From positions 31,707 to 95,706 of the forward strand of contig UQMK01000001.1 of the NCBI GenBank assembly GCA_900542085.1: a DNA stretch of 64,000 bases. The letters run 5' to 3'. The notes beneath the pieces are model-generated. The model was not told the origin of the DNA. It ran no database searches and was given only the letters and a program-made list of their open reading frames with translations. Both the position numbers and the translations under genes were made by a program. This document shows, in pieces, positions 1 through 64,000 of the stretch; position 1 is the stretch's first letter, and every line of letters begins with the position of its first letter. The DNA comes from an uncultured Collinsella sp. GTDB lineage: Bacteria > Actinomycetota > Coriobacteriia > Coriobacteriales > Coriobacteriaceae.

Positions 1-2256
1 TGCTCGTTCCTTATGATTGGCTATACGCGCACGCCCGAGGCCATCAAGAACGCCTTCACCCAGATCATCCTCAACATGCTGGGCGGCATCGCGTTTTTGG
101 CCGGCCTCATGTACCTGCACGTTAACGGTATGCCGCTGACCATCTCGGGTATGATCGAGCTTTCCGGCGCCGGAACCGCGCAATCCGCGCTGCTGGTGAT
201 GCCGGTCATTCTGCTGTCGCTCGCCGCACTCACCAAGGCCGCACAGATGCCGTTCCACACTTGGCTGCTTGGCGCCATGGTTGCCCCCACGCCCACGAGC
301 GCCCTGCTGCACTCGTCAACCATGGTCAAAGCCGGCGTGTTCCTAATGGTCAAGCTGAGCCCGCTCTATGCCATCTATCCCGTGACCGGCTTTATGGTCA
401 CGAGTGTGGGTGCCATCACGTTTTTGCTCGCTGCCCTCATGGCCATCTCGCAGAGCAACGCCAAGCGCGTGCTCGCGTACTCCACCATTTCCAACTTGGG
501 TCTCATCAGTGCCTGCCTGGGTGTCGGCGCGCCCGAGGCCGTATGGGCGGCCATCTTCCTGATCCTGTTCCACACGGTGGCAAAGTCGCTGCTGTTCCTG
601 TGCGTGGGCACGGCCGAGCATCATATCGGCAGCCGCAATATCGAGGACATGGACGGTATGTTCAGCCGCATGCCGCACCTGACGCGCCTGATGATGCTGG
701 GCATCATGGGCATGTTTGTGGCGCCGTTTGGCATGCTCGTGTCCAAGTGGGGCGCCCTGGTTGCGTTTGCGCAGACCGGCAACGTGCTCATGATCATGGT
801 GCTTGCCTTTGGCTCGGCCGCGACGTTTTACTTCTGGGGCAAGTGGCTTGCCAAGCTTTCGGGCGTCGACCCCACGGCTCAAAACGTTGAGGTCAATGTC
901 CATAAGACCGAATGGATGGCGCTCAACACCATCGCCGCACTGCTGATTCTGTGCTGCGTGGCGTTCCCGATTATCTCGAGCGGTCTGGTGTCGCCTTACT
1001 TGGCCATGGTGTTTGGCCGCGTGCCGTACGTTATCGGCAAGGACGCCATGTATCTGATGGTGGTTATCGTGGCTTTTATCGCCGTGGTGCTGCTGACGTC
1101 GTTCCGCGTGAGCAATAAGCCGCACGTCAACGTGTACCTTTCGGGCGTGGGAACCGACAAATATCGCCATTTCCGCGGCTCGATGGGACACGAGGTGAAG
1201 GCCGAAAAGCGCAATTGGTACTCGGAGGACGCCCTTGGCGAGAAGCGTATCGGCCCCGCGGGCAGCGTCGTGTGCTGCAGCATTATCTTGTTTGCGCTGC
1301 TGTGTTGCGCGTGGATTGGACCCGAGCGGCTTGCCATGAGCGCGCCCTCGGTGCTGCGCGGCAAGTATTTTGAAGGTTCGGGCGTCGTGGGCATCTTTAT
1401 TGGTACCGTGGCGTTTGCCTTGCTGGCGCCTTTGGTTGGTGGCCTGATCGACGGCGTTGACCGTAAGCTTTCGGCTCGCATGCAGGGCCGCGTGGGCCCG
1501 CGCTTGCTGCAGCCCTTCTACGACGTTGCCAAGCTGTTGCGCAAGGCTCCTGCCAGCGTAAACACCATGGACGATACCTACATGGCGTGCGCGCTCATCT
1601 TTACCGTGGTGGGCGGCGGCATCTTTGTGTCGGGTTCCAACACGCTGTTGTGCGCTTTTATGGTGACGCTCGCCGCGATCTTTGTGGTGTTGGCGTCCGC
1701 CTCGACGCAAAGCCCGTTTGCCCAGGTCGGCGCCGACCGCGAGCTGCTGCAGGTTATGAGTTACGAGCCCGCCGTTCTGCTGATGAGCGTGGGCCTGTAT
1801 CTTGCCACCGACAGCTTCGATTCCATTGCCGTGACGGGGCAGTCGGCCCCCATCGTCGTGTACAGCGCGCCCATTTTCTTCGCGCTGCTCGCGGTGCTTA
1901 CCATCAAGCTGCGCAAGTCGCCGTTTGACCTTTCGTACTCGCATCACGCGCATCAGGAGATTGTCCAGGGCGTCGCCACCGAGATGAGCGGCGGCACGCT
2001 GGCAAAGATGACCCTTATGCACTGGTGCGAGACCGTGCTGTTTTTGATGTGGGTGGGCATGTTCTTTGTTTGGGACAACCCGGTGAGCTGGGTCGTGGCC
2101 CTGGTCGTGATGGCCGCGACGTATTTTGTCGAGGTGCTGATCGACAACACCTTCGCACGCAGCACCTGGCGCAGCTGCTTTAAGCTCGGATGGGGCGTGG
2201 CGCTGGTGTTTGGCCTGCTCAACCTTATGCCCATCCTCGTCGACGTGTTTATTTAG
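1..2256 (+). CDS. Ech-type hydrogenase membrane subunits, apparent in-frame fusion of a NuoL/HyfB-like antiporter module (N-terminal part, 5'-truncated by the window edge) and a NuoH/HycD/EchB-like module
   Basis: The ORF is open to position 1. It has many transmembrane helices. The C-terminal half carries the NuoH/HycD signature GLIDGVDRKLSARMQGRVGPRLLQPFYDVAKLL. The N-terminal half resembles NuoL/MnhA antiporter-like subunits. It is followed by small, large and FeS hydrogenase subunit genes. Confidence 0.8.
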   Translation, partial: CSFLMIGYTRTPEAIKNAFTQIILNMLGGIAFLAGLMYLHVNGMPLTISGMIELSGAGTAQSALLVMPVILLSLAALTKAAQMPFHTWLLGAMVAPTPTSALLHSSTMVKAGVFLMVKLSPLYAIYPVTGFMVTSVGAITFLLAALMAISQSNAKRVLAYSTISNLGLISACLGVGAPEAVWAAIFLILFHTVAKSLLFLCVGTAEHHIGSRNIEDMDGMFSRMPHLTRLMMLGIMGMFVAPFGMLVSKWGALVAFAQTGNVLMIMVLAFGSAATFYFWGKWLAKLSGVDPTAQNVEVNVHKTEWMALNTIAALLILCCVAFPIISSGLVSPYLAMVFGRVPYVIGKDAMYLMVVIVAFIAVVLLTSFRVSNKPHVNVYLSGVGTDKYRHFRGSMGHEVKAEKRNWYSEDALGEKRIGPAGSVVCCSIILFALLCCAWIGPERLAMSAPSVLRGKYFEGSGVVGIFIGTVAFALLAPLVGGLIDGVDRKLSARMQGRVGPRLLQPFYDVAKLLRKAPASVNTMDDTYMACALIFTVVGGGIFVSGSNTLLCAFMVTLAAIFVVLASASTQSPFAQVGADRELLQVMSYEPAVLLMSVGLYLATDSFDSIAVTGQSAPIVVYSAPIFFALLAVLTIKLRKSPFDLSYSHHAHQEIVQGVATEMSGGTLAKMTLMHWCETVLFLMWVGMFFVWDNPVSWVVALVVMAATYFVEVLIDNTFARSTWRSCFKLGWGVALVFGLLNLMPILVDVFI

Positions 2257-2268
2257 GAGGCGGCATTC

Positions 2269-2886
2269 ATGGATCATAAAATGTCGCGCTCGCCGTGGGT
2301 TATTCATTACGACGGCTCGAGCTGCAACGGATGCGATATCGAGGTGCTGGCCTCGCTCACGCCGCTGTTCGATGCGGAGCGGTTTGGCGTGGTCAACACC
2401 GGCAACCCCAAGCATGCGGACATCTTTTTGGTGACGGGTTCGGTCAATGCCCAGAACCTGCCCGTCGTGCGCCAGATCTACAACCAGATGCTCGAGCCCA
2501 AGTGCGTGGTGGCGTGCGGCATCTGCGCGTGCTCGGGCGGCGTATTCCGCGATGCCTACAACGTGATCGGAGGCGTGGACCGCGCGATTCCCGTGGACGT
2601 ATACGCACCCGGGTGTGCCATTCGTCCCGAGACGGTGATTGATGCCATCGTGGAGGCGTGCGGCATCCTGGATCAGAAGGAGGCCGTGATGCGTGCTGGC
2701 GGTGACCCGCTTACCGTGGGCGGTGCTGCTACCTGGGATGGCGGCGTTGAGCTGGGCGAGGACGGATTTGTGGCTGCGGGGGCCGGGGCTGACGGTGCCG
2801 GTGACGCGCCTGCCGGGAAGCCCGCCGCGCCCGTCGCTGGCGACGCATCTGCTGAGACGCCCGCCGCTGCAAAGGAGGCCGAGTAA
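2269..2886 (+). CDS. echC: Ech hydrogenase small subunit (NuoB/HycG-like) with Ala/Gly/acidic low-complexity C-terminal tail
   Basis: It carries NuoB-like Cys motifs (CNGC...CGICACSGG...PGC). An AGGAGG RBS lies 7 nt upstream of the ATG. The last ~65 aa are an A/G/D/E-rich tail. Confidence 0.85.
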   Translation: MDHKMSRSPWVIHYDGSSCNGCDIEVLASLTPLFDAERFGVVNTGNPKHADIFLVTGSVNAQNLPVVRQIYNQMLEPKCVVACGICACSGGVFRDAYNVIGGVDRAIPVDVYAPGCAIRPETVIDAIVEACGILDQKEAVMRAGGDPLTVGGAATWDGGVELGEDGFVAAGAGADGAGDAPAGKPAAPVAGDASAETPAAAKEAE

Positions 2887-3602
2887 TGCAAAAGGCTATC
2901 TATACCACCGTCGGGATCGACGAGCTCCTGTCGCATGTCCAGGCGCTCAAGGGCGTCGGCGCGCGCTTTGTGCAAATGCATGCCGAGCGCAACGTCGACG
3001 ACGGCACGTATCGCCTGGTCTATACGTTTATCAACGTTCGTGCTGCACAGGAGCAGATCGCTCAGGATGGCAGCTATGCGATCGAGAACCTGGTGGTCGA
3101 GGGCATCGACCAGTACCAGGAGATTCCGTCCATCAGCTCGTATTATCCGGCGGTATTCCCGTTTGAGAACGAGGCGCACGACCTGTTTGGGCTTGCCATT
3201 ACCGATATGCAGATCGACTTTAAGGGCTTTTTCTACCAGGTCTCGACTGCCGAGCCCATGAGCGTTATCACACCCGAGGTGAAGGCCGCGCGCGAGAAAG
3301 CCATGAAGGTCCGTGCCGCCGCAGAGGCCAAGGCGCGCAAGGCTGCGGCCGAAAAGGCCGCTGCCGCTGCTGCTGCGGGGGAGGGCGCCGCAGGCGCCGG
3401 CGATGCTGCGGGCGCTGCCGTCGCCCAGTCCGCTGCGGCTACCGGCTCCGATGCTCAGCACGATGGGGCTGCTGCGAAGGCCGCGCTCAAGGCTGCCGAG
3501 ATGGAGGCAAAGCTCGCAGCCATGGATCCCGAGAAAGCGGCCAAGGTCCGCGCGGCACTTGCCGCCAGGGCCGCCCGCGACAAGCAGAAAAAGGAGGCGT
3601 AA
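2886..3602 (+). CDS. echD: Ech hydrogenase subunit EchD (NuoC/HycE-N-like) with long Ala/Lys-rich C-terminal tail
   Basis: It has NuoC-like 30-kDa subunit homology (…YRLVYTFINV…FENEAHDLFGL…). Its start overlaps the previous stop in a TAATG arrangement. The last ~100 aa are an AKAAAE-rich low-complexity tail. Confidence 0.75.
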   Translation: MQKAIYTTVGIDELLSHVQALKGVGARFVQMHAERNVDDGTYRLVYTFINVRAAQEQIAQDGSYAIENLVVEGIDQYQEIPSISSYYPAVFPFENEAHDLFGLAITDMQIDFKGFFYQVSTAEPMSVITPEVKAAREKAMKVRAAAEAKARKAAAEKAAAAAAAGEGAAGAGDAAGAAVAQSAAATGSDAQHDGAAAKAALKAAEMEAKLAAMDPEKAAKVRAALAARAARDKQKKEA

Positions 3603-3607
3603 GGTCC

Positions 3608-4696
3608 ATGGCACATCGCTCCGTTATTCCGTTTGGCCCGCAACACCCGGTGCTGCCCGAGCCGCTTCATCTGGACCTGGTGATCGAGGACGACCGCGTC
3701 ATCGAGGCAATTCCGCAGATCGGCTTTGTGCACCGCGGACTCGAGAAGCTCACCGAAAAGCGCGACATGCACCAGTTTGGCTACATCGCCGAGCGCATCT
3801 GCGGCATCTGCGCCGTGGGCCACAGCTACGGCTATGCCAGCGCCTGCGAGCGCATGCTCGACATCGAGGTGCCCGGCCGCGCGCAGTATATCCGCACCAT
3901 TTTGCACGAGCTTTCGCGCATCCACTCGCATCTGCTGTGGCTGGGCCTGCTCGCCGATGCCTTTGGCTTCGAGGCGCTGTTCTATCGGTCGTGGACCCTG
4001 CGCGAGCAGATTCTCAAGATCTTCGAGAGCACGTGCGGTGGTCGCGTGATTCTGTCGATCAACGAGATCGGCGGCCTTAAGCACGACATTGAGGACTCCG
4101 AGCTGGCGGGTATTGTCCAGACGCTCGATGCCATGCGTCCCGACTACGAGGCCCTGGTGCATACGTTTTTGGACGACAATAGCTGCGGCGAGCGCCTGCA
4201 TGGCGTGGGCGTGATCAGCAAGAAGGACGCGCTGAATCTGTCGATGGTCGGCCCGTTCGGTCGCGCCTCGGGCGTGGATTACGACGTGCGCATGTTTGGC
4301 GACGGTGCCTATGCAGGCCTGGCAGCATTTGAGCCCATCGTTGCTACCGACGGCGACTGCTATGCCCGCTGCCAGGTGCGTTGTGCCGAGGTCACGCAGG
4401 CCATGGACATCATCAAGGAGCTTGTGGGCAAGATTCCGCACGACGGTATCGGCGGGCGCACCAAGCTCACGCCGGCCGACGGCGCGCGCGGCGAGGTTGT
4501 GATTGAGCAGCCGCGCGGCGAGGCGTACTACTATGTGCGCGGTAACGGCACCAAGAATCTGGACCGTTTTCGCGTGCGCACGCCGACGTCGCAAAATCTG
4601 GCGGGTCTGACGCATGCGTTGCAGGGCGTGCTCCTTGCCAACGTGCCCATGATTATCCTGACCATCGACCCCTGCATTAGCTGCACGGAAAGGTAG
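3608..4696 (+). CDS. echE: Ech hydrogenase large (catalytic NiFe) subunit, NuoD/HycE-like
   Basis: The N-terminal RICGICAVGHSYGYASACE motif and the C-terminal DPCISCTER motif are Ni-binding Cys pairs. The protein ends directly after the motif with no C-terminal extension. There is an AGGAGG RBS. Confidence 0.9.
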   Translation: MAHRSVIPFGPQHPVLPEPLHLDLVIEDDRVIEAIPQIGFVHRGLEKLTEKRDMHQFGYIAERICGICAVGHSYGYASACERMLDIEVPGRAQYIRTILHELSRIHSHLLWLGLLADAFGFEALFYRSWTLREQILKIFESTCGGRVILSINEIGGLKHDIEDSELAGIVQTLDAMRPDYEALVHTFLDDNSCGERLHGVGVISKKDALNLSMVGPFGRASGVDYDVRMFGDGAYAGLAAFEPIVATDGDCYARCQVRCAEVTQAMDIIKELVGKIPHDGIGGRTKLTPADGARGEVVIEQPRGEAYYYVRGNGTKNLDRFRVRTPTSQNLAGLTHALQGVLLANVPMIILTIDPCISCTER

Positions 4697-4703
4697 GCGC
4701 GGC

Positions 4704-5045
4704 ATGAGTTTACTGACATTTGCCAAGACGGCCTTGGGCTCTATGGTCAAGCAGCCGGTCACGGTGTGCTATCCGCAGGAAAAGCTCGTGGCGCCCGAGC
4801 GCCTGCGCGGGCACATCGTTAACGACATGGACGTGTGCATTTGCTGCGGCATGTGCGCGCGTCGCTGCCCGGCGGGCGCGCTTGCGGTCGATCGCAAGGG
4901 CGGTACCTGGTCGATCGATCCGTATGCCTGCGTGGTATGCGGCGAGTGTATCGAAAGCTGTCCCAAACACTGCCTGACTATGGACACCGCCCGCACCCCA
5001 GTCGCAGCGAACAAGACTCCCACGGTAGAAGCTAAGTCGGAGTAG
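4704..5045 (+). CDS. echF: Ech hydrogenase 2x[4Fe-4S] ferredoxin subunit (NuoI/HycF-like)
   Basis: It has two CxxCxxCxxxCP motifs (CICCGMCARRCP and CVVCGECIESCP). Confidence 0.85.
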   Translation: MSLLTFAKTALGSMVKQPVTVCYPQEKLVAPERLRGHIVNDMDVCICCGMCARRCPAGALAVDRKGGTWSIDPYACVVCGECIESCPKHCLTMDTARTPVAANKTPTVEAKSE

Positions 5046-5066
5046 CGCTGGAATAGAGCTGGAATA

Positions 5067-5100
5067 GGGGTCGGTGGGGCTAAATTGCCCCACCGGCCCC
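5067..5100 (+). terminator. GC-rich hairpin downstream of ech operon (14-bp stem, loop TAAATT), no clear T-tract
   Basis: GGGGTCGGTGGGGC / GCCCCACCGGCCCC form an inverted repeat with one G·U pair. Confidence 0.4.
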
Positions 5101-5127
5101 GCACTTAAATGCGCGGTTATGCTGCTG

Positions 5128-5284
5128 CGAACAAAACTATGCCGGTTTACTACGATAAATCGCCTACTCTCAACCACACCGCATTTGGCAAAACAAAAAC
5201 CGCAGGTAGACGGCTCGCAGTTTTGCGAAAAAGCCGCGTGTGATCGGCGACCACGTTTTTATCGTAGTAAACCGGCATAGTTTT
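5128..5284. repeat. MITE-like/palindromic unit 1: 28-bp terminal inverted repeats CAAAACTATGCCGGTTTACTACGATAAA flanking ~97 bp
   Basis: There is a forward copy at 5131-5158 and a reverse-complement copy at 5257-5284. Confidence 0.7.
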
Positions 5285-5387
5285 GAAATGCCACCATATC
5301 AGTACCAGCCCCTGATCTCCCGTGGACAGAGGGAAACGGATCATTTTGGTCCCGCGAGGCTTGCGGAGGCACCCGTGCAGGGCCGCC

Positions 5388-5549
5388 CGAACAAAACTAT
5401 GTCGGTTTACTACGATGAATTCGACATTCCCGACCATGACTGCATTTTTCTAAATATTGCAAGCGTTCTACCTGCGGTTTTGCAAGCGCGCAATTTACCG
5501 TGGTCGAAGGTGGGCGATTCATCGTAGTAAACCGGCATAGTTTTGAAAT
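5388..5549. repeat. MITE-like/palindromic unit 2: near-identical 29-bp inverted repeats (one C/T difference) flanking ~100 bp
   Basis: There is a forward copy at 5391-5419 and a reverse copy at 5520-5548. The left flank CGAACAAAAC and right flank TTGAAATG are shared with unit 1, which points to tandem duplication. Confidence 0.7.
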
Positions 5550-5605
5550 GGTATTAAATCGGTGGCAGCCATTTTGCTATGCCGGGGTGGTCGGTCGTTG
5601 GGTAA

Positions 5606-6235
5606 TTACCCTCGCAGGTAGGCGATGGCGATTTGCGTGCGGTTGCGCAGGCCCATCTTTGCCAGGATCGAGCTGATGTGGTTGCGCACGGTGCCTTCGC
5701 CCATGTAGGCGGTGGCGGCGATCTCCTTGTTGTCGAGGCCACGAGCGATGAGCTCGGCGACTTCGAACTCGCGGTCGGTCAGGCTGGCGAAGGCCGCGGG
5801 CCGGCGGAGCGTGTCCGCCTCGACGCCCGTTCCGTCAAAATCGATATCCTCGATCGCCTTACCCTCGAGTACGCGCTTGCCGTCCATGACTTGCACCAAC
5901 GCTGGCGGAATGGCGGCGACATCGGTCTTGATCAGGTAGCCGCGGGCGCCCAGTTTGAGCGCCGACACAATGTACTCGTCATCCGAGAATGTCGTCAGAA
6001 ACACCACGCGCGCCGCAGGGTCGCGCTCAAGGATTTCGCGTGCTGCCGAAAGTCCGTCACGCCCCGGCATCTGAATGTCGAGCAGCGCGATGTCGGGCGC
6101 GTGCTCGGCGTAGAGCGCGACCGCGTCGTCGCCATTGGCGCCGGTGCCCACTACCTCGATTTGCGGCTGGGCGCCCAGGATAATCTTGAGCGAATCGACC
6201 ACCAAGCGGTCGTCGTCGACAACGATGAGCCTCAT
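5606..6235 (-). CDS. LuxR/NarL-family response regulator
   Basis: There is a REC domain (…VVDDDRLV…LLDIQMPGRDG…) and a C-terminal LuxR HTH (LTDREFEVAELIARGLDNKEIA…TVRNHISSILAKMGLRNR). Confidence 0.9.
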   Translation of the reverse strand: MRLIVVDDDRLVVDSLKIILGAQPQIEVVGTGANGDDAVALYAEHAPDIALLDIQMPGRDGLSAAREILERDPAARVVFLTTFSDDEYIVSALKLGARGYLIKTDVAAIPPALVQVMDGKRVLEGKAIEDIDFDGTGVEADTLRRPAAFASLTDREFEVAELIARGLDNKEIAATAYMGEGTVRNHISSILAKMGLRNRTQIAIAYLRG

Positions 6236-7377
6236 CGGCCCTCATCTCCTTGCTGTTTGGGAACGGTGGCAAACACGCGCCAGCCGCTGGCGCCGGCACG
6301 CGGGCTGGCGGAGAAGGTGCCGCCAAGCGCCTCGATGCGCTCGCGCATGGAGGCAAGCCCCATGCCCTCCGCGGCGCCGCGGCTGCTTGCTTGGACCTCG
6401 CCCGCGCCATCGTCGGTAACGATGAGCTGGTAAAACGACGGATGCTCCATGCACCGTACGGTGACAGTATGGGCGCAAGCGTGGCGCATGGTGTTGGAGA
6501 GCGCCTCGCGCAGGACCGCCGCAAAGCAGTTGGCGACGTTTGCGGGTGCATGCTCGGCCATAACTTCAAGCTCAATCTGCGGACCGCCGTCCGAGCGCGC
6601 GCCTTCGACAATGCGTTCGAGCTGCACGGAAAGGTCGACGGCGTTGTCGTTGAGCGCGTGGACGCTGGTGCGCACAAGCTGGAGCGCCTCGTCAACCGTG
6701 CGTTTGACGTCGGCGAAATCGGCGGCAACCCTGGGCTCGTCGGCGTGCACGACGCGCAGGGCCTCGGTCTGCAGCGAGGCGCGCGTGAGCTGGTGGCCGA
6801 CGTTATCGTGGATCTCGCGCGCGATACGGGCGCGTTCGGCGAGTGTCGCGAGCTCGACTTCGTAGTCCTGACGATCGGCAAGGTCGCGGTTGCGCGCTTC
6901 GAGCACGAGGGCTCGTTCCTGCAGTTCGTCGCGGGTACGGCGCATGCGCTGCTGCTCGCGCTCCAACTGGGCGGTACGTAGCGATAGCAAGGTGGCGGCA
7001 ACCGAAAGGATGGCGGTCAGCAGGAGCGTTCGGGCGGTGAGCGCATCGGCGCGAAGGTCCGCGACGAGCGCAAAGACAAGGACGGAGCCAATGCCCAGCG
7101 CGACCCAGGCATGCTCGCGGTGCGCGCGCCGCGCGATGTCATAGAGGGCGAGAGGCGCAAACGGCACAAACGGCGGCGCAAAGACGGCCGCGATGATGTA
7201 AGCGTAACTCGTGGCCTTGCTTACACGGCGTGTGCGTTCCCCCTGTGCGATCTCGGCCAACGAGGTGGCAATAACGCCAAGGCAAAACGCCGCGACCAGG
7301 CGAGCGTCCACAGCAAGGCCCGTAGCGGCCGCAATGCAGCACGCCAGCACGATCGATTTGTCGAAAAGCCTGTTCAT
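6232..7377 (-). CDS. Sensor histidine kinase, HisKA_3 (NarX/LiaS/DesK-like), membrane-anchored
   Basis: It has N-terminal TM helices, an H-box (REIHDNVGHQLT) and an HATPase_c. Its stop overlaps the RR start (ATGA). The start was placed at MNRLF (7377). The ORF is open further upstream to 7539, so the start is uncertain. Confidence 0.8.
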   Translation of the reverse strand: MNRLFDKSIVLACCIAAATGLAVDARLVAAFCLGVIATSLAEIAQGERTRRVSKATSYAYIIAAVFAPPFVPFAPLALYDIARRAHREHAWVALGIGSVLVFALVADLRADALTARTLLLTAILSVAATLLSLRTAQLEREQQRMRRTRDELQERALVLEARNRDLADRQDYEVELATLAERARIAREIHDNVGHQLTRASLQTEALRVVHADEPRVAADFADVKRTVDEALQLVRTSVHALNDNAVDLSVQLERIVEGARSDGGPQIELEVMAEHAPANVANCFAAVLREALSNTMRHACAHTVTVRCMEHPSFYQLIVTDDGAGEVQASSRGAAEGMGLASMRERIEALGGTFSASPRAGASGWRVFATVPKQQGDEGR

Positions 7378-7574
7378 ACGGGTATTGTACGCGAAGCCGC
7401 GCGTGGTGGAGGGGCCGCCTGCGCAACCGTGACATTCCTCCCGTACAGCAAATTGGGGGCGCCGGCGGGCCACGCGGCCAAGCCTCGCACTCGTGACAAA
7501 GCTCACTGGTGCGCGCCGGCGGCTCCTGCGATGATGCAATCGTACCGGGCCGCAATCAACAGGAGGGCCGCCTC

Positions 7575-8513
7575 ATGACAGACATCGTCCACGTCGAAAA
7601 CCTCGTCAAGCGCTATGACGACCTTATTGCGCTCGACCACTTTAACCTGAGCATCGCCCCCGGCGAGATCTTTGGTCTGCTGGGTCCCAACGGCTCGGGC
7701 AAGACCACGTCCATCAACTGTATTCTGCAGCTGCTTGCCTACGACAAAGGCACCATCGAGCTGTTCGGCGAGCCCATGACGCCCGCCCGTTATGATCTCA
7801 AGCGCCGCATCGGCGTGGTGCCGCAGCAGGTGGCGGTGTTTGACGAGCTTACGGTGCGCGAGAATATCGACTATTTCTGTAGCCTTTACATCAGCGACCG
7901 CAAGCGCCGCCGCGCGCTCGTGGACGAGGCGATTGACTTTGTCGGCCTGGGCGACTTTACCAAGTTCCGCCCCGGCAAGCTCTCGGGCGGCCTGGCGCGT
8001 CGCCTCAACATTGCCTGCGGCATCGCGCACAAGCCCGAGCTCATCTTTTTTGACGAGCCCACGGTGGCGGTCGACCCCCAGAGCCGCAACGCCATCCTGG
8101 AGGGCATCTGCCGCCTGCGCGACGAGGGCGCCACGGTGGTGTATACCAGCCATTACATGGAGGAAGTCGAGCAAATCTGCAGCCGCATCATGATCATGGA
8201 CGGCGGCCGCGTGCTGGCGCAGGGCACCAACGACGAGCTCAAGCGCATGATTCAGATGGGCGAGCGCGTGACCGTCGAGGTCGGCGCCGTCGAGCCCGCC
8301 ACGGTCGAGCGGCTGCGCGCCCTCGAGCACGTGCTTTCGGTTGAGCTGTCTGGCGGCGAGCTCGTCTGCACCTGCGAAGCGAGCCCACACAATCTGGTCG
8401 ACATCCTCGACACGCTGCGCGCCGCCGATGTGGCGCTCGGCCGCGTGTGGAGCGAGCCGCCGACCCTCAACGACGTGTTCCTCGAGATCACCGGCCGCGA
8501 GCTGCGCGACTAG
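7575..8513 (+). CDS. ABC transporter ATP-binding protein (ABC-2 type)
   Basis: It has a Walker A motif (GPNGSGKTT), an LSGG signature, and an AGGAGGG RBS before MTDIVHV. Confidence 0.9.
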   Translation: MTDIVHVENLVKRYDDLIALDHFNLSIAPGEIFGLLGPNGSGKTTSINCILQLLAYDKGTIELFGEPMTPARYDLKRRIGVVPQQVAVFDELTVRENIDYFCSLYISDRKRRRALVDEAIDFVGLGDFTKFRPGKLSGGLARRLNIACGIAHKPELIFFDEPTVAVDPQSRNAILEGICRLRDEGATVVYTSHYMEEVEQICSRIMIMDGGRVLAQGTNDELKRMIQMGERVTVEVGAVEPATVERLRALEHVLSVELSGGELVCTCEASPHNLVDILDTLRAADVALGRVWSEPPTLNDVFLEITGRELRD

Positions 8514-8522
8514 GGGGCAGCT

Positions 8523-9710
8523 ATGTTCAACACCATTATCATTACGGTCAAGACGCTGATGCGCCGGCCGAGCACGTGGGTTTGGGGCGCTCTCTTTCCC
8601 ATCGCGCTTTCCACGATGTTCATGTTTATGTTTGCGAACCTCAGTTCCGACGGCACGGTCGACCCGGTGCCGGTGGCCGTCGTGGCGGATGAGGCCTGGG
8701 ACGCCTCGACCTTTAAGGACGTGGCGACGTCGCTTGCCAAGGAAGGCGACGACCAGCTGCTCGAGATCCACGAGTGCGACGACGCAGCCGACGCGAGCCG
8801 TGCGCTTAAGGCCGGCGAGGTCGCGGGCATCTATACGGTCGACGACGCGGGCACGCCCAAACTCACGTTGCTTTCGAGCTACGACAGCTCGCGTGCCTCA
8901 TCGGTGCTCACCGACCGCAGCATTCTGGAGACGGTGGCAAGCTCGTATACGCAAAACGCCGAGCTCATGTCCCAGATTGCCCAGGACAACCCGGCGGCGC
9001 TCGCCGACCCGGAGGCGGTTGCGCGCGCCCTGTCGCTCGAGGGCGGCACCCGTCGCGTGAGCCTGACGCGCACCACGCCCGATGGCACGGTCATCTACTA
9101 CTACGCGCTCTTTGGTCTGGTGGCGATGATGTCTGCCGAGTTTGCCGCCTTGAGCGTCGTCGATTTGCAGCCCAATCTGTCGGGCCTCGGCGCGCGTCGC
9201 TGCGTGGGCGGTCTTTCCAAGACGGCGTCGCTGGCTGGCATCTTTGTCGGCTCGTGGCTGGTCTCCTTTGCTTCGATGGCGATCGCGATCGGCTACGTGC
9301 GCCTAGTCGTGGGCATCGACTTTGGCGGGCGCGAGGGGCTGTGTTTGGTGGGCGCCGCCGCTTCCGCGCTTGCCGCCACGGGCTTGGGACTCTTTGTGGG
9401 CACGCTGCCCGTTAAGGGCGGCAAGGCGTCCAAGTCGGGCATCCTCACGGGCTTTGCCACCACGTGCGCCCTGTTCGCCGGCCTCTACGGCGAGCCGGCG
9501 ATGGCGCTTGCCGACGACGTCGCCCGCGCCTGCCCGGCCGAGTGCTGGCTCAACCCCGTCAAGCTCATCTGCGACATGTTCAATCGCCTGTATTTCTTTG
9601 AGGACCTGGGCCCCTTTGCCGTTCGCGCCGGCGCACTGGTCCTTATGGCGCTGCTGTTCGTTGCCGCCGCCACGCTGATCTTTGGAAGGAGCCGCTATGA
9701 GCACCTTTAA
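8523..9710 (+). CDS. ABC-2 family transporter permease
   Basis: It is a polytopic membrane protein directly downstream of the ATPase. Confidence 0.7.
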   Translation: MFNTIIITVKTLMRRPSTWVWGALFPIALSTMFMFMFANLSSDGTVDPVPVAVVADEAWDASTFKDVATSLAKEGDDQLLEIHECDDAADASRALKAGEVAGIYTVDDAGTPKLTLLSSYDSSRASSVLTDRSILETVASSYTQNAELMSQIAQDNPAALADPEAVARALSLEGGTRRVSLTRTTPDGTVIYYYALFGLVAMMSAEFAALSVVDLQPNLSGLGARRCVGGLSKTASLAGIFVGSWLVSFASMAIAIGYVRLVVGIDFGGREGLCLVGAAASALAATGLGLFVGTLPVKGGKASKSGILTGFATTCALFAGLYGEPAMALADDVARACPAECWLNPVKLICDMFNRLYFFEDLGPFAVRAGALVLMALLFVAAATLIFGRSRYEHL

Positions 9711-10902
9711 GACTGCGCTTCGCATGGCGCTGGCGCACCCGTTCTATCTGCTTATCTATACGGTGTTCATCTCGCTCATGGGCGTATTCATTGCGGCATC
9801 GGTGAGCTGGAACTCGTCGCAGCTCACCGAGTACAAGCCCTATGATGCCAACGTGATCGTGGTCGACCGCGACGACAGCGACCTTTCGCGTGCGCTTACC
9901 AAGCATCTGGGTTCGCGCTTTGAGCTGGTCACGGGCGTCGACGACGATACGTACGATCTTGCGGACGCGCTCTCCAAGAGCAACAGCGCCAAGGGTAGCG
10001 CCGACTGCGTGTTCTTTATCCCGGAGGGGTTTGAGGGCGACCTCGTTGCAGCCGCTCGCGCGGGGGAGTCCCTGCCCAAGCTCGATGTGACCTACGGTGC
10101 CGGCACCATGGCGGCGGCGCTTTCGTCTGCCGAGGCCTCGCGCTGGGTCTCGCTCGCGGGCGCTGCGGCCGCGCTTGAGCCCACTGCCTCCAACGGTGAC
10201 GTCGCCAAGGCTGCCGATCATGCGGCCGCGGAGCGTGCCAAGGTCGAGATCGAGCAGGTCAAGGTTGACTCGACTGCCGCCGCCACGCTCGAGTCGTACT
10301 TCAACTTTGGCGCGTACGCGATTATATCGTCGGTCATCGTGTCGGTGGGGCTGGTGTTCTCGGGCATGAACGAGCCCGAGCGCGTGCGTCGTATGGATGC
10401 CGGCCCAATCTCCGAGCGCCAGCGTTCGCTTGCCGTGTTTGCGGCCGCCGCCGTACTCACCGTCTGCATCTGGTTTGTGTCGAGCATGATGGGCGTCGTG
10501 GGCTTTGCCGGCGCGGTCGCCGAGGTCGGCGTGGGCCGTGTGTGCCTGGCGCTGGCGGCGACGTTTGCCCTTGCGTGCACGCCTCTGGCCGTTGGCTTTG
10601 CCCTTTCGAGCCTGGGTGCGCGCGAGGAGCTGCTCAACGGCGTGGGCAACCTGCTCGGCATGCTCATGACGTTTTTGGGCGGCGCCTGGATGCCGCTGTC
10701 GCTCATGGGCTCGGCCGTGCAGACCGTTGCGCATTTTGTGCCGACGTTTTGGGTGAACGACGCGATCAGCAAGGCGCTCGCCGCGGACCTGACGTCCGCC
10801 GTGCTGGGGGACATCGCCTGCGACCTGGGCGTCACGGTGCTCTTCGCCGTCGCCATCGCCGCCGCAGGCCTGGCCCTCGCACGCGCCAAAACCCGCGCCT
10901 AG
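9697..10902 (+). CDS. ABC-2 family transporter permease (second permease)
   Basis: It is a polytopic membrane protein. A GGAAGGAG RBS lies before MSTFKTAL. Confidence 0.7.
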   Translation: MSTFKTALRMALAHPFYLLIYTVFISLMGVFIAASVSWNSSQLTEYKPYDANVIVVDRDDSDLSRALTKHLGSRFELVTGVDDDTYDLADALSKSNSAKGSADCVFFIPEGFEGDLVAAARAGESLPKLDVTYGAGTMAAALSSAEASRWVSLAGAAAALEPTASNGDVAKAADHAAAERAKVEIEQVKVDSTAAATLESYFNFGAYAIISSVIVSVGLVFSGMNEPERVRRMDAGPISERQRSLAVFAAAAVLTVCIWFVSSMMGVVGFAGAVAEVGVGRVCLALAATFALACTPLAVGFALSSLGAREELLNGVGNLLGMLMTFLGGAWMPLSLMGSAVQTVAHFVPTFWVNDAISKALAADLTSAVLGDIACDLGVTVLFAVAIAAAGLALARAKTRA

Positions 10903-11340
10903 CCACCTAGTCATCGGGGACGTTCTTAAACGACTAGTCATCGGGGACAGTCTTTGCCGATTCGCCGGCTCGCCGGCCGCGTTGGCAAGGACTGTCCCTA
11001 TCTGCCGGCAGAAAAGGAACGTCCCCAGCTGTTGGGTGGCGAGGCACTCATTTAAGTCTGTCCCCAATGAGTAGCATCGGATTTCACCGTGTTGGGCGAC
11101 ATCGCCTGCGACCTAGGCGTCACGGTGCTCTTTGCCGTGGCCATCGCCGCCGCAGGCCTCGCCCTCGCACGCGCCAAATTCCGCGTCTAGCCACCTAGTC
11201 ATTGGTCATTGGGGACATTCTTAAACGACTGGTCATTCAAGAACGTCCCCAATGACTAGTCGTCATTTAAGAACTCCCCCAATGACTGGTCTGAAATAAA
11301 TCCCCGGCCTCGCTCCAAAATAGTTCGCCAAGGTTTACTA
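10903..11340. repeat. Nest of MITE/REP-like units (TAGTCATYGGGGACRTTCTTAAAYGAC and inverted copies) containing a 103-bp duplicated copy of the permease gene 3' end (11088-11190 ≈ 10800-10902)
   Basis: There are multiple copies in both orientations at 10907-10950, 10995-11020, 11041-11075 and 11191-11290. The duplicated gene tail encodes VLGDIACDLGVTVLFAVAIAAAGLALARAK(F/T)R. Confidence 0.75.
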
Positions 11341-11362
11341 TTACGCTTATAAAGTAGTATGA
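11320..11362 (+). promoter_or_regulatory. AT-rich promoter-like region upstream of MacB-type ABC ATPase (GGTTTACT … TATAAAGTAGTAT)
   Basis: It is the only AT-rich patch in a GC-rich context, and -35-like and -10-like hexamers are present. Confidence 0.3.
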
Positions 11363-11382
11363 GGCTAACAATGGGGGATACC

Positions 11383-12096
<714 letters not shown>

Positions 12097-12104
12097 GCGG
12101 CGCC

Positions 12105-14771
12105 ATGACACCTCTCGCAAAACGTCTCCCGCGCGAGCTGCGCCGCAATATCGGCAAGTATCTGGGCATCTTTTTGCTTATGTGCGGAAGCATCGCCCTT
12201 ACATCGGGCTTTTTGCTCGCAGCGCATTCCATCGGTTGCCTTATCGACGACATGCGCGATGCGTACACGATTGAGGACGGCCGCGTGACCACCTCTTTCG
12301 AGGCCACCAAAGACCAGCTCAAGGCAGCCGAGGGTGCAGCCGGCGACGTCGGCGGCGTCACGCTCTACAAGAACTTCTCCATCGACGCCATCATCAAAAA
12401 GGCGTCCGGCGACGACGGCACCAAGCGCACGCTGCGCACCTATGCGCACCGCACCAAGGTCGATATCGCGTCCTACTGTGAGGGCAAGGAGCCCAAGACG
12501 GACGATGAGGTGGCAATCGACCGTGTCTTCGCCACCAACAACGATCTCGCCGTGGGCGATAAGGTCGAGCTCGAGGGTCGCACCTACACCATCTGCGGCA
12601 TCATGACTCAACCCGATAGCCAGGCGCTGTTCCTCAACAACTCCGACTTTACGGTGAACACCATCACGTACGGCGTGGCCGAGGTCACCGATGCCGGCTT
12701 TGCCGCGCTCGAGGATGCCGGTGGCGCACCCGCCTACACCTACTCCTTCGCCTTTGCCGATCGCGACCTCCCCACCGCGGATCGCATCGACGCCGAGCAA
12801 GATATGGTCGAGGCACTGACCGACGCCGATGCGCGCGTGGATGACCTCATCGACGCCGATTCCAACCAGGGCATTGGCTATGCGCGCGACGACGTAGACG
12901 GCGACTCCATGATGTGGATGACGCTGCTCGACATCATCATCGTGATCATGGCGTTTGTCTTTGTGGTGCTCACTGACGCCACCATCGAGGAGGAGAGCGC
13001 CATCATCGGCACACTGCTCGCCAGCGGCTATCGCCGTCGCGAGATCGTCCTGCACTACCTGGCGCTTCCCGCCATCGTGGGCGTGCTCGCGGCGCTTTTG
13101 GGCACCGCGCTCGGCATTGCGTTCTTTACCGAGCCCATGCGAGGCCTCTATTACGGTTCGTACAGCCTGCCGCCCTTCCAGGTGTACTGGAGCTGGGAGA
13201 TCTTTGTGAAGTGCGCCGTGGTTCCCGCCGCCGCGCTCATCCTCATCACGCTGGTGGGTCTGCTTCGCAAAATGGGCAAGACGCCGTTGCAGTTCCTTCG
13301 TCACGAGGCGAGCGGCAAATCGGGCACCAAGCGCGGCCTGCAGCTGCCGGAGCGCATGGGCTTTGTTTCCCGCTTCCGCTTGCGTATCTTCCTGCGCAAC
13401 CTGGGCAACTTTGCCACGCTCTTCGTGGGCATTGCGTTTGCCTCGCTGCTGCTGCTCTTTGGCCTGGCGATTCTGCCCACGATGACGCACTACGCCGACA
13501 ACCTCGAGACGAGTCTGGTCGCCGAGCACCAGTACACGCTCAAGGCGCCGCTGGAGCTCGAGGGCACTGCCGAGGAGCGCGAGCAGTGGTCGGCACTCGA
13601 GCGCTTGCAGTCGGTTGACGGTGCACTGCTTTCCGCCGCCCAGGATGCCGATGACGAGCTTGACGACGCGGCCGATGCGGCGCAGACGGCAGCCGATGCC
13701 GCGACGGCATCTCCGTCTGCCGAGAGCCTGGCCGCGGCGCAGGACGCGCTCGCCAGGGTCCAGGACAAGAAGGATGCGCTCTACGCGCGCCTTGACGATC
13801 TTGCCGATGCCCTCGGCTGCGACCGTGATGAGGCTATCGACCTGATCGACAAAGCCTCCAAGATTGACAATGACAACGACGATATTCACCCGGTCAATAC
13901 GACCGACAACGGCGCGGGCGCAATCGCGCAAGCCGAGAAATACGCCGTCTACCAGCTGCAATACGACCGCGGCGATGGAAATGGGCAGGAGACGATTTCC
14001 GTCTATGGCATTTCATCCGATTCGCGCTATTGGAAAGACCTCAACGTCGGCGATGGGCGCATCGTCTTTGGCGGCGGTCTGCTCGATAAGTTTGGCTGGA
14101 GCGAGGGTCAGAAGGTCACGCTCGGCGACAAGTACGAGGGCGAGCATTATTCCCTTGAGTACGCGGGCAAGGACTGTGCCTGGGGCTCCAAGTCGGACAT
14201 GAATATCTATATGAGTATCGACGACTTTAACGAGCTGTTCGACAACGACGCCGCCTACTTTAACGGCTATGTGAGCGACGAGAAGCTCGATCTCGATGCT
14301 CGTTACTTTGCCGGCGACACCACGCCCGACGACATGCGCGCCGTGGGCGACCAGTTCATCGGCATGATGAGCAAAATGATCGGCATGATGGTCGGGCTCG
14401 CGGTGTTTATCTTCCTGCTGTTTATGTACCTGCTGACCAAGGCTGTGATCGACCACAGTGCCCGGTCGATCAGCTACATGAAAGTCTTTGGCTATCGCGA
14501 TAGCGAGATCTCGCATCTGTACATCCGCTCGATCACGCTGTGTGTGGTGGCGTCGCTCGTGCTGAGCCTGCCGGTCATTATTGGCTCGCTCACGGCCATC
14601 TTCCGCTCGATGCTGCTCGCCTACAACGGCAATATCGAGATCTACGTGCCCGCTTGGTCCATGGTTGCATGCGTCGGCATTGGCTTTGCGACCTACCTGG
14701 TCGTGGCGCTGCTACACACGCGCTCCATCAAGCGCGTGAGCCTGGCCGAGGCCCTCAAAGTGCAGGAGTAG
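12105..14771 (+). CDS. FtsX-family ABC permease with two large extracytoplasmic domains (MacB/Bce-like, tandem FtsX modules) and an acidic low-complexity insert
   Basis: It lies downstream of a MacB-like ATPase. There are two TM bundles each followed by an extracellular domain. An acidic D/E/A-rich segment sits at aa ~500-560. Confidence 0.8.
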   Translation: MTPLAKRLPRELRRNIGKYLGIFLLMCGSIALTSGFLLAAHSIGCLIDDMRDAYTIEDGRVTTSFEATKDQLKAAEGAAGDVGGVTLYKNFSIDAIIKKASGDDGTKRTLRTYAHRTKVDIASYCEGKEPKTDDEVAIDRVFATNNDLAVGDKVELEGRTYTICGIMTQPDSQALFLNNSDFTVNTITYGVAEVTDAGFAALEDAGGAPAYTYSFAFADRDLPTADRIDAEQDMVEALTDADARVDDLIDADSNQGIGYARDDVDGDSMMWMTLLDIIIVIMAFVFVVLTDATIEEESAIIGTLLASGYRRREIVLHYLALPAIVGVLAALLGTALGIAFFTEPMRGLYYGSYSLPPFQVYWSWEIFVKCAVVPAAALILITLVGLLRKMGKTPLQFLRHEASGKSGTKRGLQLPERMGFVSRFRLRIFLRNLGNFATLFVGIAFASLLLLFGLAILPTMTHYADNLETSLVAEHQYTLKAPLELEGTAEEREQWSALERLQSVDGALLSAAQDADDELDDAADAAQTAADAATASPSAESLAAAQDALARVQDKKDALYARLDDLADALGCDRDEAIDLIDKASKIDNDNDDIHPVNTTDNGAGAIAQAEKYAVYQLQYDRGDGNGQETISVYGISSDSRYWKDLNVGDGRIVFGGGLLDKFGWSEGQKVTLGDKYEGEHYSLEYAGKDCAWGSKSDMNIYMSIDDFNELFDNDAAYFNGYVSDEKLDLDARYFAGDTTPDDMRAVGDQFIGMMSKMIGMMVGLAVFIFLLFMYLLTKAVIDHSARSISYMKVFGYRDSEISHLYIRSITLCVVASLVLSLPVIIGSLTAIFRSMLLAYNGNIEIYVPAWSMVACVGIGFATYLVVALLHTRSIKRVSLAEALKVQE

Positions 14772-14853
14772 TCATCGGGGACGTTTCTAAAAGACTAGTC
14801 GCTGGGGACATTCTTTCGCCGCCCGGCAGGAAAGGGACGTCCCCAACGACTAG
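14769..14853. repeat. MITE/REP-like element of the TAGTCATCGGGGACGTT… family; its first TAG is the stop codon of the permease gene
   Basis: It reads TAGTCATCGGGGACGTTTCTAAAAGACTAGTC…GGGACGTCCCCAACGACTAGG. It is a shorter version of the element at 10907-11035. Confidence 0.7.
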
Positions 14854-14935
14854 GTTTCGCGCTTGACTTTGACCCTACTTCAACGGGTACCATCCTCTAT
14901 GTCTGTAACGCCATATAGACCGAGGGGATATAACT

Positions 14936-16141
14936 ATGACCGCAACTGCACCCGCAGCACCCGCCAAGGTGTACTTCACCAACCTGCGCACGCATGCTCG
15001 CGAGAGCCAGCTCGACAAGCTCAAGCGCCTCATCCGTCATGCCGGTATCGAGCAGATCGACTTTGAGAACAAGTTTGTCGCCATCAAGATTCACTTTGGC
15101 GAGCTGGGCAATCTGAGCTTTCTGCGCCCCAACTACGCCCGCGCCGTCGCGGATGTCGTGAAGGAGCTGGGTGGCAAGCCCTTCCTCACCGACTGCAACA
15201 CGCTCTATGTGGGTAGCCGCAAAAACGCGCTCGAGCACATCGACACCGCCTACCAGAACGGTTTTACCCCGTATGCCACGGGCTGCCAGATCATCATCGC
15301 CGACGGCCTCAAGGGCACCGACGAGGCACTCGTCCCGGTCGAGGGCGGCGAGTACGTGCGCGAGGCCAAGATCGGTCAGGCTCTCATGGACGCCGATATC
15401 GTGATCAGCCTCACCCACTTTAAGGGCCATGAGCAGGCCGGTTTTGGCGGTGCCATGAAGAACCTGGGCATGGGAGGCGGCAGCCGTGCCGGCAAGATGG
15501 AGCAGCATGCCGCCGGCAAGCCGAACGTCGCGACCGAGCACTGTGTTGGCTGCCGTGCCTGCGAAAAGGTCTGTGCGCACAACGCTATCTCGTTTGACGA
15601 CACCCGCGAGCGCGAGCTTGCCAACGGTAACACCCGCACGGTCCACGTGGCCGCCATCGACCACGATCGCTGCGTGGGTTGCGGCCGCTGCATCGGCGTG
15701 TGCAACCAGGACGCCATCAAGCCCGGCTATGACGCCGCGGCCGACGTGCTCAACTGTAAGATTGCCGAGTACACCAAGGCCGTCGTCGACGGCCGCCCGA
15801 GCTTCCATATCTCGCTCGCCATGGATATCAGCCCCAACTGCGATTGCCATCCCGAAAACGACACGCCCATCGTCAACGATATCGGCATGTTCGCGAGCTT
15901 CGACCCGGTCGCCATCGACCAGGCCTGTGCCGATGCCGTCATGGCGTCCGAGCCGCTTCCCAACACCGAGCTCACCGATAGCGCGGTCAAGATGGAGCAT
16001 AACCACGAGCATCTGGAGGGCGAGCAGGCCAAGGACCCCTTCTGCATCACGCATCCCGACACCGACTGGCGCGCGTGCATCGCGCATGCCGAGAAGATCG
16101 GCCTGGGCACGAGCGAGTACGAGCTCATCGAGGTCAAGTAG
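14936..16141 (+). CDS. DUF362 domain protein with embedded 2x[4Fe-4S] ferredoxin domain
   Basis: CVGCRACEKVCAHNAI and CVGCGRCIGVCNQDAI are ferredoxin motifs. The architecture matches DUF362 proteins. Confidence 0.65.
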   Translation: MTATAPAAPAKVYFTNLRTHARESQLDKLKRLIRHAGIEQIDFENKFVAIKIHFGELGNLSFLRPNYARAVADVVKELGGKPFLTDCNTLYVGSRKNALEHIDTAYQNGFTPYATGCQIIIADGLKGTDEALVPVEGGEYVREAKIGQALMDADIVISLTHFKGHEQAGFGGAMKNLGMGGGSRAGKMEQHAAGKPNVATEHCVGCRACEKVCAHNAISFDDTRERELANGNTRTVHVAAIDHDRCVGCGRCIGVCNQDAIKPGYDAAADVLNCKIAEYTKAVVDGRPSFHISLAMDISPNCDCHPENDTPIVNDIGMFASFDPVAIDQACADAVMASEPLPNTELTDSAVKMEHNHEHLEGEQAKDPFCITHPDTDWRACIAHAEKIGLGTSEYELIEVK

Positions 16142-16188
16142 CGCCTTTCTATTGGACAAATCAAGCGCTTTTGTAGCGCAACGTTAGC

Positions 16189-16228
16189 AAAAGCCGCCCG
16201 TGAGCACAGTGTCCACGGGCGGCTTTTC
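16189..16228. terminator. Bidirectional intrinsic terminator between convergent genes
   Basis: AAAAGCCGCCCGTG…CACGGGCGGCTTTT is a perfect inverted repeat flanked by A and T tracts. Confidence 0.75.
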
Positions 16229-16392
16229 GGAAGTATGCGGCAAATTTCGAGATCGCCGAGCACACGACATTTTTTGGCAACAAAACCCCTGATAAATTGT
16301 TGGTAAAACTGCGGTCTGGTCGGCAGTTCCAGATTTTGCCGCATACTTCCGAAAATAGGGGGTCAGATAAAGCCCCAGACGTTGCTTTTTAC

Positions 16393-17358
16393 CTAAAAAT
16401 ACTCGTCGAGGAAATCGTTGACTGTGTTCCAGTAGAGCTCGGGGTCAACTTGCGCACTCTTGGCGTGGGTGGCGCCATGGATGGTGAGCTTTTGCTTGAC
16501 CTTGCTGGCGCACGCGTCGTAGTTTTGGTCGAGCATGTCGTACGGCACAAAGGTGTCCTGGTCGCCGTGGATAAACAGCATGGGAACCGTCGCGTGTTTG
16601 AGTTGCTCCACACTGCTCGCCTTATGAAAGTCGTAGCCCGCGCGCACGTTGCACACCAAGTTTGCTACATCGAGCAAGGGAAAGCTGGGCAGGCCGAACA
16701 CGTCCTTGAGCTGCAGGGAAAACTCGTCCCAAACACTCGTATAACCACAGTCCTCGATAATGCATTTTACGTTTGCGGGTAGAGATTCCCCCGCGACGTT
16801 CATGGCAGTTGCTGCACCCATCGACTCGCCAAAGACCAGGATGCGCGCCTCGGGGTCAGCCTGAACGATCCGCCCAATCCATGCAACGACATCGAGCCGC
16901 TCGGGCCAGCCCATGCCGATATAGTCGCCGCCGGAGCGCTCGTGGGCGCGGGCGGCAGGCGCGAGCACGTTCATGCCGCGGTCGTGGAAGCGCTTGGCGT
17001 ATCGGGCCATGCCGATGGGCTCGTTGGTATATCCATGCAGGCAGACGGCGTAATCGTGGGTGTTCTCCGAGGCGGCAAAATACCAAGCGGCGAGCTCGGT
17101 TCCGTCATCTGCGGTGAGGCTGCTGCTCTTGCGGTTTTCTTTAAACCACGCCCGCGCCTCGGTTTCCTCGGCATCCGGCTGCTCGCCTTCTTTGTCGTTC
17201 TTGCTATCCTGCATCATCTTCATGGTGTACGGCGCTTGGGGATTCAGCGCGAAGTCAAACAGAAAGTTGCCGGCAAATCCGAGCAGCGCAACGACAACCA
17301 CCAGTGCAACGATGCCGGCTATCTTGAGCTTTCGATGGGAACGTGCGTTTTGAGCCAT
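16393..17358 (-). CDS. Alpha/beta hydrolase (S9/BAAT-like), N-terminally membrane anchored
   Basis: It has a nucleophile elbow (GESMG), an N-terminal TM helix, and a downstream Asp/His region (FIHGDQD…HGATH). Confidence 0.75.
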   Translation of the reverse strand: MAQNARSHRKLKIAGIVALVVVVALLGFAGNFLFDFALNPQAPYTMKMMQDSKNDKEGEQPDAEETEARAWFKENRKSSSLTADDGTELAAWYFAASENTHDYAVCLHGYTNEPIGMARYAKRFHDRGMNVLAPAARAHERSGGDYIGMGWPERLDVVAWIGRIVQADPEARILVFGESMGAATAMNVAGESLPANVKCIIEDCGYTSVWDEFSLQLKDVFGLPSFPLLDVANLVCNVRAGYDFHKASSVEQLKHATVPMLFIHGDQDTFVPYDMLDQNYDACASKVKQKLTIHGATHAKSAQVDPELYWNTVNDFLDEYF

Positions 17359-17544
17359 GCGGTATTCTCCTATAAGATGTTAATACATCAACATTTAATG
17401 CAAGCGCATTATGGACGTTCGCCGTTGATGCGTCAACAAGCAAAGAATGGGTAAACAAAGGGTCACATATGGTGCAAATTTCGCACGTACCCAGACGCTT
17501 TGATATAGTGTTGAGAACTCTTTACGTTGGAGGATGTAACCGGC

Positions 17545-18228
17545 ATGTCCGATTCGAGCGACAGTTCTAAGCCGCGACCCAAGACCGCGGCCGTTCCACA
17601 CTACACGGTGGGCGAGGAGATCATGAACTCCGTCACCCATGGTGTCGGCTGCCTGCTGGGTATCGCGGGTCTGGTGCTCCTGATCGTATTCGCCGCCCTG
17701 CGCGGCGGAGGCCCGGCCCACATGGCCGCGGCGATTGTCTATGGCGTCAGCATTATCCTCGAATACCTTGCCTCCACGCTCTACCACGCGATTCAGCCCG
17801 CGCGCGCCAAGCGCGTGTTTCGCATCATCGACCACAGCTGCATCTACCTGCTCATAGCCGGCAGCTATACGCCGTTTTGCCTCATCACGCTCGCAAACGA
17901 TGGCGGTCCTGCGCTGTTCTTTGCCGTATGGGCCATCGCCATTATCGGCATCGCCCTCGAGTGCTTTATGCGTGAGCGTCAACCGCACTGGGTAAGTGGC
18001 CTGGTCTACCTGCTGATGGGCTGGCTCGTTGTCTTTAAGCTGCCCGAGCTCGTGTCGCTGCTCAACCCCGTGGCACTTGCCCTGCTTGCCGTCGGCGGCG
18101 TGTGCTACACCGCGGGCGTGCCGTTCTATATCGCCAAAAACGTGCGCTATCTGCACAGCGTGTTTCACCTGTGGGTGCTCGCCGGCAGCATCTTCCAGTT
18201 CATGGCGGTGATCCTCTTCGTAATCTAG
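17545..18228 (+). CDS. Hemolysin III / PAQR family membrane protein
   Basis: It has 7 TM helices. EEIMNSVTHGVG and the HxxxH patterns are typical of HlyIII. A GGAGGA RBS lies before the ATG at 17545. Confidence 0.85.
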   Translation: MSDSSDSSKPRPKTAAVPHYTVGEEIMNSVTHGVGCLLGIAGLVLLIVFAALRGGGPAHMAAAIVYGVSIILEYLASTLYHAIQPARAKRVFRIIDHSCIYLLIAGSYTPFCLITLANDGGPALFFAVWAIAIIGIALECFMRERQPHWVSGLVYLLMGWLVVFKLPELVSLLNPVALALLAVGGVCYTAGVPFYIAKNVRYLHSVFHLWVLAGSIFQFMAVILFVI

Positions 18229-18337
18229 CGACCATGCCTGCGCGCCCGCGTCCTCGCTTGGGCGCCGGCGCAATTGCCGTATCCGTCATCAACGTTTTAC
18301 CCTGACGCCCGAATCTTGGAGGTTCGAGAAACTCCCG

Positions 18338-19711
18338 ATGGACATAACCATCTCCCTTATCACCACCCTCGTTTTGACCCTCATCAACGGCTACTTCTCT
18401 ATGTCCGAGATGGCGCTCACCACGGCAAAGCGCGCTGTGCTGGAGCACGAGGCCGAGGAAGGCGACAAACGCGCCGAGCGCGCCATTAAGCTGGCCGCCG
18501 ATTCCGACCAGCTGCTCGCCACCATCCAGGTCGCCATCACGCTCGTGGGCTTTGCCTCGTCCGCCGTCGCCTCGACGAGCCTGTCCGACCCGCTTGCCAC
18601 GTGGCTCATGAGCTTTGGCATCGCGCCGCTCTCCGCCATCGCGCGCGGCCTGGCGCCGGTCATCATCACCGTCGCCGTCGCCTTCGTGTCCATCGTGATC
18701 GGCGAGCTCGTGCCCAAGCGCATCGGGCTCGCTAACGCCGAGGGCGTGTCCAAGCAGGTCGTGGGACCGCTCTCCGTGTTCCAAAAGATCGCCCGCCCGC
18801 TCGTGTGGCTGACCGGTGCCTGCTCCGACGGCCTGGCCCGCATCCTGCGCATCAAGAGCGCCGACGACCGCCAAAACGTCTCGGAGGAAGAGATCAAATA
18901 CATGGTCTCGGAGCAGGACGATCTGCTCGACGAGGAAAAGCGCATGATCCACGAGATCTTCGACCTGGGAGACACCGTTGCCCGCGAGGTCATGGTGCCG
19001 CGCGTGGACACCACCATGTGCGAGGACGACGAAACGGTCGCCGACGTGCTGTCCGCCATGCGCCAGACCGGCTTTAGCCGCATCCCCGTCTATCACGAGG
19101 ATCCCGACAACGTCGCCGGCATCGCGCACATCAAGGACCTGATCCAGCCTTCGCTCGACGGCAAGGGCGACCAGCCCATCGCCGACTTTTTGCGCGACGC
19201 CACCTTTGTGCCCGACACCAAGGACATCCTGCCGCTGCTGTCCGAGATGCAGACCTCGCACGACCAGATCGTAGTGGTCGTGGACGAGTACGGTGGCACG
19301 GCCGGCATCATCACCATCGAGGACATCGTCGAGGAGATCGTGGGTGAGATCGAGGACGAGTTCGACCCCGACAACAAGTACCTCACGCGCCTTTCGCGCC
19401 GCGAGTGGCTCGTCGATGGGCGTTTTTCGTGCGATGACGCGATTGAGCTTGGTTGGCCGCTCGAGGAAAGCGATGATTATGAGACCATCGCCGGCTGGAT
19501 TTTGGAGCTTTGCGACTCGGTGCCCGACATCGGAGAGGTGTTTGAGGTTGCGGGGTACAAGTTTAAGGTGCAGTCGATGCGTGGCCAGCGCATCTCGCTC
19601 ATTCGCGTGATCGCTCCGGCCGAAACCGATAAGAAGGATTCCGAGTCCTCGGCAGATAAGCCGGCGGCGTCGGACGCGGGTTCTGCGGACCCGCACGATG
19701 GCGACGAGTAG
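18338..19711 (+). CDS. CNNM/CorC-HlyC family transporter (DUF21 + tandem CBS + CorC_HlyC)
   Basis: It has N-terminal DUF21 TM helices, CBS pair motifs, and a C-terminal CorC domain. Confidence 0.85.
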   Translation: MDITISLITTLVLTLINGYFSMSEMALTTAKRAVLEHEAEEGDKRAERAIKLAADSDQLLATIQVAITLVGFASSAVASTSLSDPLATWLMSFGIAPLSAIARGLAPVIITVAVAFVSIVIGELVPKRIGLANAEGVSKQVVGPLSVFQKIARPLVWLTGACSDGLARILRIKSADDRQNVSEEEIKYMVSEQDDLLDEEKRMIHEIFDLGDTVAREVMVPRVDTTMCEDDETVADVLSAMRQTGFSRIPVYHEDPDNVAGIAHIKDLIQPSLDGKGDQPIADFLRDATFVPDTKDILPLLSEMQTSHDQIVVVVDEYGGTAGIITIEDIVEEIVGEIEDEFDPDNKYLTRLSRREWLVDGRFSCDDAIELGWPLEESDDYETIAGWILELCDSVPDIGEVFEVAGYKFKVQSMRGQRISLIRVIAPAETDKKDSESSADKPAASDAGSADPHDGDE

Positions 19712-19735
19712 GGCGAGGAAGAGTAGGGGAGAGTT

Positions 19736-20581
19736 ATGGCAGGCCTGTTCAACATCCTTAAGGTCACCGTCAGCGAGGACAAGATCTGCGCGCATGTGCT
19801 GGTGAACCCCGGCATGCCGCTCATGACCTCGGAGGACATCGAGGCTACGGCGCGCGTGTACTACCTGGTGCCCGCGATTGCCAAGCACCTGTGCCTGGGC
19901 GATTCCGGTCGCGAATTCCAGGACTGCATGGGCCAGACCGAGCTTTGCCATCTGCTGGAGCACGTGACGGTCGAGCTCATGAACGAGACCGGTCTCGCTG
20001 GCAGCATTTCGTGCGGCCGCACTCGCGTGAGTGAGCACGATGAGCGTGTCTTTGAGGTCGAGCTTTCGTGTCCCGACGACGCGCTGGCCATCGGTGCGCT
20101 GTCTTCGGCGACCTTTATGATGGATTGGGCATATCTGCATGCCGATCAGCCCGCTCCCGACGTGGACGGTACGGTCGCGGGCCTGCGCAACCTGGTACTG
20201 GGCATGCGTGCCGAGGCCGAGGGCAAGGACCCGCACGAGGCCGTCGCCGCCGCGAACGCCGAAGGCGAGGCCGGGGACACGACCGAGGGCGAGGCGCCTG
20301 CCGAGGCTGCCGCCGAGTCTGTCAACGATGCCCCTGCCGAGGAGACCGTCGAGGCCGAGCCCGCGGAGCCCCAGGGCGTCCCGAGCTTTGACGACGAGCC
20401 GCAGGAGGCAATCGATACCGAGGGCGCGACTGCCGAAAGCCACGAGGCCCCCGCTGCCGTCTACGGTGGCGCGGCGACGGCTCCGGTGGCCCCCGCGCGC
20501 GAGGGAGCGCTGCCGCTCGTTGACGGCGCCGGCGAGGACCCGGGCGCTACAGTGGCCATGCCTGCCATGCCGCAGGAGTAG
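19736..20581 (+). CDS. Hypothetical Cys-rich protein with HxxEH motif and long acidic Ala/Glu-rich C-terminal tail
   Basis: The ORF has a GAGTTATGG RBS-like context. It contains a HLLEH motif and six Cys in the N-terminal 120 aa. No family was recognised. Confidence 0.5.
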   Translation: MAGLFNILKVTVSEDKICAHVLVNPGMPLMTSEDIEATARVYYLVPAIAKHLCLGDSGREFQDCMGQTELCHLLEHVTVELMNETGLAGSISCGRTRVSEHDERVFEVELSCPDDALAIGALSSATFMMDWAYLHADQPAPDVDGTVAGLRNLVLGMRAEAEGKDPHEAVAAANAEGEAGDTTEGEAPAEAAAESVNDAPAEETVEAEPAEPQGVPSFDDEPQEAIDTEGATAESHEAPAAVYGGAATAPVAPAREGALPLVDGAGEDPGATVAMPAMPQE

Positions 20582-20711
20582 GCTCACCCGCTTATCACCA
20601 TCATGTACCTGCGCCTTTACCGTACGCAGATGAGCAAGACGGCAAGCGCTGTGCTGCGGGTATAATGGACAGCATTCAAACGGTGGGCGCCGAGGTGCCC
20701 GCAGGAGAGGA

Positions 20712-21107
20712 ATGAACATGGGTAAGACTTTCAACTTTATCTCGGGTGCGCTCTTCGGTGCCGCCGCCGGCGCCATCATCGGCGTTGCCCTGGCTCCGCG
20801 CTCGGGCGCCGAGACCCGCGCCATGGCTGCCGATATCGCCAACGACGCCTGGGATAACATGCGCGACACCTACGAGCACGGTGCCGAGGAGGCCCGCGCT
20901 GCGGTCAACGATTTTGGCCCGATGGTCGACGCCAAGACCGATGACCTGCGTGCCAAGGTTGACCTTGCCCGCGAGCGCATGGACCAGCTGCGCGAGCAGC
21001 TCAACGACGCCATCTCGGGCGGTAACGTGACGCCCGCCGCCGATGTCGTGGTCGAGAACGCCGTCGAGGCCGACGCCGAGGCCGCGGAGCCTTCGACCGA
21101 GGCATAA
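20712..21107 (+). CDS. YtxH-like (DUF948) small membrane-anchored stress protein
   Basis: An N-terminal TM helix is followed by a helical coiled-coil region, a pattern typical of YtxH. Confidence 0.6.
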   Translation: MNMGKTFNFISGALFGAAAGAIIGVALAPRSGAETRAMAADIANDAWDNMRDTYEHGAEEARAAVNDFGPMVDAKTDDLRAKVDLARERMDQLREQLNDAISGGNVTPAADVVVENAVEADAEAAEPSTEA

Positions 21108-21862
21108 TGCGCGCCGGGGATTTTGTCGGCGCCAAGATCTATCGCAAGCCTACCGAGGATAAGCGCACCAAAAAAGACGGCACGCCGCGCAGCCCTAAAA
21201 AGCTCGGCAAGATTCACTTTCCGGTCTTTACCCCGGGCGGTACGCGCGTGGTGGGCTTTATGGTGCGCCAGTCCGATATCGCGGGCATGATCGAGCGCCC
21301 CGACCGATTTGTGGCGCTCGATGCCATTGGCGTCTACGAGGGCGCCATCGCGGTTGACGACGTCAAGGGCACCTACGATGCCGCTGCGGCCAAGCGCCTC
21401 GACATCAACCTGGACGATTGCATTATCTGGGTTGGCATGGACGTGCGCACGGAGTCGGGCGATGTCGTGGGCTATTGCTCGGATGTGGAGTTCAAGCCGC
21501 GTTCGGGCATCGTGCAGACGTTCTACGTGACCGCCGGCACTGCCTCGAGTGTGCTGGTGGGCGATACGCAGATGCCGCCGACGATGCTGCGCGGCTATGC
21601 GGACGGCGCAATGATCGTTTCGGACGAGGTCAAGTCGCTCGGGTATTCGGGCGGCGCCGCCGCAAAGGCTGCCGAGGCAAGCGTCGTGGTGGGCGATAAG
21701 GTCAAGAAGGGCGCTAAGGTGCTCGATGACAAGGGATCGGTCGCCGTGGACAAGGGCAGCCGTGCACTGGGCAAGCAGCTCGGCAAGACGCGTGGTATGT
21801 TCAAGGCCTTTAAGGACGAATATCAAAAGGCGAGCGGTGGCTCGTCGAAAGCTAGCAAATAG
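21107..21862 (+). CDS. PRC-barrel domain protein (tandem PRC barrels), translationally coupled to upstream gene (TAATG)
   Basis: PRC-barrel-like repeats (…GTRVVGFMVRQ…, …GDVVGYCSDVEF…) were recognised by the author and no motif search was run. Confidence 0.5.
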   Translation: MRAGDFVGAKIYRKPTEDKRTKKDGTPRSPKKLGKIHFPVFTPGGTRVVGFMVRQSDIAGMIERPDRFVALDAIGVYEGAIAVDDVKGTYDAAAAKRLDINLDDCIIWVGMDVRTESGDVVGYCSDVEFKPRSGIVQTFYVTAGTASSVLVGDTQMPPTMLRGYADGAMIVSDEVKSLGYSGGAAAKAAEASVVVGDKVKKGAKVLDDKGSVAVDKGSRALGKQLGKTRGMFKAFKDEYQKASGGSSKASK

Positions 21863-21934
21863 CGACGTACCAAATGATGGGAGGCAAGCCGGAGACCTGT
21901 TGCTCCGGCTTGCTGCGTTTATGGGGGAGGGCAC

Positions 21935-23341
21935 ATGCGCCAAAACGGATCATATTCACACGGACGCTCGGGCTCGCGTCCGACGGCGCGCCGCGATCTG
22001 GGGCAGCTGCCCAGCGGTCAGCGCAAGCGTCACCGTAAGCCCGGCGCGATGTATCTCAACCATAGCCGCGGCTTTAGCGACCGCAGCGCTCGCATCGGCA
22101 ACGGCCGCACGCCCCGCCGTCCGTCTCGCCTGCCCTATGCGCTCATCGCCGTGGGTTGCGCGCTCGTGCTGTTTATCGCTGCCGTCGTGGGCTACGTCAA
22201 CCGCAGCGTGGATGTCGTCCTCAACGGCCAGGAGACTGCGGTGCGCGTCGGCTCTACGCTGCAAAATCTCATCGACGACCAGGAGTTGACCGATACCTAC
22301 GACGCCGGGGACTTGCTGGCCGTTGACGACAGCGTGCTTACTCGCCATGGCGGCGAAAAGCTGTCGGTAAAAGTGGACGGCAAGCGCGTAAAACAGGGCA
22401 AGTGGAAAAGCCGCGAGCTTACGGGCGGCGAGAAGGTGACGGTCAAAGACGGTCGCGACACGTATGAGAAGCATGAGGTCCAGGCGACGGTTATCGAGCC
22501 CAAGCTTAAGGTCGAGGGCACGGGTGCCATCGAGTATGTCAAGACGTGGGGTATCCAGGGTCGCTCTGAGGTGTGGGTCGGCGAGCAATCGGGCAAGACG
22601 CAGGACCGCGGCGAGGTCGTGCCCGCCACCGATTGCGTGGTCGAGTGCGCGAGCGTGGCGCCCAAGGGCAACGAAAAGTACGTTGCGCTGACATTTGACG
22701 AGGGCCCGAGCGGCGCGACCAAGCAGATCTTGCAGGTGCTCAAGGAAAAGGGCGTCACCGCGACGTTCTTCCTGTTGGGCGATGCGGCCGAGGCCTCGCC
22801 CGCCACGGCCAAGGCGATTGTCGATGCCGGCTGCGAGGTCGGCTCCAACAGTTACAGCGACGAATCGCTCAAGGGCAAGGATCGCGATGCGGTGCGCGAA
22901 CAGGTTTCGAAGGGCACCGAGGCGATCAAGTCCGCGACCGGAACGTCGACGATGCTTTTGCGTGCTCCCTACGCAGCCTTTGACGAGCAAAACTGGATTG
23001 ATGCGATGGACCTGGTGTCTGCCGTGGTCTCGTGGAATATCGATTCGGGCGACTGGCTGCTCAACGGTGCCGACGAGCAGGTCTCGACGGTGCTCGATTC
23101 GGTGACGCCGGGCAACATTGTGTTGCTGACCGATAACGATGAATGCGCCGAGCAGACGCTCGAGGCGCTGCCGCAGATTATCGACGGGCTTATTGCCGAC
23201 GGCTACAAAATCGTGACATTGAGCGATCTGGTCAAGACGGATACATCGCTGAGCAAAAAGCTCACCTCGCTGACGAAGGCCGCCATGCCCAAAAACGCCG
23301 TGTTCCCCCAGCTCGCCGAAGATGACGACACCACAGACTAG
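21935..23341 (+). CDS. Membrane-anchored polysaccharide deacetylase (NodB/CE4) with DUF348/G5-like N-terminal region
   Basis: It has a TM helix and the NodB motif TFDEGP. There is a GGGAGGG RBS. Confidence 0.8.
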   Translation: MRQNGSYSHGRSGSRPTARRDLGQLPSGQRKRHRKPGAMYLNHSRGFSDRSARIGNGRTPRRPSRLPYALIAVGCALVLFIAAVVGYVNRSVDVVLNGQETAVRVGSTLQNLIDDQELTDTYDAGDLLAVDDSVLTRHGGEKLSVKVDGKRVKQGKWKSRELTGGEKVTVKDGRDTYEKHEVQATVIEPKLKVEGTGAIEYVKTWGIQGRSEVWVGEQSGKTQDRGEVVPATDCVVECASVAPKGNEKYVALTFDEGPSGATKQILQVLKEKGVTATFFLLGDAAEASPATAKAIVDAGCEVGSNSYSDESLKGKDRDAVREQVSKGTEAIKSATGTSTMLLRAPYAAFDEQNWIDAMDLVSAVVSWNIDSGDWLLNGADEQVSTVLDSVTPGNIVLLTDNDECAEQTLEALPQIIDGLIADGYKIVTLSDLVKTDTSLSKKLTSLTKAAMPKNAVFPQLAEDDDTTD

Positions 23342-23371
23342 TCATGTAAGAACGTCCCCAATGACTATGTC
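23336..23371. repeat. Single MITE/REP-like unit (GACTAGTCATGTAAGAACGTCCCCAATGACTATGTC), overlapping the stop codon of the deacetylase gene
   Basis: It belongs to the same family as 10907, 14769, 43233 and 49737. Confidence 0.7.
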
Positions 23372-23661
23372 ACGGATGCGTCAGCGTTTGGTATGCCTGC
23401 GATGTTTGGAGCATAAATTTGGCGCCACGGCGCGATGCTGATGCTATAGTTACTGCGGATAACAAGGGTCAAGAGAAAGGTTGCAGGTGAAATCCAAACC
23501 TCGACCATACAGTCGATGACCCCATGCAGGTGCTTCTTGCGCATGTACGGGGTGTGAGCGCCGAGCGGCGTGCCGCCCGCGCATGCGTATACATATCTAA
23601 AAGTCCACGGACGGCGTGCCGGCATGGCCGCAGTTCGAAGGGATAATGATGGGGAGCACCA

Positions 23662-25506
23662 GTGAATTATCTGAGTGAGATGCTCAAATTGCCGGTCTTG
23701 GACGTCGATGGCGAAAAGCTCGGCGTTGTGAACGATTTTGGCATTGCTACCGGCGAAGTTTTTCCGCACGTAACGTCGCTCGCGTTCCGCGGACCCGGCA
23801 AGACGCCGTTTATGATCAGCTGGCGCAAATGGGTCGACCGTATCGACGAGACGGGCGTACACCTTAAGTCGCCGGCCACCGAAATCCGTTTTTCGTACCT
23901 GCAGCCGACCGAACTTTTGCTCGCGCGCGACGTGCTCAACAAGCAGATTGTCGACACGCAGGGCATGAAGGTCGTGCGCGTCAACGACATCAAGTTTTCC
24001 ATGTCGGGCGAAAATCAGCTGCGTCTGCTGGGTGCCGAAGTTGGCGCCCGTGGTCTGCTGCGCGCGATCAGCCCCGCCCTCGAGCATGTCGTCGAGAGCT
24101 TTATGAAGCACCTGGGCAAACCGCTCGGCGAGGACATCATCGCCTGGTCCTACATGGACCTGCTCGACCGTTCGACTAAGAACATCCAGCTTTCGGTGTC
24201 GCACAAGACGCTTGGCGAGCTGCACCCTGCCGACATTGCCGACATTATCGAGCAGCTCGACCCGCGTCTGCGCGCGCAGGTGTTCGCGCAGCTCGACACC
24301 GCCCAGGCCGCCGAGGCCATCTCGGAGTTCGATGACGACGAGCTTATGACCGAGATGCTCGAGGGTCTGTCCGACACCGACGCATCGTCGATGTTGGCCA
24401 TGATGGACCCGGACGACGCCGCCGACCTGATCGACGAGCTCGATTACGAGAAGGCCGAGAAGCTTTTGCGCCTGATGGGCGTTCAGGAGGAGAAGGCGAT
24501 TCGTAACCTGCTGGGCTATGAGGACAACACCGCCGGCCGCATCATGACCTCGGAGTTTGTCTCCCTGCCCGCCACGGCGACGGTCGGTGACGCCATCGAG
24601 GCGATTCGCAAGCTTGATGAGGATTTCGAAAGCGTCTATTACGTCTATACCGAGGATCCGAGCGGCATGCTCACCGGCGTCCTTTCGCTGCGCACGCTCA
24701 TCGTGGCCGACCGCGATGCCACGCTGGGCCAGCTGGCCTATCGCGACCTGGTTTATGTGTCGCCCGACGATGACCAGGAAGACGTAACGGACGAGATGAC
24801 CAAGTACGACTTGGTCGCCATCCCCGTTTGCGACGAGAACCGTCATATTTTGGGTATCGTGACCTTTGACGACGCCATGGACGTTATCGCCGAGGAGCAC
24901 CAGGAGGACCTGCAGATCGCAGGCGTCGGTTCGGGCGATAGCGCGTCCGACGACTCGACGAATGTGCTCAGCTGGTTTGTGCATCGCCAGTACTGGGTTG
25001 TCGTGTGGGGCATTGCCTCATGCATCATGGCAACAGTGCTGGGGACGGCGCTGGGCTCTGCGCATCTGGTGGTGTTCCCCATGTGCGCCATGCCGCTCGT
25101 GCTGCTGGCTGCCTCGCGTATGGTGTCGTTCGTCAAGAACTACTTCCTGGAGTACGACGGCCATGACGATGAGCCCAAGCCGTATCTGGGGTTCTTCTTC
25201 CAGAGCACGGGCATGGGCCTGATCCTGTCGCTCGTGACCTACCTGTGCGCCCAGCTGGTGCGCACCGCCGCATTCCCCGACGCGCCCATGTTTGAGGAGC
25301 AGCTCTTTACCGGCTGCTTTAACATTGCGGCCATCGTCTGCCTGATTGGCAACATGAGCGCCGTGATTTACCTGATGGTGCTGTTCTGGCGTGACGAGCA
25401 CGACCTCAATACGTCGGGTACCGCCATGAACGTCATTGCCGTCATGATCTCATGCGTGGCGTACTGCATCGCCGCTGTGCTGCTCACCATGTCGGTCATG
25501 GGTTAG
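23662..25506 (+). CDS. mgtE: Magnesium transporter MgtE with two N-terminal PRC-barrel domains
   Basis: It has an MgtE N-domain, a CBS pair and a C-terminal 5-TM MgtE domain. There is a GTG start with a GGGGAG RBS. It is preceded by a ~320-nt leader. Confidence 0.85.
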   Translation: MNYLSEMLKLPVLDVDGEKLGVVNDFGIATGEVFPHVTSLAFRGPGKTPFMISWRKWVDRIDETGVHLKSPATEIRFSYLQPTELLLARDVLNKQIVDTQGMKVVRVNDIKFSMSGENQLRLLGAEVGARGLLRAISPALEHVVESFMKHLGKPLGEDIIAWSYMDLLDRSTKNIQLSVSHKTLGELHPADIADIIEQLDPRLRAQVFAQLDTAQAAEAISEFDDDELMTEMLEGLSDTDASSMLAMMDPDDAADLIDELDYEKAEKLLRLMGVQEEKAIRNLLGYEDNTAGRIMTSEFVSLPATATVGDAIEAIRKLDEDFESVYYVYTEDPSGMLTGVLSLRTLIVADRDATLGQLAYRDLVYVSPDDDQEDVTDEMTKYDLVAIPVCDENRHILGIVTFDDAMDVIAEEHQEDLQIAGVGSGDSASDDSTNVLSWFVHRQYWVVVWGIASCIMATVLGTALGSAHLVVFPMCAMPLVLLAASRMVSFVKNYFLEYDGHDDEPKPYLGFFFQSTGMGLILSLVTYLCAQLVRTAAFPDAPMFEEQLFTGCFNIAAIVCLIGNMSAVIYLMVLFWRDEHDLNTSGTAMNVIAVMISCVAYCIAAVLLTMSVMG

Positions 25507-25514
25507 GTGGTCGC

Positions 25515-26777
25515 GTGCAAAACACGAAGCAAAAGGCGAGCACCAAGCAAAAGCTGACCATCGCGGCCATCTTTGGCGCCATGGGCCCTGGTCTTCTGGC
25601 GGCGCTTTCGGGTAATGACGCCGGCGGCATCGCCACGTATTCCAGTGCCGGTGCCAGCTATGGCTACAAGATGCTGTGGATGCTTCCCGTCATGACCGTG
25701 CTGCTCATCGTGACGCAGGAGACCGCGGCGCGTTGCGGCTGCGTCACAGGCAAGGGCTTGGCCTCGCTCATCCGCGAGCGCTTTGGCGTGCGCAGGAGCG
25801 TTCTGGCCATGGCGGCGCTGCTGATCGCCAACACGGCCGTTACCATCTCGGAGTTTGCGGGTATCGCGAGCGGCCTTGCCCTCTTTGGCGTGCCGGCGAG
25901 CATCTCGGTGCCGCTGGTGGCCCTGCTGGTTTGGATGCTTACCATGTCGGGCAGCTTCCAGCGCATCGAGAAGATTCTGCTGCTGGTGAGCTGCGTGTTT
26001 GTGACCTACATCGTCGCTGCATTTATGGCTGGTCCCAGCTGGGGCGAGGTGGCGGTCGACCTGGTTGTGCCCAACATCCAAAATGACCCCAGCTACGTGT
26101 CGCTTGTGGTCGCAACGATCGGTACCACCATCGCGCCGTGGATGATCTTCTTGGCGCAGAACAACGTGGTCGATAAGAATGCGGGTGAGGACGATATCGT
26201 GCTGCAGCGCATTGATACCGTGAGCGGCTCGATTGCCGCTGATATCATTGCCGGCTTTATTATCATAACGACCGGTACGGTACTGTTCCCCGCGGGCATT
26301 CAGATTAGCGACGCTGCCGATGCCGCCCGCGCATTGGAGCCTATCGCGGGCCAGTGGTCCACGGTGCTGTTTGCCTCGGGCCTGGTCGCGGCGAGCTTCT
26401 TGGCCGCCTGCGTGCTGCCGGGTGTTACGTCCAGCGCTATCTGCGAGGCATTTGGCTGGGAGCGCGGTGCCGATCGCAGCTGGGACGAGGCCCCGGTCTA
26501 TCGCGGCATTATTACGGCCATCATTGGCATCTCTGCCGTGCTGGTGCTCATGCCCGGCGTCGACCTGTTCCAGATTATGATGACCTCGCAGGTCATCAAC
26601 GGCGTGCTTTTGCCTGTGGTCCTGGTGTTCCAGGTGCTTATTGCCGCTGATCGACACATTATGGGCGCCAACCGCAACGGCCGCGTGTGGAATGTGCTCA
26701 CGTGGGCGACTATCGGTGTGATTACGGTGCTGACGGTCGTCATGTTTGTTCTGCAGGCGATGGGCTACAGCGCGTAG
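25515..26777 (+). CDS. mntH: NRAMP-family divalent metal (Mn/Fe) transporter
   Basis: It has an NRAMP fold, 11 TM helices and a GNDAGGIATYSSAGA motif region. The start is uncertain: a GTG at 25515 directly follows the mgtE stop, while an ATG at 25452 would overlap mgtE. Confidence 0.8.
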   Translation: MQNTKQKASTKQKLTIAAIFGAMGPGLLAALSGNDAGGIATYSSAGASYGYKMLWMLPVMTVLLIVTQETAARCGCVTGKGLASLIRERFGVRRSVLAMAALLIANTAVTISEFAGIASGLALFGVPASISVPLVALLVWMLTMSGSFQRIEKILLLVSCVFVTYIVAAFMAGPSWGEVAVDLVVPNIQNDPSYVSLVVATIGTTIAPWMIFLAQNNVVDKNAGEDDIVLQRIDTVSGSIAADIIAGFIIITTGTVLFPAGIQISDAADAARALEPIAGQWSTVLFASGLVAASFLAACVLPGVTSSAICEAFGWERGADRSWDEAPVYRGIITAIIGISAVLVLMPGVDLFQIMMTSQVINGVLLPVVLVFQVLIAADRHIMGANRNGRVWNVLTWATIGVITVLTVVMFVLQAMGYSA

Positions 26778-26795
26778 TGCCTCTATTAGACTCTA

Positions 26796-26831
26796 AACAG
26801 GCCGCCGCCATGGGCTGCGGCCTGTTTTTTG
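26796..26831. terminator. Intrinsic terminator (stem AAACAGGCCGC/GCGGCCTGTTT + T6) between convergent mntH and oatA-like genes
   Basis: It is a perfect 11-bp stem followed by TTTTTT. Confidence 0.8.
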
Positions 26832-26909
26832 CCCACGGCCTCTCGGAGTCGGCTCGAAAAGAGCGATTTTGGGTTGTTTGCTGCGGGTGGAAGCAGATTT
26901 GGCTGCGCG

Positions 26910-29126
26910 TTACTTGTCGGTGCCTAGCTTGTGCGGTTTGTAGGCGAGGGCGCTGACGAGTGCATCGGCAGCGGATTTGACAGCCGCTGGCTGCGGATCG
27001 TTAACGTGGTCCTCGGGGTGCACGGGCAGGCCTTTCTTGACGGCATCGTGGATGAGATTGAGGTACTCGGTCACACCCGCGTTCGACAAGTGCGTGCCAT
27101 CGCCATCGAACAGATCATTGCGGTTGGCACTATATCCGTACCAGTCGATAACGCGTACATTCTTGTAGCGCGTGGCGGCGTTGGCGATGGCCTGGTTCGT
27201 GGACCCGACCCACGGCTGCGGGCTACGCGTGTTTACAAATACGACAATACGCTGCTCGCCGGCGTCGGCCATGATTGCGTCGACCTGGGCGTCCGTTACC
27301 AAACCGTTGGTGCCCAGGGCAAAGACCACGATCTTGCCGGCAAGGTTCTGCTGGATATAGCCCTCAAATGTCGCGCGGCCCGCATCAAACTGGCGACCCT
27401 TTTCGGCATCGATATGGCTGTGCGGGAACACACCGTCAAAGGAATCAACGGCGCGCAGCGACACGGAGTCACCGATCATCAACAGGTCGTAGGAGCCATC
27501 GGGGAAGCCGTCGTTGTCCTTGTCGGTGTCGTCGGCCGCCTGCTGGTCGGTGGGCGCGGTGTTTTTGGCTTCCTTGTTCAGAACTTCTGCGCCCTCGCCG
27601 CTCAGTGCAGACGTTTCGGGCACAAAGATCAGGCCGCCCAGTGCAACGACCAACACGACAGTGCAGGCTGCGCAGACAGGGACGTGCGCGCGTGCCCAGT
27701 TGGCGGGCGTGGTGGTGCCATCGCGGAATTCGGCGACAGTGCGGCCGAAGGCGCCCTTCCTAAACGGAGTCTCGATAAAGCGATAGGAGCACTCGGCTAC
27801 GGCGACCACCACAAGTACCTGTAAGATGTACTGCCACCAGGGCGTATCGCTGATGTTGGCGACCGGGTTCATAAGCAGCAGCAGTGGATAGTGCCACAGA
27901 TAGATACTGTACGAGCGCTTGCCAACCCACACGAGCGGCTCGGCGGACAGCGCGCGGGCAACCATTCCCTGGGGCTGCACGCAGGCCGCGATGACCATGA
28001 GCGTGAGGATGGAGCATAACAGCGTGCCGCCGCGATACTGAAACGCGGTGTAGCCGTTGGTGAGCGCGACCATGGCGGCAAGGCCAACCAGACCCACGAC
28101 GCCCAACACATCGATGGATGCGGGCGAGGACCAAAAGCGCACGAGGGCGCTCGGCTGTGCCGGGGTGGTATCGGCTGATTCGTCGACCTTCTTGCCAGGC
28201 TTGTCCTCGGCGTTCTTGCCATGCTTGGCGGCGCCAGCCAGGCGATTGAGTCCCAAACGATGAGCGAGACGCACCGGCGCCAGGTCGCGATCGGGGATAA
28301 AGGCCATCCAGGCACCCAGCAGCAGCGAGAACACGCGGGTGTCGGTGCCGTAGTACACGCGGCTGGGGTCGGCGGCAGGGTTGTAAAGCACCATCATTGC
28401 GAGGGCGGATGCCGCGGCAAGGCCCAGAACCACGCGGCGCGTGTTGGGCTTGCTCACATGCATGGATACCATGGCAAACAGCAGTGGCGGCCAAATCAGG
28501 TAGAACTGTTCCTCGATGGCAAGCGACCAAAAGTGCGTGAGCGGCGAGGGGTCGCCCAGAGCATTGAAGTACGAGACGTTTTGGGCAATCTGCCACCAGT
28601 TGTTGAAGAACAACAGCGACGGCAGGATGTCGGGGCGCATCTTGGTGAGCATCACGTGGTTAAAGATGGTGCACAGCGCGCAGGTCACGAACACTACCGT
28701 TACCACGGCGGGGACCAGGCGACGGATGCGGCGAATCCAGAAGCTCTTGAGGTCGATGCGGCCGGTCTTAGCGACTTCGTTGAGCAGCAAGCGCGTGATC
28801 AGATAGCCCGAAAGCACAAAGAAGATCGTGACGCCGAGCAGGCCGCCCTGAGCCCACGTGAGGTTGAGGTGATAGAGCACCACTGCGACGACGGCAAGCG
28901 TGCGCAGGCCGTCGAGGGCGGGGATATAGCGAGATTTGGGGCGCGTGGGCGCCTGTTCTTTTGCGGCGCTGTTGGTGCGGTCACCCTTGTTGGCGGGCAC
29001 GCGATGAGAGTCTGCGGCGCGGCGCGGCTCGGTGGCTTGTCGGTTAGCGCGCGAACGTTCGTGCGGCGCTCGTTGATCGCTCGCGTGGCGTGAGCTGCGT
29101 GAGCTCGATCGCGGGAATTGTTCCAT
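26910..29126 (-). CDS. OatA-like O-acetyltransferase (acyltransferase_3 membrane domain + C-terminal SGNH hydrolase)
   Basis: There is an N-terminal basic region, about 10 TM helices of the acyltransferase 3 family, and a C-terminal SGNH/GDSL-like domain. Confidence 0.8.
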   Translation of the reverse strand: MEQFPRSSSRSSRHASDQRAPHERSRANRQATEPRRAADSHRVPANKGDRTNSAAKEQAPTRPKSRYIPALDGLRTLAVVAVVLYHLNLTWAQGGLLGVTIFFVLSGYLITRLLLNEVAKTGRIDLKSFWIRRIRRLVPAVVTVVFVTCALCTIFNHVMLTKMRPDILPSLLFFNNWWQIAQNVSYFNALGDPSPLTHFWSLAIEEQFYLIWPPLLFAMVSMHVSKPNTRRVVLGLAAASALAMMVLYNPAADPSRVYYGTDTRVFSLLLGAWMAFIPDRDLAPVRLAHRLGLNRLAGAAKHGKNAEDKPGKKVDESADTTPAQPSALVRFWSSPASIDVLGVVGLVGLAAMVALTNGYTAFQYRGGTLLCSILTLMVIAACVQPQGMVARALSAEPLVWVGKRSYSIYLWHYPLLLLMNPVANISDTPWWQYILQVLVVVAVAECSYRFIETPFRKGAFGRTVAEFRDGTTTPANWARAHVPVCAACTVVLVVALGGLIFVPETSALSGEGAEVLNKEAKNTAPTDQQAADDTDKDNDGFPDGSYDLLMIGDSVSLRAVDSFDGVFPHSHIDAEKGRQFDAGRATFEGYIQQNLAGKIVVFALGTNGLVTDAQVDAIMADAGEQRIVVFVNTRSPQPWVGSTNQAIANAATRYKNVRVIDWYGYSANRNDLFDGDGTHLSNAGVTEYLNLIHDAVKKGLPVHPEDHVNDPQPAAVKSAADALVSALAYKPHKLGTDK

Positions 29127-29312
29127 AAAACTTCATCCAATGACGAGAATAATCAGCACGCCTTCATTGTAGCCGCCTGCTCCTGTGAATGCTTGCTGCC
29201 GGTGCAAGCTCAAGCGCGCGTTCACATCAAAGTGAACTAAAGTTATAGAGGCGCGAGAGCGCACGATTGACGGCCAACAGCGGGTGCAGAGCTCGCGGAC
29301 GAGGAGGTTTCC

Positions 29313-30308
29313 ATGGCAGATTGCGGCATCGTTGCGGTGTTCGGCAGCATGAACATGGACCTTTCGGTGGCGTGCGAGCGCATGCCGCGTGCGGGCGAGA
29401 CCGTCGGCGGCAGCGGATTTGTCAGCAATGCCGGCGGTAAGGGCGCCAACCAGGCCGTGGCAGCTGCGCACATGGGCGCGCGCACGTGCATGATCGGCGC
29501 GGTCGGGCGCGATGCATTTGGCACGTCGCTCGTGGCGGGGCTCCAAGATGCTGGCGTGGACTGTGACTTTGTGGCGCGTCGCGATGATGTAGAGACGGGA
29601 ACGGCGACCATCATTCGCTGTGAGGGCGACAACCGCATCGTGCTGTCGCCGGGCGCCAATCATGCGCTTGCGGGCGAGGACGTTGCTCGCGCGCTGAGAC
29701 GTCTGGTGGCCGATGAGCTCGACGGCGACGCCAGCGAGATTGCCCCGGCTGCCGGAAGCGTCTTTATCGCCCAGGGCGAATGTGACCTTGCGGCGACTGC
29801 CGAGGCGCTTGTTTGCGCTCACGAGCTGGGGTTCTATACGGTCTTTAATCCAGCGCCTGCCTGTGAGTTGCCTGCGGAGGTCTGGTCTGCAGTCGACCTG
29901 GTCTGCCCCAACGAGACTGAGTGCCAGGTGCTGACGGGCATCTTGCCCGCGGATGATGCGAGCTGCGTCGCGGCGCTCAATGCCCTGCTCGCCAAGGGTG
30001 CTGGAGCTGCGGTCATCACGTTGGGCGGCGCCGGGTCGGTTACGCTTGGCGATGACGGCGAGCTGCTGCGCATGCCGGCGCTTTCGAGTGCGGTGGTCGA
30101 TACGACGGCCGCGGGCGATACATTTATCGGTGCGCTTGCTGCAGCTCGTCTGGAGGGCCTGCCGCTCTTTGAGTGCATGGCGGTGGGCGCACGCGCCGCG
30201 GCGGTGACGGTGTCGCGCCTGGGCGCACAGCAGTCGATTCCCACGCGAGCCGAAGTTGAGCGCGTGTTTGATTTAGACGATTTAGTACAAGACGGAGAAG
30301 CGGAGTAG
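29313..30308 (+). CDS. rbsK: Ribokinase
   Basis: It has a PfkB fold with GGKGANQA and [12 protein letters not shown] motifs. Confidence 0.85.
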
Positions 30309-30312
30309 AACA

Positions 30313-31287
30313 ATGGCAATTAAGAAGCTGATCCTTGATCTGGATATGGGTGTGGACGATGCGATGGCGCTTGCCTATGCCATCGCGAGCCCCGAGGTGG
30401 AGCTCGTCGGCATTACCACGTGCTTTGGCAACGTGCGCGTCGACCAGTCGGCGCATAACTGCTTGGCGGTGCTCGACCTGTTGGGTCGTCCCGAGGTGCC
30501 GGTGTACCTGGGTGCCGACCGTCCTCTGCAGGCGACTGAGCCCTATACGCCGCCGGCGTCCACCGCGCTCATTCACGGCAAGAACGGCATCGGCGGCGCG
30601 AGCGTGCCGGCGTCGCCCTACGAGCCGGTGGGGGCGACGTCTGCCGACGGTAACGCTGCGGTCGATTATCTGATCGATGCCGCGCGCACCTATGGTCCCG
30701 ATCTGGTCTACGTAGCGACCGGCCCGCTCTCCAACCTGGCGCTTGCCCTGGAGCGCGATGCGGCAGCGGTGATGTCTATCGGCCGCGTGGTGGTTATGGG
30801 CGGCGCCCTGACCGTGCCCGGCAACGTGAGCGCGGGCGCCGAGGCCAACATGGCAAGTGATCCCGAGGCGGCCGACGCCGTGCTGCGTTCGGGCCGCAAG
30901 CTCACTATGGTGGGTTTGGATGTGACGCATCGCGTGGTGCTCACGCGTCGCGACATTGCCGGCTGGACGGGCTCGGGCACCATGGCCGGTTGCGCGTTTG
31001 CGAGCATGGTGGAGCACTATATTGGCTCGTACGAGATGAACGCCCCCTACCTTGGTGGCTGCGCGCTGCACGATCCGCTTGCCGTCGCCGTGGCGATTGA
31101 CCCCACGCTCGTGGGCGCGCTCGGCTGTAACCTGCGCGTCGACCTGCTCGGCGAGTATCGCGGCCGCACCATCTGCGATGAGCGCCGTGTGGCCGACCCC
31201 GACAAGAGCGCACTCGTGGCGCTGACTGTTGACGCTCCGCGCTTCCTGTCCGAGTTCAAGACGCGCATGGCCCGTGTCCTTGGCTAA
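30313..31287 (+). CDS. Inosine-uridine preferring nucleoside hydrolase
   Basis: The N-terminal DLDMGVDDAMALAYA motif is the IU-NH signature (DxDxxxDD). Confidence 0.85.
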   Translation: MAIKKLILDLDMGVDDAMALAYAIASPEVELVGITTCFGNVRVDQSAHNCLAVLDLLGRPEVPVYLGADRPLQATEPYTPPASTALIHGKNGIGGASVPASPYEPVGATSADGNAAVDYLIDAARTYGPDLVYVATGPLSNLALALERDAAAVMSIGRVVVMGGALTVPGNVSAGAEANMASDPEAADAVLRSGRKLTMVGLDVTHRVVLTRRDIAGWTGSGTMAGCAFASMVEHYIGSYEMNAPYLGGCALHDPLAVAVAIDPTLVGALGCNLRVDLLGEYRGRTICDERRVADPDKSALVALTVDAPRFLSEFKTRMARVLG

Positions 31288-31390
31288 GTTGTCTTTTTGG
31301 ATGGGGCTTTTTTTGACTGGTATGATTGGTGCGACCATTCGAACCAGCTAAAAGAGCCCCGTCCCAAATTGACTATCGAGAGGATCTGCT

Positions 31391-31879
31391 ATGGAGCGCA
31401 TCGCGAGCTTTTCCGTTGACCATCTGCTGCTTGAGCCCGGCGTGTATGTGAGCCGCATCGACCGCGATCCGGCGACCGGCGCCGCCGTCACCACCTTTGA
31501 CCTGCGCCTGACCACGCCCAACAAGGAGCCGGTCATGAACACGGCAGAGTGCCACACCATCGAGCACCTGGGCGCGACGTTCCTTCGCAACCATGCCGAG
31601 TGGTCGAGCCGCATTGTCTACTTTGGCCCCATGGGCTGCCGCACGGGCTTTTACCTCGTCGTTTTTGGTGAGCTGACGAGCGAGGAGATTCTGCCGCTCG
31701 TGCGTGAGCTGTTCGAGTTTGTCGCCGGCTTTGAGGGCGATGTCCCCGGCGCCGCTCCCGAGGAGTGCGGTAACTACCTGGACCAGAACCTCCCCATGGC
31801 AAACTGGCTCGCGCGCCGTTACCTCGACCGTGACCTGGCCGATATCGATGAGAAGCACTTGCACTATCAGCAGGCGTAA
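31391..31879 (+). CDS. luxS: S-ribosylhomocysteine lyase (AI-2 synthase)
   Basis: It has the HTIEHL metal-binding motif and full-length LuxS similarity. Confidence 0.9.
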   Translation: MERIASFSVDHLLLEPGVYVSRIDRDPATGAAVTTFDLRLTTPNKEPVMNTAECHTIEHLGATFLRNHAEWSSRIVYFGPMGCRTGFYLVVFGELTSEEILPLVRELFEFVAGFEGDVPGAAPEECGNYLDQNLPMANWLARRYLDRDLADIDEKHLHYQQA

Positions 31880-32023
31880 GGGCTTTGCCGCTCAAGACGT
31901 GCGCAACGGGCGCCTTCGCTTATGCGGGGGCGCCTTTTTGTTGAGTGGTCGGGACGAGCGTTCAAAATCGCTCATGTTTGTTCTAGAATGTTCATACTGT
32001 CACATAAACGAACAGGAGTGAAC

Positions 32024-32668
32024 ATGCATATCTATTCTGTCGAGGATTCCGAGTTCAAATCCTATGGCAACGTTTGGGATGACGTTCCGTCCGAGCTCAC
32101 GTCGTCCATGCTCGAGGCGCTCTCCGCTACGCCCATCCCCGAGGGCAGTAAGTACGTGGCCTCCGCGCCCGAGCTCGAGCAGGTTGAGGGTGCCGACACG
32201 CTCGGCTTTCTCATGTTTGGCGGTCGTCCCTTCCAGTTGGGCTGGTGCAACGGCCACAATACACGACTCAACTGCCTGGAGTATCACCGCGCCAGCGAGT
32301 TCAACCTGGGTGCACGCGACTTTATCCTGCTCGTGGCACATCGTTGGGAGATCGAGGGCGGCAAGCTCGATACCGCGTGCGTCAAGGCGTTCCGCGTGCC
32401 GGCGGGTACGGTCGTCGAAGTCTTCAACACCACGCTCCACTACACGCCCTGCATGGTCGATGACGGCGGCTTCCAGGTGATGGTGGCGCTGCCCGCCGGC
32501 ACCAATGGACCGCGCCCCGAGGCTGCGGCCGACATGCCCGCGGCCGGTGACAGCTACTGCTACTGGAAGGCCGACAAGTGGGTCCTCTGCCATGCTGACA
32601 GCCCCAAAGCTGCCGAGGGTGGCTACGTAGGTCTCATTGGCAAGAACCTCGACATCACCGTGGACTAG
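32024..32668 (+). CDS. Hypothetical protein (DUF4867-like)
   Basis: The ORF has an AGGAGTG RBS. The family assignment is tentative. Confidence 0.45.
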   Translation: MHIYSVEDSEFKSYGNVWDDVPSELTSSMLEALSATPIPEGSKYVASAPELEQVEGADTLGFLMFGGRPFQLGWCNGHNTRLNCLEYHRASEFNLGARDFILLVAHRWEIEGGKLDTACVKAFRVPAGTVVEVFNTTLHYTPCMVDDGGFQVMVALPAGTNGPRPEAAADMPAAGDSYCYWKADKWVLCHADSPKAAEGGYVGLIGKNLDITVD

Positions 32669-32675
32669 AATCTTC

Positions 32676-32818
32676 TGTCTCGATCTGTAACATCTAGCGG
32701 GCTAAATCGTCTCTACCTGTTACAGATTTAGACAAACTGCAGGGGACAGGCCGAACAATCTCAATCTGTAACGCCAGGCCCGGTTTTGGCGGCCTAGCTG
32801 TTACAGATCGAGACAAAC
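32676..32818. promoter_or_regulatory. Array of four ~17-bp TGTCTCGATCTGTAACA-like motifs in alternating orientation (operator-like) upstream of the GH1 glucosidase gene
   Basis: Copies lie at 32676-32692 (forward), 32718-32736 (reverse), 32756-32775 (forward, degenerate) and 32798-32818 (reverse). The core ATCTGTAACA/TGTTACAGAT is palindromic. Confidence 0.5.
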
Positions 32819-33009
32819 GGGCCCAAACCATCACAAAGGTGTCTGTCCCCTTTGTGGCAGCTTGGGCAGGCGGGTATCAAAAAGTGTCAGACGGGACGGT
32901 TGCCGGGCACCTGTGCGCGAAAAGAAGTATCGGCCTGCCCCGTTGTCGTTGAGCGACGCGTTGTTTGCAGGGATACTGAGCCTATGACAACAGCGTGCGA
33001 AAGGATTGA

Positions 33010-34443
<1,434 letters not shown>

Positions 34444-34603
34444 GGGCACTGAGGCGCTCAACCTTGGGGCTCCAACCCTCCTCGCGTACCTAAGTACGCT
34501 TCGTCGGGCTTGTCGCTCCCAATCTTGAGCACCTCAGGCCCTTAGGGGGGCGGGCCTGACCGCTGTGAATTTCGCGTGCTCATCCTCATAGCCTCCTAAC
34601 CAA

Positions 34604-34638
34604 GGCGCCCGGCGAGCAGTTAATGCTCACCGGGCGCC
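34604..34638. other. Strong inverted repeat GGCGCCCGGCGAGCAG-TTAA-TGCTCACCGGGCGCC (hairpin, no T-tract)
   Basis: It is a 15-bp stem with one G·U pair, between bglA and the downstream sensor gene. Confidence 0.4.
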
Positions 34639-34791
34639 TTGCCGTCTGCGGATTTTGGGACATGCGGCCCGCTTTTTCGACCCATCTGTCGGTACACTAA
34701 AGGCACTATGGGTACCCGCGAGCGACATATCGGCCACGCGGCCGCCCGGACCGCGCCGGTTGCGGATCCCAGGGGCGGCAGGTTGTTCGCT

Positions 34792-36591
34792 ATGCCGCGA
34801 TTCCTAGTTGGTATAACGCACCGTGCATATCGCCATCGCGTCTTTGCTATCGCCGGTGTCACCACCGCGCTGTTCCTTATACTTTTGGTGGTCTTGCCGG
34901 CGTTGTTCGCCTCCGATTCCAAGCTTTCCAATGCCGTGCCCGCCTATAGCGAGGTGTCCGAAGAGGTCGTGGATGCGCTCGTCCACTCGAGCTCTCTCCC
35001 GCTGCTTGTCGCCGCAATTATATTTTCAATCTGGGGCGTATCGGTCTATCTGCGCTGTTTGGACTATGTGTTGCGCCGCCGCCTTGTTGCCATCGCCACC
35101 ATCTGCGCCCTGTGGATGATCGAAGTCATTCTCAAGTACAAGTCGTTCACGCCGTTCTATGCCACCGTGCTGTGGTACCTGTACTACGTGCCCATGACGC
35201 TCATTCCGCTGCTCTATCAGTTATGTGGTCTGCGCCTTGCGGGCCTGGAGCAACACCGTCTGGGTCGCCGCTACTGCGCTGCGCTGTGGATTGTGGCCAT
35301 CCTGCTTATCGGATTTGTGCTCACCAACGATTTTCACCAGCAGGTCTTTCTCTTTGACCGCACAATCGACACCTGGAGCAACGATTACACGTACGGCTGG
35401 GGTTATTTCGCCGTCCTCGTGTGGACGGCCTTTGACTTCGTGGCCTTTTTTATCCTGGTGGGCCGGTCCTCGTCCTTTCGCATCCAGCGTTTCTCGGGCA
35501 CGGCGGCGCTCGTGCTGCTGGGCGGCGCATTCTTTGCCATCTCGTATGCGTTGCGCGTGCCTTGGGCATGGAGGCTCAACTTTTCGCTCGTCTATTGTGT
35601 CCTGTGCGTGGTGGCGATGGAAATCTGTCTCGATTGTGGTGTCATTCCGTCGTATCACGACATCGCCGGCATCTTCGACACCTTGCCGCTTGACCTCAAA
35701 GTTCTAACGCGCGACCTGCAGGAAGTCTATGCCACGCCAGTTTCAAAGCCAATGCCGGTAGGCGTGCGCGAGGAGTTGCGGACCCAGGAGCACGGCCGCG
35801 CCCACGCCTTTGCCGTGGCGTCCGATCCCGATGTGATGTACCGCGCCTTTCCACTGCTGGGCGGATCGGCCCTGCTTGCCCAAGACGTGTCGGAGCTCAA
35901 TGAGCTTAACCGTGAACTGGCACATCGTCGCATGGAGCTGCAGCGTCAAAACGAGCTACTCGCCGCCGACTACGACCTTAAGACGCATTTGGCAGACCAA
36001 GAGGCCGAGACCTTGCTGGTCCAAGACGTAGACCAGGCGCTTGCCCGCGCGTTCGAAGGGATGTACGACCTGCTGAGCTCGCTGCCGCCGTTGACCGACG
36101 AAGCGTCTTCGCGCGAGCGTTACCGCATGCTGCAGCGCGCCAAGATGCTCGTCGCCTATTGCAAACGCAAGGGGTCGCTCACGTTGGCACAGCACGGGGA
36201 GAGCGGTTTTGATCGCGACCGCATTCAGCTCATTGCCAACGAGCTCGCAAGCGACCTGCGCACCATCGATATCGATTGCGCCTCGATTATCGCCATACGG
36301 CGCCCGATGCACGCCAGTACGGTAAGCGCCCTGTACGACTGTGTGTATGACTTTGCGTTTTTTGCCTACACCACCGACCATCCGGCGCTTATGTATCACT
36401 TGGGCGACCATGACCGATGCAGTGTCGAGCTGCGCGCCACGCTTTTTTCCAACGATGATGCAGATCTTTCGCAGACGTCCGCTGCGCAAGAGCTCGAAAG
36501 CGCTCTGCAAGGGCGCAACGTGGCATACCGCCTTGAGGGTGAGCCCGGCCAGCTGCGCATGATCGTCTTGATGCCGAGAGCGGGTGAGTGA
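34792..36591 (+). CDS. Polytopic membrane sensor-like protein with cytoplasmic C-terminal domain, first gene of sensor–kinase–regulator module
   Basis: It has about 7-8 TM helices followed by a ~300-aa soluble domain. The start is uncertain (ATG 34792 or 34708; the ORF is open from 34639). Its stop overlaps the start of the following HK. Confidence 0.55.
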   Translation: MPRFLVGITHRAYRHRVFAIAGVTTALFLILLVVLPALFASDSKLSNAVPAYSEVSEEVVDALVHSSSLPLLVAAIIFSIWGVSVYLRCLDYVLRRRLVAIATICALWMIEVILKYKSFTPFYATVLWYLYYVPMTLIPLLYQLCGLRLAGLEQHRLGRRYCAALWIVAILLIGFVLTNDFHQQVFLFDRTIDTWSNDYTYGWGYFAVLVWTAFDFVAFFILVGRSSSFRIQRFSGTAALVLLGGAFFAISYALRVPWAWRLNFSLVYCVLCVVAMEICLDCGVIPSYHDIAGIFDTLPLDLKVLTRDLQEVYATPVSKPMPVGVREELRTQEHGRAHAFAVASDPDVMYRAFPLLGGSALLAQDVSELNELNRELAHRRMELQRQNELLAADYDLKTHLADQEAETLLVQDVDQALARAFEGMYDLLSSLPPLTDEASSRERYRMLQRAKMLVAYCKRKGSLTLAQHGESGFDRDRIQLIANELASDLRTIDIDCASIIAIRRPMHASTVSALYDCVYDFAFFAYTTDHPALMYHLGDHDRCSVELRATLFSNDDADLSQTSAAQELESALQGRNVAYRLEGEPGQLRMIVLMPRAGE

Positions 36592-38087
36592 CGATGCAGA
36601 TTTCGCTCATTCTTCCCCAAATTGTTGCGCTCGATGTTGTCTTTGCCCTGGCTGCGTGTCTGCAGACGATTCACGTCCCGCTCATCGCATCGCGCCGCTC
36701 GTCCTATAACCGTAAGGTGATTTGCGCCTACGAGGCGAGTCTTGTGCTTCACCTGATGATTTCGGCGCTCATCTTATTCGCGTCGTCTGGCTCGTATCTG
36801 GTGGCGCCGCTTGACGTTTGCGCCAGGGCAATGGGCGGAGCGTTGTGGCTCAATGCCGCGATCTTTGCCTATGGCGTGGCACTTATGGTGCGCTATCGTC
36901 GCCCCGTCATGCTGGTCGAGCTGCTGCTTGTTGTCGCCGTTACACCGCCGGTGGTTTTTGCCATGGGCTCGGCGTGGGCCGTTGTCCTTATCGCAGAGGG
37001 AGCGTTCTTCCTGTTCCGTTCCATCGCGGCGCTCTTGATGGACGTCCGTAACCGCCAGGAGGATATCACCGCGTTCTCGACGATCGAGACCATCAACGTG
37101 ATTCCCGTGGGCATCCTGTATCTGGACCCGAGGGGCCGTCCGCTGCTCATGAACCGCTGCATGCGCAAAAACCTGGTGGAACTTCATATGCCTACCGATC
37201 TGTGTGACATGAGCAGCACATGGAACGACCTGCGCAAACTTAGCATGCAAATGCCCGAAAGCAGTAGGAACCGTGTGCGGATTAACTTGGACCGTTTTGG
37301 TGAGGCTCGCGCGGTGATCGAGATTTCTCCCGCCGAGATTCGCCTATTTGTGCACGACGAGGTTATGGTTTCGGGCCGCCTCTTTGAGCGCATTATCGGA
37401 CTGGACGTGACGGAGTATGCGCATGCCCACGACCGCCTGGCGCAAGCCAATCACCTGCTTGAGCTTGCGGGTAAAGAACTCCAGGCCCAGATCGAAGAAG
37501 TCAAAAAGGTTGCCGACAATGCGGCCTACCTACGTATGCGTGCCCGCGTTCACGATGTAATCGGGCAGCGTCTGTCCATTCTTCATCGCTATTTGGAGGA
37601 GGGGCGTCTGGACGATGAGTCGCTCGAGCAGATTGACCCGTTGCTACGCTCAATTGCCGCCGATTTGCGTAGTGACGGTGCCAGCGAGCCTGCAGAGCAG
37701 CTGGGTGATATCGTCCATGCTTTTGGCCTGGTGAGTGTGCAGATCGATGTTGAGGGCGCGCTGCCCGAGGACGCGCGTGTCGCGGCGACCTTTTTGCAGA
37801 TTATCCGCGAGGCCTCGACCAACGCCACCAAGCACGCGCAGGCCCACCAGGTCCATGTGCACCTGTGGCAGGAGGAGTCGAACGGATGCGACATCGCGCG
37901 CATGACCATCTCTAACGACGGCTCCCCGGCCCCCGTATCGTATCGCGAGGGAACGGGTATCCCAGGTATGAGGCATGTCGCGCAAAATCTGGGTGGCAGC
38001 CTAGAGGTCCACGCCGCCCCGCCCTTTACGCTTACGGTATCCATTCCGCTTAACGCCAACGACACGTCCCAAAGGAGAAGCTCATGA
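36588..38087 (+). CDS. Sensor histidine kinase, HisKA_3 type with 5-TM N-terminal domain
   Basis: It has an H-box region (VHDVIGQRLSILHRYL) and an HATPase_c (…GTGIPGMRHVAQNLGGSLEVH). There is a GTG start at 36588, or an ATG at 36594. Confidence 0.85.
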   Translation: MTMQISLILPQIVALDVVFALAACLQTIHVPLIASRRSSYNRKVICAYEASLVLHLMISALILFASSGSYLVAPLDVCARAMGGALWLNAAIFAYGVALMVRYRRPVMLVELLLVVAVTPPVVFAMGSAWAVVLIAEGAFFLFRSIAALLMDVRNRQEDITAFSTIETINVIPVGILYLDPRGRPLLMNRCMRKNLVELHMPTDLCDMSSTWNDLRKLSMQMPESSRNRVRINLDRFGEARAVIEISPAEIRLFVHDEVMVSGRLFERIIGLDVTEYAHAHDRLAQANHLLELAGKELQAQIEEVKKVADNAAYLRMRARVHDVIGQRLSILHRYLEEGRLDDESLEQIDPLLRSIAADLRSDGASEPAEQLGDIVHAFGLVSVQIDVEGALPEDARVAATFLQIIREASTNATKHAQAHQVHVHLWQEESNGCDIARMTISNDGSPAPVSYREGTGIPGMRHVAQNLGGSLEVHAAPPFTLTVSIPLNANDTSQRRSS

Positions 38088-38704
38088 TTCGCGTGCTAAT
38101 CGTCGAAGACCAGGCCATTCTGCGCGAAAGTCTGGCGCGCTCCGTTGGCGACCAGCCCGATATGACCGTTGTTTCCGCCATCGCCGATGCCTCCGAGGCC
38201 TTGGGTGTCGCGCTCAGGGAGCGCCCGGACATGATACTGATGGACGTATGCACCGAACATGATTCCAACGGCATCGTGGCGGCGGCGCGCATCAAGGAGC
38301 AGCTGCCCGAGTGTCGCATCATTATCATGACCGGCATGCCCGAGATCACCTTTGTCGATCAGGCCCGCGAGGCGGGCGTCGATAGCTTTGTGTACAAGAA
38401 CGTCGGTATCGACGAGCTGTTCGCCGTGATGCGCTCTACGCTGGCGGGCTATTGCACGTTTCCCAAGCCGCCCGAGAGCATTTTTTCGGGTACGGCGGCA
38501 CTCGACGATGTCGAGCTGTCGATTTTGCGCCTTGCCTGCGAGGGCAAGAGCCGTCGCGAGATTGCGGCCGAGCTGTTTATGAGTGAGGGCACCATCAAGC
38601 GTCGCATCTCGGAGATCCTAAGCAAGACCGGCTACGACAACATCATGCGCCTTGCCGTGCATGCGGTGACCGAGGGCAGCATCGTTCCCAACATGGAGCG
38701 CTAG
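38084..38704 (+). CDS. LuxR/NarL-family response regulator
   Basis: It has a REC domain and a C-terminal LuxR HTH (LSILRLACEGKSRREIAAELFMSEGTIKRRISEIL). Its start overlaps the HK stop (ATGA). Confidence 0.9.
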   Translation: MIRVLIVEDQAILRESLARSVGDQPDMTVVSAIADASEALGVALRERPDMILMDVCTEHDSNGIVAAARIKEQLPECRIIIMTGMPEITFVDQAREAGVDSFVYKNVGIDELFAVMRSTLAGYCTFPKPPESIFSGTAALDDVELSILRLACEGKSRREIAAELFMSEGTIKRRISEILSKTGYDNIMRLAVHAVTEGSIVPNMER

Positions 38705-38730
38705 CGCTCGTTACGCATCGGCATAAAGCG

Positions 38731-38763
38731 GCGGGGCCGCAGGATTATCTCCTGCGGCCCCGC
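38731..38763. terminator. GC-rich bidirectional hairpin (GCGGGGCCGCAGG/CCTGCGGCCCCGC) between convergent genes
   Basis: It is a perfect 13-bp stem with a 7-nt loop. Confidence 0.5.
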
Positions 38764-38814
38764 CTGACATGTGCGCGGATGTGTCCGCCAATCCGCGGCT
38801 GATGTTACGTGCCG

Positions 38815-39657
38815 TTACGCGATGGTTGCGCTGTAGGAGGCGACGTCCTCGTAGGAATCGGTCAGGTAGGCGTCGATGCCGATGGTCGTATTGACGAGGT
38901 CGTCAAGGCTATCGAGCGTGCCGTTCGAGAACGTGAATTCCTCGGTGGCGTTGGTGCCGGGCATCAGGTGAGCCGAGAACCAGGGTTCCTTCATGGTGCC
39001 GTTGACGTTGGTCTTGCCGGAAGGAGCGTAGAAGGTCAGGTCCTTGTCGCTCTTGTTGGTGATGTTGACGACAAAGCCGATGTCGCCCCAGTCGTCCTTG
39101 AACTTCTCGGTGATGGTGATGGTGCACAGGTCGTCATCGGCGACGGTGACGGCGGGGGAGATTTCGATGCTCTGGACGTCGTCGTCTTCGACGGCCTCAT
39201 CGATCTCTTCTTCCTTCTCGGCGTTCTCGCGATCCTTCTTCACCGTACCGGACAGATCCTTGTCGGACTTCGTAAAGATAAGCTTGTCGCCGTCCACCTC
39301 CAGGACGAGCTTGTCGTCCTTGAGCTTCAGGTCGTGCGACTCATCTTCGGCGGTAATCGTTACGGTGGTGGCGTCCTTGGCCTCCCATTTCAGGTCGGCG
39401 ACCTCAAGGAACATGTCGAGGACGCCCGTGCCGTCTTCGTCGAGGATCAGGATACAGTTGAGGCCCCACTCCTTGAGCATCTTCATGTACTCATCGGTGA
39501 GCTCTTCGCCGTCCAAGGTTCCACCCGAGTACTGCCAGCTGCCGACGAAGTTGGCCTTGGGGTCTTTGCCGCCGCCGCTGCAGCCCGTCAGGGCAAAGGC
39601 GAGCGCCAAGATACATGTCAGGAATGCGAGCGCGGACTTTTTGAACGTTGTCTTCAT
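38815..39657 (-). CDS. Lipoprotein, acidic, unknown function
   Basis: MKTTFKKSALAFLTCILALAFALTGCSGG is a lipobox signal. A GGAGGA RBS lies upstream. AT-richer codon usage than neighbours is the author's impression and was not quantified. Confidence 0.7.
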   Translation of the reverse strand: MKTTFKKSALAFLTCILALAFALTGCSGGGKDPKANFVGSWQYSGGTLDGEELTDEYMKMLKEWGLNCILILDEDGTGVLDMFLEVADLKWEAKDATTVTITAEDESHDLKLKDDKLVLEVDGDKLIFTKSDKDLSGTVKKDRENAEKEEEIDEAVEDDDVQSIEISPAVTVADDDLCTITITEKFKDDWGDIGFVVNITNKSDKDLTFYAPSGKTNVNGTMKEPWFSAHLMPGTNATEEFTFSNGTLDSLDDLVNTTIGIDAYLTDSYEDVASYSATIA

Positions 39658-39737
39658 GGTGTCCTCCTTTATCGAACGAAACCCATAGAAGCAAATGCGG
39701 GGGTGGCGGATCCCCCGCCAATTACCAGATAGAGGGG

Positions 39738-40979
39738 TTAGGGCCTGGGCGTTCCGCAGTTGCTGCAGAACTTGCCGCCGTTTTCGCTGCCGCAGTTGGG
39801 GCAGAACCACTTGGCCGGTGCCGGGGCGGGTGCGGGGCTGCCGCACTCGGAGCAGAACTTGCCGGTGTTGGTGGCGCCGCAGCTGCAGGTCCATGCGCCG
39901 GCCACAGGTGCGGCAGCGGGTGCCGGTGCGGGGGCGGGAGCCGGAGACGGCTGCGGGGCAGCCTGCTGCTGTGCCTGGCCGGCGGCAAACAGCTGGCTAG
40001 CGTTCATGCCGCCCATGCCACCTGCCATGCCCATGCCCATAAAGCCTGCCATCGCGCCGTTGGGGTTGGCCGCTGCCGCGCGCATCGCGTCGCTCTGGGC
40101 GCTGGCGATGTTGGCGGCCGCCATGGTGGGATCGCGCATGACTGCGGCCTTCTGCAGGTCCTTGATCATCTGCTCGTCTTCTTGCGAGGCGGCGATGGAG
40201 TTGACGCCAAAGCTCACGATCTCGACGCCACGTAGGTCGCGCCAGTCGGCCGAGAGGACCTCGTTGAGCGCGCGGGCGAGCTCGGTGGTGTGACCGGGGA
40301 TGGCGCTGTAGCGAATGCCCATTTCCGAGATCTTGGCAAAGGCGGGCTGCAGAGCGGTGAGCAGCTCGGACTTAAGCTGGCTGTCGATCTTATCGCGCGT
40401 GTAGCTATCGGTCACGTTGCCGCACACGTTGGTGTAGAACAGCAGCGGGTTGGTGATGCGGTACGAATACTCGCCGTTGCAGCGCACGGAGATGTCGACG
40501 TCCAGGCCAATGTTGTTATCGACCACGCGGAAGGGCACAGGCGAGGCGGTGCCGTACTTGTTGCCGATGATCTCCTTGGTGTTGATGAAGTAGACGCGCT
40601 GGTCTTTGCCCGCGTCGCCGCCAAAGGTAAAGCGGCTGCCGATATTGGCGAACGTCTCCTTGATGGAGTCGCCCAGGTTGCCGCTAAAGACGCTCGGCTC
40701 GCTGCCGGTGTCAAAGACAAACTCACCGGGCTCCAGCGCGACCTCGATGATCTTGCCGTTTTGCACCACGAGCATGCCCTGGCCGTCGTTGACGGCGATG
40801 ACGGAGCCGTTGGAGATGACGTTGTCCTCGCCGCGCGTGTTGGAGCTGCGGCCGCCGGTGCGCTTGCTGCCCTTGCAGGCCAAGACGTCAGCGGGCATCG
40901 ATTCGCAATAGATAAATTCCTTCCACTGGTCGGCCATGACGCCGCCGGCAGCGCCCAATCCAGCTTTCAAGAGTCCCAT
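39738..40979 (-). CDS. SPFH/band-7 (YdjI-like) protein fused to two C-terminal zinc ribbons, with Gly/Met/Ala- and Pro/Ala-rich linker
   Basis: It has an SPFH-like core and a C-terminal CSCGATNTGKFCSECG…CPNCGSENGGKFCSNCG. Confidence 0.65.
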   Translation of the reverse strand: MGLLKAGLGAAGGVMADQWKEFIYCESMPADVLACKGSKRTGGRSSNTRGEDNVISNGSVIAVNDGQGMLVVQNGKIIEVALEPGEFVFDTGSEPSVFSGNLGDSIKETFANIGSRFTFGGDAGKDQRVYFINTKEIIGNKYGTASPVPFRVVDNNIGLDVDISVRCNGEYSYRITNPLLFYTNVCGNVTDSYTRDKIDSQLKSELLTALQPAFAKISEMGIRYSAIPGHTTELARALNEVLSADWRDLRGVEIVSFGVNSIAASQEDEQMIKDLQKAAVMRDPTMAAANIASAQSDAMRAAAANPNGAMAGFMGMGMAGGMGGMNASQLFAAGQAQQQAAPQPSPAPAPAPAPAAAPVAGAWTCSCGATNTGKFCSECGSPAPAPAPAKWFCPNCGSENGGKFCSNCGTPRP

Positions 40980-41027
40980 GGTGATCTTCCTTTCTCGTCA
41001 AAGGCCGGGTGGTATTGGTCAGAATGG

Positions 41028-42350
41028 CTAATCGTCCTTGTTGTCCTTCATGACAACGGTGGTCTCGGTGTGGCTGAAGGTGTCGTGCTTCTCGGTCAGG
41101 TCGAGCTCGCCGCAGTAGCAGTCGGCGTGGGTGGCCTCGTTGGCCGTCTTGAGCTGGCCTACCAGCAGCACGTCTGCGATGATCACGATGATCAGCGGCG
41201 CGACGATGTTGATGAGGATGCCCTCGACATCAAAGGTGAGGTAATCCGGATCGAAGGCGTTCTCGCCCATAAAGAGAATCTGGGAAAGGACAAATCCGAT
41301 CGCAAAGAACAGCACCGAGGCGATAGCGAGCTTGGGCTTGGAGCAGGGAAGCTCGCCGACCATGCGGCCGGTTTGGCCGTTCATGGCAAACAGGTAACTC
41401 TTGCCGTTCCACGAGGTAGAGAGCATCCACACGGGGAACAGAGCATAATCGTTTTCTTCCCAGGTGTAGTCGAGCTGCTTGCTTTCGACCGTGGCGTCGT
41501 CGTACTCGTCGACGACGGTCTCGCGCAGGGCCGAGATCGTGCTCTCCTCCATGCGGCGCTCGGCGCGCGCCTTGCAGGTTTCGCAATCCTCGTCATAGCG
41601 GTTGGCGATGTAGCCGGGCATATAGGCGACCGAGAACGGGCGCAGCGCGTCGTAGTCAAACGGCTCGATGGCGTCCATGTGGCCGTCGGGCATCTTGGAC
41701 GATCCGTCGACGGGCACGCGCTCAAACGAGATATTGCCCTTACGGTAGGCGTCGTAGTGGTCGGTGGTCGTGACGGTGCGGTCGGATTCCTCGGTCACGG
41801 TCTCGTTGGTCGCGTCAAAGTACACTTCGCCGTCAACGCGGGCGCCGTAGAGCCAAAACGGCACGTAAACGCCTTGGACCTCGTCGATGTGGTTGCCGGT
41901 GACAAAGCTCTTGGGCAGCAGGATTTTACCCTTGTAGTGGTCTTTGAGCGCGGCCATGACATCGTCGCGCCCGAGCTTAAACGGAATCACCAGGTCGGGT
42001 GAGAAGTCGCCCGAGAGCTGGCCGGGTGCCACGGCGGAGTTGCCGCAGTACGGGCAGGTGGTGACGGCGACGGTGCCGTCGGACACGAGCTCGGCGCCGC
42101 ACGACGAGCAGATGTAGCCGGCGTTTTGAGCCAGCTCCTGCACGGCATCGTCGACAGCAGGCTTGGGGGCCGCGGCTGCGGCATCGGCTTTGGCATTTGC
42201 CTTGTCCTGGCGCTCGCGATAGAGGGCCTCGACTTCTTCGACTTCAAAACGCGAATCGCAGTAGTCGCAGACGAGCTTTTGCTCGGCACTGGCAAAGTGA
42301 AGGGGGCCGCCACACGCGGGGCACTGATAGTTGACGCTCTCGAAGGCCAT
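41028..42350 (-). CDS. Membrane protein with two N-terminal zinc ribbons and two C-terminal TM helices (YdjG-like?)
   Basis: It has CPACG…CDYCD and CSSCG…CPYCG motifs, and its C-terminal hydrophobic helices are characteristic of membrane-spanning helices. Confidence 0.55.
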   Translation of the reverse strand: MAFESVNYQCPACGGPLHFASAEQKLVCDYCDSRFEVEEVEALYRERQDKANAKADAAAAAPKPAVDDAVQELAQNAGYICSSCGAELVSDGTVAVTTCPYCGNSAVAPGQLSGDFSPDLVIPFKLGRDDVMAALKDHYKGKILLPKSFVTGNHIDEVQGVYVPFWLYGARVDGEVYFDATNETVTEESDRTVTTTDHYDAYRKGNISFERVPVDGSSKMPDGHMDAIEPFDYDALRPFSVAYMPGYIANRYDEDCETCKARAERRMEESTISALRETVVDEYDDATVESKQLDYTWEENDYALFPVWMLSTSWNGKSYLFAMNGQTGRMVGELPCSKPKLAIASVLFFAIGFVLSQILFMGENAFDPDYLTFDVEGILINIVAPLIIVIIADVLLVGQLKTANEATHADCYCGELDLTEKHDTFSHTETTVVMKDNKDD

Positions 42351-42374
42351 GATCGGTCCTTTCGCTGCCGGAGG

Positions 42375-43112
42375 CTATGCGCCGATGGCGCCGCCGCAGT
42401 ATTCGCAGCGCCCGCTGGCATCGGGAATGGTGGTTGCACCGCAGAAGGGGCAGGTGACCGCGGTCTTGGGGGCCTTAGCGGCCACGACGCTGTCGCGCGT
42501 TTCCTGACGCAGCTGCACCAGCGCGTCGCGGACCTCGGTTGCCTGGCGCTTGGCCTCGCGGTATTCGATGGAACCGCGCTGATCGATGGTGGAGTCGTTC
42601 ACGCGCAGGTTGATCTCGGTAAAGTACGGCGTGTTGACGTGGATGGTCAGGTTAAAGTCGTAATCCAGGTCGTAGCGCGGCGGATTGTAGCTCTCGCGCT
42701 CGCCGTCTTTTGTCTCGCGATAGATTTCGGTGCGGTGCTCGTCGATATCCATATCGCAGCCGAGTACCTGCGAGAACTCGATGATGTCGGGATTGGCGTC
42801 GCGCCAGCGGCTCTGCGAAGTGATGATCAGCAGGCCCGCGTCTTCGTCGAGCATGATGTTGGTGCGCCCGGCCGAGAGTGTGCGCGTGGGGTTGAACGAC
42901 GCCAGGCGCTCGGCATTGGCCTCGCGGTAGGCGAGTTGCTCGCGGATATCGTCCGCGGTGCTGGAGCGATAGCCGTGGAAGTAGGGGGAGAGCTTGCCGG
43001 CACACTCTTTGCACAGGTAGCCTTCGCTGATCTTGGTCTTTCCCAAAAGTCCCAGCTCGGTACCGCAAATCGCGCACTCTTTCTTCTCGAACATCTTGTC
43101 AAAGAAGCCCAT
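42375..43112 (-). CDS. Zinc-ribbon protein (N- and C-terminal CxxC pairs), first gene of operon
   Basis: It has CAICG…CKEC and CPFCG…CEYCG motifs. Confidence 0.55.
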   Translation of the reverse strand: MGFFDKMFEKKECAICGTELGLLGKTKISEGYLCKECAGKLSPYFHGYRSSTADDIREQLAYREANAERLASFNPTRTLSAGRTNIMLDEDAGLLIITSQSRWRDANPDIIEFSQVLGCDMDIDEHRTEIYRETKDGERESYNPPRYDLDYDFNLTIHVNTPYFTEINLRVNDSTIDQRGSIEYREAKRQATEVRDALVQLRQETRDSVVAAKAPKTAVTCPFCGATTIPDASGRCEYCGGAIGA

Positions 43113-43232
43113 GGCTGCCTCCCATCAACAGGTAGCGTGTGTCACTTTTGATGATGGGGGAGTGCGCGATCTTTCACGATACCCAGACGGCTCAACGAGT
43201 CTCCACAACTGGGACATATGGCCCATTTTTAC

Positions 43233-43310
43233 CTAGTCATTGGGGACGTACTTAAATGAGTGCTTCTCATTGGTGACGTGCTTAAATGAGTGGCAGTTGG
43301 GGACGCTCCT
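43233..43310. repeat. Two tandem MITE/REP-like units (TCATTGGGGACGTACTTAAATGA, TCATTGGTGACGTGCTTAAATGA) plus partial third, in divergent promoter region
   Basis: They belong to the same family as the other TAGTCATTGGGGACG elements. Confidence 0.7.
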
Positions 43311-43457
43311 TGCCGAGTTAGAGGTCGCGCGTGCCCCTTCTGGGCCATGCGGCTCAAAATCGCGGCGTCATGCGGACGGCTGTGATCGAATTTGCAGCAT
43401 TTCGAGCTCGGCTTCGATATTGAGATTGGTTCTTTATTAAAATAGGTCTCCAGACAA

Positions 43458-45023
43458 TTGAGCTGCCGGGGGTTAACCATGAGGGGCGTGGAAGACACAA
43501 CCGCATATTTGCGTCGGGGCATTCGGGAGATTCTGTGCCTGGCGCTGTTCTTCTTCACGTTTTTGGCCTGCGAGTATCTCTTTGATGCGCGCATGGCCGA
43601 GTTCGTGCCATCGAGTGAGGTCGTCATCTACGAGAGCATCGTTGTCGGCGCGAGCGTGATCGGCTTTTTCGTGCGCCCATTTCTGTACTATTGCCGTCCC
43701 CAGACGATCGATGCGACGAGCGATATTACGGGCGTGCTGTTGGTATCGGCGTTGCTGCTGATGATTATGGCAGTGCGGTTTGAGGTGGTAATTGCCGGCG
43801 GTTTGGTGGCGTGCTGTGCGCTGGGCTATTGCGGGTCGACCGCCCATGCCAATCTTGCGCGGCGTTTTGCGCAGACGCCCTGCCTGGCGCGCGCCGTGGC
43901 GGTTTCCTATGCTGCGGGCATTTTGGTGCAGGTGCTCAACCATATGGTGGTGCCTGCGGGCATTCCCCAACAGTCTGCTCTCATTGCCTGCGCGATTGCG
44001 CTGGTGGGGCTGCTTCACGGTGCCCGCCGCGCTAAATTGCGTGATGAGCCTGCGCCCGAGTTCGAGGCCGAGATTGCCGAGCTATCGGTCGATGCGTCGG
44101 AGCGTGGCGCCAGGTGGCACGATGACCCCGAGGCAAAGGCGGCCTTTCAGGGTGCCGCGGTGCGTCTGACGGTGGCGACTGCTTGCCTCACCGGCGTGTT
44201 CGCGGCCCTCAATGCCGGCCTTACGACCTCGCATGCTGCTGGCGCTATCGATCTGGGCGACTGGCCGCGCTTGCTGCTGGTTGTGAGCGCCCTTGCCGCC
44301 GGCGTCCTGTATGACCTGCGTGGGCGTTCGTATATGAATATCATCATGACGTGCGCCGCCATGCTGTCCACGCTCTCGTTCTTTGTGCTTATCACCGATG
44401 GCAACGGCGGCAACACGCTTGCCGCCACGATCATCTTTTACCTTGGCACGGGCTTTTTCGTGGTGTTCTTCACCGCGAAGTTCGCCGCGATTTCGATGTA
44501 TGCCCGCTGGGCGTATCTGTGGCCGTGCATGGGCCGTGTTATCAACAACGTTTGCTCGATACTCGTGACGGCTCCGGCGGTGGCGATTATCTCGAGTCAA
44601 AACGTGCTGGCGGCAGTGAGCGTCGTGCTCGTGCTGTTTGTCGGCATCGCAATTTCGCTGTTAGGACAGTTTGGACAAGACGGTGAGGGCGAGGTGACGC
44701 ACGGCGGGCTGGCGCTTGCCACCGACGATCTTGGCGTGAGCTGTGAGCCCGGCCAGGCCGACACGGTGCCCCTGGAGGCGCCGGCGCTTTCGTTTGACGA
44801 TCGGCTCGATGGCTTCGTTGCCGCCTTTGGGCTCACCAAGCGCGAGCGCGATGTTCTGGAAGCGCTGGTCGTTTCGGACGACAGCGTGCAGGACGTGGCG
44901 GCGGCACTCTTCCTTTCGCGCTCCACGCTCTATCGCCACATCGCTTCGATCAACAAAAAGACCGGTGCCTCCTCGCGCATAGCCCTCATCAACTTCTTCT
45001 GGTCCTGGACACCCCAAGACTAG
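43458..45023 (+). CDS. Membrane-anchored LuxR-family transcriptional regulator (≈10 TM helices + C-terminal LuxR HTH)
   Basis: The C-terminal region TKRERDVLEALVVSDDSVQDVAAALFLSRSTLYRHIASINKKTG is a LuxR HTH. The N-terminal portion is polytopic. Confidence 0.8.
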   Translation: MSCRGLTMRGVEDTTAYLRRGIREILCLALFFFTFLACEYLFDARMAEFVPSSEVVIYESIVVGASVIGFFVRPFLYYCRPQTIDATSDITGVLLVSALLLMIMAVRFEVVIAGGLVACCALGYCGSTAHANLARRFAQTPCLARAVAVSYAAGILVQVLNHMVVPAGIPQQSALIACAIALVGLLHGARRAKLRDEPAPEFEAEIAELSVDASERGARWHDDPEAKAAFQGAAVRLTVATACLTGVFAALNAGLTTSHAAGAIDLGDWPRLLLVVSALAAGVLYDLRGRSYMNIIMTCAAMLSTLSFFVLITDGNGGNTLAATIIFYLGTGFFVVFFTAKFAAISMYARWAYLWPCMGRVINNVCSILVTAPAVAIISSQNVLAAVSVVLVLFVGIAISLLGQFGQDGEGEVTHGGLALATDDLGVSCEPGQADTVPLEAPALSFDDRLDGFVAAFGLTKRERDVLEALVVSDDSVQDVAAALFLSRSTLYRHIASINKKTGASSRIALINFFWSWTPQD

Positions 45024-45026
45024 CTA

Positions 45027-45066
45027 ACCACCACAAAGGGGACGGGCACCTTTGTGGTGGTTTTTT
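45027..45066 (+). terminator. Intrinsic terminator ACCACCACAAAGG-GGACGGGCA-CCTTTGTGGTGG-TTTTTT (repeat family copy 1)
   Basis: It is a perfect 12-bp stem followed by T6. Confidence 0.85.
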
Positions 45067-45168
45067 ACCTGCAAAAATATGAATATGAGACATTTGTCAC
45101 CTGCCGTTTTGGTGCTCAAAGGCATATGAATGTGATGCTGAGCAGAGCAGAACGGAGGGGGTGCACCT

Positions 45169-45618
45169 ATGGCGTCTCGGGGTTGCGCGTCTAATAAAAC
45201 TGCGGGCGCGCTTATCGCCGTGGTGGTCTTTGCCGCGGCGGTGACACTCATGCGAGTTTACGTTGCCGGCGACCATGGCGCTCAAGGAAAGACTGCCGCG
45301 CAAGTGTCGCTCAACGATTGCGCTGCCGTTCCGGTGGCGGTCAAGCTTATCGAGGACGGGGAGGCGCGGACGGTCTATGAGACCAACGATGCCGAACTGG
45401 TCGCATCGACTTTTGCCGCGCTCGATGGCTGCACCGTGGGGGATGCGGTGGATGAGCGGATGAGCGATGCCGGCCGAACGCTCGTCTTTATCTATACGGA
45501 TGGCTCGGAGCAATCGGTAGAACTTGAGGGCAAAAACATCGTGCTCGATAAGACGGCGTACCGACTTAACAGTGCCGATGAGTTATGGCGGCAGCTTGCC
45601 GCGATCAAAAACAGCTAA
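45169..45618 (+). CDS. Hypothetical small secreted/membrane-anchored protein
   Basis: It has an N-terminal hydrophobic segment (ALIAVVVFAAAVTL). Confidence 0.5.
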   Translation: MASRGCASNKTAGALIAVVVFAAAVTLMRVYVAGDHGAQGKTAAQVSLNDCAAVPVAVKLIEDGEARTVYETNDAELVASTFAALDGCTVGDAVDERMSDAGRTLVFIYTDGSEQSVELEGKNIVLDKTAYRLNSADELWRQLAAIKNS

Positions 45619-45638
45619 CGAAATTAGGGATGTACGGG

Positions 45639-47201
45639 ATGAGTGACTTGAGATTCTGCCCGGCGTGTGGGGCGCAGCTGCCTCGGGTCGCCGGCGTGCC
45701 GGTGCGATTTTGCCCGGGGTGCGGCGTCCGACTTGAGGGCGTTGTGGGCTACTCGGGCGCCGTGGGGGCTACAGATGGGGCGACTGCCGATGACGATGCG
45801 GACGAAGGCGGCGACCCGAGCGTGGACGCGCCGGCTGATGCGCCGGTGGAGACTGCCGGCGTCGCGTCGTCGTCTCGTGACGCGGCTACGACGGATACGC
45901 CTCACATCGGTGACCTTGAGCTTCATGCCGCATGCGATGCCTCTGGCGGGCAGGCACTCGCGCAGGTGGCGCTGCCGCGGGGCTGGCATATCGAAGAGGC
46001 GCATCTTGAGCGCAGCGGTAGCTTCGACTGCCCGATTTCGGTTGGCGTGACGGCAGCGGGTCCGATGGGCGAGCGGATTATGTACCACTCCGAGCTCTGT
46101 TACGTGGATGCGGGTACCGTTGCCAAGCGTATCCCCACGCAAACCGAGCACAAGGCGTTTATGCACGTGGAGGCAGCTTGCGACGAGCTAGCTCAGGCCT
46201 GCGCGGCACAGCTGGGCGCACGGGCGGAGGTTGTGGCCGAGCAACCGTACCCATCGAGCGCGGCGGTCGATATCGAGCGCGAGCGTGCCCGCGTAAAGCG
46301 CGAGGCGGCAAACGACTTTGCGATTCAGGGCTTTTCGATGGAGCCGAGCAATGTGATCTATGAGTGCCGCATGCGTCGATATCGGCTCGCGGACGCCCCA
46401 GTGCCCACCGAACTCGCGGTGGCGGCCAAAGTCGAGGGCTATGTGGCCTCGATCGTCGGCGTCGCGGGCTCTATGGGTAAAGGCATTGCCGCTGGGGCCG
46501 AGGCGCTGCTGGGCGCAGGCCTTTCGAGTGGGCTGATCGGCGGTGTTTTGGGCAAGCGCCTGCGCGAGCGCCAGGCGGCGGCAGCGGCGGGACAGGGCGT
46601 CGCGCAAGAACAGCCCACGGGTCGAGGCGGTTGCCCGGACGGAGCGTCGTTCGAGCTGGGCGCGGCCGACCTGCTGCAGTGGCGTATCAGGGACAGCTTC
46701 TGTTTGGTTGCGCCAGAAGGTCGCCTGGACGAGGCGGCCTCCACGGCGCTTGCATCAATGGCGTCGACTCTGCGGCTCAATCCGGCGATTGCACGCGAAG
46801 CGTCAGCTCAAAAGCAACAGATGGTGCTTGAGCAACGCCAACGCACGCAGATGAACATTGCCCAGCAGCAACAGCAGTTTGCAGCCTGGCAACAGATGCA
46901 TGCCTCGCAACAGGCGGCGTTCGACAGCTACCAGCAGGCGTGGTTCGATCGCAGCGACCGTCAGCACGCCGCGAATATGGCTGCCAGCGCCGCCAATTTT
47001 TCCAGCGCGGGCGTGGGGACGGGCGCTGCCTCGTATTCCGATGCCATTCGCGGGGTCAACCATTACGTCAGACCCGACGGCACCGATGTCGAGGTCTCGG
47101 TGATGGCCGACCAGGCCTGGGTCAACGGTTCGGGCGATGTGATCGGTACACGCGATGGCTTTGAACCCGGTTTTGGCTGGACGGAGCTGCCTCGTCAATA
47201 G
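45639..47201 (+). CDS. Hypothetical zinc-ribbon protein with Gln-rich C-terminal region
   Basis: It has an N-terminal CPACG…CPGCG ribbon and a Gln-rich C-terminal stretch (QQQQQFAAWQQMHASQQ). Confidence 0.55.
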   Translation: MSDLRFCPACGAQLPRVAGVPVRFCPGCGVRLEGVVGYSGAVGATDGATADDDADEGGDPSVDAPADAPVETAGVASSSRDAATTDTPHIGDLELHAACDASGGQALAQVALPRGWHIEEAHLERSGSFDCPISVGVTAAGPMGERIMYHSELCYVDAGTVAKRIPTQTEHKAFMHVEAACDELAQACAAQLGARAEVVAEQPYPSSAAVDIERERARVKREAANDFAIQGFSMEPSNVIYECRMRRYRLADAPVPTELAVAAKVEGYVASIVGVAGSMGKGIAAGAEALLGAGLSSGLIGGVLGKRLRERQAAAAAGQGVAQEQPTGRGGCPDGASFELGAADLLQWRIRDSFCLVAPEGRLDEAASTALASMASTLRLNPAIAREASAQKQQMVLEQRQRTQMNIAQQQQQFAAWQQMHASQQAAFDSYQQAWFDRSDRQHAANMAASAANFSSAGVGTGAASYSDAIRGVNHYVRPDGTDVEVSVMADQAWVNGSGDVIGTRDGFEPGFGWTELPRQ

Positions 47202-47274
47202 CGTGAGGCGGCTTATGTGTGAATCGATGCCGGGTGTGTTTCTCGGCAATGTGATAAAGAACGGGAAAGGAACA

Positions 47275-48015
47275 ATGATGAGGGAGACGGTACTTTCGCG
47301 CACGGCATTTGTCGCGGCGGCGGGAACGGCGCTGCTGACGCTTGTGGGGTGCGGCGGACAGCGGACGCAGGATGCGACGGGTTTTAACGACGACCGCCCG
47401 GTAAAGGACAAGATGGACGCGGGTGCGACGTCGGGCGATTCCGACGACGCGGACAGCGGCTCGTCGGATGCGTTCGATACGTGGTCGGATGATTGCTGGG
47501 ATGCGCACCGCAACATCAGCATCGCGGCGCTCCTCGAGCTTAAGGGCTGGCAGTTGCAGGAGTTTGCCTCGCAGCAGGGCTATACCTGGCAAGACGCGCT
47601 CGAAATGTACGAGGACGAGGCGGGACACGTGCTCAGCGTCTGCAATATCAGCAAGGACGGCGCGACCGAATGGCTCGGCGAGGACGAAATCGGAAAGCTC
47701 GACAAGGGCGGCACCGGAAGCACCGTGATGTTCACGCTGCAACTTTCGGGCTATTCGAGCTGCGAGGATGTTATCGCGGGCTTTTCCGTGCCGGTCGAGG
47801 ACCGGGCGCAGATTACTTCGGGCTCATGGATCGCGTGCGTATACGGTTCCAACATGGCGCGGCACGTTGCCATGGCGAGTCCGATGGAAAACGGTGACTA
47901 CCGCTTGGATCTCATTACCGAGGAGGCTATCAAGACCGGTACGTTTACCCAGGGCGGCGGTTCTCCGACGATAGACGAATTTTGGCAGGAAAAGACTGGA
48001 CGCGCGCTCGGCTAG
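47275..48015 (+). CDS. Lipoprotein (paralog A)
   Basis: MMRETVLSRTAFVAAAGTALLTLVGCGG is a lipobox signal, and there is a GGGAAAGGA RBS. Confidence 0.65.
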   Translation: MMRETVLSRTAFVAAAGTALLTLVGCGGQRTQDATGFNDDRPVKDKMDAGATSGDSDDADSGSSDAFDTWSDDCWDAHRNISIAALLELKGWQLQEFASQQGYTWQDALEMYEDEAGHVLSVCNISKDGATEWLGEDEIGKLDKGGTGSTVMFTLQLSGYSSCEDVIAGFSVPVEDRAQITSGSWIACVYGSNMARHVAMASPMENGDYRLDLITEEAIKTGTFTQGGGSPTIDEFWQEKTGRALG

Positions 48016-48050
48016 GTGCGACGTGGCCAATACCATAGCGAGGAACGAAC

Positions 48051-48737
48051 ATGATGAATGAAGTGACGATGAGCCGTGCGGCCTTTGTGGCAGGCGCGGG
48101 TGCGCTGGCTTGTGCGCTGGCTGGCTGCTCGGGCGGATTGGGCGGCGCGGGCGGTGCCAAGAAGGCGACCACGGCGGACGCCGCCTGTGTAGACGACAAC
48201 GCCAACGTGACGGTCTATGCTGCGATTAACTTGGACGGCGCCGACCTGGTGCGCCTGCTCAAGCATCAAAACTATGAGTGGCAAGGCGAGAGCGTGGGCT
48301 ACGGTGCCGCCGATGACGCGGGACTATTCGCCTTTACCTTTTCTAAGATTTCGGATGATGTGGACGAACTTGCGAACAGCGCGATACCGCTTTCGGAGTC
48401 CGAGTACAAGGAACTTGAGCCGGGCGGCGGAGACGATAGCGTGGCGATTTTGCTCTCGGTGAGCGGCTATACGACGGGCGATCGTGCGCTCACCGGCGCA
48501 ATCGGCGATGCGGCGATAGTGCAGGAGAAGTGCACAATCGACGATTCCGTGTATTGGCTGGTTAAGGCGCTCGACGGCAGCCGTTACGTGATTTCGGCCT
48601 ACGACACCGAAGATGATGGCGACAGCGCGCATGACATCTATATCTATAGTGAGTCTTTTATTCACACCGGTTATCTGAGCGGCGGCGACCAAATCGATAT
48701 TGACGAACTCTGGAGCCGCCTGACCAATGCCTCGTAG
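48051..48737 (+). CDS. Lipoprotein (paralog B)
   Basis: MMNEVTMSRAAFVAGAGALACALAGCSGG is a lipobox signal. The signal peptides of paralogs A and B are similar; similarity of the mature regions was not assessed. Confidence 0.65.
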   Translation: MMNEVTMSRAAFVAGAGALACALAGCSGGLGGAGGAKKATTADAACVDDNANVTVYAAINLDGADLVRLLKHQNYEWQGESVGYGAADDAGLFAFTFSKISDDVDELANSAIPLSESEYKELEPGGGDDSVAILLSVSGYTTGDRALTGAIGDAAIVQEKCTIDDSVYWLVKALDGSRYVISAYDTEDDGDSAHDIYIYSESFIHTGYLSGGDQIDIDELWSRLTNAS

Positions 48738-48746
48738 CGCACCAAA

Positions 48747-48786
48747 ACCACCACAAAGGGGACAGGCACCTTTGTGGTGGTTTTGC
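48747..48786 (+). terminator. Intrinsic terminator, second copy of ACCACCACAAAGGGGACRGGCACCTTTGTGGTGGTTTT family
   Basis: It matches 45027-45066 except for one loop base. Confidence 0.85.
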
Positions 48787-48874
48787 CGGTTGACGACTCG
48801 GCAAAGTGCGCCCGCATCGACGCCCTGCCTGCGCTAAACTGGAAGGCACGCACGCGATTACGAGAGGAGCCCGC

Positions 48875-49558
48875 ATGGAGGCTTACAAGCAAGAGTTCAT
48901 CAAGTTCATGGTCGAGTCCGACGTCCTTAAGTTCGGCAGCTTTACGCTCAAGAGCGGCCGTCAGTCTCCGTTCTTTATGAATGCCGGCGCTTACGTGACG
49001 GGCTATCAGCTCAAGAAGCTGGGAGAGTATTACGCCCAGGCCATCCACGATAACTTTGGCGATGATTTTGATGTACTGTTTGGACCGGCCTACAAGGGTA
49101 TTCCGCTGGCCGTCGTGACCGCAATTGCCTACCACGAGCTGTACGGCAAGGAGGTCAAGTACTGCTGCGACCGCAAGGAGGCCAAGGACCACGGCGCCGA
49201 CAAGGGCAACCTGCTGGGCTACGAGCCCCAGGACGGCGACCGCGTGGTCATGGTCGAGGATGTCACCACCAGCGGCAAGTCCATCGACGAGACCTATCCC
49301 AAGGTTAAGGCTGCTGCCGACGTCGAAATCAAGGGCCTGATCGTGTCCCTCAACCGCATGGAGGTCGGCAAGGGCGGCGTGACCACCGCACAGAAGGAGA
49401 TCGAGGCCAAGTACGGTTTCCCCGTCGCGAGCATCGTTTCCATGGCCGAGGTCGTCGAGACCCTCTACAACCACGAGATCGATGGCAAGGTCGTCATCGA
49501 TGACGAGCTCAAGGCCGCCATCGACGCCTACTACGAGCAGTACGGAGCTCGGGAGTAG
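48875..49558 (+). CDS. pyrE: Orotate phosphoribosyltransferase
   Basis: It has the PRPP-binding motif VVMVEDVTTSGKS, and the length matches OPRTase. Confidence 0.9.
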   Translation: MEAYKQEFIKFMVESDVLKFGSFTLKSGRQSPFFMNAGAYVTGYQLKKLGEYYAQAIHDNFGDDFDVLFGPAYKGIPLAVVTAIAYHELYGKEVKYCCDRKEAKDHGADKGNLLGYEPQDGDRVVMVEDVTTSGKSIDETYPKVKAAADVEIKGLIVSLNRMEVGKGGVTTAQKEIEAKYGFPVASIVSMAEVVETLYNHEIDGKVVIDDELKAAIDAYYEQYGARE

Positions 49559-49561
49559 GTA

Positions 49562-49735
49562 GTTACGCGGGTTTACCAACCCGCGTAACCAGTTGACGCT
49601 GCAAGCCCGCCAGAGCGGCAATCTGCCTTTCAGCTTCGGCGGCATGACCAGAAGGTCAATGCCGCCTCGTTTCAAGGCACCTTGCTCGCTCTGACGGGCT
49701 TTCGCTGTCGTTGCCAAAACATCGGCGTTGCCGGA
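49562..49735 (+). repeat. ~170-nt structured element, copy 1 (hairpin GTTACGCGGGTT-TACC-AACCCGCGTAAC; long-range stem GCCCGCCAGAGCG/CGCTCTGACGGGC enclosing hairpin GGCGGCAT-GACCAGAAGGTCA-ATGCCGCC)
   Basis: A second copy at 52385-52560 shows compensatory base changes in all three helices. Confidence 0.7.
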
Positions 49736-49736
49736 G

Positions 49737-49772
49737 TAGTCATTGGGGATGTTCTTAAATGACTAGTCAGAA
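49737..49772. repeat. MITE/REP-like unit TAGTCATTGGGGATGTTCTTAAATGACTAGTC
   Basis: It belongs to the dispersed family; this is the fifth locus in the window. Confidence 0.7.
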
Positions 49773-49774
49773 AT

Positions 49775-49838
49775 GAGCGTGGATAATCTCCCGGTTTTGG
49801 CCTGTGTGCGGGCTCAAAGTGGGAGATTATCCACGCTC
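49775..49838. other. Large perfect hairpin (18-bp stem GAGCGTGGATAATCTCCC/GGGAGATTATCCACGCTC, ~28-nt loop) between convergent pyrE and rpiR-like gene
   Basis: The inverted repeat is seen directly in the sequence. Confidence 0.6.
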
Positions 49839-49871
49839 GTTAGATAAGCGTCCGAAAATCCGCGCTCGTCG

Positions 49872-50726
49872 CTACTTGAGCCCGGGCAGACGGGTGTAGG
49901 GAAACGAGCGCTCCAGGAATTCGGAGCAGCGGGCGTAGTCTTTGGCGAAGTAGCTGCTGTAGAGTGAATCGAGCACGTATTGCACGGCGATGTGGCTGGC
50001 GAACTGCGTGATGCGATGCGTCATACTCTCGTGGTCACTTACCGTGAGGTAGGCGGCAAAGCCAGGGTGAATGCGAGCGCAATAAGGCGTGCCGATGACG
50101 ATGACCGGGACATGCCGGCTGCTGAGAATCGGCAAGATGTCCTTGAGGTTGGGGGCAAGGCCGCTGTAGGAGATGACGATTGCCGCATGGTCGGGACCCG
50201 AGGCGAGCGCCGTACGCACCTGGACCTCAGCGCCGTCGTGGCACGTTGCGCTTTTGCCGGCGGAGAGCAGACGGTCGCGGAACATTCCTGCTGGATAGAG
50301 GTTGTGCGAGCCCGTGTAGATGTCGACCTGTCGGGCGTTTGCGATGAGCTTGGCGGCGTGGTCAAGCTGCGTGGGGTCGAGTAGTTCCTGCGTTTCGGCC
50401 AGCGTGGTCTGGTAGAGCCCTTCCATGCGCTCCATAACCTGCGCAGGGGTGGACGTAGCGTCGAAGGGAAAGTTGATGTCCACGTCTCGCCGGTTTCCCG
50501 CCTCGGTTGCCAGGCGGATGAGCTCGACCTTGAGGTCCTTAAAGCCCTCGAGGCCGAGCTTTTTGCAAAAACGGTGCACGCTCGCGACCGAAACGTTGGT
50601 GCGTGCGGCAAATTCCTTAATGGAAAGCCCGCGGATGTCCTCGCCCATGGCAAGGGCCGAGATGCCGAGCTGTTGCTCGGTGGGGGTGAGGCCCTGCGCC
50701 TCGGTGATCTTGCGTTTGATATCCAT
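49872..50726 (-). CDS. MurR/RpiR-family transcriptional regulator (HTH_6 + SIS domain)
   Basis: The N-terminal HTH (LSIKEFAARTNVSVASVHRFCKKLGLEGFKDLK) and the C-terminal SIS-like domain match the family. The start was chosen at MDIKRK. Confidence 0.8.
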   Translation of the reverse strand: MDIKRKITEAQGLTPTEQQLGISALAMGEDIRGLSIKEFAARTNVSVASVHRFCKKLGLEGFKDLKVELIRLATEAGNRRDVDINFPFDATSTPAQVMERMEGLYQTTLAETQELLDPTQLDHAAKLIANARQVDIYTGSHNLYPAGMFRDRLLSAGKSATCHDGAEVQVRTALASGPDHAAIVISYSGLAPNLKDILPILSSRHVPVIVIGTPYCARIHPGFAAYLTVSDHESMTHRITQFASHIAVQYVLDSLYSSYFAKDYARCSEFLERSFPYTRLPGLK

Positions 50727-51052
50727 CCGAACTCCCACACTCGGCAAACCTGCCAAAAAGGGACAGGTTTATTTTGGCACGTTTCGGTCGGTATCAGGAA
50801 GTGTCAGGGGCGGGGCGGCGGCGGTCTGTGGGCGCGAAAAGAAGTGTCGGGTTTGGCGTGCCCGCTTCTGCCCGTCCCGTGCGCAGGCGATACTCAGCTT
50901 ATCGACCCGCGATGCAAAGGAGATACTCATCCCACGAGCACTACCGGGAAGGGCTTGCGATTCGAGCCCTCACCTTAGCAATTTGATCATTTGGCACTAT
51001 AATCACCATAGGCATGCGCATAACGTTGCGCTTAATCAAGAGGAGAAAACAT

Positions 51053-51589
51053 ATGGGTCTGTTTGACATGTTTAAGAAGAAGGCTGAGCCCGCGGCAGCT
51101 GCTGCTCCGGCCTCCATCTCTGCTTCTGCTGGCGCCGACGTGCTGTGCTCGCCTGTCAAGGGCAAGGTCATCAAGATGGCCGACGTGCCCGACCCCGTCT
51201 TTGGTGGCGAGGTTCTGGGCAAGGGTTGCGCTGTGTGGCCCGAGGACGACCTGGTCTACGCTCCCTGCGACGGCAAGGTGACCGTCACCATGGGTCACGC
51301 CGTAGGCCTGCAGTCCGATAGCGGCATCGAGGTTCTGGTGCACGTTGGCGTCGATACCGTCAACATGAACGGCGACGGCTTCGAGGGCTTCGTCAAGGCC
51401 GACGACGTCGTCAAAGCTGGTCAGCCCATACTCAAGATCGACCGCGCCAAGATTGCTGCTGCCGGTTACAAGGACTGCGTCGTCATGGCCGTGTCCAACA
51501 CCGCCGAGTTCGCTGACGTCGAGCTCGCCGTCGAGGCCGAGTCTGCCGTCGCCGCCGGTGACGCTATCGTTAGGGTCGTCCGCAAGTAG
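51053..51589 (+). CDS. PTS glucose-family EIIA component (Crr-like)
   Basis: The region GHAVGLQSDSGIEVLVHVGVDTVNMNGDGF matches the EIIA-Glc active-site region. There is an AGGAGA RBS. Confidence 0.85.
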   Translation: MGLFDMFKKKAEPAAAAAPASISASAGADVLCSPVKGKVIKMADVPDPVFGGEVLGKGCAVWPEDDLVYAPCDGKVTVTMGHAVGLQSDSGIEVLVHVGVDTVNMNGDGFEGFVKADDVVKAGQPILKIDRAKIAAAGYKDCVVMAVSNTAEFADVELAVEAESAVAAGDAIVRVVRK

Positions 51590-51612
51590 TCTGCGGCAAC
51601 ATAAGGATGTGC

Positions 51613-51646
51613 AAGGGTGGTCGGGTTATCCGGCTGCCCTTTTTTA
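51613..51646 (+). terminator. Intrinsic terminator after EIIA gene (stem with G·U pairs + TTTTTTAAT)
   Basis: It reads AAGGGTGGTCGG-GTTATC-CGGCTGCCCTT followed by T6. Confidence 0.6.
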
Positions 51647-51823
51647 ATAGACTGAGCAGGCGCATTTTATTGCAGGGGGGCTTGCTTTACGGGCCATTCG
51701 TTCGTCAAATTGAGCCGTCCGCGCTTTTGCGACGTAGGGGTCTGGACGGAGCCGCTAATATGGACTTGCTGTTACGACGTGCGCTGCGCAGGGAACGCGG
51801 CGCCGCTTGTTTGGAGGAATGTC

Positions 51824-52381
51824 ATGAAAAAGAAGCTGCTGCTTGCGCCCCTGATGGCTGCCCTGGTCGCGTGCGTGGTTTTGCTTTCCGGCTGCGGAGG
51901 GCCTTCGGTGGAAGAGCTCATCACCAACGACCTTACGAGCCAGTTTGACGAGATCAAGAACGGCGGCGATGATTTCCTCTCCGGTCTGGAAGAGGCTTCG
52001 GGCGACGAGTTTGAGCAACTGGGCATCGATCCCAAGGAGTACGCCAAGAGCTATCTCGAGGGCTTTGATTACAAGATCGGCGATGTGACGGTCGATGAGG
52101 ACAAGGGCACTGCGACCGCCGAGGTTACCATCACCTGCAAGTCCATGAATAAGATCGTCGAAGATTTCGCCACCCAGTATCAGGAGAAGGTCGCCGCACT
52201 CGATACGATGCCTTCCGAGGATGACCTGTACAAGATGGCCGGCCAGGTCATGGTCGACGTGACCAAGGCCGCTAAGACCAAGGACACCAAGGTCACCTTT
52301 AAATATTCCGCCAACGAGGATAACGAGTGGTCTGCCGACGATTCCGCAACCACCGAGATGATGAATGCGATGATGAGCTAG
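51824..52381 (+). CDS. Lipoprotein, unknown function
   Basis: MKKKLLLAPLMAALVACVVLLSGCGG is a lipobox signal, and there is a GGAGGAAT RBS. Confidence 0.7.
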   Translation: MKKKLLLAPLMAALVACVVLLSGCGGPSVEELITNDLTSQFDEIKNGGDDFLSGLEEASGDEFEQLGIDPKEYAKSYLEGFDYKIGDVTVDEDKGTATAEVTITCKSMNKIVEDFATQYQEKVAALDTMPSEDDLYKMAGQVMVDVTKAAKTKDTKVTFKYSANEDNEWSADDSATTEMMNAMMS

Positions 52382-52384
52382 GGG

Positions 52385-52560
52385 GTTACGCGGTAGTTCG
52401 TTACGGCGTTTTACCAAACGCCGTAACTGCTCGACGCTGCGCGGGCACCAGAGCGACAACTTGTCATTCAAAGAGGACGGCATGACCAGAAGGTCTATGC
52501 CGTCCTCTTTTCATGCCAATTTGTTCGCTCTGGTGCCCGCTCGCTGTCCGTCCTCTACCT
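52385..52560 (+). repeat. ~170-nt structured element, copy 2 (hairpin GTTACGGCGTTT-TACC-AAACGCCGTAAC; 16-bp long-range stem GCGGGCACCAGAGCGA/TCGCTCTGGTGCCCGC; inner hairpin GAGGACGGCAT-GACCAGAAGGTCT-ATGCCGTCCTC followed by TTTTC)
   Basis: It aligns with copy 1 at 49562. A 9-nt remnant GTTACGCGG at 52385-52393 matches the copy-1 hairpin arm exactly. Confidence 0.7.
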
Positions 52561-52660
52561 GCGGCGTTGCCATGGTGCGGCGCTTGGGGGACACTTCTTT
52601 GGTGCGGGGGCAGCTAAAAGAGTCCCGTCCCACATTAGCTGCCCGTGGGGGGATGTGCGG

Positions 52661-53329
52661 TTACTCGCCCAGTACCAGCGCCGTGAGCTCTGCCTGGGTG
52701 TCCACCACGTAGTCGGCGCCGGCGGCTTCCAGCTCTGCGCGGCCGCGGAAGCCCCAGCTGACGCCCGCGCTCTTAAGGCCGGCGTTGTGACCGGTCAGGA
52801 TATCGACATTGGAATCGCCCACATAGAGCGTGGTTGCCGGATTGGCGCCCAGCTCCTCCATCACATGCAGCGTGACGGGTGCTTCGGGCTTGGGCGGAAA
52901 CGCATCGACACGGCCCTGTACCAGCGCAAAGCGCTCGGGACCAAAATACTTCTCGATAAGCGGAGCCGCCGAGACGTGGTCCTTGTTAGTGAGCACGGCT
53001 AGCTGCACACCCGCGGCGCGCAGGCGGTCGAGCATCTCGATCGTGCCGGCATAGGGGGCGGTGTGGTCCTCCTTGTGCTCGCCGTAGTAAGCCCTAAACT
53101 CGGCAAGCGTCTGCTCAAACATACGGCTGTCGCCCGCATACTCGGCAGGCATAAAACGCTCAACCAGCTTGAGCATGCCGTTTCCCACCTTGTAGCGGTA
53201 CTCGTCGACGGCAAACGTGGGCCAGCCGTGCGTCTCGCAGGTATGGTTGCCGGCGGCCGCCAGGTCCTCGAGCGTGTTGAGGATGGTGCCGTCCAGGTCG
53301 AAGATCACATGGGAAAAAGCTGCTGCCAT
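52661..53329 (-). CDS. HAD-superfamily hydrolase (phosphatase/beta-phosphoglucomutase-like)
   Basis: Motif I (FDLDGTI) is near the N-terminus. The start was chosen at MAAAF; alternatives lie up to 53422. Confidence 0.75.
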   Translation of the reverse strand: MAAAFSHVIFDLDGTILNTLEDLAAAGNHTCETHGWPTFAVDEYRYKVGNGMLKLVERFMPAEYAGDSRMFEQTLAEFRAYYGEHKEDHTAPYAGTIEMLDRLRAAGVQLAVLTNKDHVSAAPLIEKYFGPERFALVQGRVDAFPPKPEAPVTLHVMEELGANPATTLYVGDSNVDILTGHNAGLKSAGVSWGFRGRAELEAAGADYVVDTQAELTALVLGE

Positions 53330-53452
53330 GAAAGCTCCCGTCATTGGATTTAAAACGCACCTCATAATACTGGGCTTCCGCGTTGGGCGTGCTTGGAATC
53401 TGAACATCTCCAGGGATACCAAGCCGCATCGCGCCGACCGTGCGGTTCCGCC

Positions 53453-54493
53453 CTAGCAAATTCTCGGCAGCTGCTCTCCCACGAGCATGTCGAGGATACG
53501 GGTCGAGCCCCAGCCGGTGCGCACGCGCACGGCGGGACGGGAGCCCTCGGCAAGTGGCAGCACGCGACCGATGATGGCGGCATTCTCGCCGTAGCGGGCG
53601 GCGCGCATGGCGCTCAACGCGGCATCGGCTTGCTCGGCCGGCACGACGGCAACCATCTTGCCCTCGTTTGCCACCTGCAGCACATCGTAGCCGAGCATCT
53701 CGCAGGCGGCCTGCACGTCGGGACGCACGGGCACGGCATCCTCGTCGACCTCCATGGCAACACCGCTGGCCTGGGCAAACTCGTTGAGTGTGGACGCCAG
53801 GCCACCGCGCGTGGGGTCGCGAAAGCAATGCGTGCCGGGCGCTGCGGCCAAAACGTCGGCAATCAGGTGGTTGAGCGGCGCAGCGTCGCTTTCTATCGTG
53901 CTCGAAAACGCCAGGCCCTCGCGTTGGCTCATGATGGCGATGCCGTGGTCGCCCAGCGTACCCGATACCAGAATGACATCGCCGGGCTGGCAGTTGGCAC
54001 CGCTGAGCGCCACGCCCGCGGGAACCTCGCCCACGCCGGCGGTATTGATGTAGACGCCGTCGGCCCCGCCGCGCTCGACCACCTTGGTGTCGCCCGTGAT
54101 TATGGACACGCCCGCTTCGCGCGCCGTTTCGGCCATCGTCTGCACAATCTGGCGGAGCTTATCCATGGGATAGCCCTCTTCGAGGATAAATCCGCACGAC
54201 AGGTAGCGCACGTTGGCGCCCGAGGTCGCGACGTCGTTGACGGTTCCGCACACGGCAAGGCGGCCGATGTTGCCACCGGGGAAGAACTGCGGCGAGACTA
54301 CAAAGCTGTCGGTCGACATGGCGATGCGCCCGCTCGCGGGCAGCGCGGCGACGCCGGCGTCGTTGCCCGCGAGCAGCTCGGGCGACCCAAAGGCATCCAA
54401 AAAGACCTCATCGATGATGCGTTTCATCATCTGACCGCCAGAGCCGTGGCCCAACAGGACGGTGCTATCGGTGGTGCTATGGGACATATCCAA
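53453..54493 (-). CDS. hypE: Hydrogenase maturation protein HypE
   Basis: It has a PurM-like fold and the C-terminal …PRIC motif typical of HypE. Confidence 0.9.
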   Translation of the reverse strand: MDMSHSTTDSTVLLGHGSGGQMMKRIIDEVFLDAFGSPELLAGNDAGVAALPASGRIAMSTDSFVVSPQFFPGGNIGRLAVCGTVNDVATSGANVRYLSCGFILEEGYPMDKLRQIVQTMAETAREAGVSIITGDTKVVERGGADGVYINTAGVGEVPAGVALSGANCQPGDVILVSGTLGDHGIAIMSQREGLAFSSTIESDAAPLNHLIADVLAAAPGTHCFRDPTRGGLASTLNEFAQASGVAMEVDEDAVPVRPDVQAACEMLGYDVLQVANEGKMVAVVPAEQADAALSAMRAARYGENAAIIGRVLPLAEGSRPAVRVRTGWGSTRILDMLVGEQLPRIC

Positions 54494-54535
54494 AACTCCA
54501 ATCGTGGGTGGTGCCGGCGTGCGGGTGCGTCCGGG

Positions 54536-55648
54536 CTAGTCGCGATAACGGTAGTACGCCGCGCAGCTGCCCTCGGAGCTCACCATGCACGGGCCGACGG
54601 GGTGCTCGGGCGTGCAGGTGCGGCCAAAGAGCGGGCAGCTGTTCGGCGTAATGGCCCCGCGCAGCACGTCGCCGCAGCGGCATCCACGCGGCTCGACCGT
54701 CGCCTCAACGGGCACGTCAAAGCGAGCGCGGGCATCAAAGCGCGAGAACTCGGGGCGGATAGAAAGGCCCGAGTTGGCAATCGGCCCCAGCCCGCGCCAC
54801 GTGGTGCCGCATGGCTCAAACACCTGCTCGACCAGCTGGCGCGCCACGGGGTTGCCGTCTGCGTTGACGCCACGGCGGTAGGCGTTGTCGATCGCGGGTC
54901 TGTTCTCGACAACCATCTGGACCAGCATGCAGATGCCCTGCAGGATATCGACCGGTTCAAATCCCGTGACCACGCCCGGGGTATTGAACTCGTCGACCAA
55001 AAAGCTAAAGGGCGCCAAGCCCGTGATGGTGGCGACGTGGCCCGGCAGGATAAAGCCGTCGATGGCGGTCTCGGGGTCGTTGGCGATGGCGCGCAACGCC
55101 GGCGGCGTGGTCTTGTGGGCGCAATAGACCGAAAAGTTCAAAAGCCCGCGTGCCTCGGCCTCCAAGATGGCGGCGGCGATGGTGGGCGTCGTAGTCTCAA
55201 AGCCCACGCCCATAAAAATGACCGGACGATCGGGGTTTTGCTCGGCGATGTCGAGCGCGTCGAGCGGGGAATAGACGATGCGGATGTCGCGCCCTGCCGC
55301 CTTTTGCGCAGCGAGCGAGGTGGACGATCCGGGCACGCGCATCATGTCGCCAAAGGTGGTGATGATGGCGCCGTCTATGTTGGCGAGCGCGATCGCGTGG
55401 TCGATGTCGCGGTTGGCGGTTACGCAGACGGGGCACCCCGGGCCACTCAGCAGCTTGAGCCCGGCCGGCATAATGGAGCGAAAGCCATAGCGGCCGATGC
55501 TCACGGTGTGCGTGCCGCAGACTTCCATAAGGTTGATGGTGCGGTCGCCGACGAGTTCATGGATGCGTTCGATGAGCTCGCGGGCCAGCTTGGAATCGCG
55601 AAATGCCGAAAAGTCGATACCGGAGCGAGCCGGCTGTCCGGCCGCCAC
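54536..55648 (-). CDS. hypD: Hydrogenase maturation protein HypD
   Basis: It has the CGTHTVS, GPGCPVC and C-terminal Cys motifs. Confidence 0.9.
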   Translation of the reverse strand: MAAGQPARSGIDFSAFRDSKLARELIERIHELVGDRTINLMEVCGTHTVSIGRYGFRSIMPAGLKLLSGPGCPVCVTANRDIDHAIALANIDGAIITTFGDMMRVPGSSTSLAAQKAAGRDIRIVYSPLDALDIAEQNPDRPVIFMGVGFETTTPTIAAAILEAEARGLLNFSVYCAHKTTPPALRAIANDPETAIDGFILPGHVATITGLAPFSFLVDEFNTPGVVTGFEPVDILQGICMLVQMVVENRPAIDNAYRRGVNADGNPVARQLVEQVFEPCGTTWRGLGPIANSGLSIRPEFSRFDARARFDVPVEATVEPRGCRCGDVLRGAITPNSCPLFGRTCTPEHPVGPCMVSSEGSCAAYYRYRD

Positions 55649-55908
55649 TAGTATGCCTCGGCCGGGTTGCTGGCCAGTTGGTCTTCTACGACCAGTTCGG
55701 TCATGGTGTTGACCAGGTCGAGCGTCTCCTGCGCTTCCTGCTCGTCGACGATCTGGATGCCAAAGCCGGCGTGTACGAGAATATAGTCGCCAACCTGCGC
55801 CGTCGGCACGAGTCGTAGCGACACGGGGCGCTCGATGCCCATCATGTCGACGGTGGCCTTGAGGTCGTCGTCGCGTTTGACTACTTTACCGGGAACGGCA
55901 AGGCACAT
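55648..55908 (-). CDS. hypC: Hydrogenase maturation chaperone HypC
   Basis: It has the N-terminal MCLAVPGKV motif and the right length (86 aa). Confidence 0.9.
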   Translation of the reverse strand: MCLAVPGKVVKRDDDLKATVDMMGIERPVSLRLVPTAQVGDYILVHAGFGIQIVDEQEAQETLDLVNTMTELVVEDQLASNPAEAY

Positions 55909-56042
55909 ATTGTTCCCCTTTTAGACGCTTTGCGCTGGATAGGCGCTCAATAATCCATCAGTTGATGGTAGCGCTCGCGGGGTTTGCGGGCAAACGCGTT
56001 ACGCCTGTGAGACGGCTGGGCACAGCGGCGTGTGAGGGCGAG

Positions 56043-58529
56043 CTACTGCGATGCAATCTGCGCAAGACGAGCGCTTGCGACCGCCGCCTGACCGTAGGCG
56101 ATGCAGCCGTCATTGACGGGTATGGTGTGGGGGACCAAGACAGCAAGGCCCGCGTATTTGAGCTCGCGGGTGAGGAGCTGGAGCAGAAGTCGGTTCATGA
56201 ACACGCCGCCCGAGAGCGCGACGGTGCCAATGCCCTCGCGCGCGCAGATTTCGGTGGCGATGCGCGCCGAGGAGCGCGCGATGGCGACATGGAAGTCGAG
56301 TGCGAGCCTGTCGGCGGGCGCTCCGGCTTCGATTCCCTCCAAAAGTGCCTCAAAGAGTGCTTTCTGGTCCAGCACATCGGGGCCGTCCAACCACGATGGG
56401 CCAGATGTGGAATAGCCGACGTTGTCGTCGGGAAAACGGGCGATTTTGCCGTCCAGTGCACGCCAAGCGGCGGCTTCGAGCTCGATGGCGGGTTCGCCCT
56501 CGTAGGTTGCCTGGCCGCAAATGCCCAAAATCGCGGCTGCGGCATCAAACAGGCGACCCATACTGCTGGTGCGCGGACTGTTGATGCCGCGCTCGATCAT
56601 CGTTGCCGTTATGCTGCGCGTTTGCTCATCAAGGCTGTTCAAGAGCCCCACGGCTCCTGGGTGCTCGAGCAGGTCGAGCTCGCTGAGCAGGGCAAAGGCG
56701 TTGCGGCGGGCATCGTGTACGGATGCGGCGCCACCGGGAAGCGCCCAGGTGCGCAGATGCGCGACGCGCTCAAAATCGGCGAGATGGGCGACAAGAAACT
56801 CACCGCCCCATATGGTGCCGTCGGTGCCGGCACCCGTGCCGTCGAAGGCGATGCCGAGGACGCGTGCATCGGGCGCAAGCCGGCCTGCGGCAATCGCCTC
56901 TGCCATGACGCTCGCGATGTGCGCATGATGGTGCTGGACTTCGATAAGCGGCAGATTGTGCTCCCGTGCCTGCTCGCGCGCCCATTGGCTCGACAGATAA
57001 CTGGGATGCATATCGCATGCCAGGGCGGCAGGCGCCAGGTCAAAGAGGTTATCCAGACGCGAGCGCGCGGCGCTCCAAGCATCGAAAGTCGCACCGTTTT
57101 CGACATCGCCGATATGCTGCGACACAAAACAGGCTGCCTCGCCGTTCGTCCCTTCGCGCGTGAGTGCGATCGTGGCTTTTTGCTGCGGCCCGCAGGCGAG
57201 CACACAGGGCGTGGCGTTGTCGAGCGCCGGCAACGACAGCGGCTGCGGCGCATATCCGCGTGCGCGGCGCACGGGCATGACGACCCCGTCGACTACGCGT
57301 ACTACGGAGTCGTCGTAGCGCGACAGAATCGCGCGGTCGTTACCGAGCAGCGCATCGGCGATGCCGGCGGCAACAAGGTGCTCCCATGCAAGGGCATCGT
57401 CGGTCTCGATGGGCTCTTCGCTCAGGTTTCCGCTGGTCATGACGATTGCGTGCATACCGTGCGCCGCAGCTGCGGCGAGCAGCAAATGTTGAAGCGGGGT
57501 GTAGGGGAGCATGACGCCGAGCTCGGGCAAGTCGTGCGCGACGGATGGTGCGAGTTCGAGGGCGTTGAGGGAGCCGTGGGCGTCGTTGCCGGCCGCGCGG
57601 CGGCGTAGCAGTACAATGGGACGAACGCTACCGGCCAGCAGGTCGCGCTCAACGCCATCGACATGGCACAGGCGCTCGGCGTCGGCAAGGCTGCGCACCA
57701 TAACGGCAAGCGGCTTATTACTGCGACGCTTGCGACGGCGCAGCTCGCACACCGCCTGTTCGTTGGTGGCATTGCAGGCCAGGTGGAATCCGCCCAGACC
57801 CTTGATGGCGACGATGCCGCCGCCTGTCAGCAGCTCGACGCAGCGTTCGATGATGGCATCGCTGGCCTCGCGCGTGGAGCCGACGGCTGGTGTTGCGTCG
57901 ACACCCGCTGACACAACGCCGCGATTGGCCTCGCGCCACGTAATATGCGGTCCGCAATCAAAGCAGGCATCGGGCTGCGCGTGAAACCGCCGATCGAGCG
58001 GGTCGGCATACTCTGAGGCGCAGGTGGGGCACATGGGAAAGCGATCCATCGAGGTAGCCGCTCGGTCATAGGGCAGCGAGCGGATGATGGTAAAGCGCGG
58101 TCCGCAGTTGGTGCAGTTGATAAAGGGATAGTGAAAGCGTCGGTCGGCGGGGTCGAACAGCTCGCGCAGGCAGTCGTCGCACGTGGCGATGTCGGGCGAG
58201 ATGAGCGTCGTGTGGGCAGTTTGATCCTGTGACGCCACAATGCGAAAACCCTGCTCGTTAGCGGCGTCCCAGTTGCCGGGTGCTAGGTCCATAACCTCGA
58301 CATGTTCCACGCGAGACGCCGCAGGCGCATGCTCGGAAAGCGCGTCAACAAATTCGTCGAGCGACTCGCTGAGAGCGTGCGCCTCGATATGCACGCCATC
58401 GCCCGCGTTAAGCACCCAGCCGCAAATGCCGTGCGCCATGGCCTCGCGATACACAAACGGTCGCATGCCGACACCCTGCACAATGCCCGTTACATGGATA
58501 TGCGCATGTCGCATGCGACCCTCCTTCAT
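56043..58529 (-). CDS. hypF: Carbamoyltransferase HypF
   Basis: It has an acylphosphatase domain, two CxxC zinc fingers, and YrdC and Kae1-like domains. Confidence 0.9.
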   Translation of the reverse strand: MKEGRMRHAHIHVTGIVQGVGMRPFVYREAMAHGICGWVLNAGDGVHIEAHALSESLDEFVDALSEHAPAASRVEHVEVMDLAPGNWDAANEQGFRIVASQDQTAHTTLISPDIATCDDCLRELFDPADRRFHYPFINCTNCGPRFTIIRSLPYDRAATSMDRFPMCPTCASEYADPLDRRFHAQPDACFDCGPHITWREANRGVVSAGVDATPAVGSTREASDAIIERCVELLTGGGIVAIKGLGGFHLACNATNEQAVCELRRRKRRSNKPLAVMVRSLADAERLCHVDGVERDLLAGSVRPIVLLRRRAAGNDAHGSLNALELAPSVAHDLPELGVMLPYTPLQHLLLAAAAAHGMHAIVMTSGNLSEEPIETDDALAWEHLVAAGIADALLGNDRAILSRYDDSVVRVVDGVVMPVRRARGYAPQPLSLPALDNATPCVLACGPQQKATIALTREGTNGEAACFVSQHIGDVENGATFDAWSAARSRLDNLFDLAPAALACDMHPSYLSSQWAREQAREHNLPLIEVQHHHAHIASVMAEAIAAGRLAPDARVLGIAFDGTGAGTDGTIWGGEFLVAHLADFERVAHLRTWALPGGAASVHDARRNAFALLSELDLLEHPGAVGLLNSLDEQTRSITATMIERGINSPRTSSMGRLFDAAAAILGICGQATYEGEPAIELEAAAWRALDGKIARFPDDNVGYSTSGPSWLDGPDVLDQKALFEALLEGIEAGAPADRLALDFHVAIARSSARIATEICAREGIGTVALSGGVFMNRLLLQLLTRELKYAGLAVLVPHTIPVNDGCIAYGQAAVASARLAQIASQ

Positions 58530-58543
58530 TGAAATGTGTGCTG

Positions 58544-59050
58544 TTACAGCCCCAGGCTCTGCTCGGTGGCGGCGCAGGTGAGCTCGCCGTGTTTAACCCC
58601 GCGCAGGCCCAGCAGACGGTCTGCCAGCTCGTAGACGCGCTCGCCGCGACCCTTAAGCGCCAGAATCTCCAAACAGTTGTGGTGATCCAGATGCACGTGC
58701 ATGGTCGATACGATCTCGTCGGTGTAGTCGTGTTGCACCTCGTCCAGGCGGCGCGTCAGGTCGCCGGTGTGATGGTCGTAAATCATGGTGAGCGACCCGA
58801 TGACCTGCTCGTCGGGCGTTCGCATCTGCTCCTTGGCAATCGAGGCGCGAATCAGGTCGCGCACGGCCTCGGAGCGGTTGGCCACGTCACCGCGGCGTGC
58901 GATCTGCTCGTCAAAGCGGCGCAGCAGGTCGTCGGGCGCGGTGACCGAAAAACGGACCAGCTCGGAGGCGGAGCCGCTGCAACGGCAGCCCGCGTCGCCG
59001 GTCGGCCCGTGCGAATGCTCGTGCCCGCAGGTGTGCTCGTGCTCGGCCAC
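58544..59050 (-). CDS. nikR: Nickel-responsive regulator NikR with His/Cys-rich N-terminal extension
   Basis: It has a ribbon-helix-helix (RFSVTAPDDLLRRFDEQI) and a C-terminal Ni-binding domain (HHTGD…HVHLDHHNCLE). The N-terminal extension is MAEHEHTCGHEHSHGP. Confidence 0.8.
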   Translation of the reverse strand: MAEHEHTCGHEHSHGPTGDAGCRCSGSASELVRFSVTAPDDLLRRFDEQIARRGDVANRSEAVRDLIRASIAKEQMRTPDEQVIGSLTMIYDHHTGDLTRRLDEVQHDYTDEIVSTMHVHLDHHNCLEILALKGRGERVYELADRLLGLRGVKHGELTCAATEQSLGL

Positions 59051-59051
59051 G

Positions 59052-59300
59052 CTACACCAGCTTTACGGAGCCAACGGAGTTGTGGTCGGCCTCGATGGCC
59101 TCCTCGTAGCCCTCGAGTGCGTCGTGCGCCTCGTGGAGCGCCGCCATGGCGGCCTCGAGCTTGGCACCAATGCGCTCCATATCAAAGTTCTCGGTTGCAT
59201 GCAGCAGCTGATGGCTCCACTCGTGGGCGAGCTCGATCGTGTCGTCGACCTGCTTGACGCTCATGGCAAGCTGGCTCATGTTCATTCCGACGTCATGCAT
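59052..59300 (-). CDS. Small His-containing helical protein of unknown function, first gene of nikR-hypFCDE operon
   Basis: It is 82 aa with 7 His (HEWSHQLLH, HEAHDALEGYEEAIEADH). It is separated from nikR by 1 nt. Confidence 0.5.
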   Translation of the reverse strand: MHDVGMNMSQLAMSVKQVDDTIELAHEWSHQLLHATENFDMERIGAKLEAAMAALHEAHDALEGYEEAIEADHNSVGSVKLV

Positions 59301-59375
59301 GGGAAATCTCCTTTTGTACGGGTCTATTCAGTGGTTCAGATTCTACTACGCCCGCTTTGCGCATCGCCGCATAAG

Positions 59376-59411
59376 AAAACGGGTGCGAGTCCGTCTGACC
59401 CGCACCCGTTC
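59376..59411 (-). terminator. Intrinsic terminator downstream of trxA on minus strand (stem ACGGGTGCG/CGCACCCGT then U-tract on minus strand)
   Basis: The inverted repeat has an adjacent AAAA on the plus strand. Confidence 0.6.
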
Positions 59412-59520
59412 ACTGGGGGCTGTTTGTGATTACCATACTATCCGTGGTCGCGGGCGCAGCACCCGGCTCTCCGGTGAGCGGCGCAAAACCGCTCATGGAC
59501 GGCAGCGCATGACCGGCGTA

Positions 59521-59841
59521 TTACAGGTGCTTCTCAAGCAGCGCCTGCAGCCTGGCCTTGGGCAGCGCGCCAACGGAGCGGTCGATTTCCTCGCCGTTCT
59601 TAAAGACAACCAGCGTGGGGATGCTCATAACGCCAAACTTCATGGCCAGGTCCTGATTGTCGTCGACGTTGCATTTGGCGACGGCGAGTTTGCCGGCCAG
59701 CTCGTCGGCCACTTCGTCAACAATGGGCGAGAGCGAGCGGCAGGGACCGCACCACGGTGCCCAAAAATCAACCAGCACGGGAAGGCTGCCGTTAACGACG
59801 GAATCGAAGTTCTCGGGGGTAATCTGCTTAATGTCAGCCAT
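59521..59841 (-). CDS. trxA: Thioredoxin
   Basis: It has the WCGPC active site. A GGAGGT RBS lies 5 nt upstream of MADIKQ. Confidence 0.9.
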   Translation of the reverse strand: MADIKQITPENFDSVVNGSLPVLVDFWAPWCGPCRSLSPIVDEVADELAGKLAVAKCNVDDNQDLAMKFGVMSIPTLVVFKNGEEIDRSVGALPKARLQALLEKHL

Positions 59842-59947
59842 GGTGACCTCCATAGTGCGACGCGGCTCGGCCGCGTAAAACTCAGTACGACCGTGCTTAT
59901 ACCCAACGGCCCGCAATGCAACCACTCGCGGGCGGCTCTTTTATATA

Positions 59948-60553
59948 ATGGTGGGCACGCAAACGATTGGAGAGCGCATGCCCACGTCACAAAGCCAGAA
60001 AAAAGAAGCTATCGCCCAGGCGACCGAGCAGGAGCTCGCATCGCTTGCGCGCCGCGGCGTGCGTATCGCAGGCAACGCGTGCTCGCCGATTGTGCTGGTA
60101 AAAGGCGATTTAGACGATGCCGAGCGTGCGGGCGGCGAGCTGGCTGCCGGTCCGGACGGTGCCGCCCTGCGCAAAGCGCTCGGCGCCATCGGCTACGCGC
60201 CAGAGGATTTTTGCGTGCTGGCAAGTGTTGCCGGCGCGGGCGATGGGGCGGTTGCGACAGGCGAGGGCCTGCCGTGCGAGCTGTTCCGCGAGGCGCTCGA
60301 GGCCTTGGACCCCGAGGCGGTCCTGCTGTTAGACGATCGCGCGGCCGATACCATGCGCGAGACCTATGCCGACATGCTCGTGGCAATCGACGACTTCGAT
60401 ACCGCCATGCTCAAGCCTGGCTTGGTCGCCCATGTGCAGGGTCGTCGCGTGCTCGCGCTCGACGGTTTTGAGGCGGCGCTCACTGACAAAGCCGCCAAGC
60501 AGCGCATGTGGGCATACATCAAGCAGCTGACCCCGGCAGCCGCGCCGCTGTAG
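59948..60553 (+). CDS. Hypothetical protein
   Basis: No confident family was recognised. An alternative start lies at 59978. Confidence 0.45.
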   Translation: MVGTQTIGERMPTSQSQKKEAIAQATEQELASLARRGVRIAGNACSPIVLVKGDLDDAERAGGELAAGPDGAALRKALGAIGYAPEDFCVLASVAGAGDGAVATGEGLPCELFREALEALDPEAVLLLDDRAADTMRETYADMLVAIDDFDTAMLKPGLVAHVQGRRVLALDGFEAALTDKAAKQRMWAYIKQLTPAAAPL

Positions 60554-60613
60554 CGGACCGGAGCCGGCAAGGCGGCCCTGACGGGTCGAGCGCGGCGCCG
60601 ACTTGTCGCGCCC

Positions 60614-61891
60614 TTACATCACGGCGCGCAGCTCAAACCGGTCGCCGTTGATGCGAAACTGGCAGTTGCCGTTCATGCGTTCGACGGCAAGCTTAATGCT
60701 CTTGGTTCCAAAGCCGTGTCCGGTGTGCCCGGCTACGGGCATGCCGTCGACCATGCGCGGCGGGCGCCCAAACGTGTTGGAGACCAAAAGGAGCAGTTGC
60801 CCGTCCTCGCAACGCAGGTCCAGATCGACAAATCGCTTGCCCTGGGGAGCGGCGCTTGCGGCGACGATGGCGTTGTCCAGGGCGTTTGAGAGCACGCTAA
60901 ACAGATCGACGTCGGCTACATGGACGCTCTCGGGCACGGCAGCGCGCAAATCGGCGGTGATGCCGTTTCGGTTGATATCGGAGCTAAATGACGAAAGCAC
61001 GATATTGACCGTGTCGTTGGCGCAGTAGCGGCGCACGGCGGTGCGGTCGTTCGTCTCGCAGAGCTCGTCGATGCGCTCGAGTGCCTCGTCGATGCGGCCC
61101 TCTTCGATCAAAGCCGCAAGGCCGCGCAGGAAGTGCCGCATGTCATGGCGGAGAGCCGAAAGCTCGCGTCCAGATTGACGCCAAGCCTCGAGCTCTTTGA
61201 TGGCTGCGTTGTCGCGGGTCGCAAGCATCCAGCGCTCGCGCTCGGCGGTTTCCTTTGCCTCGTATTCGCGCAGATACACAGCAAGAAACATAAGGTAGAA
61301 CGCGCAAAGCGCAAACGCCAAAAACTCAACCGTCACCACGGAGCCCGAGTGGAAGAGCGTGGTGTAGACGTTGGTGGCGTAGTCAAAGATGTAATAGACG
61401 AGCGGCAGGATGAGCAGAATCTCGAGCTCGGTGGGGGTTTTGACCGCCAAGCGCGGACCGATGTCGCTTGCCCAATGCAGCAGGATCGCAAAGACGACGG
61501 CCGTGGTGATAATGCGTGCCACGTAGTACGCGATTTGCGAGTCGGTGGCGGTGAGCGCGGCGATGCCCATCCAGTTGCTGAACTGGCAGCTCAGATAAGC
61601 ACTGGTGACGCCCAGCATAACGAGCAGCGGGCTCAGGCGATAGCGTGCGCACAGATAGATGACGAGCGGCAGATGCACGACGAGTGGATATACCTGACGG
61701 GCGAAAAGCTCGCCGCCGACGGCATTGGCGAGGCCGAATGCGCATCCGGTTGCGGCGCCGACCATCACCAGCTCAAGCACGTGACGCCGGTTGATCTCGA
61801 TACCGCAGAGCGCCGCCGAGGCAAAAACGCCAAAAAGTAGGGTTGTTGCGTGGTGAATTGCCCAAAGCATCATCTCGGTCGTGGGGAGCAT
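60614..61891 (-). CDS. Sensor histidine kinase, LytS/AgrC-like (GHKL HATPase_c_5) with 6-TM N-terminal domain
   Basis: It has a polytopic N-terminus and a C-terminal ATP-binding motif (…GHTGHGFGTKSIKLAVERMNG). Its start overlaps the RR stop (TAATG). Confidence 0.8.
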   Translation of the reverse strand: MLPTTEMMLWAIHHATTLLFGVFASAALCGIEINRRHVLELVMVGAATGCAFGLANAVGGELFARQVYPLVVHLPLVIYLCARYRLSPLLVMLGVTSAYLSCQFSNWMGIAALTATDSQIAYYVARIITTAVVFAILLHWASDIGPRLAVKTPTELEILLILPLVYYIFDYATNVYTTLFHSGSVVTVEFLAFALCAFYLMFLAVYLREYEAKETAERERWMLATRDNAAIKELEAWRQSGRELSALRHDMRHFLRGLAALIEEGRIDEALERIDELCETNDRTAVRRYCANDTVNIVLSSFSSDINRNGITADLRAAVPESVHVADVDLFSVLSNALDNAIVAASAAPQGKRFVDLDLRCEDGQLLLLVSNTFGRPPRMVDGMPVAGHTGHGFGTKSIKLAVERMNGNCQFRINGDRFELRAVM

Positions 61892-62613
61892 TAGCGCCTC
61901 CCGCCCTCGAACCGTGCTGCAAAGTAGGCATCCTGGAAACCCTGCTTGCAGCTGCGCGCCAGCGGGATGCAAGCGCCCGAGCGCATGACGATATCCGTAC
62001 GGTTGAAGTGGTCGATATTGCGCAGGTTGACCTGGTAGCTACGGTGACATTTAAAGAAGCTTGCGTTTTTGGCCAGCTGGTCCTCGATGTTGCGGAACGG
62101 CTCGAGCGCCTCGATGTCGCGCCCGTCGCGCAGGTGGAATACCACGTGCTTGTTGCGGGCCTCGGCATATTCGATATCGGACAGGCGCAGGGCATGGTAG
62201 CCAAAGGACGTTTTGGTTACGAGCTCGTCGGTCACGGCGGGTCGCATGCTCGAAAGCTCGTCGAGCAGTTGCGCCAGGCGTTCGTACGTTACGGGCTTGA
62301 GCAGGTAGTCGAAGGCGCGGACCTCATAGGACTCCAGCGCGAACTCGGGCGATGAGGTGAGGAACACCAGACGCACGGCGGTATCGGATTGGCGCAACTC
62401 CCGCGCGGTGTCCATGCCGTTGACGAGCGGCATGATCATGTCGAGCAGAATGATGTCGGCGCGCGATGCAGCATGGCGGGCCAGCAGGTCCTCGCCGCGC
62501 GTGACGAGCGCAACGTCGACTGCCGTGCCCGTCTCGGTCGACCAGCGGTCGATCATTCGGTGCAGTCTATCTAGAAAAGCGACGTCGTCGTCGCAGGCGA
62601 TAATCTTGAGCAT
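61891..62613 (-). CDS. LytTR-family response regulator
   Basis: It has a REC domain (MLKIIACDDD…LLDMIMP) and a C-terminal LytTR DNA-binding domain (…VFHLRDGRDIE…KCHRSYQVNL). Confidence 0.85.
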   Translation of the reverse strand: MLKIIACDDDVAFLDRLHRMIDRWSTETGTAVDVALVTRGEDLLARHAASRADIILLDMIMPLVNGMDTARELRQSDTAVRLVFLTSSPEFALESYEVRAFDYLLKPVTYERLAQLLDELSSMRPAVTDELVTKTSFGYHALRLSDIEYAEARNKHVVFHLRDGRDIEALEPFRNIEDQLAKNASFFKCHRSYQVNLRNIDHFNRTDIVMRSGACIPLARSCKQGFQDAYFAARFEGGRR

Positions 62614-62856
62614 TCGAGCCCCCTTAGTAGTTCGATTTTGCCACATTGGGTGCGCGCCGCCCGCGGAGGCGTGTCCCATTTGCGCCCCAAGGCGTGCAAC
62701 TCGCGCCAAGCGGCAGGGCGTCAGTTTTGACGACCGCACAATACTCCATGGATACACACGTCAATCGATGCCGGCGGTCGGACGGGGAATCATGCCGGCC
62801 GCCGGCGCCAAGCGATAACGAACATTGCGAAAGCATAGGGGTAAGGGGAGCTGTGA

Positions 62857-64000
62857 TGAGGGAGAAGAAGATGGGGATGCGCACCGTGCTGACGCGCCTG
62901 CTGGGCATCGCAACCGTGGCATGCGCGCTCGTGGCAACGCCAGCGGTGGCTGAGGCGGCGACTACGGCGGATATTCCTTCGAATGTGAAGATAGCCCAAA
63001 CAAAGAGCACTAACCCCTACGTTGCCGACACGGTGACGCTCGAGGCGGGTGAGGATTACGTTGTCGGTGGAGAGATCAAGATCAACCATTACATCGTAAA
63101 GGGCGGTACCGAGCAAGATCCGACGCGTATTTATCTTACCGAGCATGCATGTCAAGGTCGCTGGAATGGTTCCATTAAGGACAAAAGAGGCAGCGGCTAC
63201 GACGAGCTCTTTGTGCTTGACGGCGGCTATATCGAGTTCATTGGAACCAACGGGGATGGCAGGACTCCCGTCTATTGCAACGGCAAGAGCTTTTTGTCCG
63301 ACAATGCCGGCAGAAAAGACGGTTACGGCGATGGTGCCGATAAAAACAGGGTCCCCAACAGCCTGAACCTTAAGGTTTCCGGCATCGAGCTTATAACGGT
63401 AGGCTCAGGGGTGTCTAAAAGGCCAATTGCGCTGTACGGCACGATGGTCGATGGCGAAACCGCGACCTTCGACAATGTCAAGGTCAGCAAATGGGATTGC
63501 ACACCGAACGGTGCGACTTATGGCAGCAGTCACGCTTACAGCAACATCGCAACAGAATATGAAGCCTCTCCGGCTCCGGTAACGATTCTCAGCTCGGCGA
63601 ACGGTGCAAAGAGTTTGGACGTCACGTTTAGCAACTGTGAATTTACGGATAATGAAGATGACTGCGCTGGTGCGCTAAGCGTCGTAGGCCGTGGGTGCAG
63701 GCCCAAGGTTGTGCTCAACAACTGCACCTTCAAGAACAATCAACAAGAATCGATCTGGTGCAAAGAACTTAACGTGCAGGATAAAAATGAGCATACCCAT
63801 GCTGGCAACATTGTTGTCAATAATGCGGACATTACGCTGAACGGTTGCACCATCACATCGACGCAAGAAGCGGCGAACTATACGCAAGATATGGTTATGA
63901 CGAGCGCAATTGCGGTGGCTAAAAATTCGACATGCACGCTTAACAATACGCAGGTGAGCGACACTTATGCAGAGGGCACGTACTACCATTCCGATGCGAA
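62857..64000 (+). CDS. Secreted right-handed beta-helix (pectate-lyase-like repeat) protein, 3'-truncated by window edge; lower GC than flanking genes
   Basis: It has a signal peptide (MREKKMGMRTVLTRLLGIATVACALVATPAVAEAA) and NxTFxNN-type repeats (SNCEFTDN, NNCTFKNN, LNGCTITS). It has AT-rich codon usage. No stop codon occurs before the window end. Confidence 0.7.

Follow-up and report, generated by a model that had tools for sequence, protein, structure and literature searches.

A probable group 4e Ech-type [NiFe] hydrogenase operon of Collinsella with a single-chain EchA–EchB membrane subunit and tailed peripheral subunits

Introduction

The Ech hydrogenases of group 4e, such as EchABCDEF of Methanosarcina barkeri and the Ech of Thermoanaerobacter kivui (PMC9356269), combine a membrane part made of a NuoL-like and a NuoH-like subunit with NuoB-, NuoC-, NuoD- and NuoI-like peripheral subunits, and six subunits have been stated to be the minimal set for this group (PMC13582414). 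Their large subunits naturally lack a C-terminal extension (PMC7294309). By sequence, the closest solved structures to the enzyme described here are those of E. coli formate hydrogenlyase (FHL; HycC/HycD/HycE, 7Z0S) and P. furiosus MBH (MbhH/MbhM/MbhL, 6CFW), which share the design of a hydrogenase module placed on a NuoH-like subunit beside an antiporter-like one. In both, the membrane subunits are separate chains.

Merging of neighbouring genes that encode touching subunits is a familiar event in the complex I superfamily, as illustrated by NuoCD, NuoBCD and HycE (NuoC plus NuoD), and a genome survey counted 1,374 species with CD and BCD fusions (PMC12361115). All of these fusions join subunits of the peripheral arm; a fusion between an L-like and an H-like subunit, both integral to the membrane, is mentioned neither in that survey nor in the other literature that we searched.

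In the human gut, group 4e hydrogenases reach moderate abundance, are transcribed, and have been called functionally uncharacterised there (PMC12578642). The supplement of that study lists a group 4e large subunit of C. aerofaciens (HydDB reference WP_006235754.1, which may differ from the EchE described below) and gives transcription levels in this species of 29.6 TPM for group 4e versus 2.2 TPM for group 4a, while the HydDB-based table assigns one group 4e gene to isolate CC00529 (PMC12578642). Here we describe an operon at the beginning of a 64,000-nucleotide stretch of Collinsella DNA (hereafter the window) in which the two membrane subunits form one chain and two of the peripheral subunits carry long C-terminal tails.

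Results

Operon layout

The ORFs and Pfam matches in positions 1–5045 correspond to echAB-echC-echD-echE-echF of the C. aerofaciens group, that is, to the gene order A-B-C-D-E-F with all six Ech modules in a single operon and A and B sharing one ORF (Table 1). We interpret it as a group 4e Ech-type [NiFe] hydrogenase consisting of five polypeptides instead of the usual six, with EchA and EchB truly fused, and put the probability of this reading at about 85%. The modules and their order are those of the canonical Ech, and so is the design of the large subunit, which has both nickel-binding motifs and no C-terminal extension. The differences are the joining of EchA (~640 aa) and EchB (~290 aa), canonically two polypeptides, into one chain of 960 aa, and the tails of 68 residues on EchC and 112 residues on EchD, the latter with a conserved motif.

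Table 1. Positions of the hydrogenase operon, its parts and the maturation genes in the window
Feature	Position	Strand	Basis or remark
echAB, fused membrane subunit	1..2256	+	residues 210–960 of 960 aa; 5' end truncated by the window
EchA (NuoL/MrpA-like antiporter) module, to last transmembrane helix	1..1314	+	full-length residues 210–647
Linker loop EchA to EchB, PERLAMSAPSVLRGKYFEGSGV	1315..1380	+	full-length residues 648–669
EchB (NuoH/HycD-like) module	1381..2256	+	residues 670–960; Pfam NADHdh
echC, NuoB-like small subunit, 205 aa	2269..2886	+	Pfam Oxidored_q6, E 4e-28
EchC C-terminal tail, residues 138–205, Ala/Gly/acidic	2680..2883	+	composition
echD, NuoC-like subunit, 238 aa	2886..3602	+	Pfam Complex1_30kDa, E 1e-5, residues 12–107 (weak)
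EchD tail, residues 127–238: proximal basic helix, Ala/Gly spacer, terminal motif	3264..3599	+	
Conserved terminal motif EMEAKLAAMDPEKAAKVRAALAARAARDKQKKEA	3495..3599	+	cross-genus conservation
echE, [NiFe] large subunit, 362 aa	3608..4696	+	Pfam Complex1_49kDa and NiFeSe_Hases
echF, NuoI-like 2x[4Fe-4S] subunit, 113 aa	4704..5045	+	Fer4 families and NuoI NCBIfam matches
hypE	53453–54493	-	Pfam AIRS/AIRS_C
hypD	54536–55648	-	Pfam HypD
hypC	55648–55908	-	Pfam HupF_HypC
hypF	56043–58529	-	Pfam HypF_C_2/zf-HYPF/Acylphosphatase
nikR, immediately upstream of hypF	58544..59050	-	Pfam NikR_C (E 2e-32), RHH_1

The operon features stand well above chance, since GC3 of the membrane-subunit ORF is 0.82 and the domain E-values range from 1e-38 to 1e-48. 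The start of echD shares 1 nt with the stop codon of echC. Gene callers place the start of echF at 4743 (100 aa), and the N-terminus read from 4704 can be aligned with EchF of Slackia and of Eggerthellaceae. EchF carries two 4Fe-4S motifs, and the Cys motifs CNGC, GICACSGG and PGC are present in EchC. The flanking genes, coding for an HTH protein, a two-component system and ABC transporters, are unrelated to the operon.

Tails of EchC and EchD

The Ala/Gly/acidic tail of the small subunit, pointed out in an earlier note made on this DNA from the letters alone, is indeed present (29% Ala, 21% Gly, net charge −9). In 84 Collinsella copies conservation is seen in its proximal part and in the terminal AAKEAE, and the middle part (GDAPAG-type) is variable. 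Being so variable between strains, the EchC tail may be without a specific function.

The tail of EchD is Ala/Lys-rich (44% Ala, 12% Lys, net charge +6), as the same note had stated, but its likeness to histone-H1-like or AKP-repeat tails did not stand: Tandem Repeats Finder reported only (GCCGCT)3.3, and the tail has no tandem Lys/Ala/Pro repeats but consists of a basic helix without repetition, then a spacer, then a single specific motif. This motif (EAKLAAMDPEKAAKVRAA...) forms the C-terminus after a hypervariable Ala/Gly spacer. Further copies are found once in EchD and three times in EchF of Slackia, in EchD of the JGI relative, and twice in EchD of an unfused Eggerthellaceae operon (L214), so that EchD or EchF of Coriobacteriia bears the motif one to three times; it is recognisable across genera at ~50–70% identity. 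A metagenome scan returned 120 stretches fitting the DNA pattern of the motif; every interpretable one lay in an EchD or EchF tail, and the motif was essentially confined to Coriobacteriia. It is absent from the non-Coriobacteriia relatives examined (L089 and L091). AF2 predicts a helix at residues 130–162 of EchD, a coil at 163–193 and two helices at 194–211 and 215–237, with pLDDT of 28–63 in the tail; the helix-cap-helix shape is a weak prediction because the EchD model as a whole is of low confidence (mean pLDDT 54).

Both tails could be regarded as functionless products of the neutral low-complexity drift that is typical of high-GC Actinomycetota proteins. The EchC tail fits such an origin, with 61 distinct sequences in 84 near-identical strains, lengths that range over 29 residues, no counterpart in Slackia EchC (146 aa) and a tail of unrelated sequence in the JGI relative (EchC of 243 aa); unrelated acidic or Ala/Glu-rich additions also occur on other EchA relatives, and neither tail, nor the EchD motif, matches any Pfam family. 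Against drift speak the conservation of both ends of the EchC tail and the distal motif of EchD, which is nearly invariant within Collinsella beside a freely changing spacer, is recognisable between genera, moves between EchD and EchF and has been duplicated. These features of the motif argue for selection, and we consider drift a rather unlikely explanation for the tails, which are lineage-specific flexible extensions.

Anatomy and origin of the EchA–EchB fusion

The two modules are joined plainly end to end through a variable loop of ~22 residues. Unfused EchA proteins (630–656 aa) cover residues 1 to ~645 of the fused query and unfused EchB proteins (293–301 aa) cover residues 674–952 at 53–56% identity, and the linker, which differs in sequence and length between fused homologues, roughly equals in length the free termini of an unfused EchA and an unfused EchB taken together. 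No extra helix was seen at the junction in the alignment of fused and unfused homologues. In the AF2 model of EchAB (pTM 0.87) low confidence is confined to the linker and a few loops; the final helix of the EchA module spans residues 623–647, and pLDDT falls below 50 at residues 658–664. As modelled, the chain leaves the last transmembrane helix of EchA, crosses the flexible loop and enters the first EchB helix, without an additional helix in between. The best Foldseek matches of the EchA module are NuoL, Nqo12 and MrpA, and the PDB sequence matches of the EchB module include MbhM (6cfw_M) and HycD (7z0s_D). Across 37 full-length homologues both modules contain invariant residues; among these are E205, K288, K319 and K404 of the EchA part and the motifs QGRxGP and KSPFD of the EchB part.

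Close relatives retain two separate genes, and this canonical state is found in L091, where the echA stop and the echB start overlap as TAATG, and in L214. The fusion could have arisen once, at an early stage, the unfused operons of close relatives being secondary fissions; the L214 locus suits this scenario, as its echA–echB spacer is just 17 nt and its downstream neighbours (CDP-OH_P_transf and AMP-binding) are those of the fused Slackia locus. The bootstrapped neighbour-joining trees of the EchA part nevertheless speak against a single event: the fused proteins of Coriobacteriia formed a clade in 86 of 100 replicates, but all fused proteins together in 0/100, and L214 fell within the fused clade in 2/100. 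Moreover, two fused proteins, P0122 (Kiritimatiellales) and P0124 (low-GC), are 45–47% identical to several unfused EchA and at most 42% to any fused one. We therefore regard a single early fusion as unlikely. Since three fused lineages at a greater distance, including one from Kiritimatiellales, fall outside the Coriobacteriia clade, the fusion seems to have arisen repeatedly and independently, a tentative result because it comes from distance trees on long branches.

Large subunit and hydrogenase class

EchE contains the nickel-binding cysteines in RICGICAVGHS (C65, C68) and DPCISCTER (C356, C359), which align with those of MbhL and HycE. The stop codon follows DPCISCTER directly, at the exact end of the deposited P. 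furiosus MbhL chain, the E. coli HycE chain being 32 residues longer; the same ending is shared by Slackia, the JGI relative, L089 and L214. No endopeptidase is needed for a large subunit that ends at its last nickel-binding motif. Neither this ending, from which the earlier note expected no cleavage step, nor the absence of a protease is peculiar, since group 4e enzymes naturally end in this way (PMC7294309).

Another group 4 subtype (4a/4b formate hydrogenlyase, CO-linked 4c or 4g) or a non-hydrogenase Mbx/Fpo-type relative is very improbable here. EchE does align end to end with MbhL of MBH (6cfw_L, E 9e-65) and also matches HycE of FHL (7z0s_E, E 6e-56), and one annotation pipeline names it 'Formate hydrogenlyase subunit 5'; these two structures are the nearest because the PDB lacks an Ech structure, none having been found among the PDB matches to EchE and to the EchB module. 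The presence of all four nickel-ligand cysteines identifies the enzyme as a hydrogenase and not an Mbx/Fpo-type relative. Exactly the six Ech modules are present in the Ech order, which together with the NiFe cysteines and Fe-S motifs supports the assignment to Ech-type group 4 made in the earlier note, and no formate dehydrogenase (the partner found in FHL), CODH or extra Mrp-type genes (as in MBH) were found in ~6 kb upstream and ~10 kb downstream. Unlike HycE, EchE has neither the NuoC-like N-terminal fusion (the match begins at HycE residue 191) nor the cleaved C-terminal peptide. Finally, the HydDB-based analysis places the C. aerofaciens enzyme in 4e, its 4a enzyme being a separate gene.

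Maturation genes

As had been noticed previously, the window contains hypCDEF and nikR and lacks hypA, hypB and the protease gene hycI, according to Pfam searches of the tested ORFs and a motif scan over all six frames of the entire window; hypA, hypB and hycI are also missing from the gene calls of a near-identical contig. A group 4a hydrogenase is encoded in another part of the genome of this species (PMC12578642 supplement), and further maturation genes may therefore well lie outside the window.

Integrity of the fused reading frame

In the window the echAB ORF is open across bases 1 to 2256 (751 of the 960 codons) and encodes a single polypeptide with Pfam Proton_antipo_M (residues 1–272, E 1e-44) and NADHdh (residues 472–743, E 3e-38; numbering of the visible part). 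A full-length homologue, P0002, has 960 aa and is 97% identical. The ORF is uninterrupted in 86/86 Collinsella loci, 81 of which encode 960 aa, and more than 100 homologue clusters from Collinsella, Slackia and Coriobacteriaceae (53–98% identity, isolates and metagenomes) are fused likewise, at ~950–960 aa and each with all three Pfam domains; the JGI annotation of such homologues is 'ech hydrogenase subunit A/B'. The fusion of NuoL-like and NuoH-like modules proposed in the earlier note is thus genuine, and the stop codon or frameshift that could have separated the modules was looked for and is absent, the orthologues of the same species group being fused too. Most Ech operons (L091 and L214 among them) have echA and echB as two neighbouring genes, which in some cases overlap, so that a single indel from sequencing or assembly, or a recent pseudogene-type lesion, could mimic a fusion; this explanation is ruled out for practical purposes by the identical in-frame ORF in all 86 independent assemblies, by fused clusters reaching down to 53% identity, by a translated linker that varies by substitutions and in-frame indels, and by junction DNA free of stop codons and homopolymer runs.

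Discussion

The fused membrane subunit and the tails are real. They modify an already well-known enzyme without changing the understanding of Ech identity or function. We found no description of either in the literature searched. By analogy with characterised Ech enzymes, the complex would take its electrons from ferredoxin that is reduced during pyruvate oxidation and pass them via EchF and EchC to the Ni-Fe site of EchE. There protons would be reduced to H2, with the EchAB module moving ions across the membrane; that ferredoxin is the donor, whether H2 is evolved or taken up, and which ion is moved are all inferred from the family. Cofactor synthesis would fall to the nikR-hypFCDE cluster, 48 kb away, together with nickel-insertion genes outside the window.

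The EchD tail tethers the predicted helix-cap-helix motif, which may serve for docking or contact where electrons enter the peripheral arm. It is conceivable, though we hold it to be doubtful, that the MDPEKAAKVRAA-type motif is an unrecognised docking module on a flexible Ala/Gly linker of EchD or EchF, and that the EchA–EchB fusions fix the positions of the termini. Such a module could putatively recruit the electron donor, either an acidic ferredoxin or pyruvate:ferredoxin oxidoreductase itself; alternatively, it could link Ech complexes to one another. The peripheral-subunit-binding domains that are carried on Ala/Pro linkers in the 2-oxoacid dehydrogenases offer an analogy.

A further likeness is to the C-terminal repeats of E. 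coli RsxC/RnfC (DPRKAAVEAAIARAKARK, six copies). Both elements are Ala/Lys-rich, C-terminal and repeatable, each sits on the soluble side of a ferredoxin-linked membrane complex, on a subunit associated with Fe-S clusters, and each opens with D-P-x-K-A-A and continues as a basic Ala-rich helix. Homology is not supported by profile-profile comparison (hhalign probability 4.4%, 8 aligned columns), and the likeness may be compositional only.

Collinsella, whose C. aerofaciens group is common in the human gut, is a very common carrier of group 4e hydrogenase, the exact EchE protein being present in 2511 blocks of the public collection. For the Ech family, a natural single-chain EchAB represents a topological constraint on the contact between the antiporter-like and the NuoH-like subunits: if the fusions are indeed repeated, they would place the C-terminus of EchA and the N-terminus of EchB side by side on one face of the membrane, probably the outer one. 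For heterologous expression or cryo-EM, the fusion also offers a convenient version of the enzyme with five genes, and the motif in the EchD tail gives a testable approach to how Ech locates its electron donor.

Results

Operon Content and the Reality of the Fusion

The earlier note had read the beginning of the window as an Ech-type hydrogenase operon with NuoL-like and NuoH-like modules in one frame, and both the Pfam/NCBIfam domains and the order of the modules bear this out. The echAB gene and the four genes downstream of it are co-directional and closely spaced or overlapping, and the sequence reads as a module order of echA-B-C-D-E-F with A and B in a single reading frame. RICGIC and DPCISCTER, the two nickel-binding motifs, are present in EchE, which gives an end-to-end alignment with the large subunit of the MBH structure (6cfw_L, E 9e-65); an identical protein is encoded in 2511 blocks of the public assemblies.

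Features of the window, with coordinates and strand
Feature	Position	Strand	Remarks
echAB ORF	start of window (frame 1, already open) to 2256	+	Proton_antipo_M, residues 1-272 (E 1e-44); NADHdh, 472-743 (E 3e-38)
echC	2269-2886	+	NuoB-like (Pfam/NCBIfam)
echD	2886-3602	+	weakly NuoC-like (Pfam/NCBIfam)
echE	3608-4696	+	NuoD-like, NiFeSe_Hases N-terminal signature (Pfam/NCBIfam)
echF	4704-5045	+	NuoI-like, two 4Fe-4S motifs (Pfam/NCBIfam)
Two tandem ~155-bp units	5132-5285 and 5392-5545		lower-GC spacer 3' of echF
Zinc-ribbon-rich protein run and 538-aa ORF	39738-43112; 45585-47201	-; +	Band_7_1, Trm112p-like ribbon, DUF4428; 538-aa ORF without Pfam match
HAD hydrolase	52661-53422		3' of hyp genes
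nikR-hypF-hypC-hypD-hypE	53453 to 59050 (nikR 58544-59050)	-	

Public gene calls start echF at an internal Met at 4743 (100 aa) as opposed to 4704 (113 aa). The 113-aa protein is the likely product because its N-terminus from 4704 (MSLLTFAKTALGSMVKQPVTVCYP) can be aligned with the EchF of Slackia and Eggerthellaceae.

The fusion of EchA and EchB is real. A stop codon or frameshift at the junction and two-gene orthologues in the same species group were both looked for and neither was found, since all 86 fetched Collinsella loci have a single ORF in which both an EchA-type loop (RNWY) and an EchB-type loop (ARMQGRVGP) occur, fused homologues occur beyond these loci, the alignment of 37 full-length fused members holds invariant residues across both modules and the junction DNA (window 1315-1380) is free of stop codons and homopolymer runs. 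A frameshift artefact is rejected by the intact ORF, the clean junction and the persistence of fused homologues down to 53% identity. The ORF is exactly 960 aa long in 81 of the 86 loci; the membrane gene being complete at this length on Collinsella contigs, the window covers residues 210-960.

In the profile scan, which covered a single genome for each species, 80 loci matched at 96-98% identity, and nearly all of them are labelled Collinsella or C. aerofaciens; the query of this contig scan was the fused-protein alignment, which matches near-identical Collinsella only, and the breadth of the family comes from the representative search and the cluster look-ups. Among the best 120 matches in a search of 5.8 billion clustered proteins, most are 940-1000 aa long and carry all three Pfam domains at 53-98% identity, the named sources being C. 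tanakaei, Collinsella sp., Coriobacteriaceae, Slackia sp. and S. heliotrinireducens. The Collinsella ech operon also stands, at 97% identity, on a contig labelled 'Treponemataceae bacterium' (L007, CAVCKO010000036.1), which was most likely assigned to that MAG by a binning error.

Anatomy of the Join

Fused and unfused proteins were both recovered when 1.84 billion representatives were searched exhaustively with HMMER. A few full-length fused representatives (P0100, P0121, P0122, P0124) stand beside many unfused EchA proteins of 630-656 aa, which cover fused residues 1-645 at up to 53% identity; the unfused EchB proteins, 293-301 aa long, correspond to residues 674-952 (53-56% identity). In one unfused relative, L091, echA and echB overlap, the stop of the former and the start of the latter sharing the sequence TAATG; in an unfused Eggerthellaceae relative (L214) 17 nt separate the two genes. 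By alignment, the fused protein consists of EchA, a variable linker of ~20-30 residues and EchB, with no extra helix. Unrelated low-complexity additions are present in two unfused EchA proteins, one whose C-terminus is an acidic tail of ~120 residues with much Asp and Thr (P0127) and one with an Ala/Glu-rich insertion after the GYMKDFQ loop (P0130).

In the AlphaFold2 model of the fused protein (mean pLDDT 81.6, pTM 0.87) EchA ends with a helix at 623-647 and EchB starts with one at 670-703, confidence being low between them (pLDDT below 50 at 658-664); Foldseek matches for the N-terminal module are NuoL, Nqo12 and MrpA. The topology was derived from the AlphaFold2 secondary structure, Kyte-Doolittle helix counting being too crude. 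In complex I the loop following the first NuoH helix is cytoplasmic, and for this reason the EchA-EchB linker should lie on the outer face of the membrane.

Distribution and Origin of the Fusion

Slackia (L087) and a relative from a JGI metagenome (L088) have fused operons with the same gene order. Kiritimatiellales MAGs encode a fused protein at 43% identity, and a metagenome contig of 40% GC (L089 1273-11663) has a 41%-identical one in a rearranged operon, echE-echF-cobW-like-echAB-echC-echD. The cobW-like gene of this operon encodes a cobW/HypB-like GTPase, and the operon directly follows a group-3-like hydrogenase cluster with its own HycI protease. A further fusion is seen in the EchC of a Kiritimatiellales MAG with fused echAB (L216 9852-10757): this 301-aa protein (Oxidored_q6 + Acetyltransf_1) has a GNAT acetyltransferase domain at its C-terminus.

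When neighbour-joining trees of the EchA part were bootstrapped (100 replicates), a clade of the Coriobacteriia fused proteins was recovered in 86 replicates and one of all fused proteins in none; the unfused Eggerthellaceae EchA joined the fused clade in two. For both the Kiritimatiellales and the low-GC fused protein, several unfused EchA proteins are closer than the closest fused one. These data suggest that EchA and EchB may have fused several times independently, which we propose tentatively because these are distance trees with long branches.

Tails of EchC and EchD

Residues 138-205 of EchC have an Ala/Gly/acidic composition. In 84 Collinsella copies the first ~38 residues of this extension and the terminal AAKEAE are conserved, while the GDAPAG-type middle varies in length over a range of 29 residues, giving 61 distinct tails. 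Slackia EchC, whose operon encodes a long-tailed EchF, has no tail, and the EchC tail of the JGI relative is unrelated.

The EchD tail (residues 127-238) was likened in the earlier note to histone H1 or AKP repeats. This likeness is not supported: the motif forms no tandem DNA repeat, and the tail consists instead of a basic helix (ITPEVKAAREKAMKVRAAAEAKARKAAAEK), an Ala/Gly spacer in which residues are gained and lost between strains, and a nearly invariant end, EMEAKLAAMDPEKAAKVRAALAA[KR]AARDKQKKEA. AlphaFold2 places helices at 194-211 and 215-237 with a break at M-D-P and the spacer as coil, at low confidence (mean pLDDT 54).

The terminal motif is common to several genera. It occurs once in the EchD of Slackia and once in that of the JGI relative, twice in the EchD of the unfused Eggerthellaceae operon, and, as MxPEKAAKFRAA, three times in the tail of Slackia heliotrinireducens EchF (L087 15024-15926), which for this reason is 300 aa long as against 113 aa in the window. 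Being present in an unfused operon as well, the motif is independent of the fusion. At least 120 metagenome stretches match a degenerate DNA pattern written for PEKAAKxRAA, and among the matches listed all interpretable ORFs are EchD or EchF homologues with few exceptions. In three metagenome contigs (L117, L135, L193) the motif continues the reading frame of a mutator-type transposase, a SecA fragment or an unrelated membrane protein, probably through chimeric assembly or insertion of an IS into an ech tail.

When the 47-column motif alignment was run as a profile against 5.8 billion proteins, all matches were 33-84-aa fragments of the same tails, and no new carrier families emerged. The isolated tails have no match in Pfam, and the motif belongs to no Pfam family. 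Homology to the E. coli RsxC repeats is not supported, the profile comparison with the rsxC sequence not being significant; the two share a resemblance without statistical support.

Neighbouring Elements

The tandem ~155-bp units 3' of echF are each flanked by 28-29-nt inverted repeats (CAAAACTATGCCGGTTTACTACGAT...), and because of these boundaries they look like miniature inverted-repeat (MITE-like) elements. The inverted repeat has no other occurrence in the window; exact copies are present in 32 of 213 fetched loci in strain-variable copy number, and the spacer between echF and the next gene ranges from 301 to 798 bp. Rfam gave no match on the whole window, these units included. Upstream of the window, ~2.6 kb before echAB in Collinsella contigs, lies a gene for a protein of ~3,550 aa for which no Pfam hit is recorded (L001 1-3144), followed by a SLFN/AlbA_2-HATPase protein and a small HTH protein. 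The proteins at 39738-43112 and 45585-47201 are unrelated to the hydrogenase.

Discussion

It was claimed that the large subunit lacks a C-terminal extension. The extension is indeed absent, but this is not peculiar to our operon: it has been described for group 4e, 4c and 4g enzymes as well as for the sensory hydrogenases (PMC7294309), and the EchE of every translated relative has the same ending. HydDB-based tables list group 4e, group 4a and [FeFe] group A2 hydrogenases for C. aerofaciens, and in an isolate the group 4e large subunit had the highest transcription of the three (PMC12578642).

The 64-kb window encodes nikR and hypCDEF, while Pfam on candidate ORFs and a six-frame motif scan gave no hypA, hypB or protease gene hycI in it. 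This absence holds at the level of the window and is no evidence of loss from the organism, since only 64 kb are covered and a protease-dependent group 4a enzyme is encoded elsewhere in the genome; the supplementary data of PMC12578642 contain no hypA, hypB or protease entries. With nikR 15 bp upstream of hypF, nikR-hypFCDE is apparently one unit, which suggests nickel-responsive control of cofactor synthesis.

The sequences are public, and databases name the fused gene 'NADH-quinone oxidoreductase subunit H', 'proton-conducting transporter membrane subunit' or, at JGI, 'ech hydrogenase subunit A'. We found no description of the architecture: a literature search, mostly outside subscription journals, returned none of an EchA-EchB fusion or of Ech in Coriobacteriia, and the work on Ech, group 4 hydrogenases and complex I-family fusions describes CD and BCD fusions, with no L-H or EchA-EchB fusion and no tails.

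The gene content, metal-binding motifs, conserved fusion and conserved tail motif are observed; by analogy with the family, the route would run from reduced ferredoxin through EchF and EchC to the Ni-Fe site, where H2 would be evolved, and EchAB would couple this reaction to ion export. From its anatomy, the fusion may lock the adjoining membrane subunits in 1:1 stoichiometry, and the EchD and EchF motifs may serve as tethered contact elements close to the ferredoxin entry site. Though unsurprising to a specialist, the architecture is neat and useful for structural work.

Follow-up and report, generated by a model that had tools for sequence, protein, structure and literature searches.

REPINs and BIMEs, which we take to be doublets and mosaic clusters of the REP sequences of Proteobacteria, tied to RAYT transposases, would appear to be the closest described counterparts of the repeats reported here. 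The units of BIMEs are the REP or PU sequences of Enterobacteria, which bind IHF or gyrase; a relationship in sequence with the Collinsella units is not expected. From Enterobacteria the ERIC or IRU sequences are also known, i.e., imperfect palindromes of ~127 bp in transcribed intergenic regions, and from Neisseria the Correia elements, which are MITEs of ~100–155 bp and have inverted repeats of 26 nt. Descriptions of REPINs, of RAYTs and of clusters of REPs are available (PMC3116915, PMC3337134, PMC3733652). Some tyrosine transposases (TIRYTs) are flanked by TIR repeats instead of GTAG REPs, and moderately abundant TIR families are present in some genomes; the phyla given for GTAG and CGTC repeats do not include Actinomycetota (PMC3733652). 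A description of intergenic repeats of Collinsella was not found in the literature searched.

The DNA analysed here (the window) is a stretch of 64,000 nucleotides from an uncultured Collinsella sp. (GCA_900542085.1 UQMK01000001.1:31707-95706). It contains, on the + strand, an ech-type hydrogenase operon, in which the gene for the NiFe-hydrogenase large subunit precedes an ORF for a 4Fe-4S subunit ending at 5045, and, on the - strand, a response regulator gene with Response_reg and GerE domains (5606-6235), preceded by a gene for a HisKA_3 kinase. An array of inverted repeats is set between the convergent 3' ends of these genes at 5045 (+) and 5606 (-), in agreement with a preliminary description of this DNA, which had placed it between the ech operon and a two-component system. 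Four matches to the 28-mer CAAAACTATGCCGGTTTACTACGATAAA, at 5132-5159 (+, 0 mismatches), 5258-5285 (-, 0), 5392-5419 (+, 2) and 5518-5545 (-, 1), alternate between the strands, where zero matches were expected by chance from shuffled sequence; the preliminary description had reported the same alternation, with starts that were 1-2 bases off. The matches bound two palindromic units of 154 bp, designated U1 (5132..5285, + strand) and U2 (5392..5545, - strand), the starts of which are 260 bp apart. The arms of U1 (5132-5159 and 5258-5285) have a length of 28 nt, are 100% complementary and enclose 98 nt; those of U2 (5392-5420 and 5517-5545) have a length of 29 nt, are 97% complementary and enclose 96 nt. 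Two units with inverted ends of 28–29 bp and interiors of ~100 bp had thus been recognized correctly.

U1 matches the profile HMM of the repeat family described below, carries arms of subtype 1 and shows inner pairing in the region of CAACCACAC and GTGTGATCG. Its asymmetric core AAAACCGCAGGTAGA (5196..5210, +) is invariant and represents the most conserved block of the family outside the arms. U2, which has 22 near-identical orthologues, carries arms of the same subtype and the family core sequence on the - strand (5467-5481), i.e., the core-forward strand is + in U1 and - in U2. The linker between the units (5286..5391), for which homologous linkers exist in the genome L028 and in a module at the argS-rho locus, contains a tail motif AAATGCCACCATATCAGTACCAGCC (5286-5310, +) and a second motif GGGAAACGGATCATTTTG (5331-5348, +), both of which recur beside elements at other loci. 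U2 is followed by the tail motif AAATGGTATTAAATCGGTGGCAGCC (5546..5570, +) as a direct repeat, and the sequence thereafter (TTTTGCTATGCCGGGGTGGTCGG, 5572-5597) resembles what may be the vestige of a further arm. Upstream of the array, just past the stop codon of the ech operon, a GC-rich inverted repeat, GGGGTCGGTGGGGC / GCCCCACCGGCCCC (5067..5100, +), is presumed to be the 3' hairpin of this operon; it is conserved in orthologous loci, where it flanks the first unit on the left.

Relative to U1, the interior of U2 is inverted throughout (reverse complement, 90 nt at 73% identity; outer parts, 46 nt at 89%). An inverted 14-mer shared by the interiors, as noted before, is therefore real, but it understated an inversion of the whole interior. 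The flanks of both units are direct, also as reported, with CGAA on the left and AAATG... on the right, extending to ~25 nt; including the arm and the right flank, the direct repeat amounts to 53 nt at 83%. Flipping of the 98-bp interior by a site-specific recombinase would explain this combination of direct flanks and inverted interiors, and, across loci, the interior indeed occurs in either orientation relative to the outer motifs. An inverton is nevertheless very improbable. In a comparison of consensus assemblies the orientation was fixed within each orthologous locus, with flanks in the same sense in flank clusters 1 (40 elements), 2 (14), 4, 5 and 6, which argues against an invertible switch. 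Furthermore, a simple scan of the region yielded no promoter-like sites, either inside or outside the units, no recombinase was present among the neighbouring genes examined, and the units are situated at the 3' ends of genes.

U1 and U2 are members of a family of 154-bp non-coding hairpin repeats of Collinsella, which is REP/BIME/MITE-like in kind. Scanning of public genomes (one genome per species) with a 20-mer from the arm gave at least 120 genome stretches, assigned to Collinsella, Coriobacteriaceae or metagenome bins, and among the matches listed the arm was confined to Collinsella. At least 164 elements of 154±1 bp were recovered from roughly ten intergenic loci, most of which adjoin the 3' end of a gene. 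Among the matches listed, exactly 154 bp were found in 113 of 125 complete elements, and the flanks grouped into seven clusters; further loci, detected by profile search among other means, were L054, L111, L121 and position 16224 of the window. Since the arms recur at roughly ten loci, they belong to a low-copy dispersed family and are not a feature of one locus. Their number is far below that usual for families of REPs or MITEs; a 900-kb replicon of C. aerofaciens carries elements at one place alone. This record (NZ_OY725717.1) is labelled as a plasmid, yet it carries argS, rho and suf genes.

In the consensus the arms are highly conserved at positions 1-31 and 124-154, followed inwards by the pair GACCAC/GTGGTC and the asymmetric block AAAACCGCAGGTAGA. 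Three arm subtypes can be distinguished (CAAAACTATGCCGGTTTACTACGAT; CAAAACTATGCCGGATTACGGGGCT; ACGAAATGGGCCCATCTACTACGTTT), and in every subtype a change on one arm is matched on the other. Four clusters lie between convergent 3' ends (ech operon and response regulator, RecN and RpiR, PTS-IIB and aldose epimerase, Fe-S protein and hydrolase), two between genes on the same strand (argS-rho, and formate-tetrahydrofolate ligase, FTHFS, with a Zn-ribbon gene), and another site is located upstream of an ABC-F gene. The window itself contains a diverged third member (16224..16355, +) with arms TTTTCGGAAGTATGCGGCAAA, inner pairing of GAGCAC with GGTCGG and a core-like AAAACCCCTGATAAA; the match to the family in nhmmer was weak (E 9e-4), and the element was also detected as an inverted repeat. 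It directly follows a terminator hairpin between convergent genes for an Fe-S protein and an alpha/beta-hydrolase.

These contexts bear on the suggestion that the four 28-mers are an array of operators for the adjacent LuxR-type response regulator. The nearness of the regulator gene and the palindromic, evenly spaced sites would agree with such an array. However, the sites are positioned past the stop codon of the regulator gene, between convergent 3' ends, and the same arms occur at argS-rho, RecN/RpiR, PTS/epimerase, FTHFS and other loci, i.e., at about ten unrelated places, with a LuxR-type regulator absent beside every other element locus examined; binding sites are therefore rejected as an explanation. 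GerE-type boxes are, moreover, unlike an arm of 28-31 nt within a hairpin of 154 nt. The chance that the sites are operators is considered negligible, and the two-component system beside the array is not implicated.

At the ech-regulator locus, 16 genomes possessed both anchor genes; one unit was found in 2, two units in 4 (the window being counted here) and three units in 10 of them. The unit next to the ech operon is of subtype 1 in the window and of subtype 2 in L028, a subtype-2 unit is present at the regulator-proximal end in L112 and L115, and the unit in L117 is chimeric, with one arm from each of two subtypes. The conserved linker motifs AAATGGCAYY...CAGCC and GGAAAACGGATCATTTTG were also found beside units at other loci. 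A module of ~400 bp, consisting of a subtype-2 unit, a linker and a subtype-3 unit, is homologous between the ech-regulator locus in L028 and argS-rho in C. aerofaciens TSDC17.2-1.1. At argS-rho, a lone subtype-1 unit with the opposite orientation was found in other lineages. These loci thus show the traits of BIME-type mosaics, namely palindromic units of several types and orientations, conserved linkers and variable numbers of units, and, judged by this comparison, modular turnover at the two loci matches the behaviour described for BIME and REP clusters.

Folding of the units as RNA gave -68.1 kcal/mol for U1 (z -9.0) and -72.9 kcal/mol for U2 (z -8.9), and in the predicted fold of a transcript across both units U1 can pair with U2. 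In 35 non-redundant elements, 93% of the 29 consensus pairs were paired, compared to 79% in shuffled and 31-45% in slid controls, and double-sided changes were found at 18 of the 29. On the core-forward strand (AAAACCGCAGGTAGA) the ratio of G.U to A.C was 77:37, a bias which is present in all three subtypes and which points to selection on pairing in a single strand, either RNA or single-stranded DNA. At argS-rho (cluster 1, 27 aligned loci) the nucleotide diversity (pi) was 0.022-0.026 for the arms and 0.000 for the core, compared to 0.134 for third codon positions of argS and 0.09 for flanking intergenic DNA. For U2 and 25 orthologues the values were 0.07 (arms), 0.047 (core) and 0.13-0.17 (interior), with 0.185 at third positions of the regulator gene. 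Arms and 15-nt core vary 2.5-5 times less than third codon positions of neighbouring genes, or differ from them by more; thus, they appear to be held by selection or homogenisation, while the rest of the unit drifts. The possibility of a coding unit was considered as well; ORFs starting from the ATG of the arm are erratic in length (7 to 50 codons), and the unit is therefore not coding.

Such data could be expected of a structured RNA maintained by the host, either a cis-acting hairpin in 3'-UTRs or a small RNA (e.g., a signal for processing or stability, a loop bound by a protein, or a seed), in which arms and 15-nt apical core would be selected at the RNA level and paralogues would stem from old duplications instead of mobility. 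Low variability of arms and core, compensatory changes, the strand-specific excess of G.U over A.C, the fixed position across many species-level genomes and the location just downstream of genes are all in favour. On the other hand, a consistent rule for the orientation relative to neighbouring genes was not found among the loci (it is undecidable between convergent genes): the element is reversed with respect to the adjacent gene after FTHFS and differs between lineages at argS-rho. Gain, loss, swapping and chimerism of units at one locus, and paralogues which conserve the sequence of the arms, not pairing alone, also speak against this explanation, as does the promoter scan mentioned above, and the bias, seen as G.T, is equally expected from a substrate of single-stranded DNA. 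A search of Rfam 15 over 4500-6500 at E<=1 gave no match other than a chance one to BTH_s19 within the regulator gene. All in all, a host-maintained RNA is a possible, rather doubtful origin of the family. The reverse complement of the core (U2 core, 5467-5481, - strand) was seen to contain ACCTGCGGTT, and the linker motif at 5331-5348 GGATCA; both strings are also part of the 16S rRNA of E. coli, near its 3' terminus, and this agreement, including the match of the core reverse complement to 10 nt of the 3' helix of 16S rRNA, is probably due to chance.

The explanation preferred here, with a probability of about 0.6, is a family of dispersed hairpin repeats, in which each unit is a long imperfect palindrome composed of arms of 28-31 nt, the inner GACCAC/GTGGTC, an apical hairpin flanked by A/T and an asymmetric core of 15 nt. 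The family occupies few intergenic sites, most of them past the 3' end of a gene and many between convergent genes. Some of the sites are mosaics of mixed arm subtypes and conserved linkers, with number, order and orientation varying between genomes. Spreading and reshuffling may have proceeded via a single-stranded hairpin form and recombination between shared ends. Upon read-through of either convergent operon, each unit should fold into a stable hairpin of ~150 nt and the pair of U1 and U2 into a super-hairpin of ~414 nt, by which read-through would be blocked or terminated and the 3' ends of upstream mRNAs would be protected. Most likely, the effect in place would be that of a structural barrier and 3'-end hairpin between convergent operons. 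A hairpin or terminator acting on the ech transcript, which the preliminary description had raised, is a possible consequence of the predicted structure. The only terminator-like site from a simple scan of the region was a weak one within U1 (- strand); subtype-3 units elsewhere possess a perfect apex of A-tract, stem and T-tract (AAAACCGCAGG...CCTGCGGTTTT).

The array had also been interpreted as a tandem duplication of a MITE-like element. A classical MITE would be a deletion derivative of an insertion sequence with a DDE transposase, mobilised in trans via the 28-nt ends, and the array would have arisen by repeated insertion at CGAA^AAATGGCA. Much of this picture agrees with the data: the element is short, non-coding, dispersed and uniform in size, has perfect terminal inverted repeats (arms 28-31 nt), may point either way with respect to a flank motif that recurs, and forms tandem arrays with varying copy number; subfamilies of arms would be expected if transposases differed. 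A plain tandem duplication did not hold, since U2 is inverted inside direct flanks and other genomes have 1 or 3 units with differing arm subtypes. The proposed search for other copies yielded the roughly ten Collinsella loci described above, but the ends of the units at ten loci examined showed no direct repeat, i.e., no target-site duplication. In view of this result and the low copy number, a classical MITE seems unlikely.

Several further observations weigh against a classical MITE. Pairs of arms with a spacing like that of an insertion sequence, enclosing a gene-sized segment, were absent from ~0.9 Mb of Collinsella loci. In a plasmid collection only Collinsella itself was matched, and in a phage collection nothing; viral contigs gave 1 match. 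The palindrome spans the whole unit, not the ends alone. Copies within each group of 90% identity all stem from one locus, and thus there is no sign of a recent transposition. At two of the about ten loci, units differ in number and type, and a clean pair of filled and empty sites was not encountered there; linker and flank motifs almost never occurred without an element, in DNA which had been sampled for carrying it. The genome L043, the sole one of its kind from a search for joined flanks, lacks the middle unit and has 7-bp repeats, which fits an empty site and a deletion between the 7-bp repeats equally well. More distant lineages are without elements at argS-rho, with spacers too diverged for defining the boundaries of an insertion. 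We consider descent from a DDE-type insertion sequence unlikely.

For the dispersed hairpin family preferred here, a mobiliser of a different type may be considered. A tblastn search with an approximate E. coli RAYT sequence as the query, which served as a lead only, matched an ORF of 252 amino acids with carD on one side and an HD-domain gene on the other, at ~3 kb from the elements of argS-rho. The gene encodes a RAYT-like Y1 (HUH) transposase and was found in L014 (3782-4540) and L123 (5001-5759), and it or a homologue also in L133, L134, L137 and L139; it is absent from the 64-kb window. The protein scored 33 bits with Pfam Y1_Tnp (cut-off 23), 75.4 bits with NCBIfam REP_Tyr_transpos, which is below the cut-off of 80, and 16 bits with IS200; its only match in the PDB was 4ER8 (TnpArep). 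It contains an HUH motif (NHIHLL), a tyrosine motif (RYIHLNP) and a C-terminal extension resembling a helix-turn-helix; an extension of this kind has been reported for one subclass of RAYTs (PMC6006769).

At the carD/HD site the gene was present in 5 of ~25 genomes and absent from 20. All copies retrieved were at one fixed locus, and homologues of 67%, 52% and 48% identity keep the gene neighbourhood; the pattern thus fits a vertically inherited single-copy RAYT and not a multi-copy insertion sequence. A homologue of 46% identity is situated at another locus (L139) and is flanked by inverted hairpin repeats, too. The flanks of the homologues consist of inverted hairpin repeats of 43-68 nt, not of the 154-bp unit; some of them carry a core-like ACCGCAGGTAAAAC, and one lineage has, after the gene, an inverted doublet of 122 bp, the arms of which contain ACCGCAGGTAAAACCTGCC, resembling the family core.

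These findings are suggestive of the RAYT-like Y1 transposase as a candidate mobiliser of the 154-bp units, at odds that are rather low; this enzyme of some Collinsella genomes would be the most plausible original mobiliser. A more specific proposal, which is tentative and on balance unlikely, states that the units are REPIN-like partners of the HTH-extended RAYT-like Y1 near argS and carD, in a vertically inherited system of REPIN-RAYT type, in which the apical GCAGGTAG core would be the site of cleavage or recognition on one strand and the units, retained as hairpins, would serve the host at operon ends.

Some other repeats and a second transposase gene were observed along the way. A hairpin, AACCTGCCAAAAAGGGACAGGTTTATTTTGGCA, at 50745-50790 of the window corresponds to the ~45-nt unit which flanks, in inverted arrangement, the RAYT-like gene in other Collinsella genomes; a Y1 gene was not present near this position. 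C. aerofaciens TSDC17.2-1.1 (L142, NZ_OY725717.1) has a second Y1 paralogue at 3486-4298, which is 35% identical to the first and is located ~13 kb from argS, with nifU and sufU as its neighbours; inverted repeats flanking this gene were not found. A short repeat, GTCATTGGGGACGTTCTTAAACGAC, forms a cluster of direct and inverted copies at 10897-11290 of the window (8 in the window, 60 in ~1 Mb of Collinsella loci) and occurs also beside argS-rho elements. A unit of ~140 bp at 32676-32815 of the window, with inverted arms of 31 nt (TGTCTCGATCTGTAACATCTAG...), represents probably a separate repeat family; its arm has three copies in the window, which is one of 8 searched sequences that contain it. 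The motif ACGGATCATTT(T)G (L122, 2873-2900; L123, ~1950-1966, - strand; L021, ~2640-2655; L111, ~1063-1078) is located shortly past the stop codons of the unrelated genes argS, PTS-IIB and FTHFS, and within linkers of the array as well; possibly, it represents a 3'-UTR signal in its own right.

Collinsella is among the most prevalent actinobacterial genera of the human gut. A defined consensus, together with subtypes and loci, should prevent misannotation of the repeats as small ORFs, operators or novel RNAs, and the number and order of units at the ech-regulator and argS-rho loci, which differ between lineages, could be used for strain typing. Constraint on the arms and the 15-nt core raises the question of what recognises them, be it a ribonuclease, a Y1 transposase or some other protein. 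If the link to RAYT were true, biology of the REPIN type would reach a new phylum, Actinomycetota, in a dominant genus of the human gut.

Compared with the systems introduced above, the Collinsella units differ from Correia elements, which duplicate a TA at the target and contain IHF sites as well as promoter elements, in that neither a duplication nor a promoter-like site was found; size, long terminal inverted repeats, the position next to genes and RNA hairpins are similar. As in TIRYTs, the Y1 gene of Collinsella is flanked by inverted repeats (43-68 nt) which are not GTAG REPs, but these share with the 154-bp units only the core-like motif of ~14 nt. ERIC sequences resemble the units in size class, in being imperfect palindromes over the whole length and in the intergenic site; there is, however, no relationship in sequence, including Rfam, the phylum is a different one, and mosaic arrays and arm subtypes, as present in Collinsella, are not known as features of ERIC. 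In contrast to REP sequences, the arms are not hairpins of 20-40 nt tagged by GTAG or CGTC: an arm is self-complementary only at CCGG, and GTAG occurs inside the right arm (CGTAGTA) and the core (GGTAGA), never as a terminal tag. Unlike REPINs, the units are far longer (154 bp) and have an asymmetric invariant core, their copies number tens at most instead of hundreds, and the hairpin repeat beside the RAYT-like gene, which most genomes lack at its site, is a different one. Thus, the family departs from a classical MITE, since neither a duplication at the ten loci examined nor a partner in ~0.9 Mb of Collinsella loci and in the plasmid, phage and viral collections was found, and fails the canonical tests for REPs, because of the untagged arms and the otherwise flanked RAYT-like gene. 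What is shared with REPINs and BIMEs are extragenic inverted doublets which form one long hairpin and are not bordered by target-site duplications, a long vertical inheritance at loci that stay the same, mostly after coding regions, an alternation of types and orientations with conserved linkers and strain-variable numbers of units, and a single-locus RAYT-like gene. By this comparison, the architecture is that of repeats of REPIN/BIME type or ERIC type rather than that of regulator binding sites; the 154-bp family is new to the literature searched, and it represents an ordinary kind of bacterial repeat in a new lineage.

Follow-up and report, generated by a model that had tools for sequence, protein, structure and literature searches.

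The window analysed here, i.e., the whole 64-kb stretch of DNA from an uncultured Collinsella sp., holds exactly two same-strand copies of a ~170-nt element, both on the + strand. The gene 5' of copy A is pyrE, as confirmed by its match to TIGR00336 (154.8 bits against a cutoff of 106.8), and the gene 5' of copy B encodes a product that has a signal peptide at its start, with an LLSGC lipobox. The preliminary description had placed two alignable segments of this length 3' of pyrE and of a lipoprotein gene, on the same strand, and the positions are as it claimed. The features of both copies and their surroundings are the following:

49556..49558, + strand: pyrE stop codon TAG; a second TAG (49560-49562) overlaps the first base of hairpin 1 (GAGTAG-G-TAG-TTACG)
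49562-49732, + strand: copy A, beginning 3 nt past the pyrE stop
49562..49589, + strand: copy A hairpin 1 (H1), GTTACGCGGGTT-TACC-AACCCGCGTAAC, 12-bp stem
49590..49602, + strand: copy A linker, a variable 5-nt CAGTT followed by the conserved GACGCTGC
49595..49709, + strand: copy A long imperfect hairpin, subtype A, GACGCTGC...GCCCGCCAGAGCG...apical domain...CGCTCTGACGGGC...GCTGTC
49638..49677, + strand: copy A apical domain, stem GGCGGCATGACC / GGTCAATGCCGCC, tip GACC-AGAA-GGTC at 49646-49657
49706/49707 in copy A: junction CGCT^GTCG, the IS110-family insertion point in other genomes
49710..49732, + strand: copy A tail, GTTGCCAAAACATCGGCGTTGCC
49737..49769, + strand: companion repeat unit of a different family, TAGTCATTGGGGATGTTCTTAAATGACTA+GTCA, frequently found 3' of the element
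52379..52381, + strand: stop codon TAG of the lipoprotein gene
52385-52571, + strand: copy B, beginning 3 nt past the lipoprotein-gene stop
52385..52399, + strand: copy B orphan left arm of an older H1, GTTACGCGG, then TAGTTC, the 5' leader of the incoming module
52400..52427, + strand: copy B hairpin 1, GTTACGGCGTTT-TACC-AAACGCCGTAAC
52428..52440, + strand: copy B linker, TGCTC followed by the conserved GACGCTGC
52433..52548, + strand: copy B long hairpin, subtype B, GACGCTGC-GCGGGCACCAGAGCGA...TCGCTCTGGTGCCCGC-TCGCTGTC
52473..52515, + strand: copy B apical domain, stem GAGGACGGCATGACC / GGTCTATGCCGTCCTC, tip GACC-AGAA-GGTC at 52484-52495
52549..52571, + strand: copy B tail variant, CGTCCTCTACCTGCGGCGTTGCC

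A covariance model built on 23 diverse copies scored the two window copies at 163.6 and 167.3 bits (E ~1e-35) and found no third true match in the 64 kb; the 15-mer CATGACCAGAAGGTC likewise has exactly two occurrences. The model also revealed a definite polarity: the forward strand scored 164-167 bits and the reverse strand 40-57 bits. The mean column identity between copies A and B is 81%. All the helices quoted in the preliminary description were found in both copies, with one C.A mismatch within the long-range stem of copy A, and the 16-nt arms GCGGGCACCAGAGCGA and TCGCTCTGGTGCCCGC of copy B are 100% complementary. The shared segment described as conserved and unpaired is present as well, but the quoted 'TTCGCTCTG' is actually TCGCTCTG (CTCGCTCTG in copy A) and is paired with CCAGAGCGA. 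When compared to shuffled sequence, folding reached z = -8.0 for copy A and -10.9 for copy B. Since the reverse strands fold equally well or better (z = -10.5 and -13.3, respectively), the element is a DNA palindrome.

Across the family, the full unit comprises five parts: a YAG leader, which is TAG where a gene adjoins; the GC-rich 28-nt H1, which starts -1 to +7 nt relative to the stop in nearly all copies; a linker ending in GACGCTGC; an imperfect long hairpin of ~115 nt; and a tail. The apical ~35 nt of the long hairpin bear the conserved tip GACC-AGAA-GGTC and lie between TTCAA(A), 5' of them, and (T)TTTCA, 3' of them. In copy A, GACGCTGC forms the foot of the long hairpin on its 5' side and is also a breakpoint of recombination: two other loci (L136 and L139) carry the same H1 fused to a swapped long hairpin, with the breakpoint at the CAGTT/GACGCTGC linker. 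The TGCTC/GACGCTGC linker of copy B is the left edge of a precise deletion in L128. Copy B opens with a composite junction (52385..52399); the older H1 is complete in L124 and L133, and TAGTTC comes directly after the gene in L127.

An exact-pattern scan returned at least 120 loci and, among the matches listed, nearly all are titled Collinsella. The copy number is roughly 25-45 per Collinsella genome; the covariance model detected 1 copy in 100 kb of unselected C. aerofaciens sequence, and blastn detected 10 places in 900 kb. The copies occupy at least 25 independent gene contexts, and occupation of the same sites extends over many species of Collinsella, with 126 of 128 orthologous gene ends filled. 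A comparison with Rfam, which took in Collinsella-1, gave no match to a known family at gathering score in the window, and at E up to 10 it returned only chance-level miRNA or snoRNA matches of 23 bits or less. The element is a repeat family of Collinsella gut bacteria that was not described before.

The compensatory change proposed from the two copies was borne out, and became much stronger with the 23 diverse ones. Pairing was preserved in 97.1% of the cells against 84.9% in shuffles, and 28 of the 49 pairs had changed on both sides against 14.4 in shuffles, a value of 28 being reached in 0 of 500; with slid 3' partners as a control, only 4-10 pairs had changed on both sides. Such changes affect 5 of the 11 pairs of H1 and 17 of the 27 pairs of the long hairpin helix, whose arms are inverted repeats with sequences that co-vary between subtypes. 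In very divergent copies (L103, L137 and a copy 3' of map) whole stems are replaced, with the tip and the TTCA tracts kept. The stems of the element co-vary around a constant tip and constant flanking tracts. The further step taken in the preliminary description, from covariation to selection on RNA and not on primary sequence, was not established, since both strands fold equally well, and it is also undercut by DNA-level events (inversion of the tip and excision of the hairpin) and by the non-Watson-Crick cells, in which G.T (63) and A.C (53) are about equally frequent. In view of these similar counts, the pairing cannot be assigned to one RNA strand. The wobble pairs lean toward the + strand in H1 and toward the - strand in the outer stem, and a T.G wobble fixed in the GTTCC variant of H1 fits + strand (mRNA) pairing only.

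A discrete structured ncRNA under RNA-level selection, whether an sRNA or a factor-bound cis-regulatory 3'-UTR RNA, would agree with the strong covariation, with the conserved unpaired nucleotides (the tip loop and two facing TTCA-containing segments) and with the polarity of the covariance scores. It is nevertheless highly improbable, considering the lack of any Rfam family match even at E up to 10, the absence of an apparent promoter of its own, the tens of copies tied to the stops of unrelated genes, the G.U pairs that are not in excess over A.C, and a flipped tip that several species tolerate. Modules are also swapped or deleted among near-identical strains, unlike a conserved ncRNA gene.

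The context of the copies was defined with a codon-usage gene caller, validated by its recovery of 129 of 131 annotated stops. This caller placed no gene over any copy, and the offset to the upstream frame spans all three frames; a protein-coding sequence was rejected on both grounds. A same-strand gene stop is abutted by 101 of 107 copies, 94 lying no more than 20 nt from it and 7 more following a duplicated H1 module. A convergent downstream gene is present in 44/81 cases (54%) against 40/185 (22%) in the background, the remaining 37/81 being tandem and divergent ones ~0%. The upstream genes include the housekeeping genes pyrE, tyrS, map and proB. The element lies within the 3' untranslated region of its upstream gene and on the strand of that gene, at the ends of transcription units.

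The identity of the abutting stops (TAG 79, TAA 15 and TGA 0, against 93, 74 and 20 in the background) is in line with a possible coupling with translation termination, in which H1, just past a UAG or UAA stop, would tune termination or ribosome release and so set protein output, for example through ribosome stalling and tmRNA recruitment, as is reported of stop-proximal REPs in E. coli. UAG and UAA are both read by RF1, and a precedent for a REP within 15 nt of a stop is reportedly given by Liang, Rudd and Deutscher (2015). The start of H1 so near the stop in nearly all copies, the H1-only modules seen between tandem genes, and the wobble of the GTTCC variant, which pairs on the mRNA strand only, are consistent with such a role. 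We consider it improbable, however. TAG lies within 8 nt of H1 at most junctions, but both the offset and the preceding base vary and the three reading frames all occur; TAA, at 15%, alternates with TAG among orthologues; and TGA is uncommon genome-wide anyway (11-13%). Because internal modules carry CAG in place of TAG, the TAG may simply have come with the module as a leader, and not be a functional need. The long hairpin is also left unexplained by this coupling.

In B and C (61 copies), two of the three main subtypes, the apical stem comes after an A-tract, CATTCAAA or ATTCAAAA, and leads into a T-tract, TTTTCATG or TTTTTCAT, with 5-6 T in 8 nt. In copy B, the A-rich CATTCAAA and the T-tract TTTTCATG flank the apical stem as in an intrinsic terminator. 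Judged by their sequence, subtypes B and C have the anatomy of a bidirectional intrinsic terminator. Subtype A, copy A included, has a weaker T-tract only (TCGTTTCA), and TCGTTTCAAGG after the apical stem of copy A is weak when compared to subtypes B and C. A strict terminator rule was positive inside 39 of 87 copies, and no canonical terminator was found 3' of either window copy. At an orthologous site without the element (L085 and L109), a classic hairpin and T-tract is found instead, and only the left half of H1 and its loop are kept.

The modules are shuffled, replaced, inverted or deleted very fast among closely related strains. H1-only copies, long-hairpin-only copies and tandem H1 modules all occur; copies within one locus are always direct, never in opposite orientation. 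Among 185 orthologous pairs whose upstream genes are at least 90% identical, 56 have elements less than 85% identical, and 64 pairs at unrelated loci have elements at least 97% identical. Strains with identical lipoprotein or identical PyrE display 4-5 structural alleles. An exact 19-bp inversion of the tip was observed, with the flipped tip present in several species. In L128 the long hairpin was precisely deleted, leaving H1 behind, and it is therefore dispensable at that locus. An IS110-family element is inserted at CGCT^GTCG in three junctions (L101, L102 and L153) and at least two gene contexts, with the identical sequence TTTCGCT|CATATGACCC. In L153, where both junctions are seen, the tail GTCGTTGCC resumes intact past the IS, with CT at each junction. 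No target-site duplication was seen at the junctions of the repeat element itself.

This turnover could also be that of a selfish DNA element, non-autonomous and either mobile or recombining, of the MITE or PATE kind and without host function. Its hairpins would be DNA recognition or processing structures, compensation would result from hairpin-templated palindrome correction, and gene ends would simply be tolerated sites. Its multiple copies, the sharing of nearly identical ones by unrelated loci, the differing alleles in strains with identical flanking proteins, the exact tip inversion and the precise excision of the long hairpin all argue for it, as do the equal folding of the strands, the similar G.T and A.C counts and the YAG/TAG leader that moves with the module. 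We regard this explanation as possible, although unlikely. Neither the target-site duplications nor the clean empty sites of a MITE were found, the alternative alleles being replacements (L085, L109) or an internal deletion (L128), and no autonomous parent element with matching ends was seen in the sequence covered. A tblastn search of 1.08 Mb with approximate IS200 TnpA and RAYT queries returned one IS200-like gene (L044), with unrelated end hairpins and without flanking copies of the element. Copies in phages or viruses were not found, and the occupation of nearly all orthologous gene ends across Collinsella species, the polarity of 94% with stop adjacency, which exceeds what tolerance alone predicts, and the tip and TTCA tracts kept even in very divergent copies also speak against it.

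Alternatively, H1 could form a cruciform or hairpin, in the manner of Xer/dif or attC sites, and be the core of a DNA site recognised by a recombinase or by a protein that binds DNA of a given structure. H1 consists of two inverted 10-12-bp arms around a short spacer, only its left half and loop persist in L085 and L109, the orphan left arm in copy B is fused to a new module, and breakpoints recur at fixed linkers. This possibility appears remote, however, since the arms co-vary instead of holding a fixed protein-binding sequence, and neither an integrase nor a Xer-type gene lies beside copies in the annotated stretches. An integron attC site in particular was rejected: the H1 order, GTTAC...GTAAC, is the reverse of attC (RYYYAAC...GTTRRRY), and the upstream genes are housekeeping genes, not cassettes.

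Among known systems, bidirectional Rho-independent terminators share with subtypes B and C the A-tract, GC-rich hairpin and T-tract, as well as the enrichment between convergent genes, and at one orthologous site the element stands in place of a canonical terminator. Unlike them, its hairpin lies inside a much longer co-varying palindrome, after a separate stop-proximal hairpin, its tip is conserved across unrelated loci, subtype A is poor in its T-tract, and the copies constitute one homologous repeat family and did not evolve independently. Correia/NEMIS of Neisseria, ERIC/IRU and other MITE-like repeats are 100-170 bp long and form long hairpins when co-transcribed with their neighbours; they have discrete subtypes and chimeric copies, and affect mRNA processing or termination in known cases. 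The Collinsella element resembles them in size, long hairpin, subtypes and chimeric copies, but it showed neither a target-site duplication, TA or other, nor defined terminal inverted repeats linked to a transposase that is known, and strict orientation and stop adjacency are not known as features of those families. MIRUs, intergenic repeats of actinobacteria, share the orientation of the genes around them, and their ends abut or overlap the stop codon of the gene upstream; they are tandem direct repeats of 40-100 bp within operons, with small open reading frames coupling adjacent genes. The element is also oriented with the upstream gene and abuts its stop, but it is made of palindromic hairpins, mostly at convergent gene ends.

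The closest parallel is with REP/BIME sequences, which are likewise dispersed, extragenic, imperfect palindromes in 3' regions, modular, mosaic and strain-variable. E. coli REPs are about 60% convergent, 40% tandem and 1% divergent, and the element is 54/46/~0%. A dual role as terminator and mRNA stabiliser, which we propose for the Collinsella element, has now been shown for REPs in E. coli. REP elements are also described by Tobes and Pareja (2006; PMC1525189) as natural targets of IS110-family insertion sequences, and so is the element. The differences are nonetheless clear. A REP is a unit of 20-40 nt with a conserved 5' GTAG, whereas H1 has 28 nt, the full unit of ~170 nt holds two different hairpins, and the element directly adjoins a TAG or TAA stop without a fixed GTAG tetranucleotide. 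REPs number hundreds per genome and alternate in orientation in clusters (BIME mosaics), whereas the element numbers tens, with modules that are mosaic and sometimes tandem in one orientation, at one fixed polarity to the upstream gene. It also belongs to a different phylum (Actinomycetota, Coriobacteriia).

We hypothesize, with a probability of about 0.55, that the two segments are members of a family of intergenic repeats of Collinsella, composite, polar and palindromic, which behaves like REP/BIME, as a terminator and stabiliser module. From its anatomy and position, its most likely function would be the marking and protection of transcript ends, as by E. coli REP elements. Of the three options offered in the preliminary description, the structured REP-like terminator module is thus favoured, because dispersed modular copies lie at gene 3' ends with convergent enrichment, and because of the apical hairpin with its T-tract (subtypes B and C), the module swapping and the IS110 insertion; an sRNA or ncRNA gene is unsupported. 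The element would be co-transcribed with the upstream gene, and the apical hairpin and T-tract would end transcription, the preceding A-tract allowing the transcript of the convergent gene to be terminated too, on the opposite strand. H1 and the long stem would then stop 3'-to-5' exonucleases, so that the upstream mRNA is stabilised. The need to fold on both strands, together with hairpin-templated repair of the palindrome, may account for the strict Watson-Crick pairing at nearly every pair and for the compensated changes, and copies may spread and homogenise via recombination through the conserved linkers, with no dedicated transposase identified.

Some observations fit this REP-like module with difficulty. 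The weak T-tract of subtype A and the loss of the long hairpin in L128 are among them, and the wobble counts are neutral. The TTCA kept invariant on both arms has more sequence specificity than a generic U-tract calls for. A transcript that stopped at the apical T-tract would, moreover, not include the 3' arm of the outer stem, so that a terminator role does not explain the covariation of this stem. Neither the strong coupling to TAG nor the strict polarity would be expected of an element that simply terminates transcripts or stabilises them. Tens of copies per genome and a unit of this length are unlike classical REPs, and RAYT was not found in the 1.08 Mb searched with approximate queries. 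A more speculative idea, which we consider quite improbable, is that the element is a self-propagating gene-end cassette, i.e., a polar module with its own TAG stop, stop-proximal hairpin and bidirectional terminator. If so, it would install itself at gene 3' ends by hairpin- or linker-directed recombination without a classical transposase, and a dedicated Collinsella factor would recognise its conserved apical domain, i.e., the tip and the two UUCA segments opposite each other.

Two minor observations concern the surroundings of copy A. The extra GTAG after pyrE is absent in some strains with identical PyrE (L137), and the companion repeat (TAGTCATTGGGGATGTTCTTAAATGACTA+GTCA) is itself an IS110 target in L121.

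The two segments that the preliminary description had placed on the plus strand of the window are present as described, each directly behind a gene:

49562-49732, plus strand: copy A (subtype A of the long hairpin), start 3 nt past the TAG stop of pyrE
52385-52571, plus strand: copy B (subtype B), start 3 nt past the TAG stop of a lipoprotein gene

The identity of pyrE was given by a match to TIGR00336 (154.8 bits), and the product of the gene 5' of copy B carries a signal peptide and an LLSGC lipobox. Both copies are located between convergent genes, the partners being an RpiR-family regulator and a HAD hydrolase, and they align with 81% identity. When compared to shuffled sequence, copies A and B showed folding z-scores of -8.0 and -10.9, and their reverse strands folded equally well or better (z = -10.5 and -13.3). 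Since both strands fold strongly, the element is a near-perfect DNA palindrome; the structure claimed earlier is real, and what had not been weighed was this palindromic nature. A covariance model built from 23 diverse copies (R1) scored 163.6 and 167.3 bits for the window copies, only 40-57 bits for their reverse strands, and returned no other true hit in the 64-kb window, which indicates exactly two copies with a definite polarity. Rfam, searched with the gathering score as cutoff and again up to E = 10, gave nothing meaningful for the element.

A pattern scan (CCAGAGCG...GACCAGAAGGTC...CGCTCTG, one genome per species) recovered at least 120 loci, essentially all titled Collinsella. The density in unselected sequence (2 copies in the 64 kb of the window, 1 in 100 kb, and 10 places found by blastn in a 900-kb C. 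aerofaciens replicon) suggests roughly 25-45 copies per genome. No copies occurred in a phage collection and viral contigs, and a phage origin was therefore dropped. The full unit consists, in order, of the stop codon, a gap of -1 to +7 nt, a first hairpin (H1; variants GTTACGCGG, GTTACGGCG, GTTGCGGCG and GTTCCGCC), a variable linker of 4-5 nt, the conserved GACGCTGC, a long imperfect hairpin, the conserved GCTG(T)C and a tail with three variants. The long hairpin has three main subtypes (A, B and C) and some rarer ones, and its tip GACC-AGAA-GGTC, a TTCA-containing tract on each arm and CAA/TTG pairs are nearly invariant. Among other Collinsella loci and strains compared with the window (L-numbers), tandem H1 modules occur, H1-only modules are found in short tandem intergenic regions (L042, L099), the long hairpin stands without H1 after proB and after map, and chimeric arms are seen in L003 and L056. 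An attC/integron identity was ruled out by the order of the core sites and the gene content. No paper linking Collinsella or Coriobacteriia to REPs or MITEs, and no prior description of the element, was found; the catalogue of microbiome RNA structures of Fremin and Bhatt (2021) includes Collinsella candidates, none of which could be mapped to it by sequence.

The position of the element relative to genes was analyzed with a gene caller based on codon usage, trained on the deposited annotation, which recovers 129 of the 131 annotated stops. Longest-ORF picking and GC3-based calling were discarded as unreliable because antisense ORFs are long and the native GC3 is only 0.6-0.8. A same-strand gene ends within 20 nt of 94 of 107 copies, and for 7 further copies the distance is 44-50 nt, with a duplicated H1 module in between. 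The stop codon of the adjacent gene is TAG in 79 cases, TAA in 15 and TGA in none, against a background of 93, 74 and 20, respectively; at least 25 independent upstream genes are represented, and TAG is the major stop in every such context. The downstream gene is convergent in 44 of 81 cases (54%), compared to 40 of 185 (22%) in the background, and in tandem cases the next gene lies at a median distance of 220 nt. TAG is concentrated within 8 nt before H1, with 80 occurrences over 86 unique junctions, a peak (27) at TAGTT and no fixed offset. H1 modules in internal positions, with no gene adjoining, follow CCTTAG or CCTCAG, and in copy B an orphan H1 arm is followed by TAGTTC and then by a new H1. 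These cases indicate that a YAG leader moves with the module; beside genes it is kept as TAG, often serving as the stop codon. The alternative that UAG is read through or recoded into the element was ruled out, since the stop-to-H1 offset falls in all three frames. The overall stop usage is itself atypical at a genomic GC content of about 60% (TAG 43-50%, TAA 40-44% and TGA only 11-13% in the window and L121-L123), and prfB, encoding RF2, is present (L121, 31227-32375).

Compensatory change at paired positions, the main argument of the preliminary description, was borne out by the 23 diverse copies. Standard pairs were formed in 97.1% of cells, compared to 84.9% in shuffles and 33-41% when the 3' partners were slid by 1-3 columns; 28 of 49 pairs had changed on both sides, against 14.4 in shuffles (none of 500 reached 28) and 4-10 in slid alignments. 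In very divergent copies entire stems are replaced while the tip and the flanking TTCA tracts are retained: CCAGAGCG/CGCTCTGG becomes GCATTTGG/CTCAAATGC in L103, CCTAAGCG/CGCTTAGG in L014 and L091, CCCTGATGCCCAA/TTGGGCATCAGGG after map and CCAGGGCG/CGCCCTGG in L136, and the tip itself becomes GATC-GAAA-GATC in L137. The further conclusion, that selection acts on RNA structure rather than on primary sequence, is not established. An A.C mismatch is a wobble on the opposite strand only, and hence the comparison of G.T with A.C could reveal the RNA strand; in 4753 cells from 97 unique copies the two are similar (63 and 53). H1 leans to the plus strand, owing to a T.G that is fixed in its GTTCC variant, and the outer long stem leans to the minus strand. 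Events at the DNA level are also seen: the 19-bp tip segment occurs exactly inverted, a form conserved in several species, and in L128 the long hairpin has been precisely excised. Near-exclusive Watson-Crick pairing would follow from a need for both strands to fold as RNA, the situation of a bidirectional terminator, and would also follow if the arms of a palindrome correct each other in replication or repair. As either condition gives strict Watson-Crick pairing, the covariation cannot be taken as proof of an RNA-only constraint.

The element also differs between closely related strains. Of 185 orthologous pairs whose upstream genes share 90% identity or more, 56 had elements less than 85% identical, and 64 pairs from unrelated loci had elements at least 97% identical. 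An identical 185-aa lipoprotein in eleven genomes (ten strains and the window) is followed by four structural alleles of the spacer, among them the L128 deletion allele, a 62-nt spacer with only H1 left. Identical PyrE in eleven genomes is followed by at least five alleles, with breakpoints at GACGCTGC and the H1 borders. Module shuffling is thus much faster than point substitution. As candidate empty sites for a target-site-duplication test, only this deletion allele and a replacement allele (L085/L109) were found. In the identical-PyrE strains the accessory genes in the spacer 3' of the element differ as well, some strains carrying a Fic-domain gene and others one for an HTH_3 regulator (spacers L144, L148, L151, L152 (4518-5690), L147 and L149 (~4542-5172)), and this spacer, rich in repeats, may be a hot spot for insertions.

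Subtypes B and C (61 copies) contain an apical GC-rich hairpin followed by TTTTCATG or TTTTTCAT, with CATTCAAA or ATTCAAAA on the 5' side. Subtype A, including copy A, has a weaker tract, TCGTTTCA, and was scored by hand, as the automatic measurement mis-registered it. A strict hairpin plus T-tract rule was satisfied inside 39 of 87 copies, and of 66 control gene ends followed by 40 nt or more of intergenic sequence, 25 had a canonical terminator. Behind the two window copies there is no canonical terminator, although such terminators are present in the vicinity. L085 and L109 represent the one orthologous site without the element, and there a classic hairpin and T-tract terminator takes its place, preceded by what is left of the H1 left arm. 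Subtypes did not differ between convergent and tandem contexts. Beside the location, polarity, covariation and turnover observed here, we infer that transcription most probably ends at the element, from both sides in the case of subtypes B and C, and that the upstream mRNA is protected by it.

For E. coli REPs a distribution of about 60% convergent, 40% tandem and 1% divergent has been reported, which the gene context here matches. The element departs from REPs in the strict sense in unit size, fixed GTAG and alternating orientation, and no RAYT was found in the 1.08 Mb searched; therefore it is not called a REP. To our knowledge, strict polarity, TAG stop coupling and an embedded terminator have not been described for REPs. 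A REP/BIME-like composite gene-end module, specific to Collinsella, is the description that fits the element best. Collinsella is a common genus of the human gut and its non-coding genome is essentially uncharted. The element occupies the 3' ends of dozens of genes per genome, including the housekeeping genes pyrE, tyrS, map and proB, and differs between strains with otherwise identical flanking genes; should it control termination and mRNA stability, expression differences between strains would have a hidden origin in it. Assembly breaks and mis-annotation are further consequences of the element, and it extends the idea of dispersed palindromic modules kept at bacterial gene ends to a Gram-positive lineage of Actinomycetota.

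The element also serves as an insertion site. An IS110-family element, with the Pfam domains DEDD_Tnp_IS110 and Transposase_20, sits precisely at CGCT^GTCG, where the long hairpin has its 3' foot (target sequence GGGCTTTCG-CT-GTCGTTGCC). The junction is identical in L101, L102 and L153 (three junctions, at least two gene contexts), the left junction lying at the ends of L101 and L102. Past the insertion in L153 the element tail resumes intact, with CT at both junctions:

L153, 4333-5862: IS110-family insertion, junctions 4333/4334 and 5862/5863

This site looks like a bridge-RNA-type site-specific target, many copies of which exist per genome, and it offers a natural multi-copy target for the study of bridge-RNA-guided recombinases in gut Actinomycetota. 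REPs, too, are known to be used site-specifically by IS110-family elements (PMC1525189). No RAYT/IS200 parent was found by tblastn in 1.08 Mb of sequence, where the sole IS200-like gene is unrelated to the element. This Y1 transposase gene (L044, 5965-6700; 54% identity, E = 7e-52 to an IS200 TnpA query) lies about 700 nt from an element copy and has end hairpins of its own, CCACCCG...CGGGTGG and AAACCACCC...GGGTGGTTT.

A second dispersed repeat family, TAGTCATTGGGGACGTTCTTAAATGACTA (TAGTC...GGGGAC...GACTA), occurs in both orientations, often as hairpin-forming pairs and frequently after the element:

Window 10908-10955, 11203-11288, 14769-14816, 23336-23367, 43234-43311 and 49737-49769: TAGTC...GGGGAC...GACTA family
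L121, ~20207-20217 and 21553-21575: one unit of this family, split

The L121 unit is split by an IS110-family transposase element (TAGTCGTTGGG / IS / GGACGTTCTTGAATGACTA), and therefore this family, too, shows the behaviour of a REP-type IS target. A 119-nt direct repeat (D4; 10799-10917 and 11087-11205, 92% identical, spacing 288 nt) lies in an intergenic region rich in TAGTC...GGGGAC units. Between copy A and the convergent RpiR-family gene, an inverted repeat with 31-nt arms (AATGAGCGTGGATAATCTCCC...GGGAGATTATCCACGCTCGTT, 49772-49841) is kept in L087, L103, L114 and L134 and missing from L135, L136 and L140. The motif CAGCTAAAAGAGYCCCGTCCCA is common to 31345-31370 and 52611-52636; 3' of copy B it contributes to a hairpin, GGCAGCTAA...TTAGCTGCC, and there it shows conservation between strains. 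Perfect repeats of 28-29 nt, both inverted and direct (CAAAACTATGCCGGTTTACTACGATAAA and partners; I1, I3, I4, D15), cluster at 5132-5570, in a low-GC stretch, and are unrelated to the element. A further hairpin, AACCACCACAAAGGGGAC.GGCACCTTTGTGGTGGTT, flanked by A- and T-tracts, is repeated at 45026-45064, 48746-48784 and 32826-32864; its near-identical copies (97%) stand at separate loci, one just upstream of pyrE, and it looks like a canonical bidirectional terminator.
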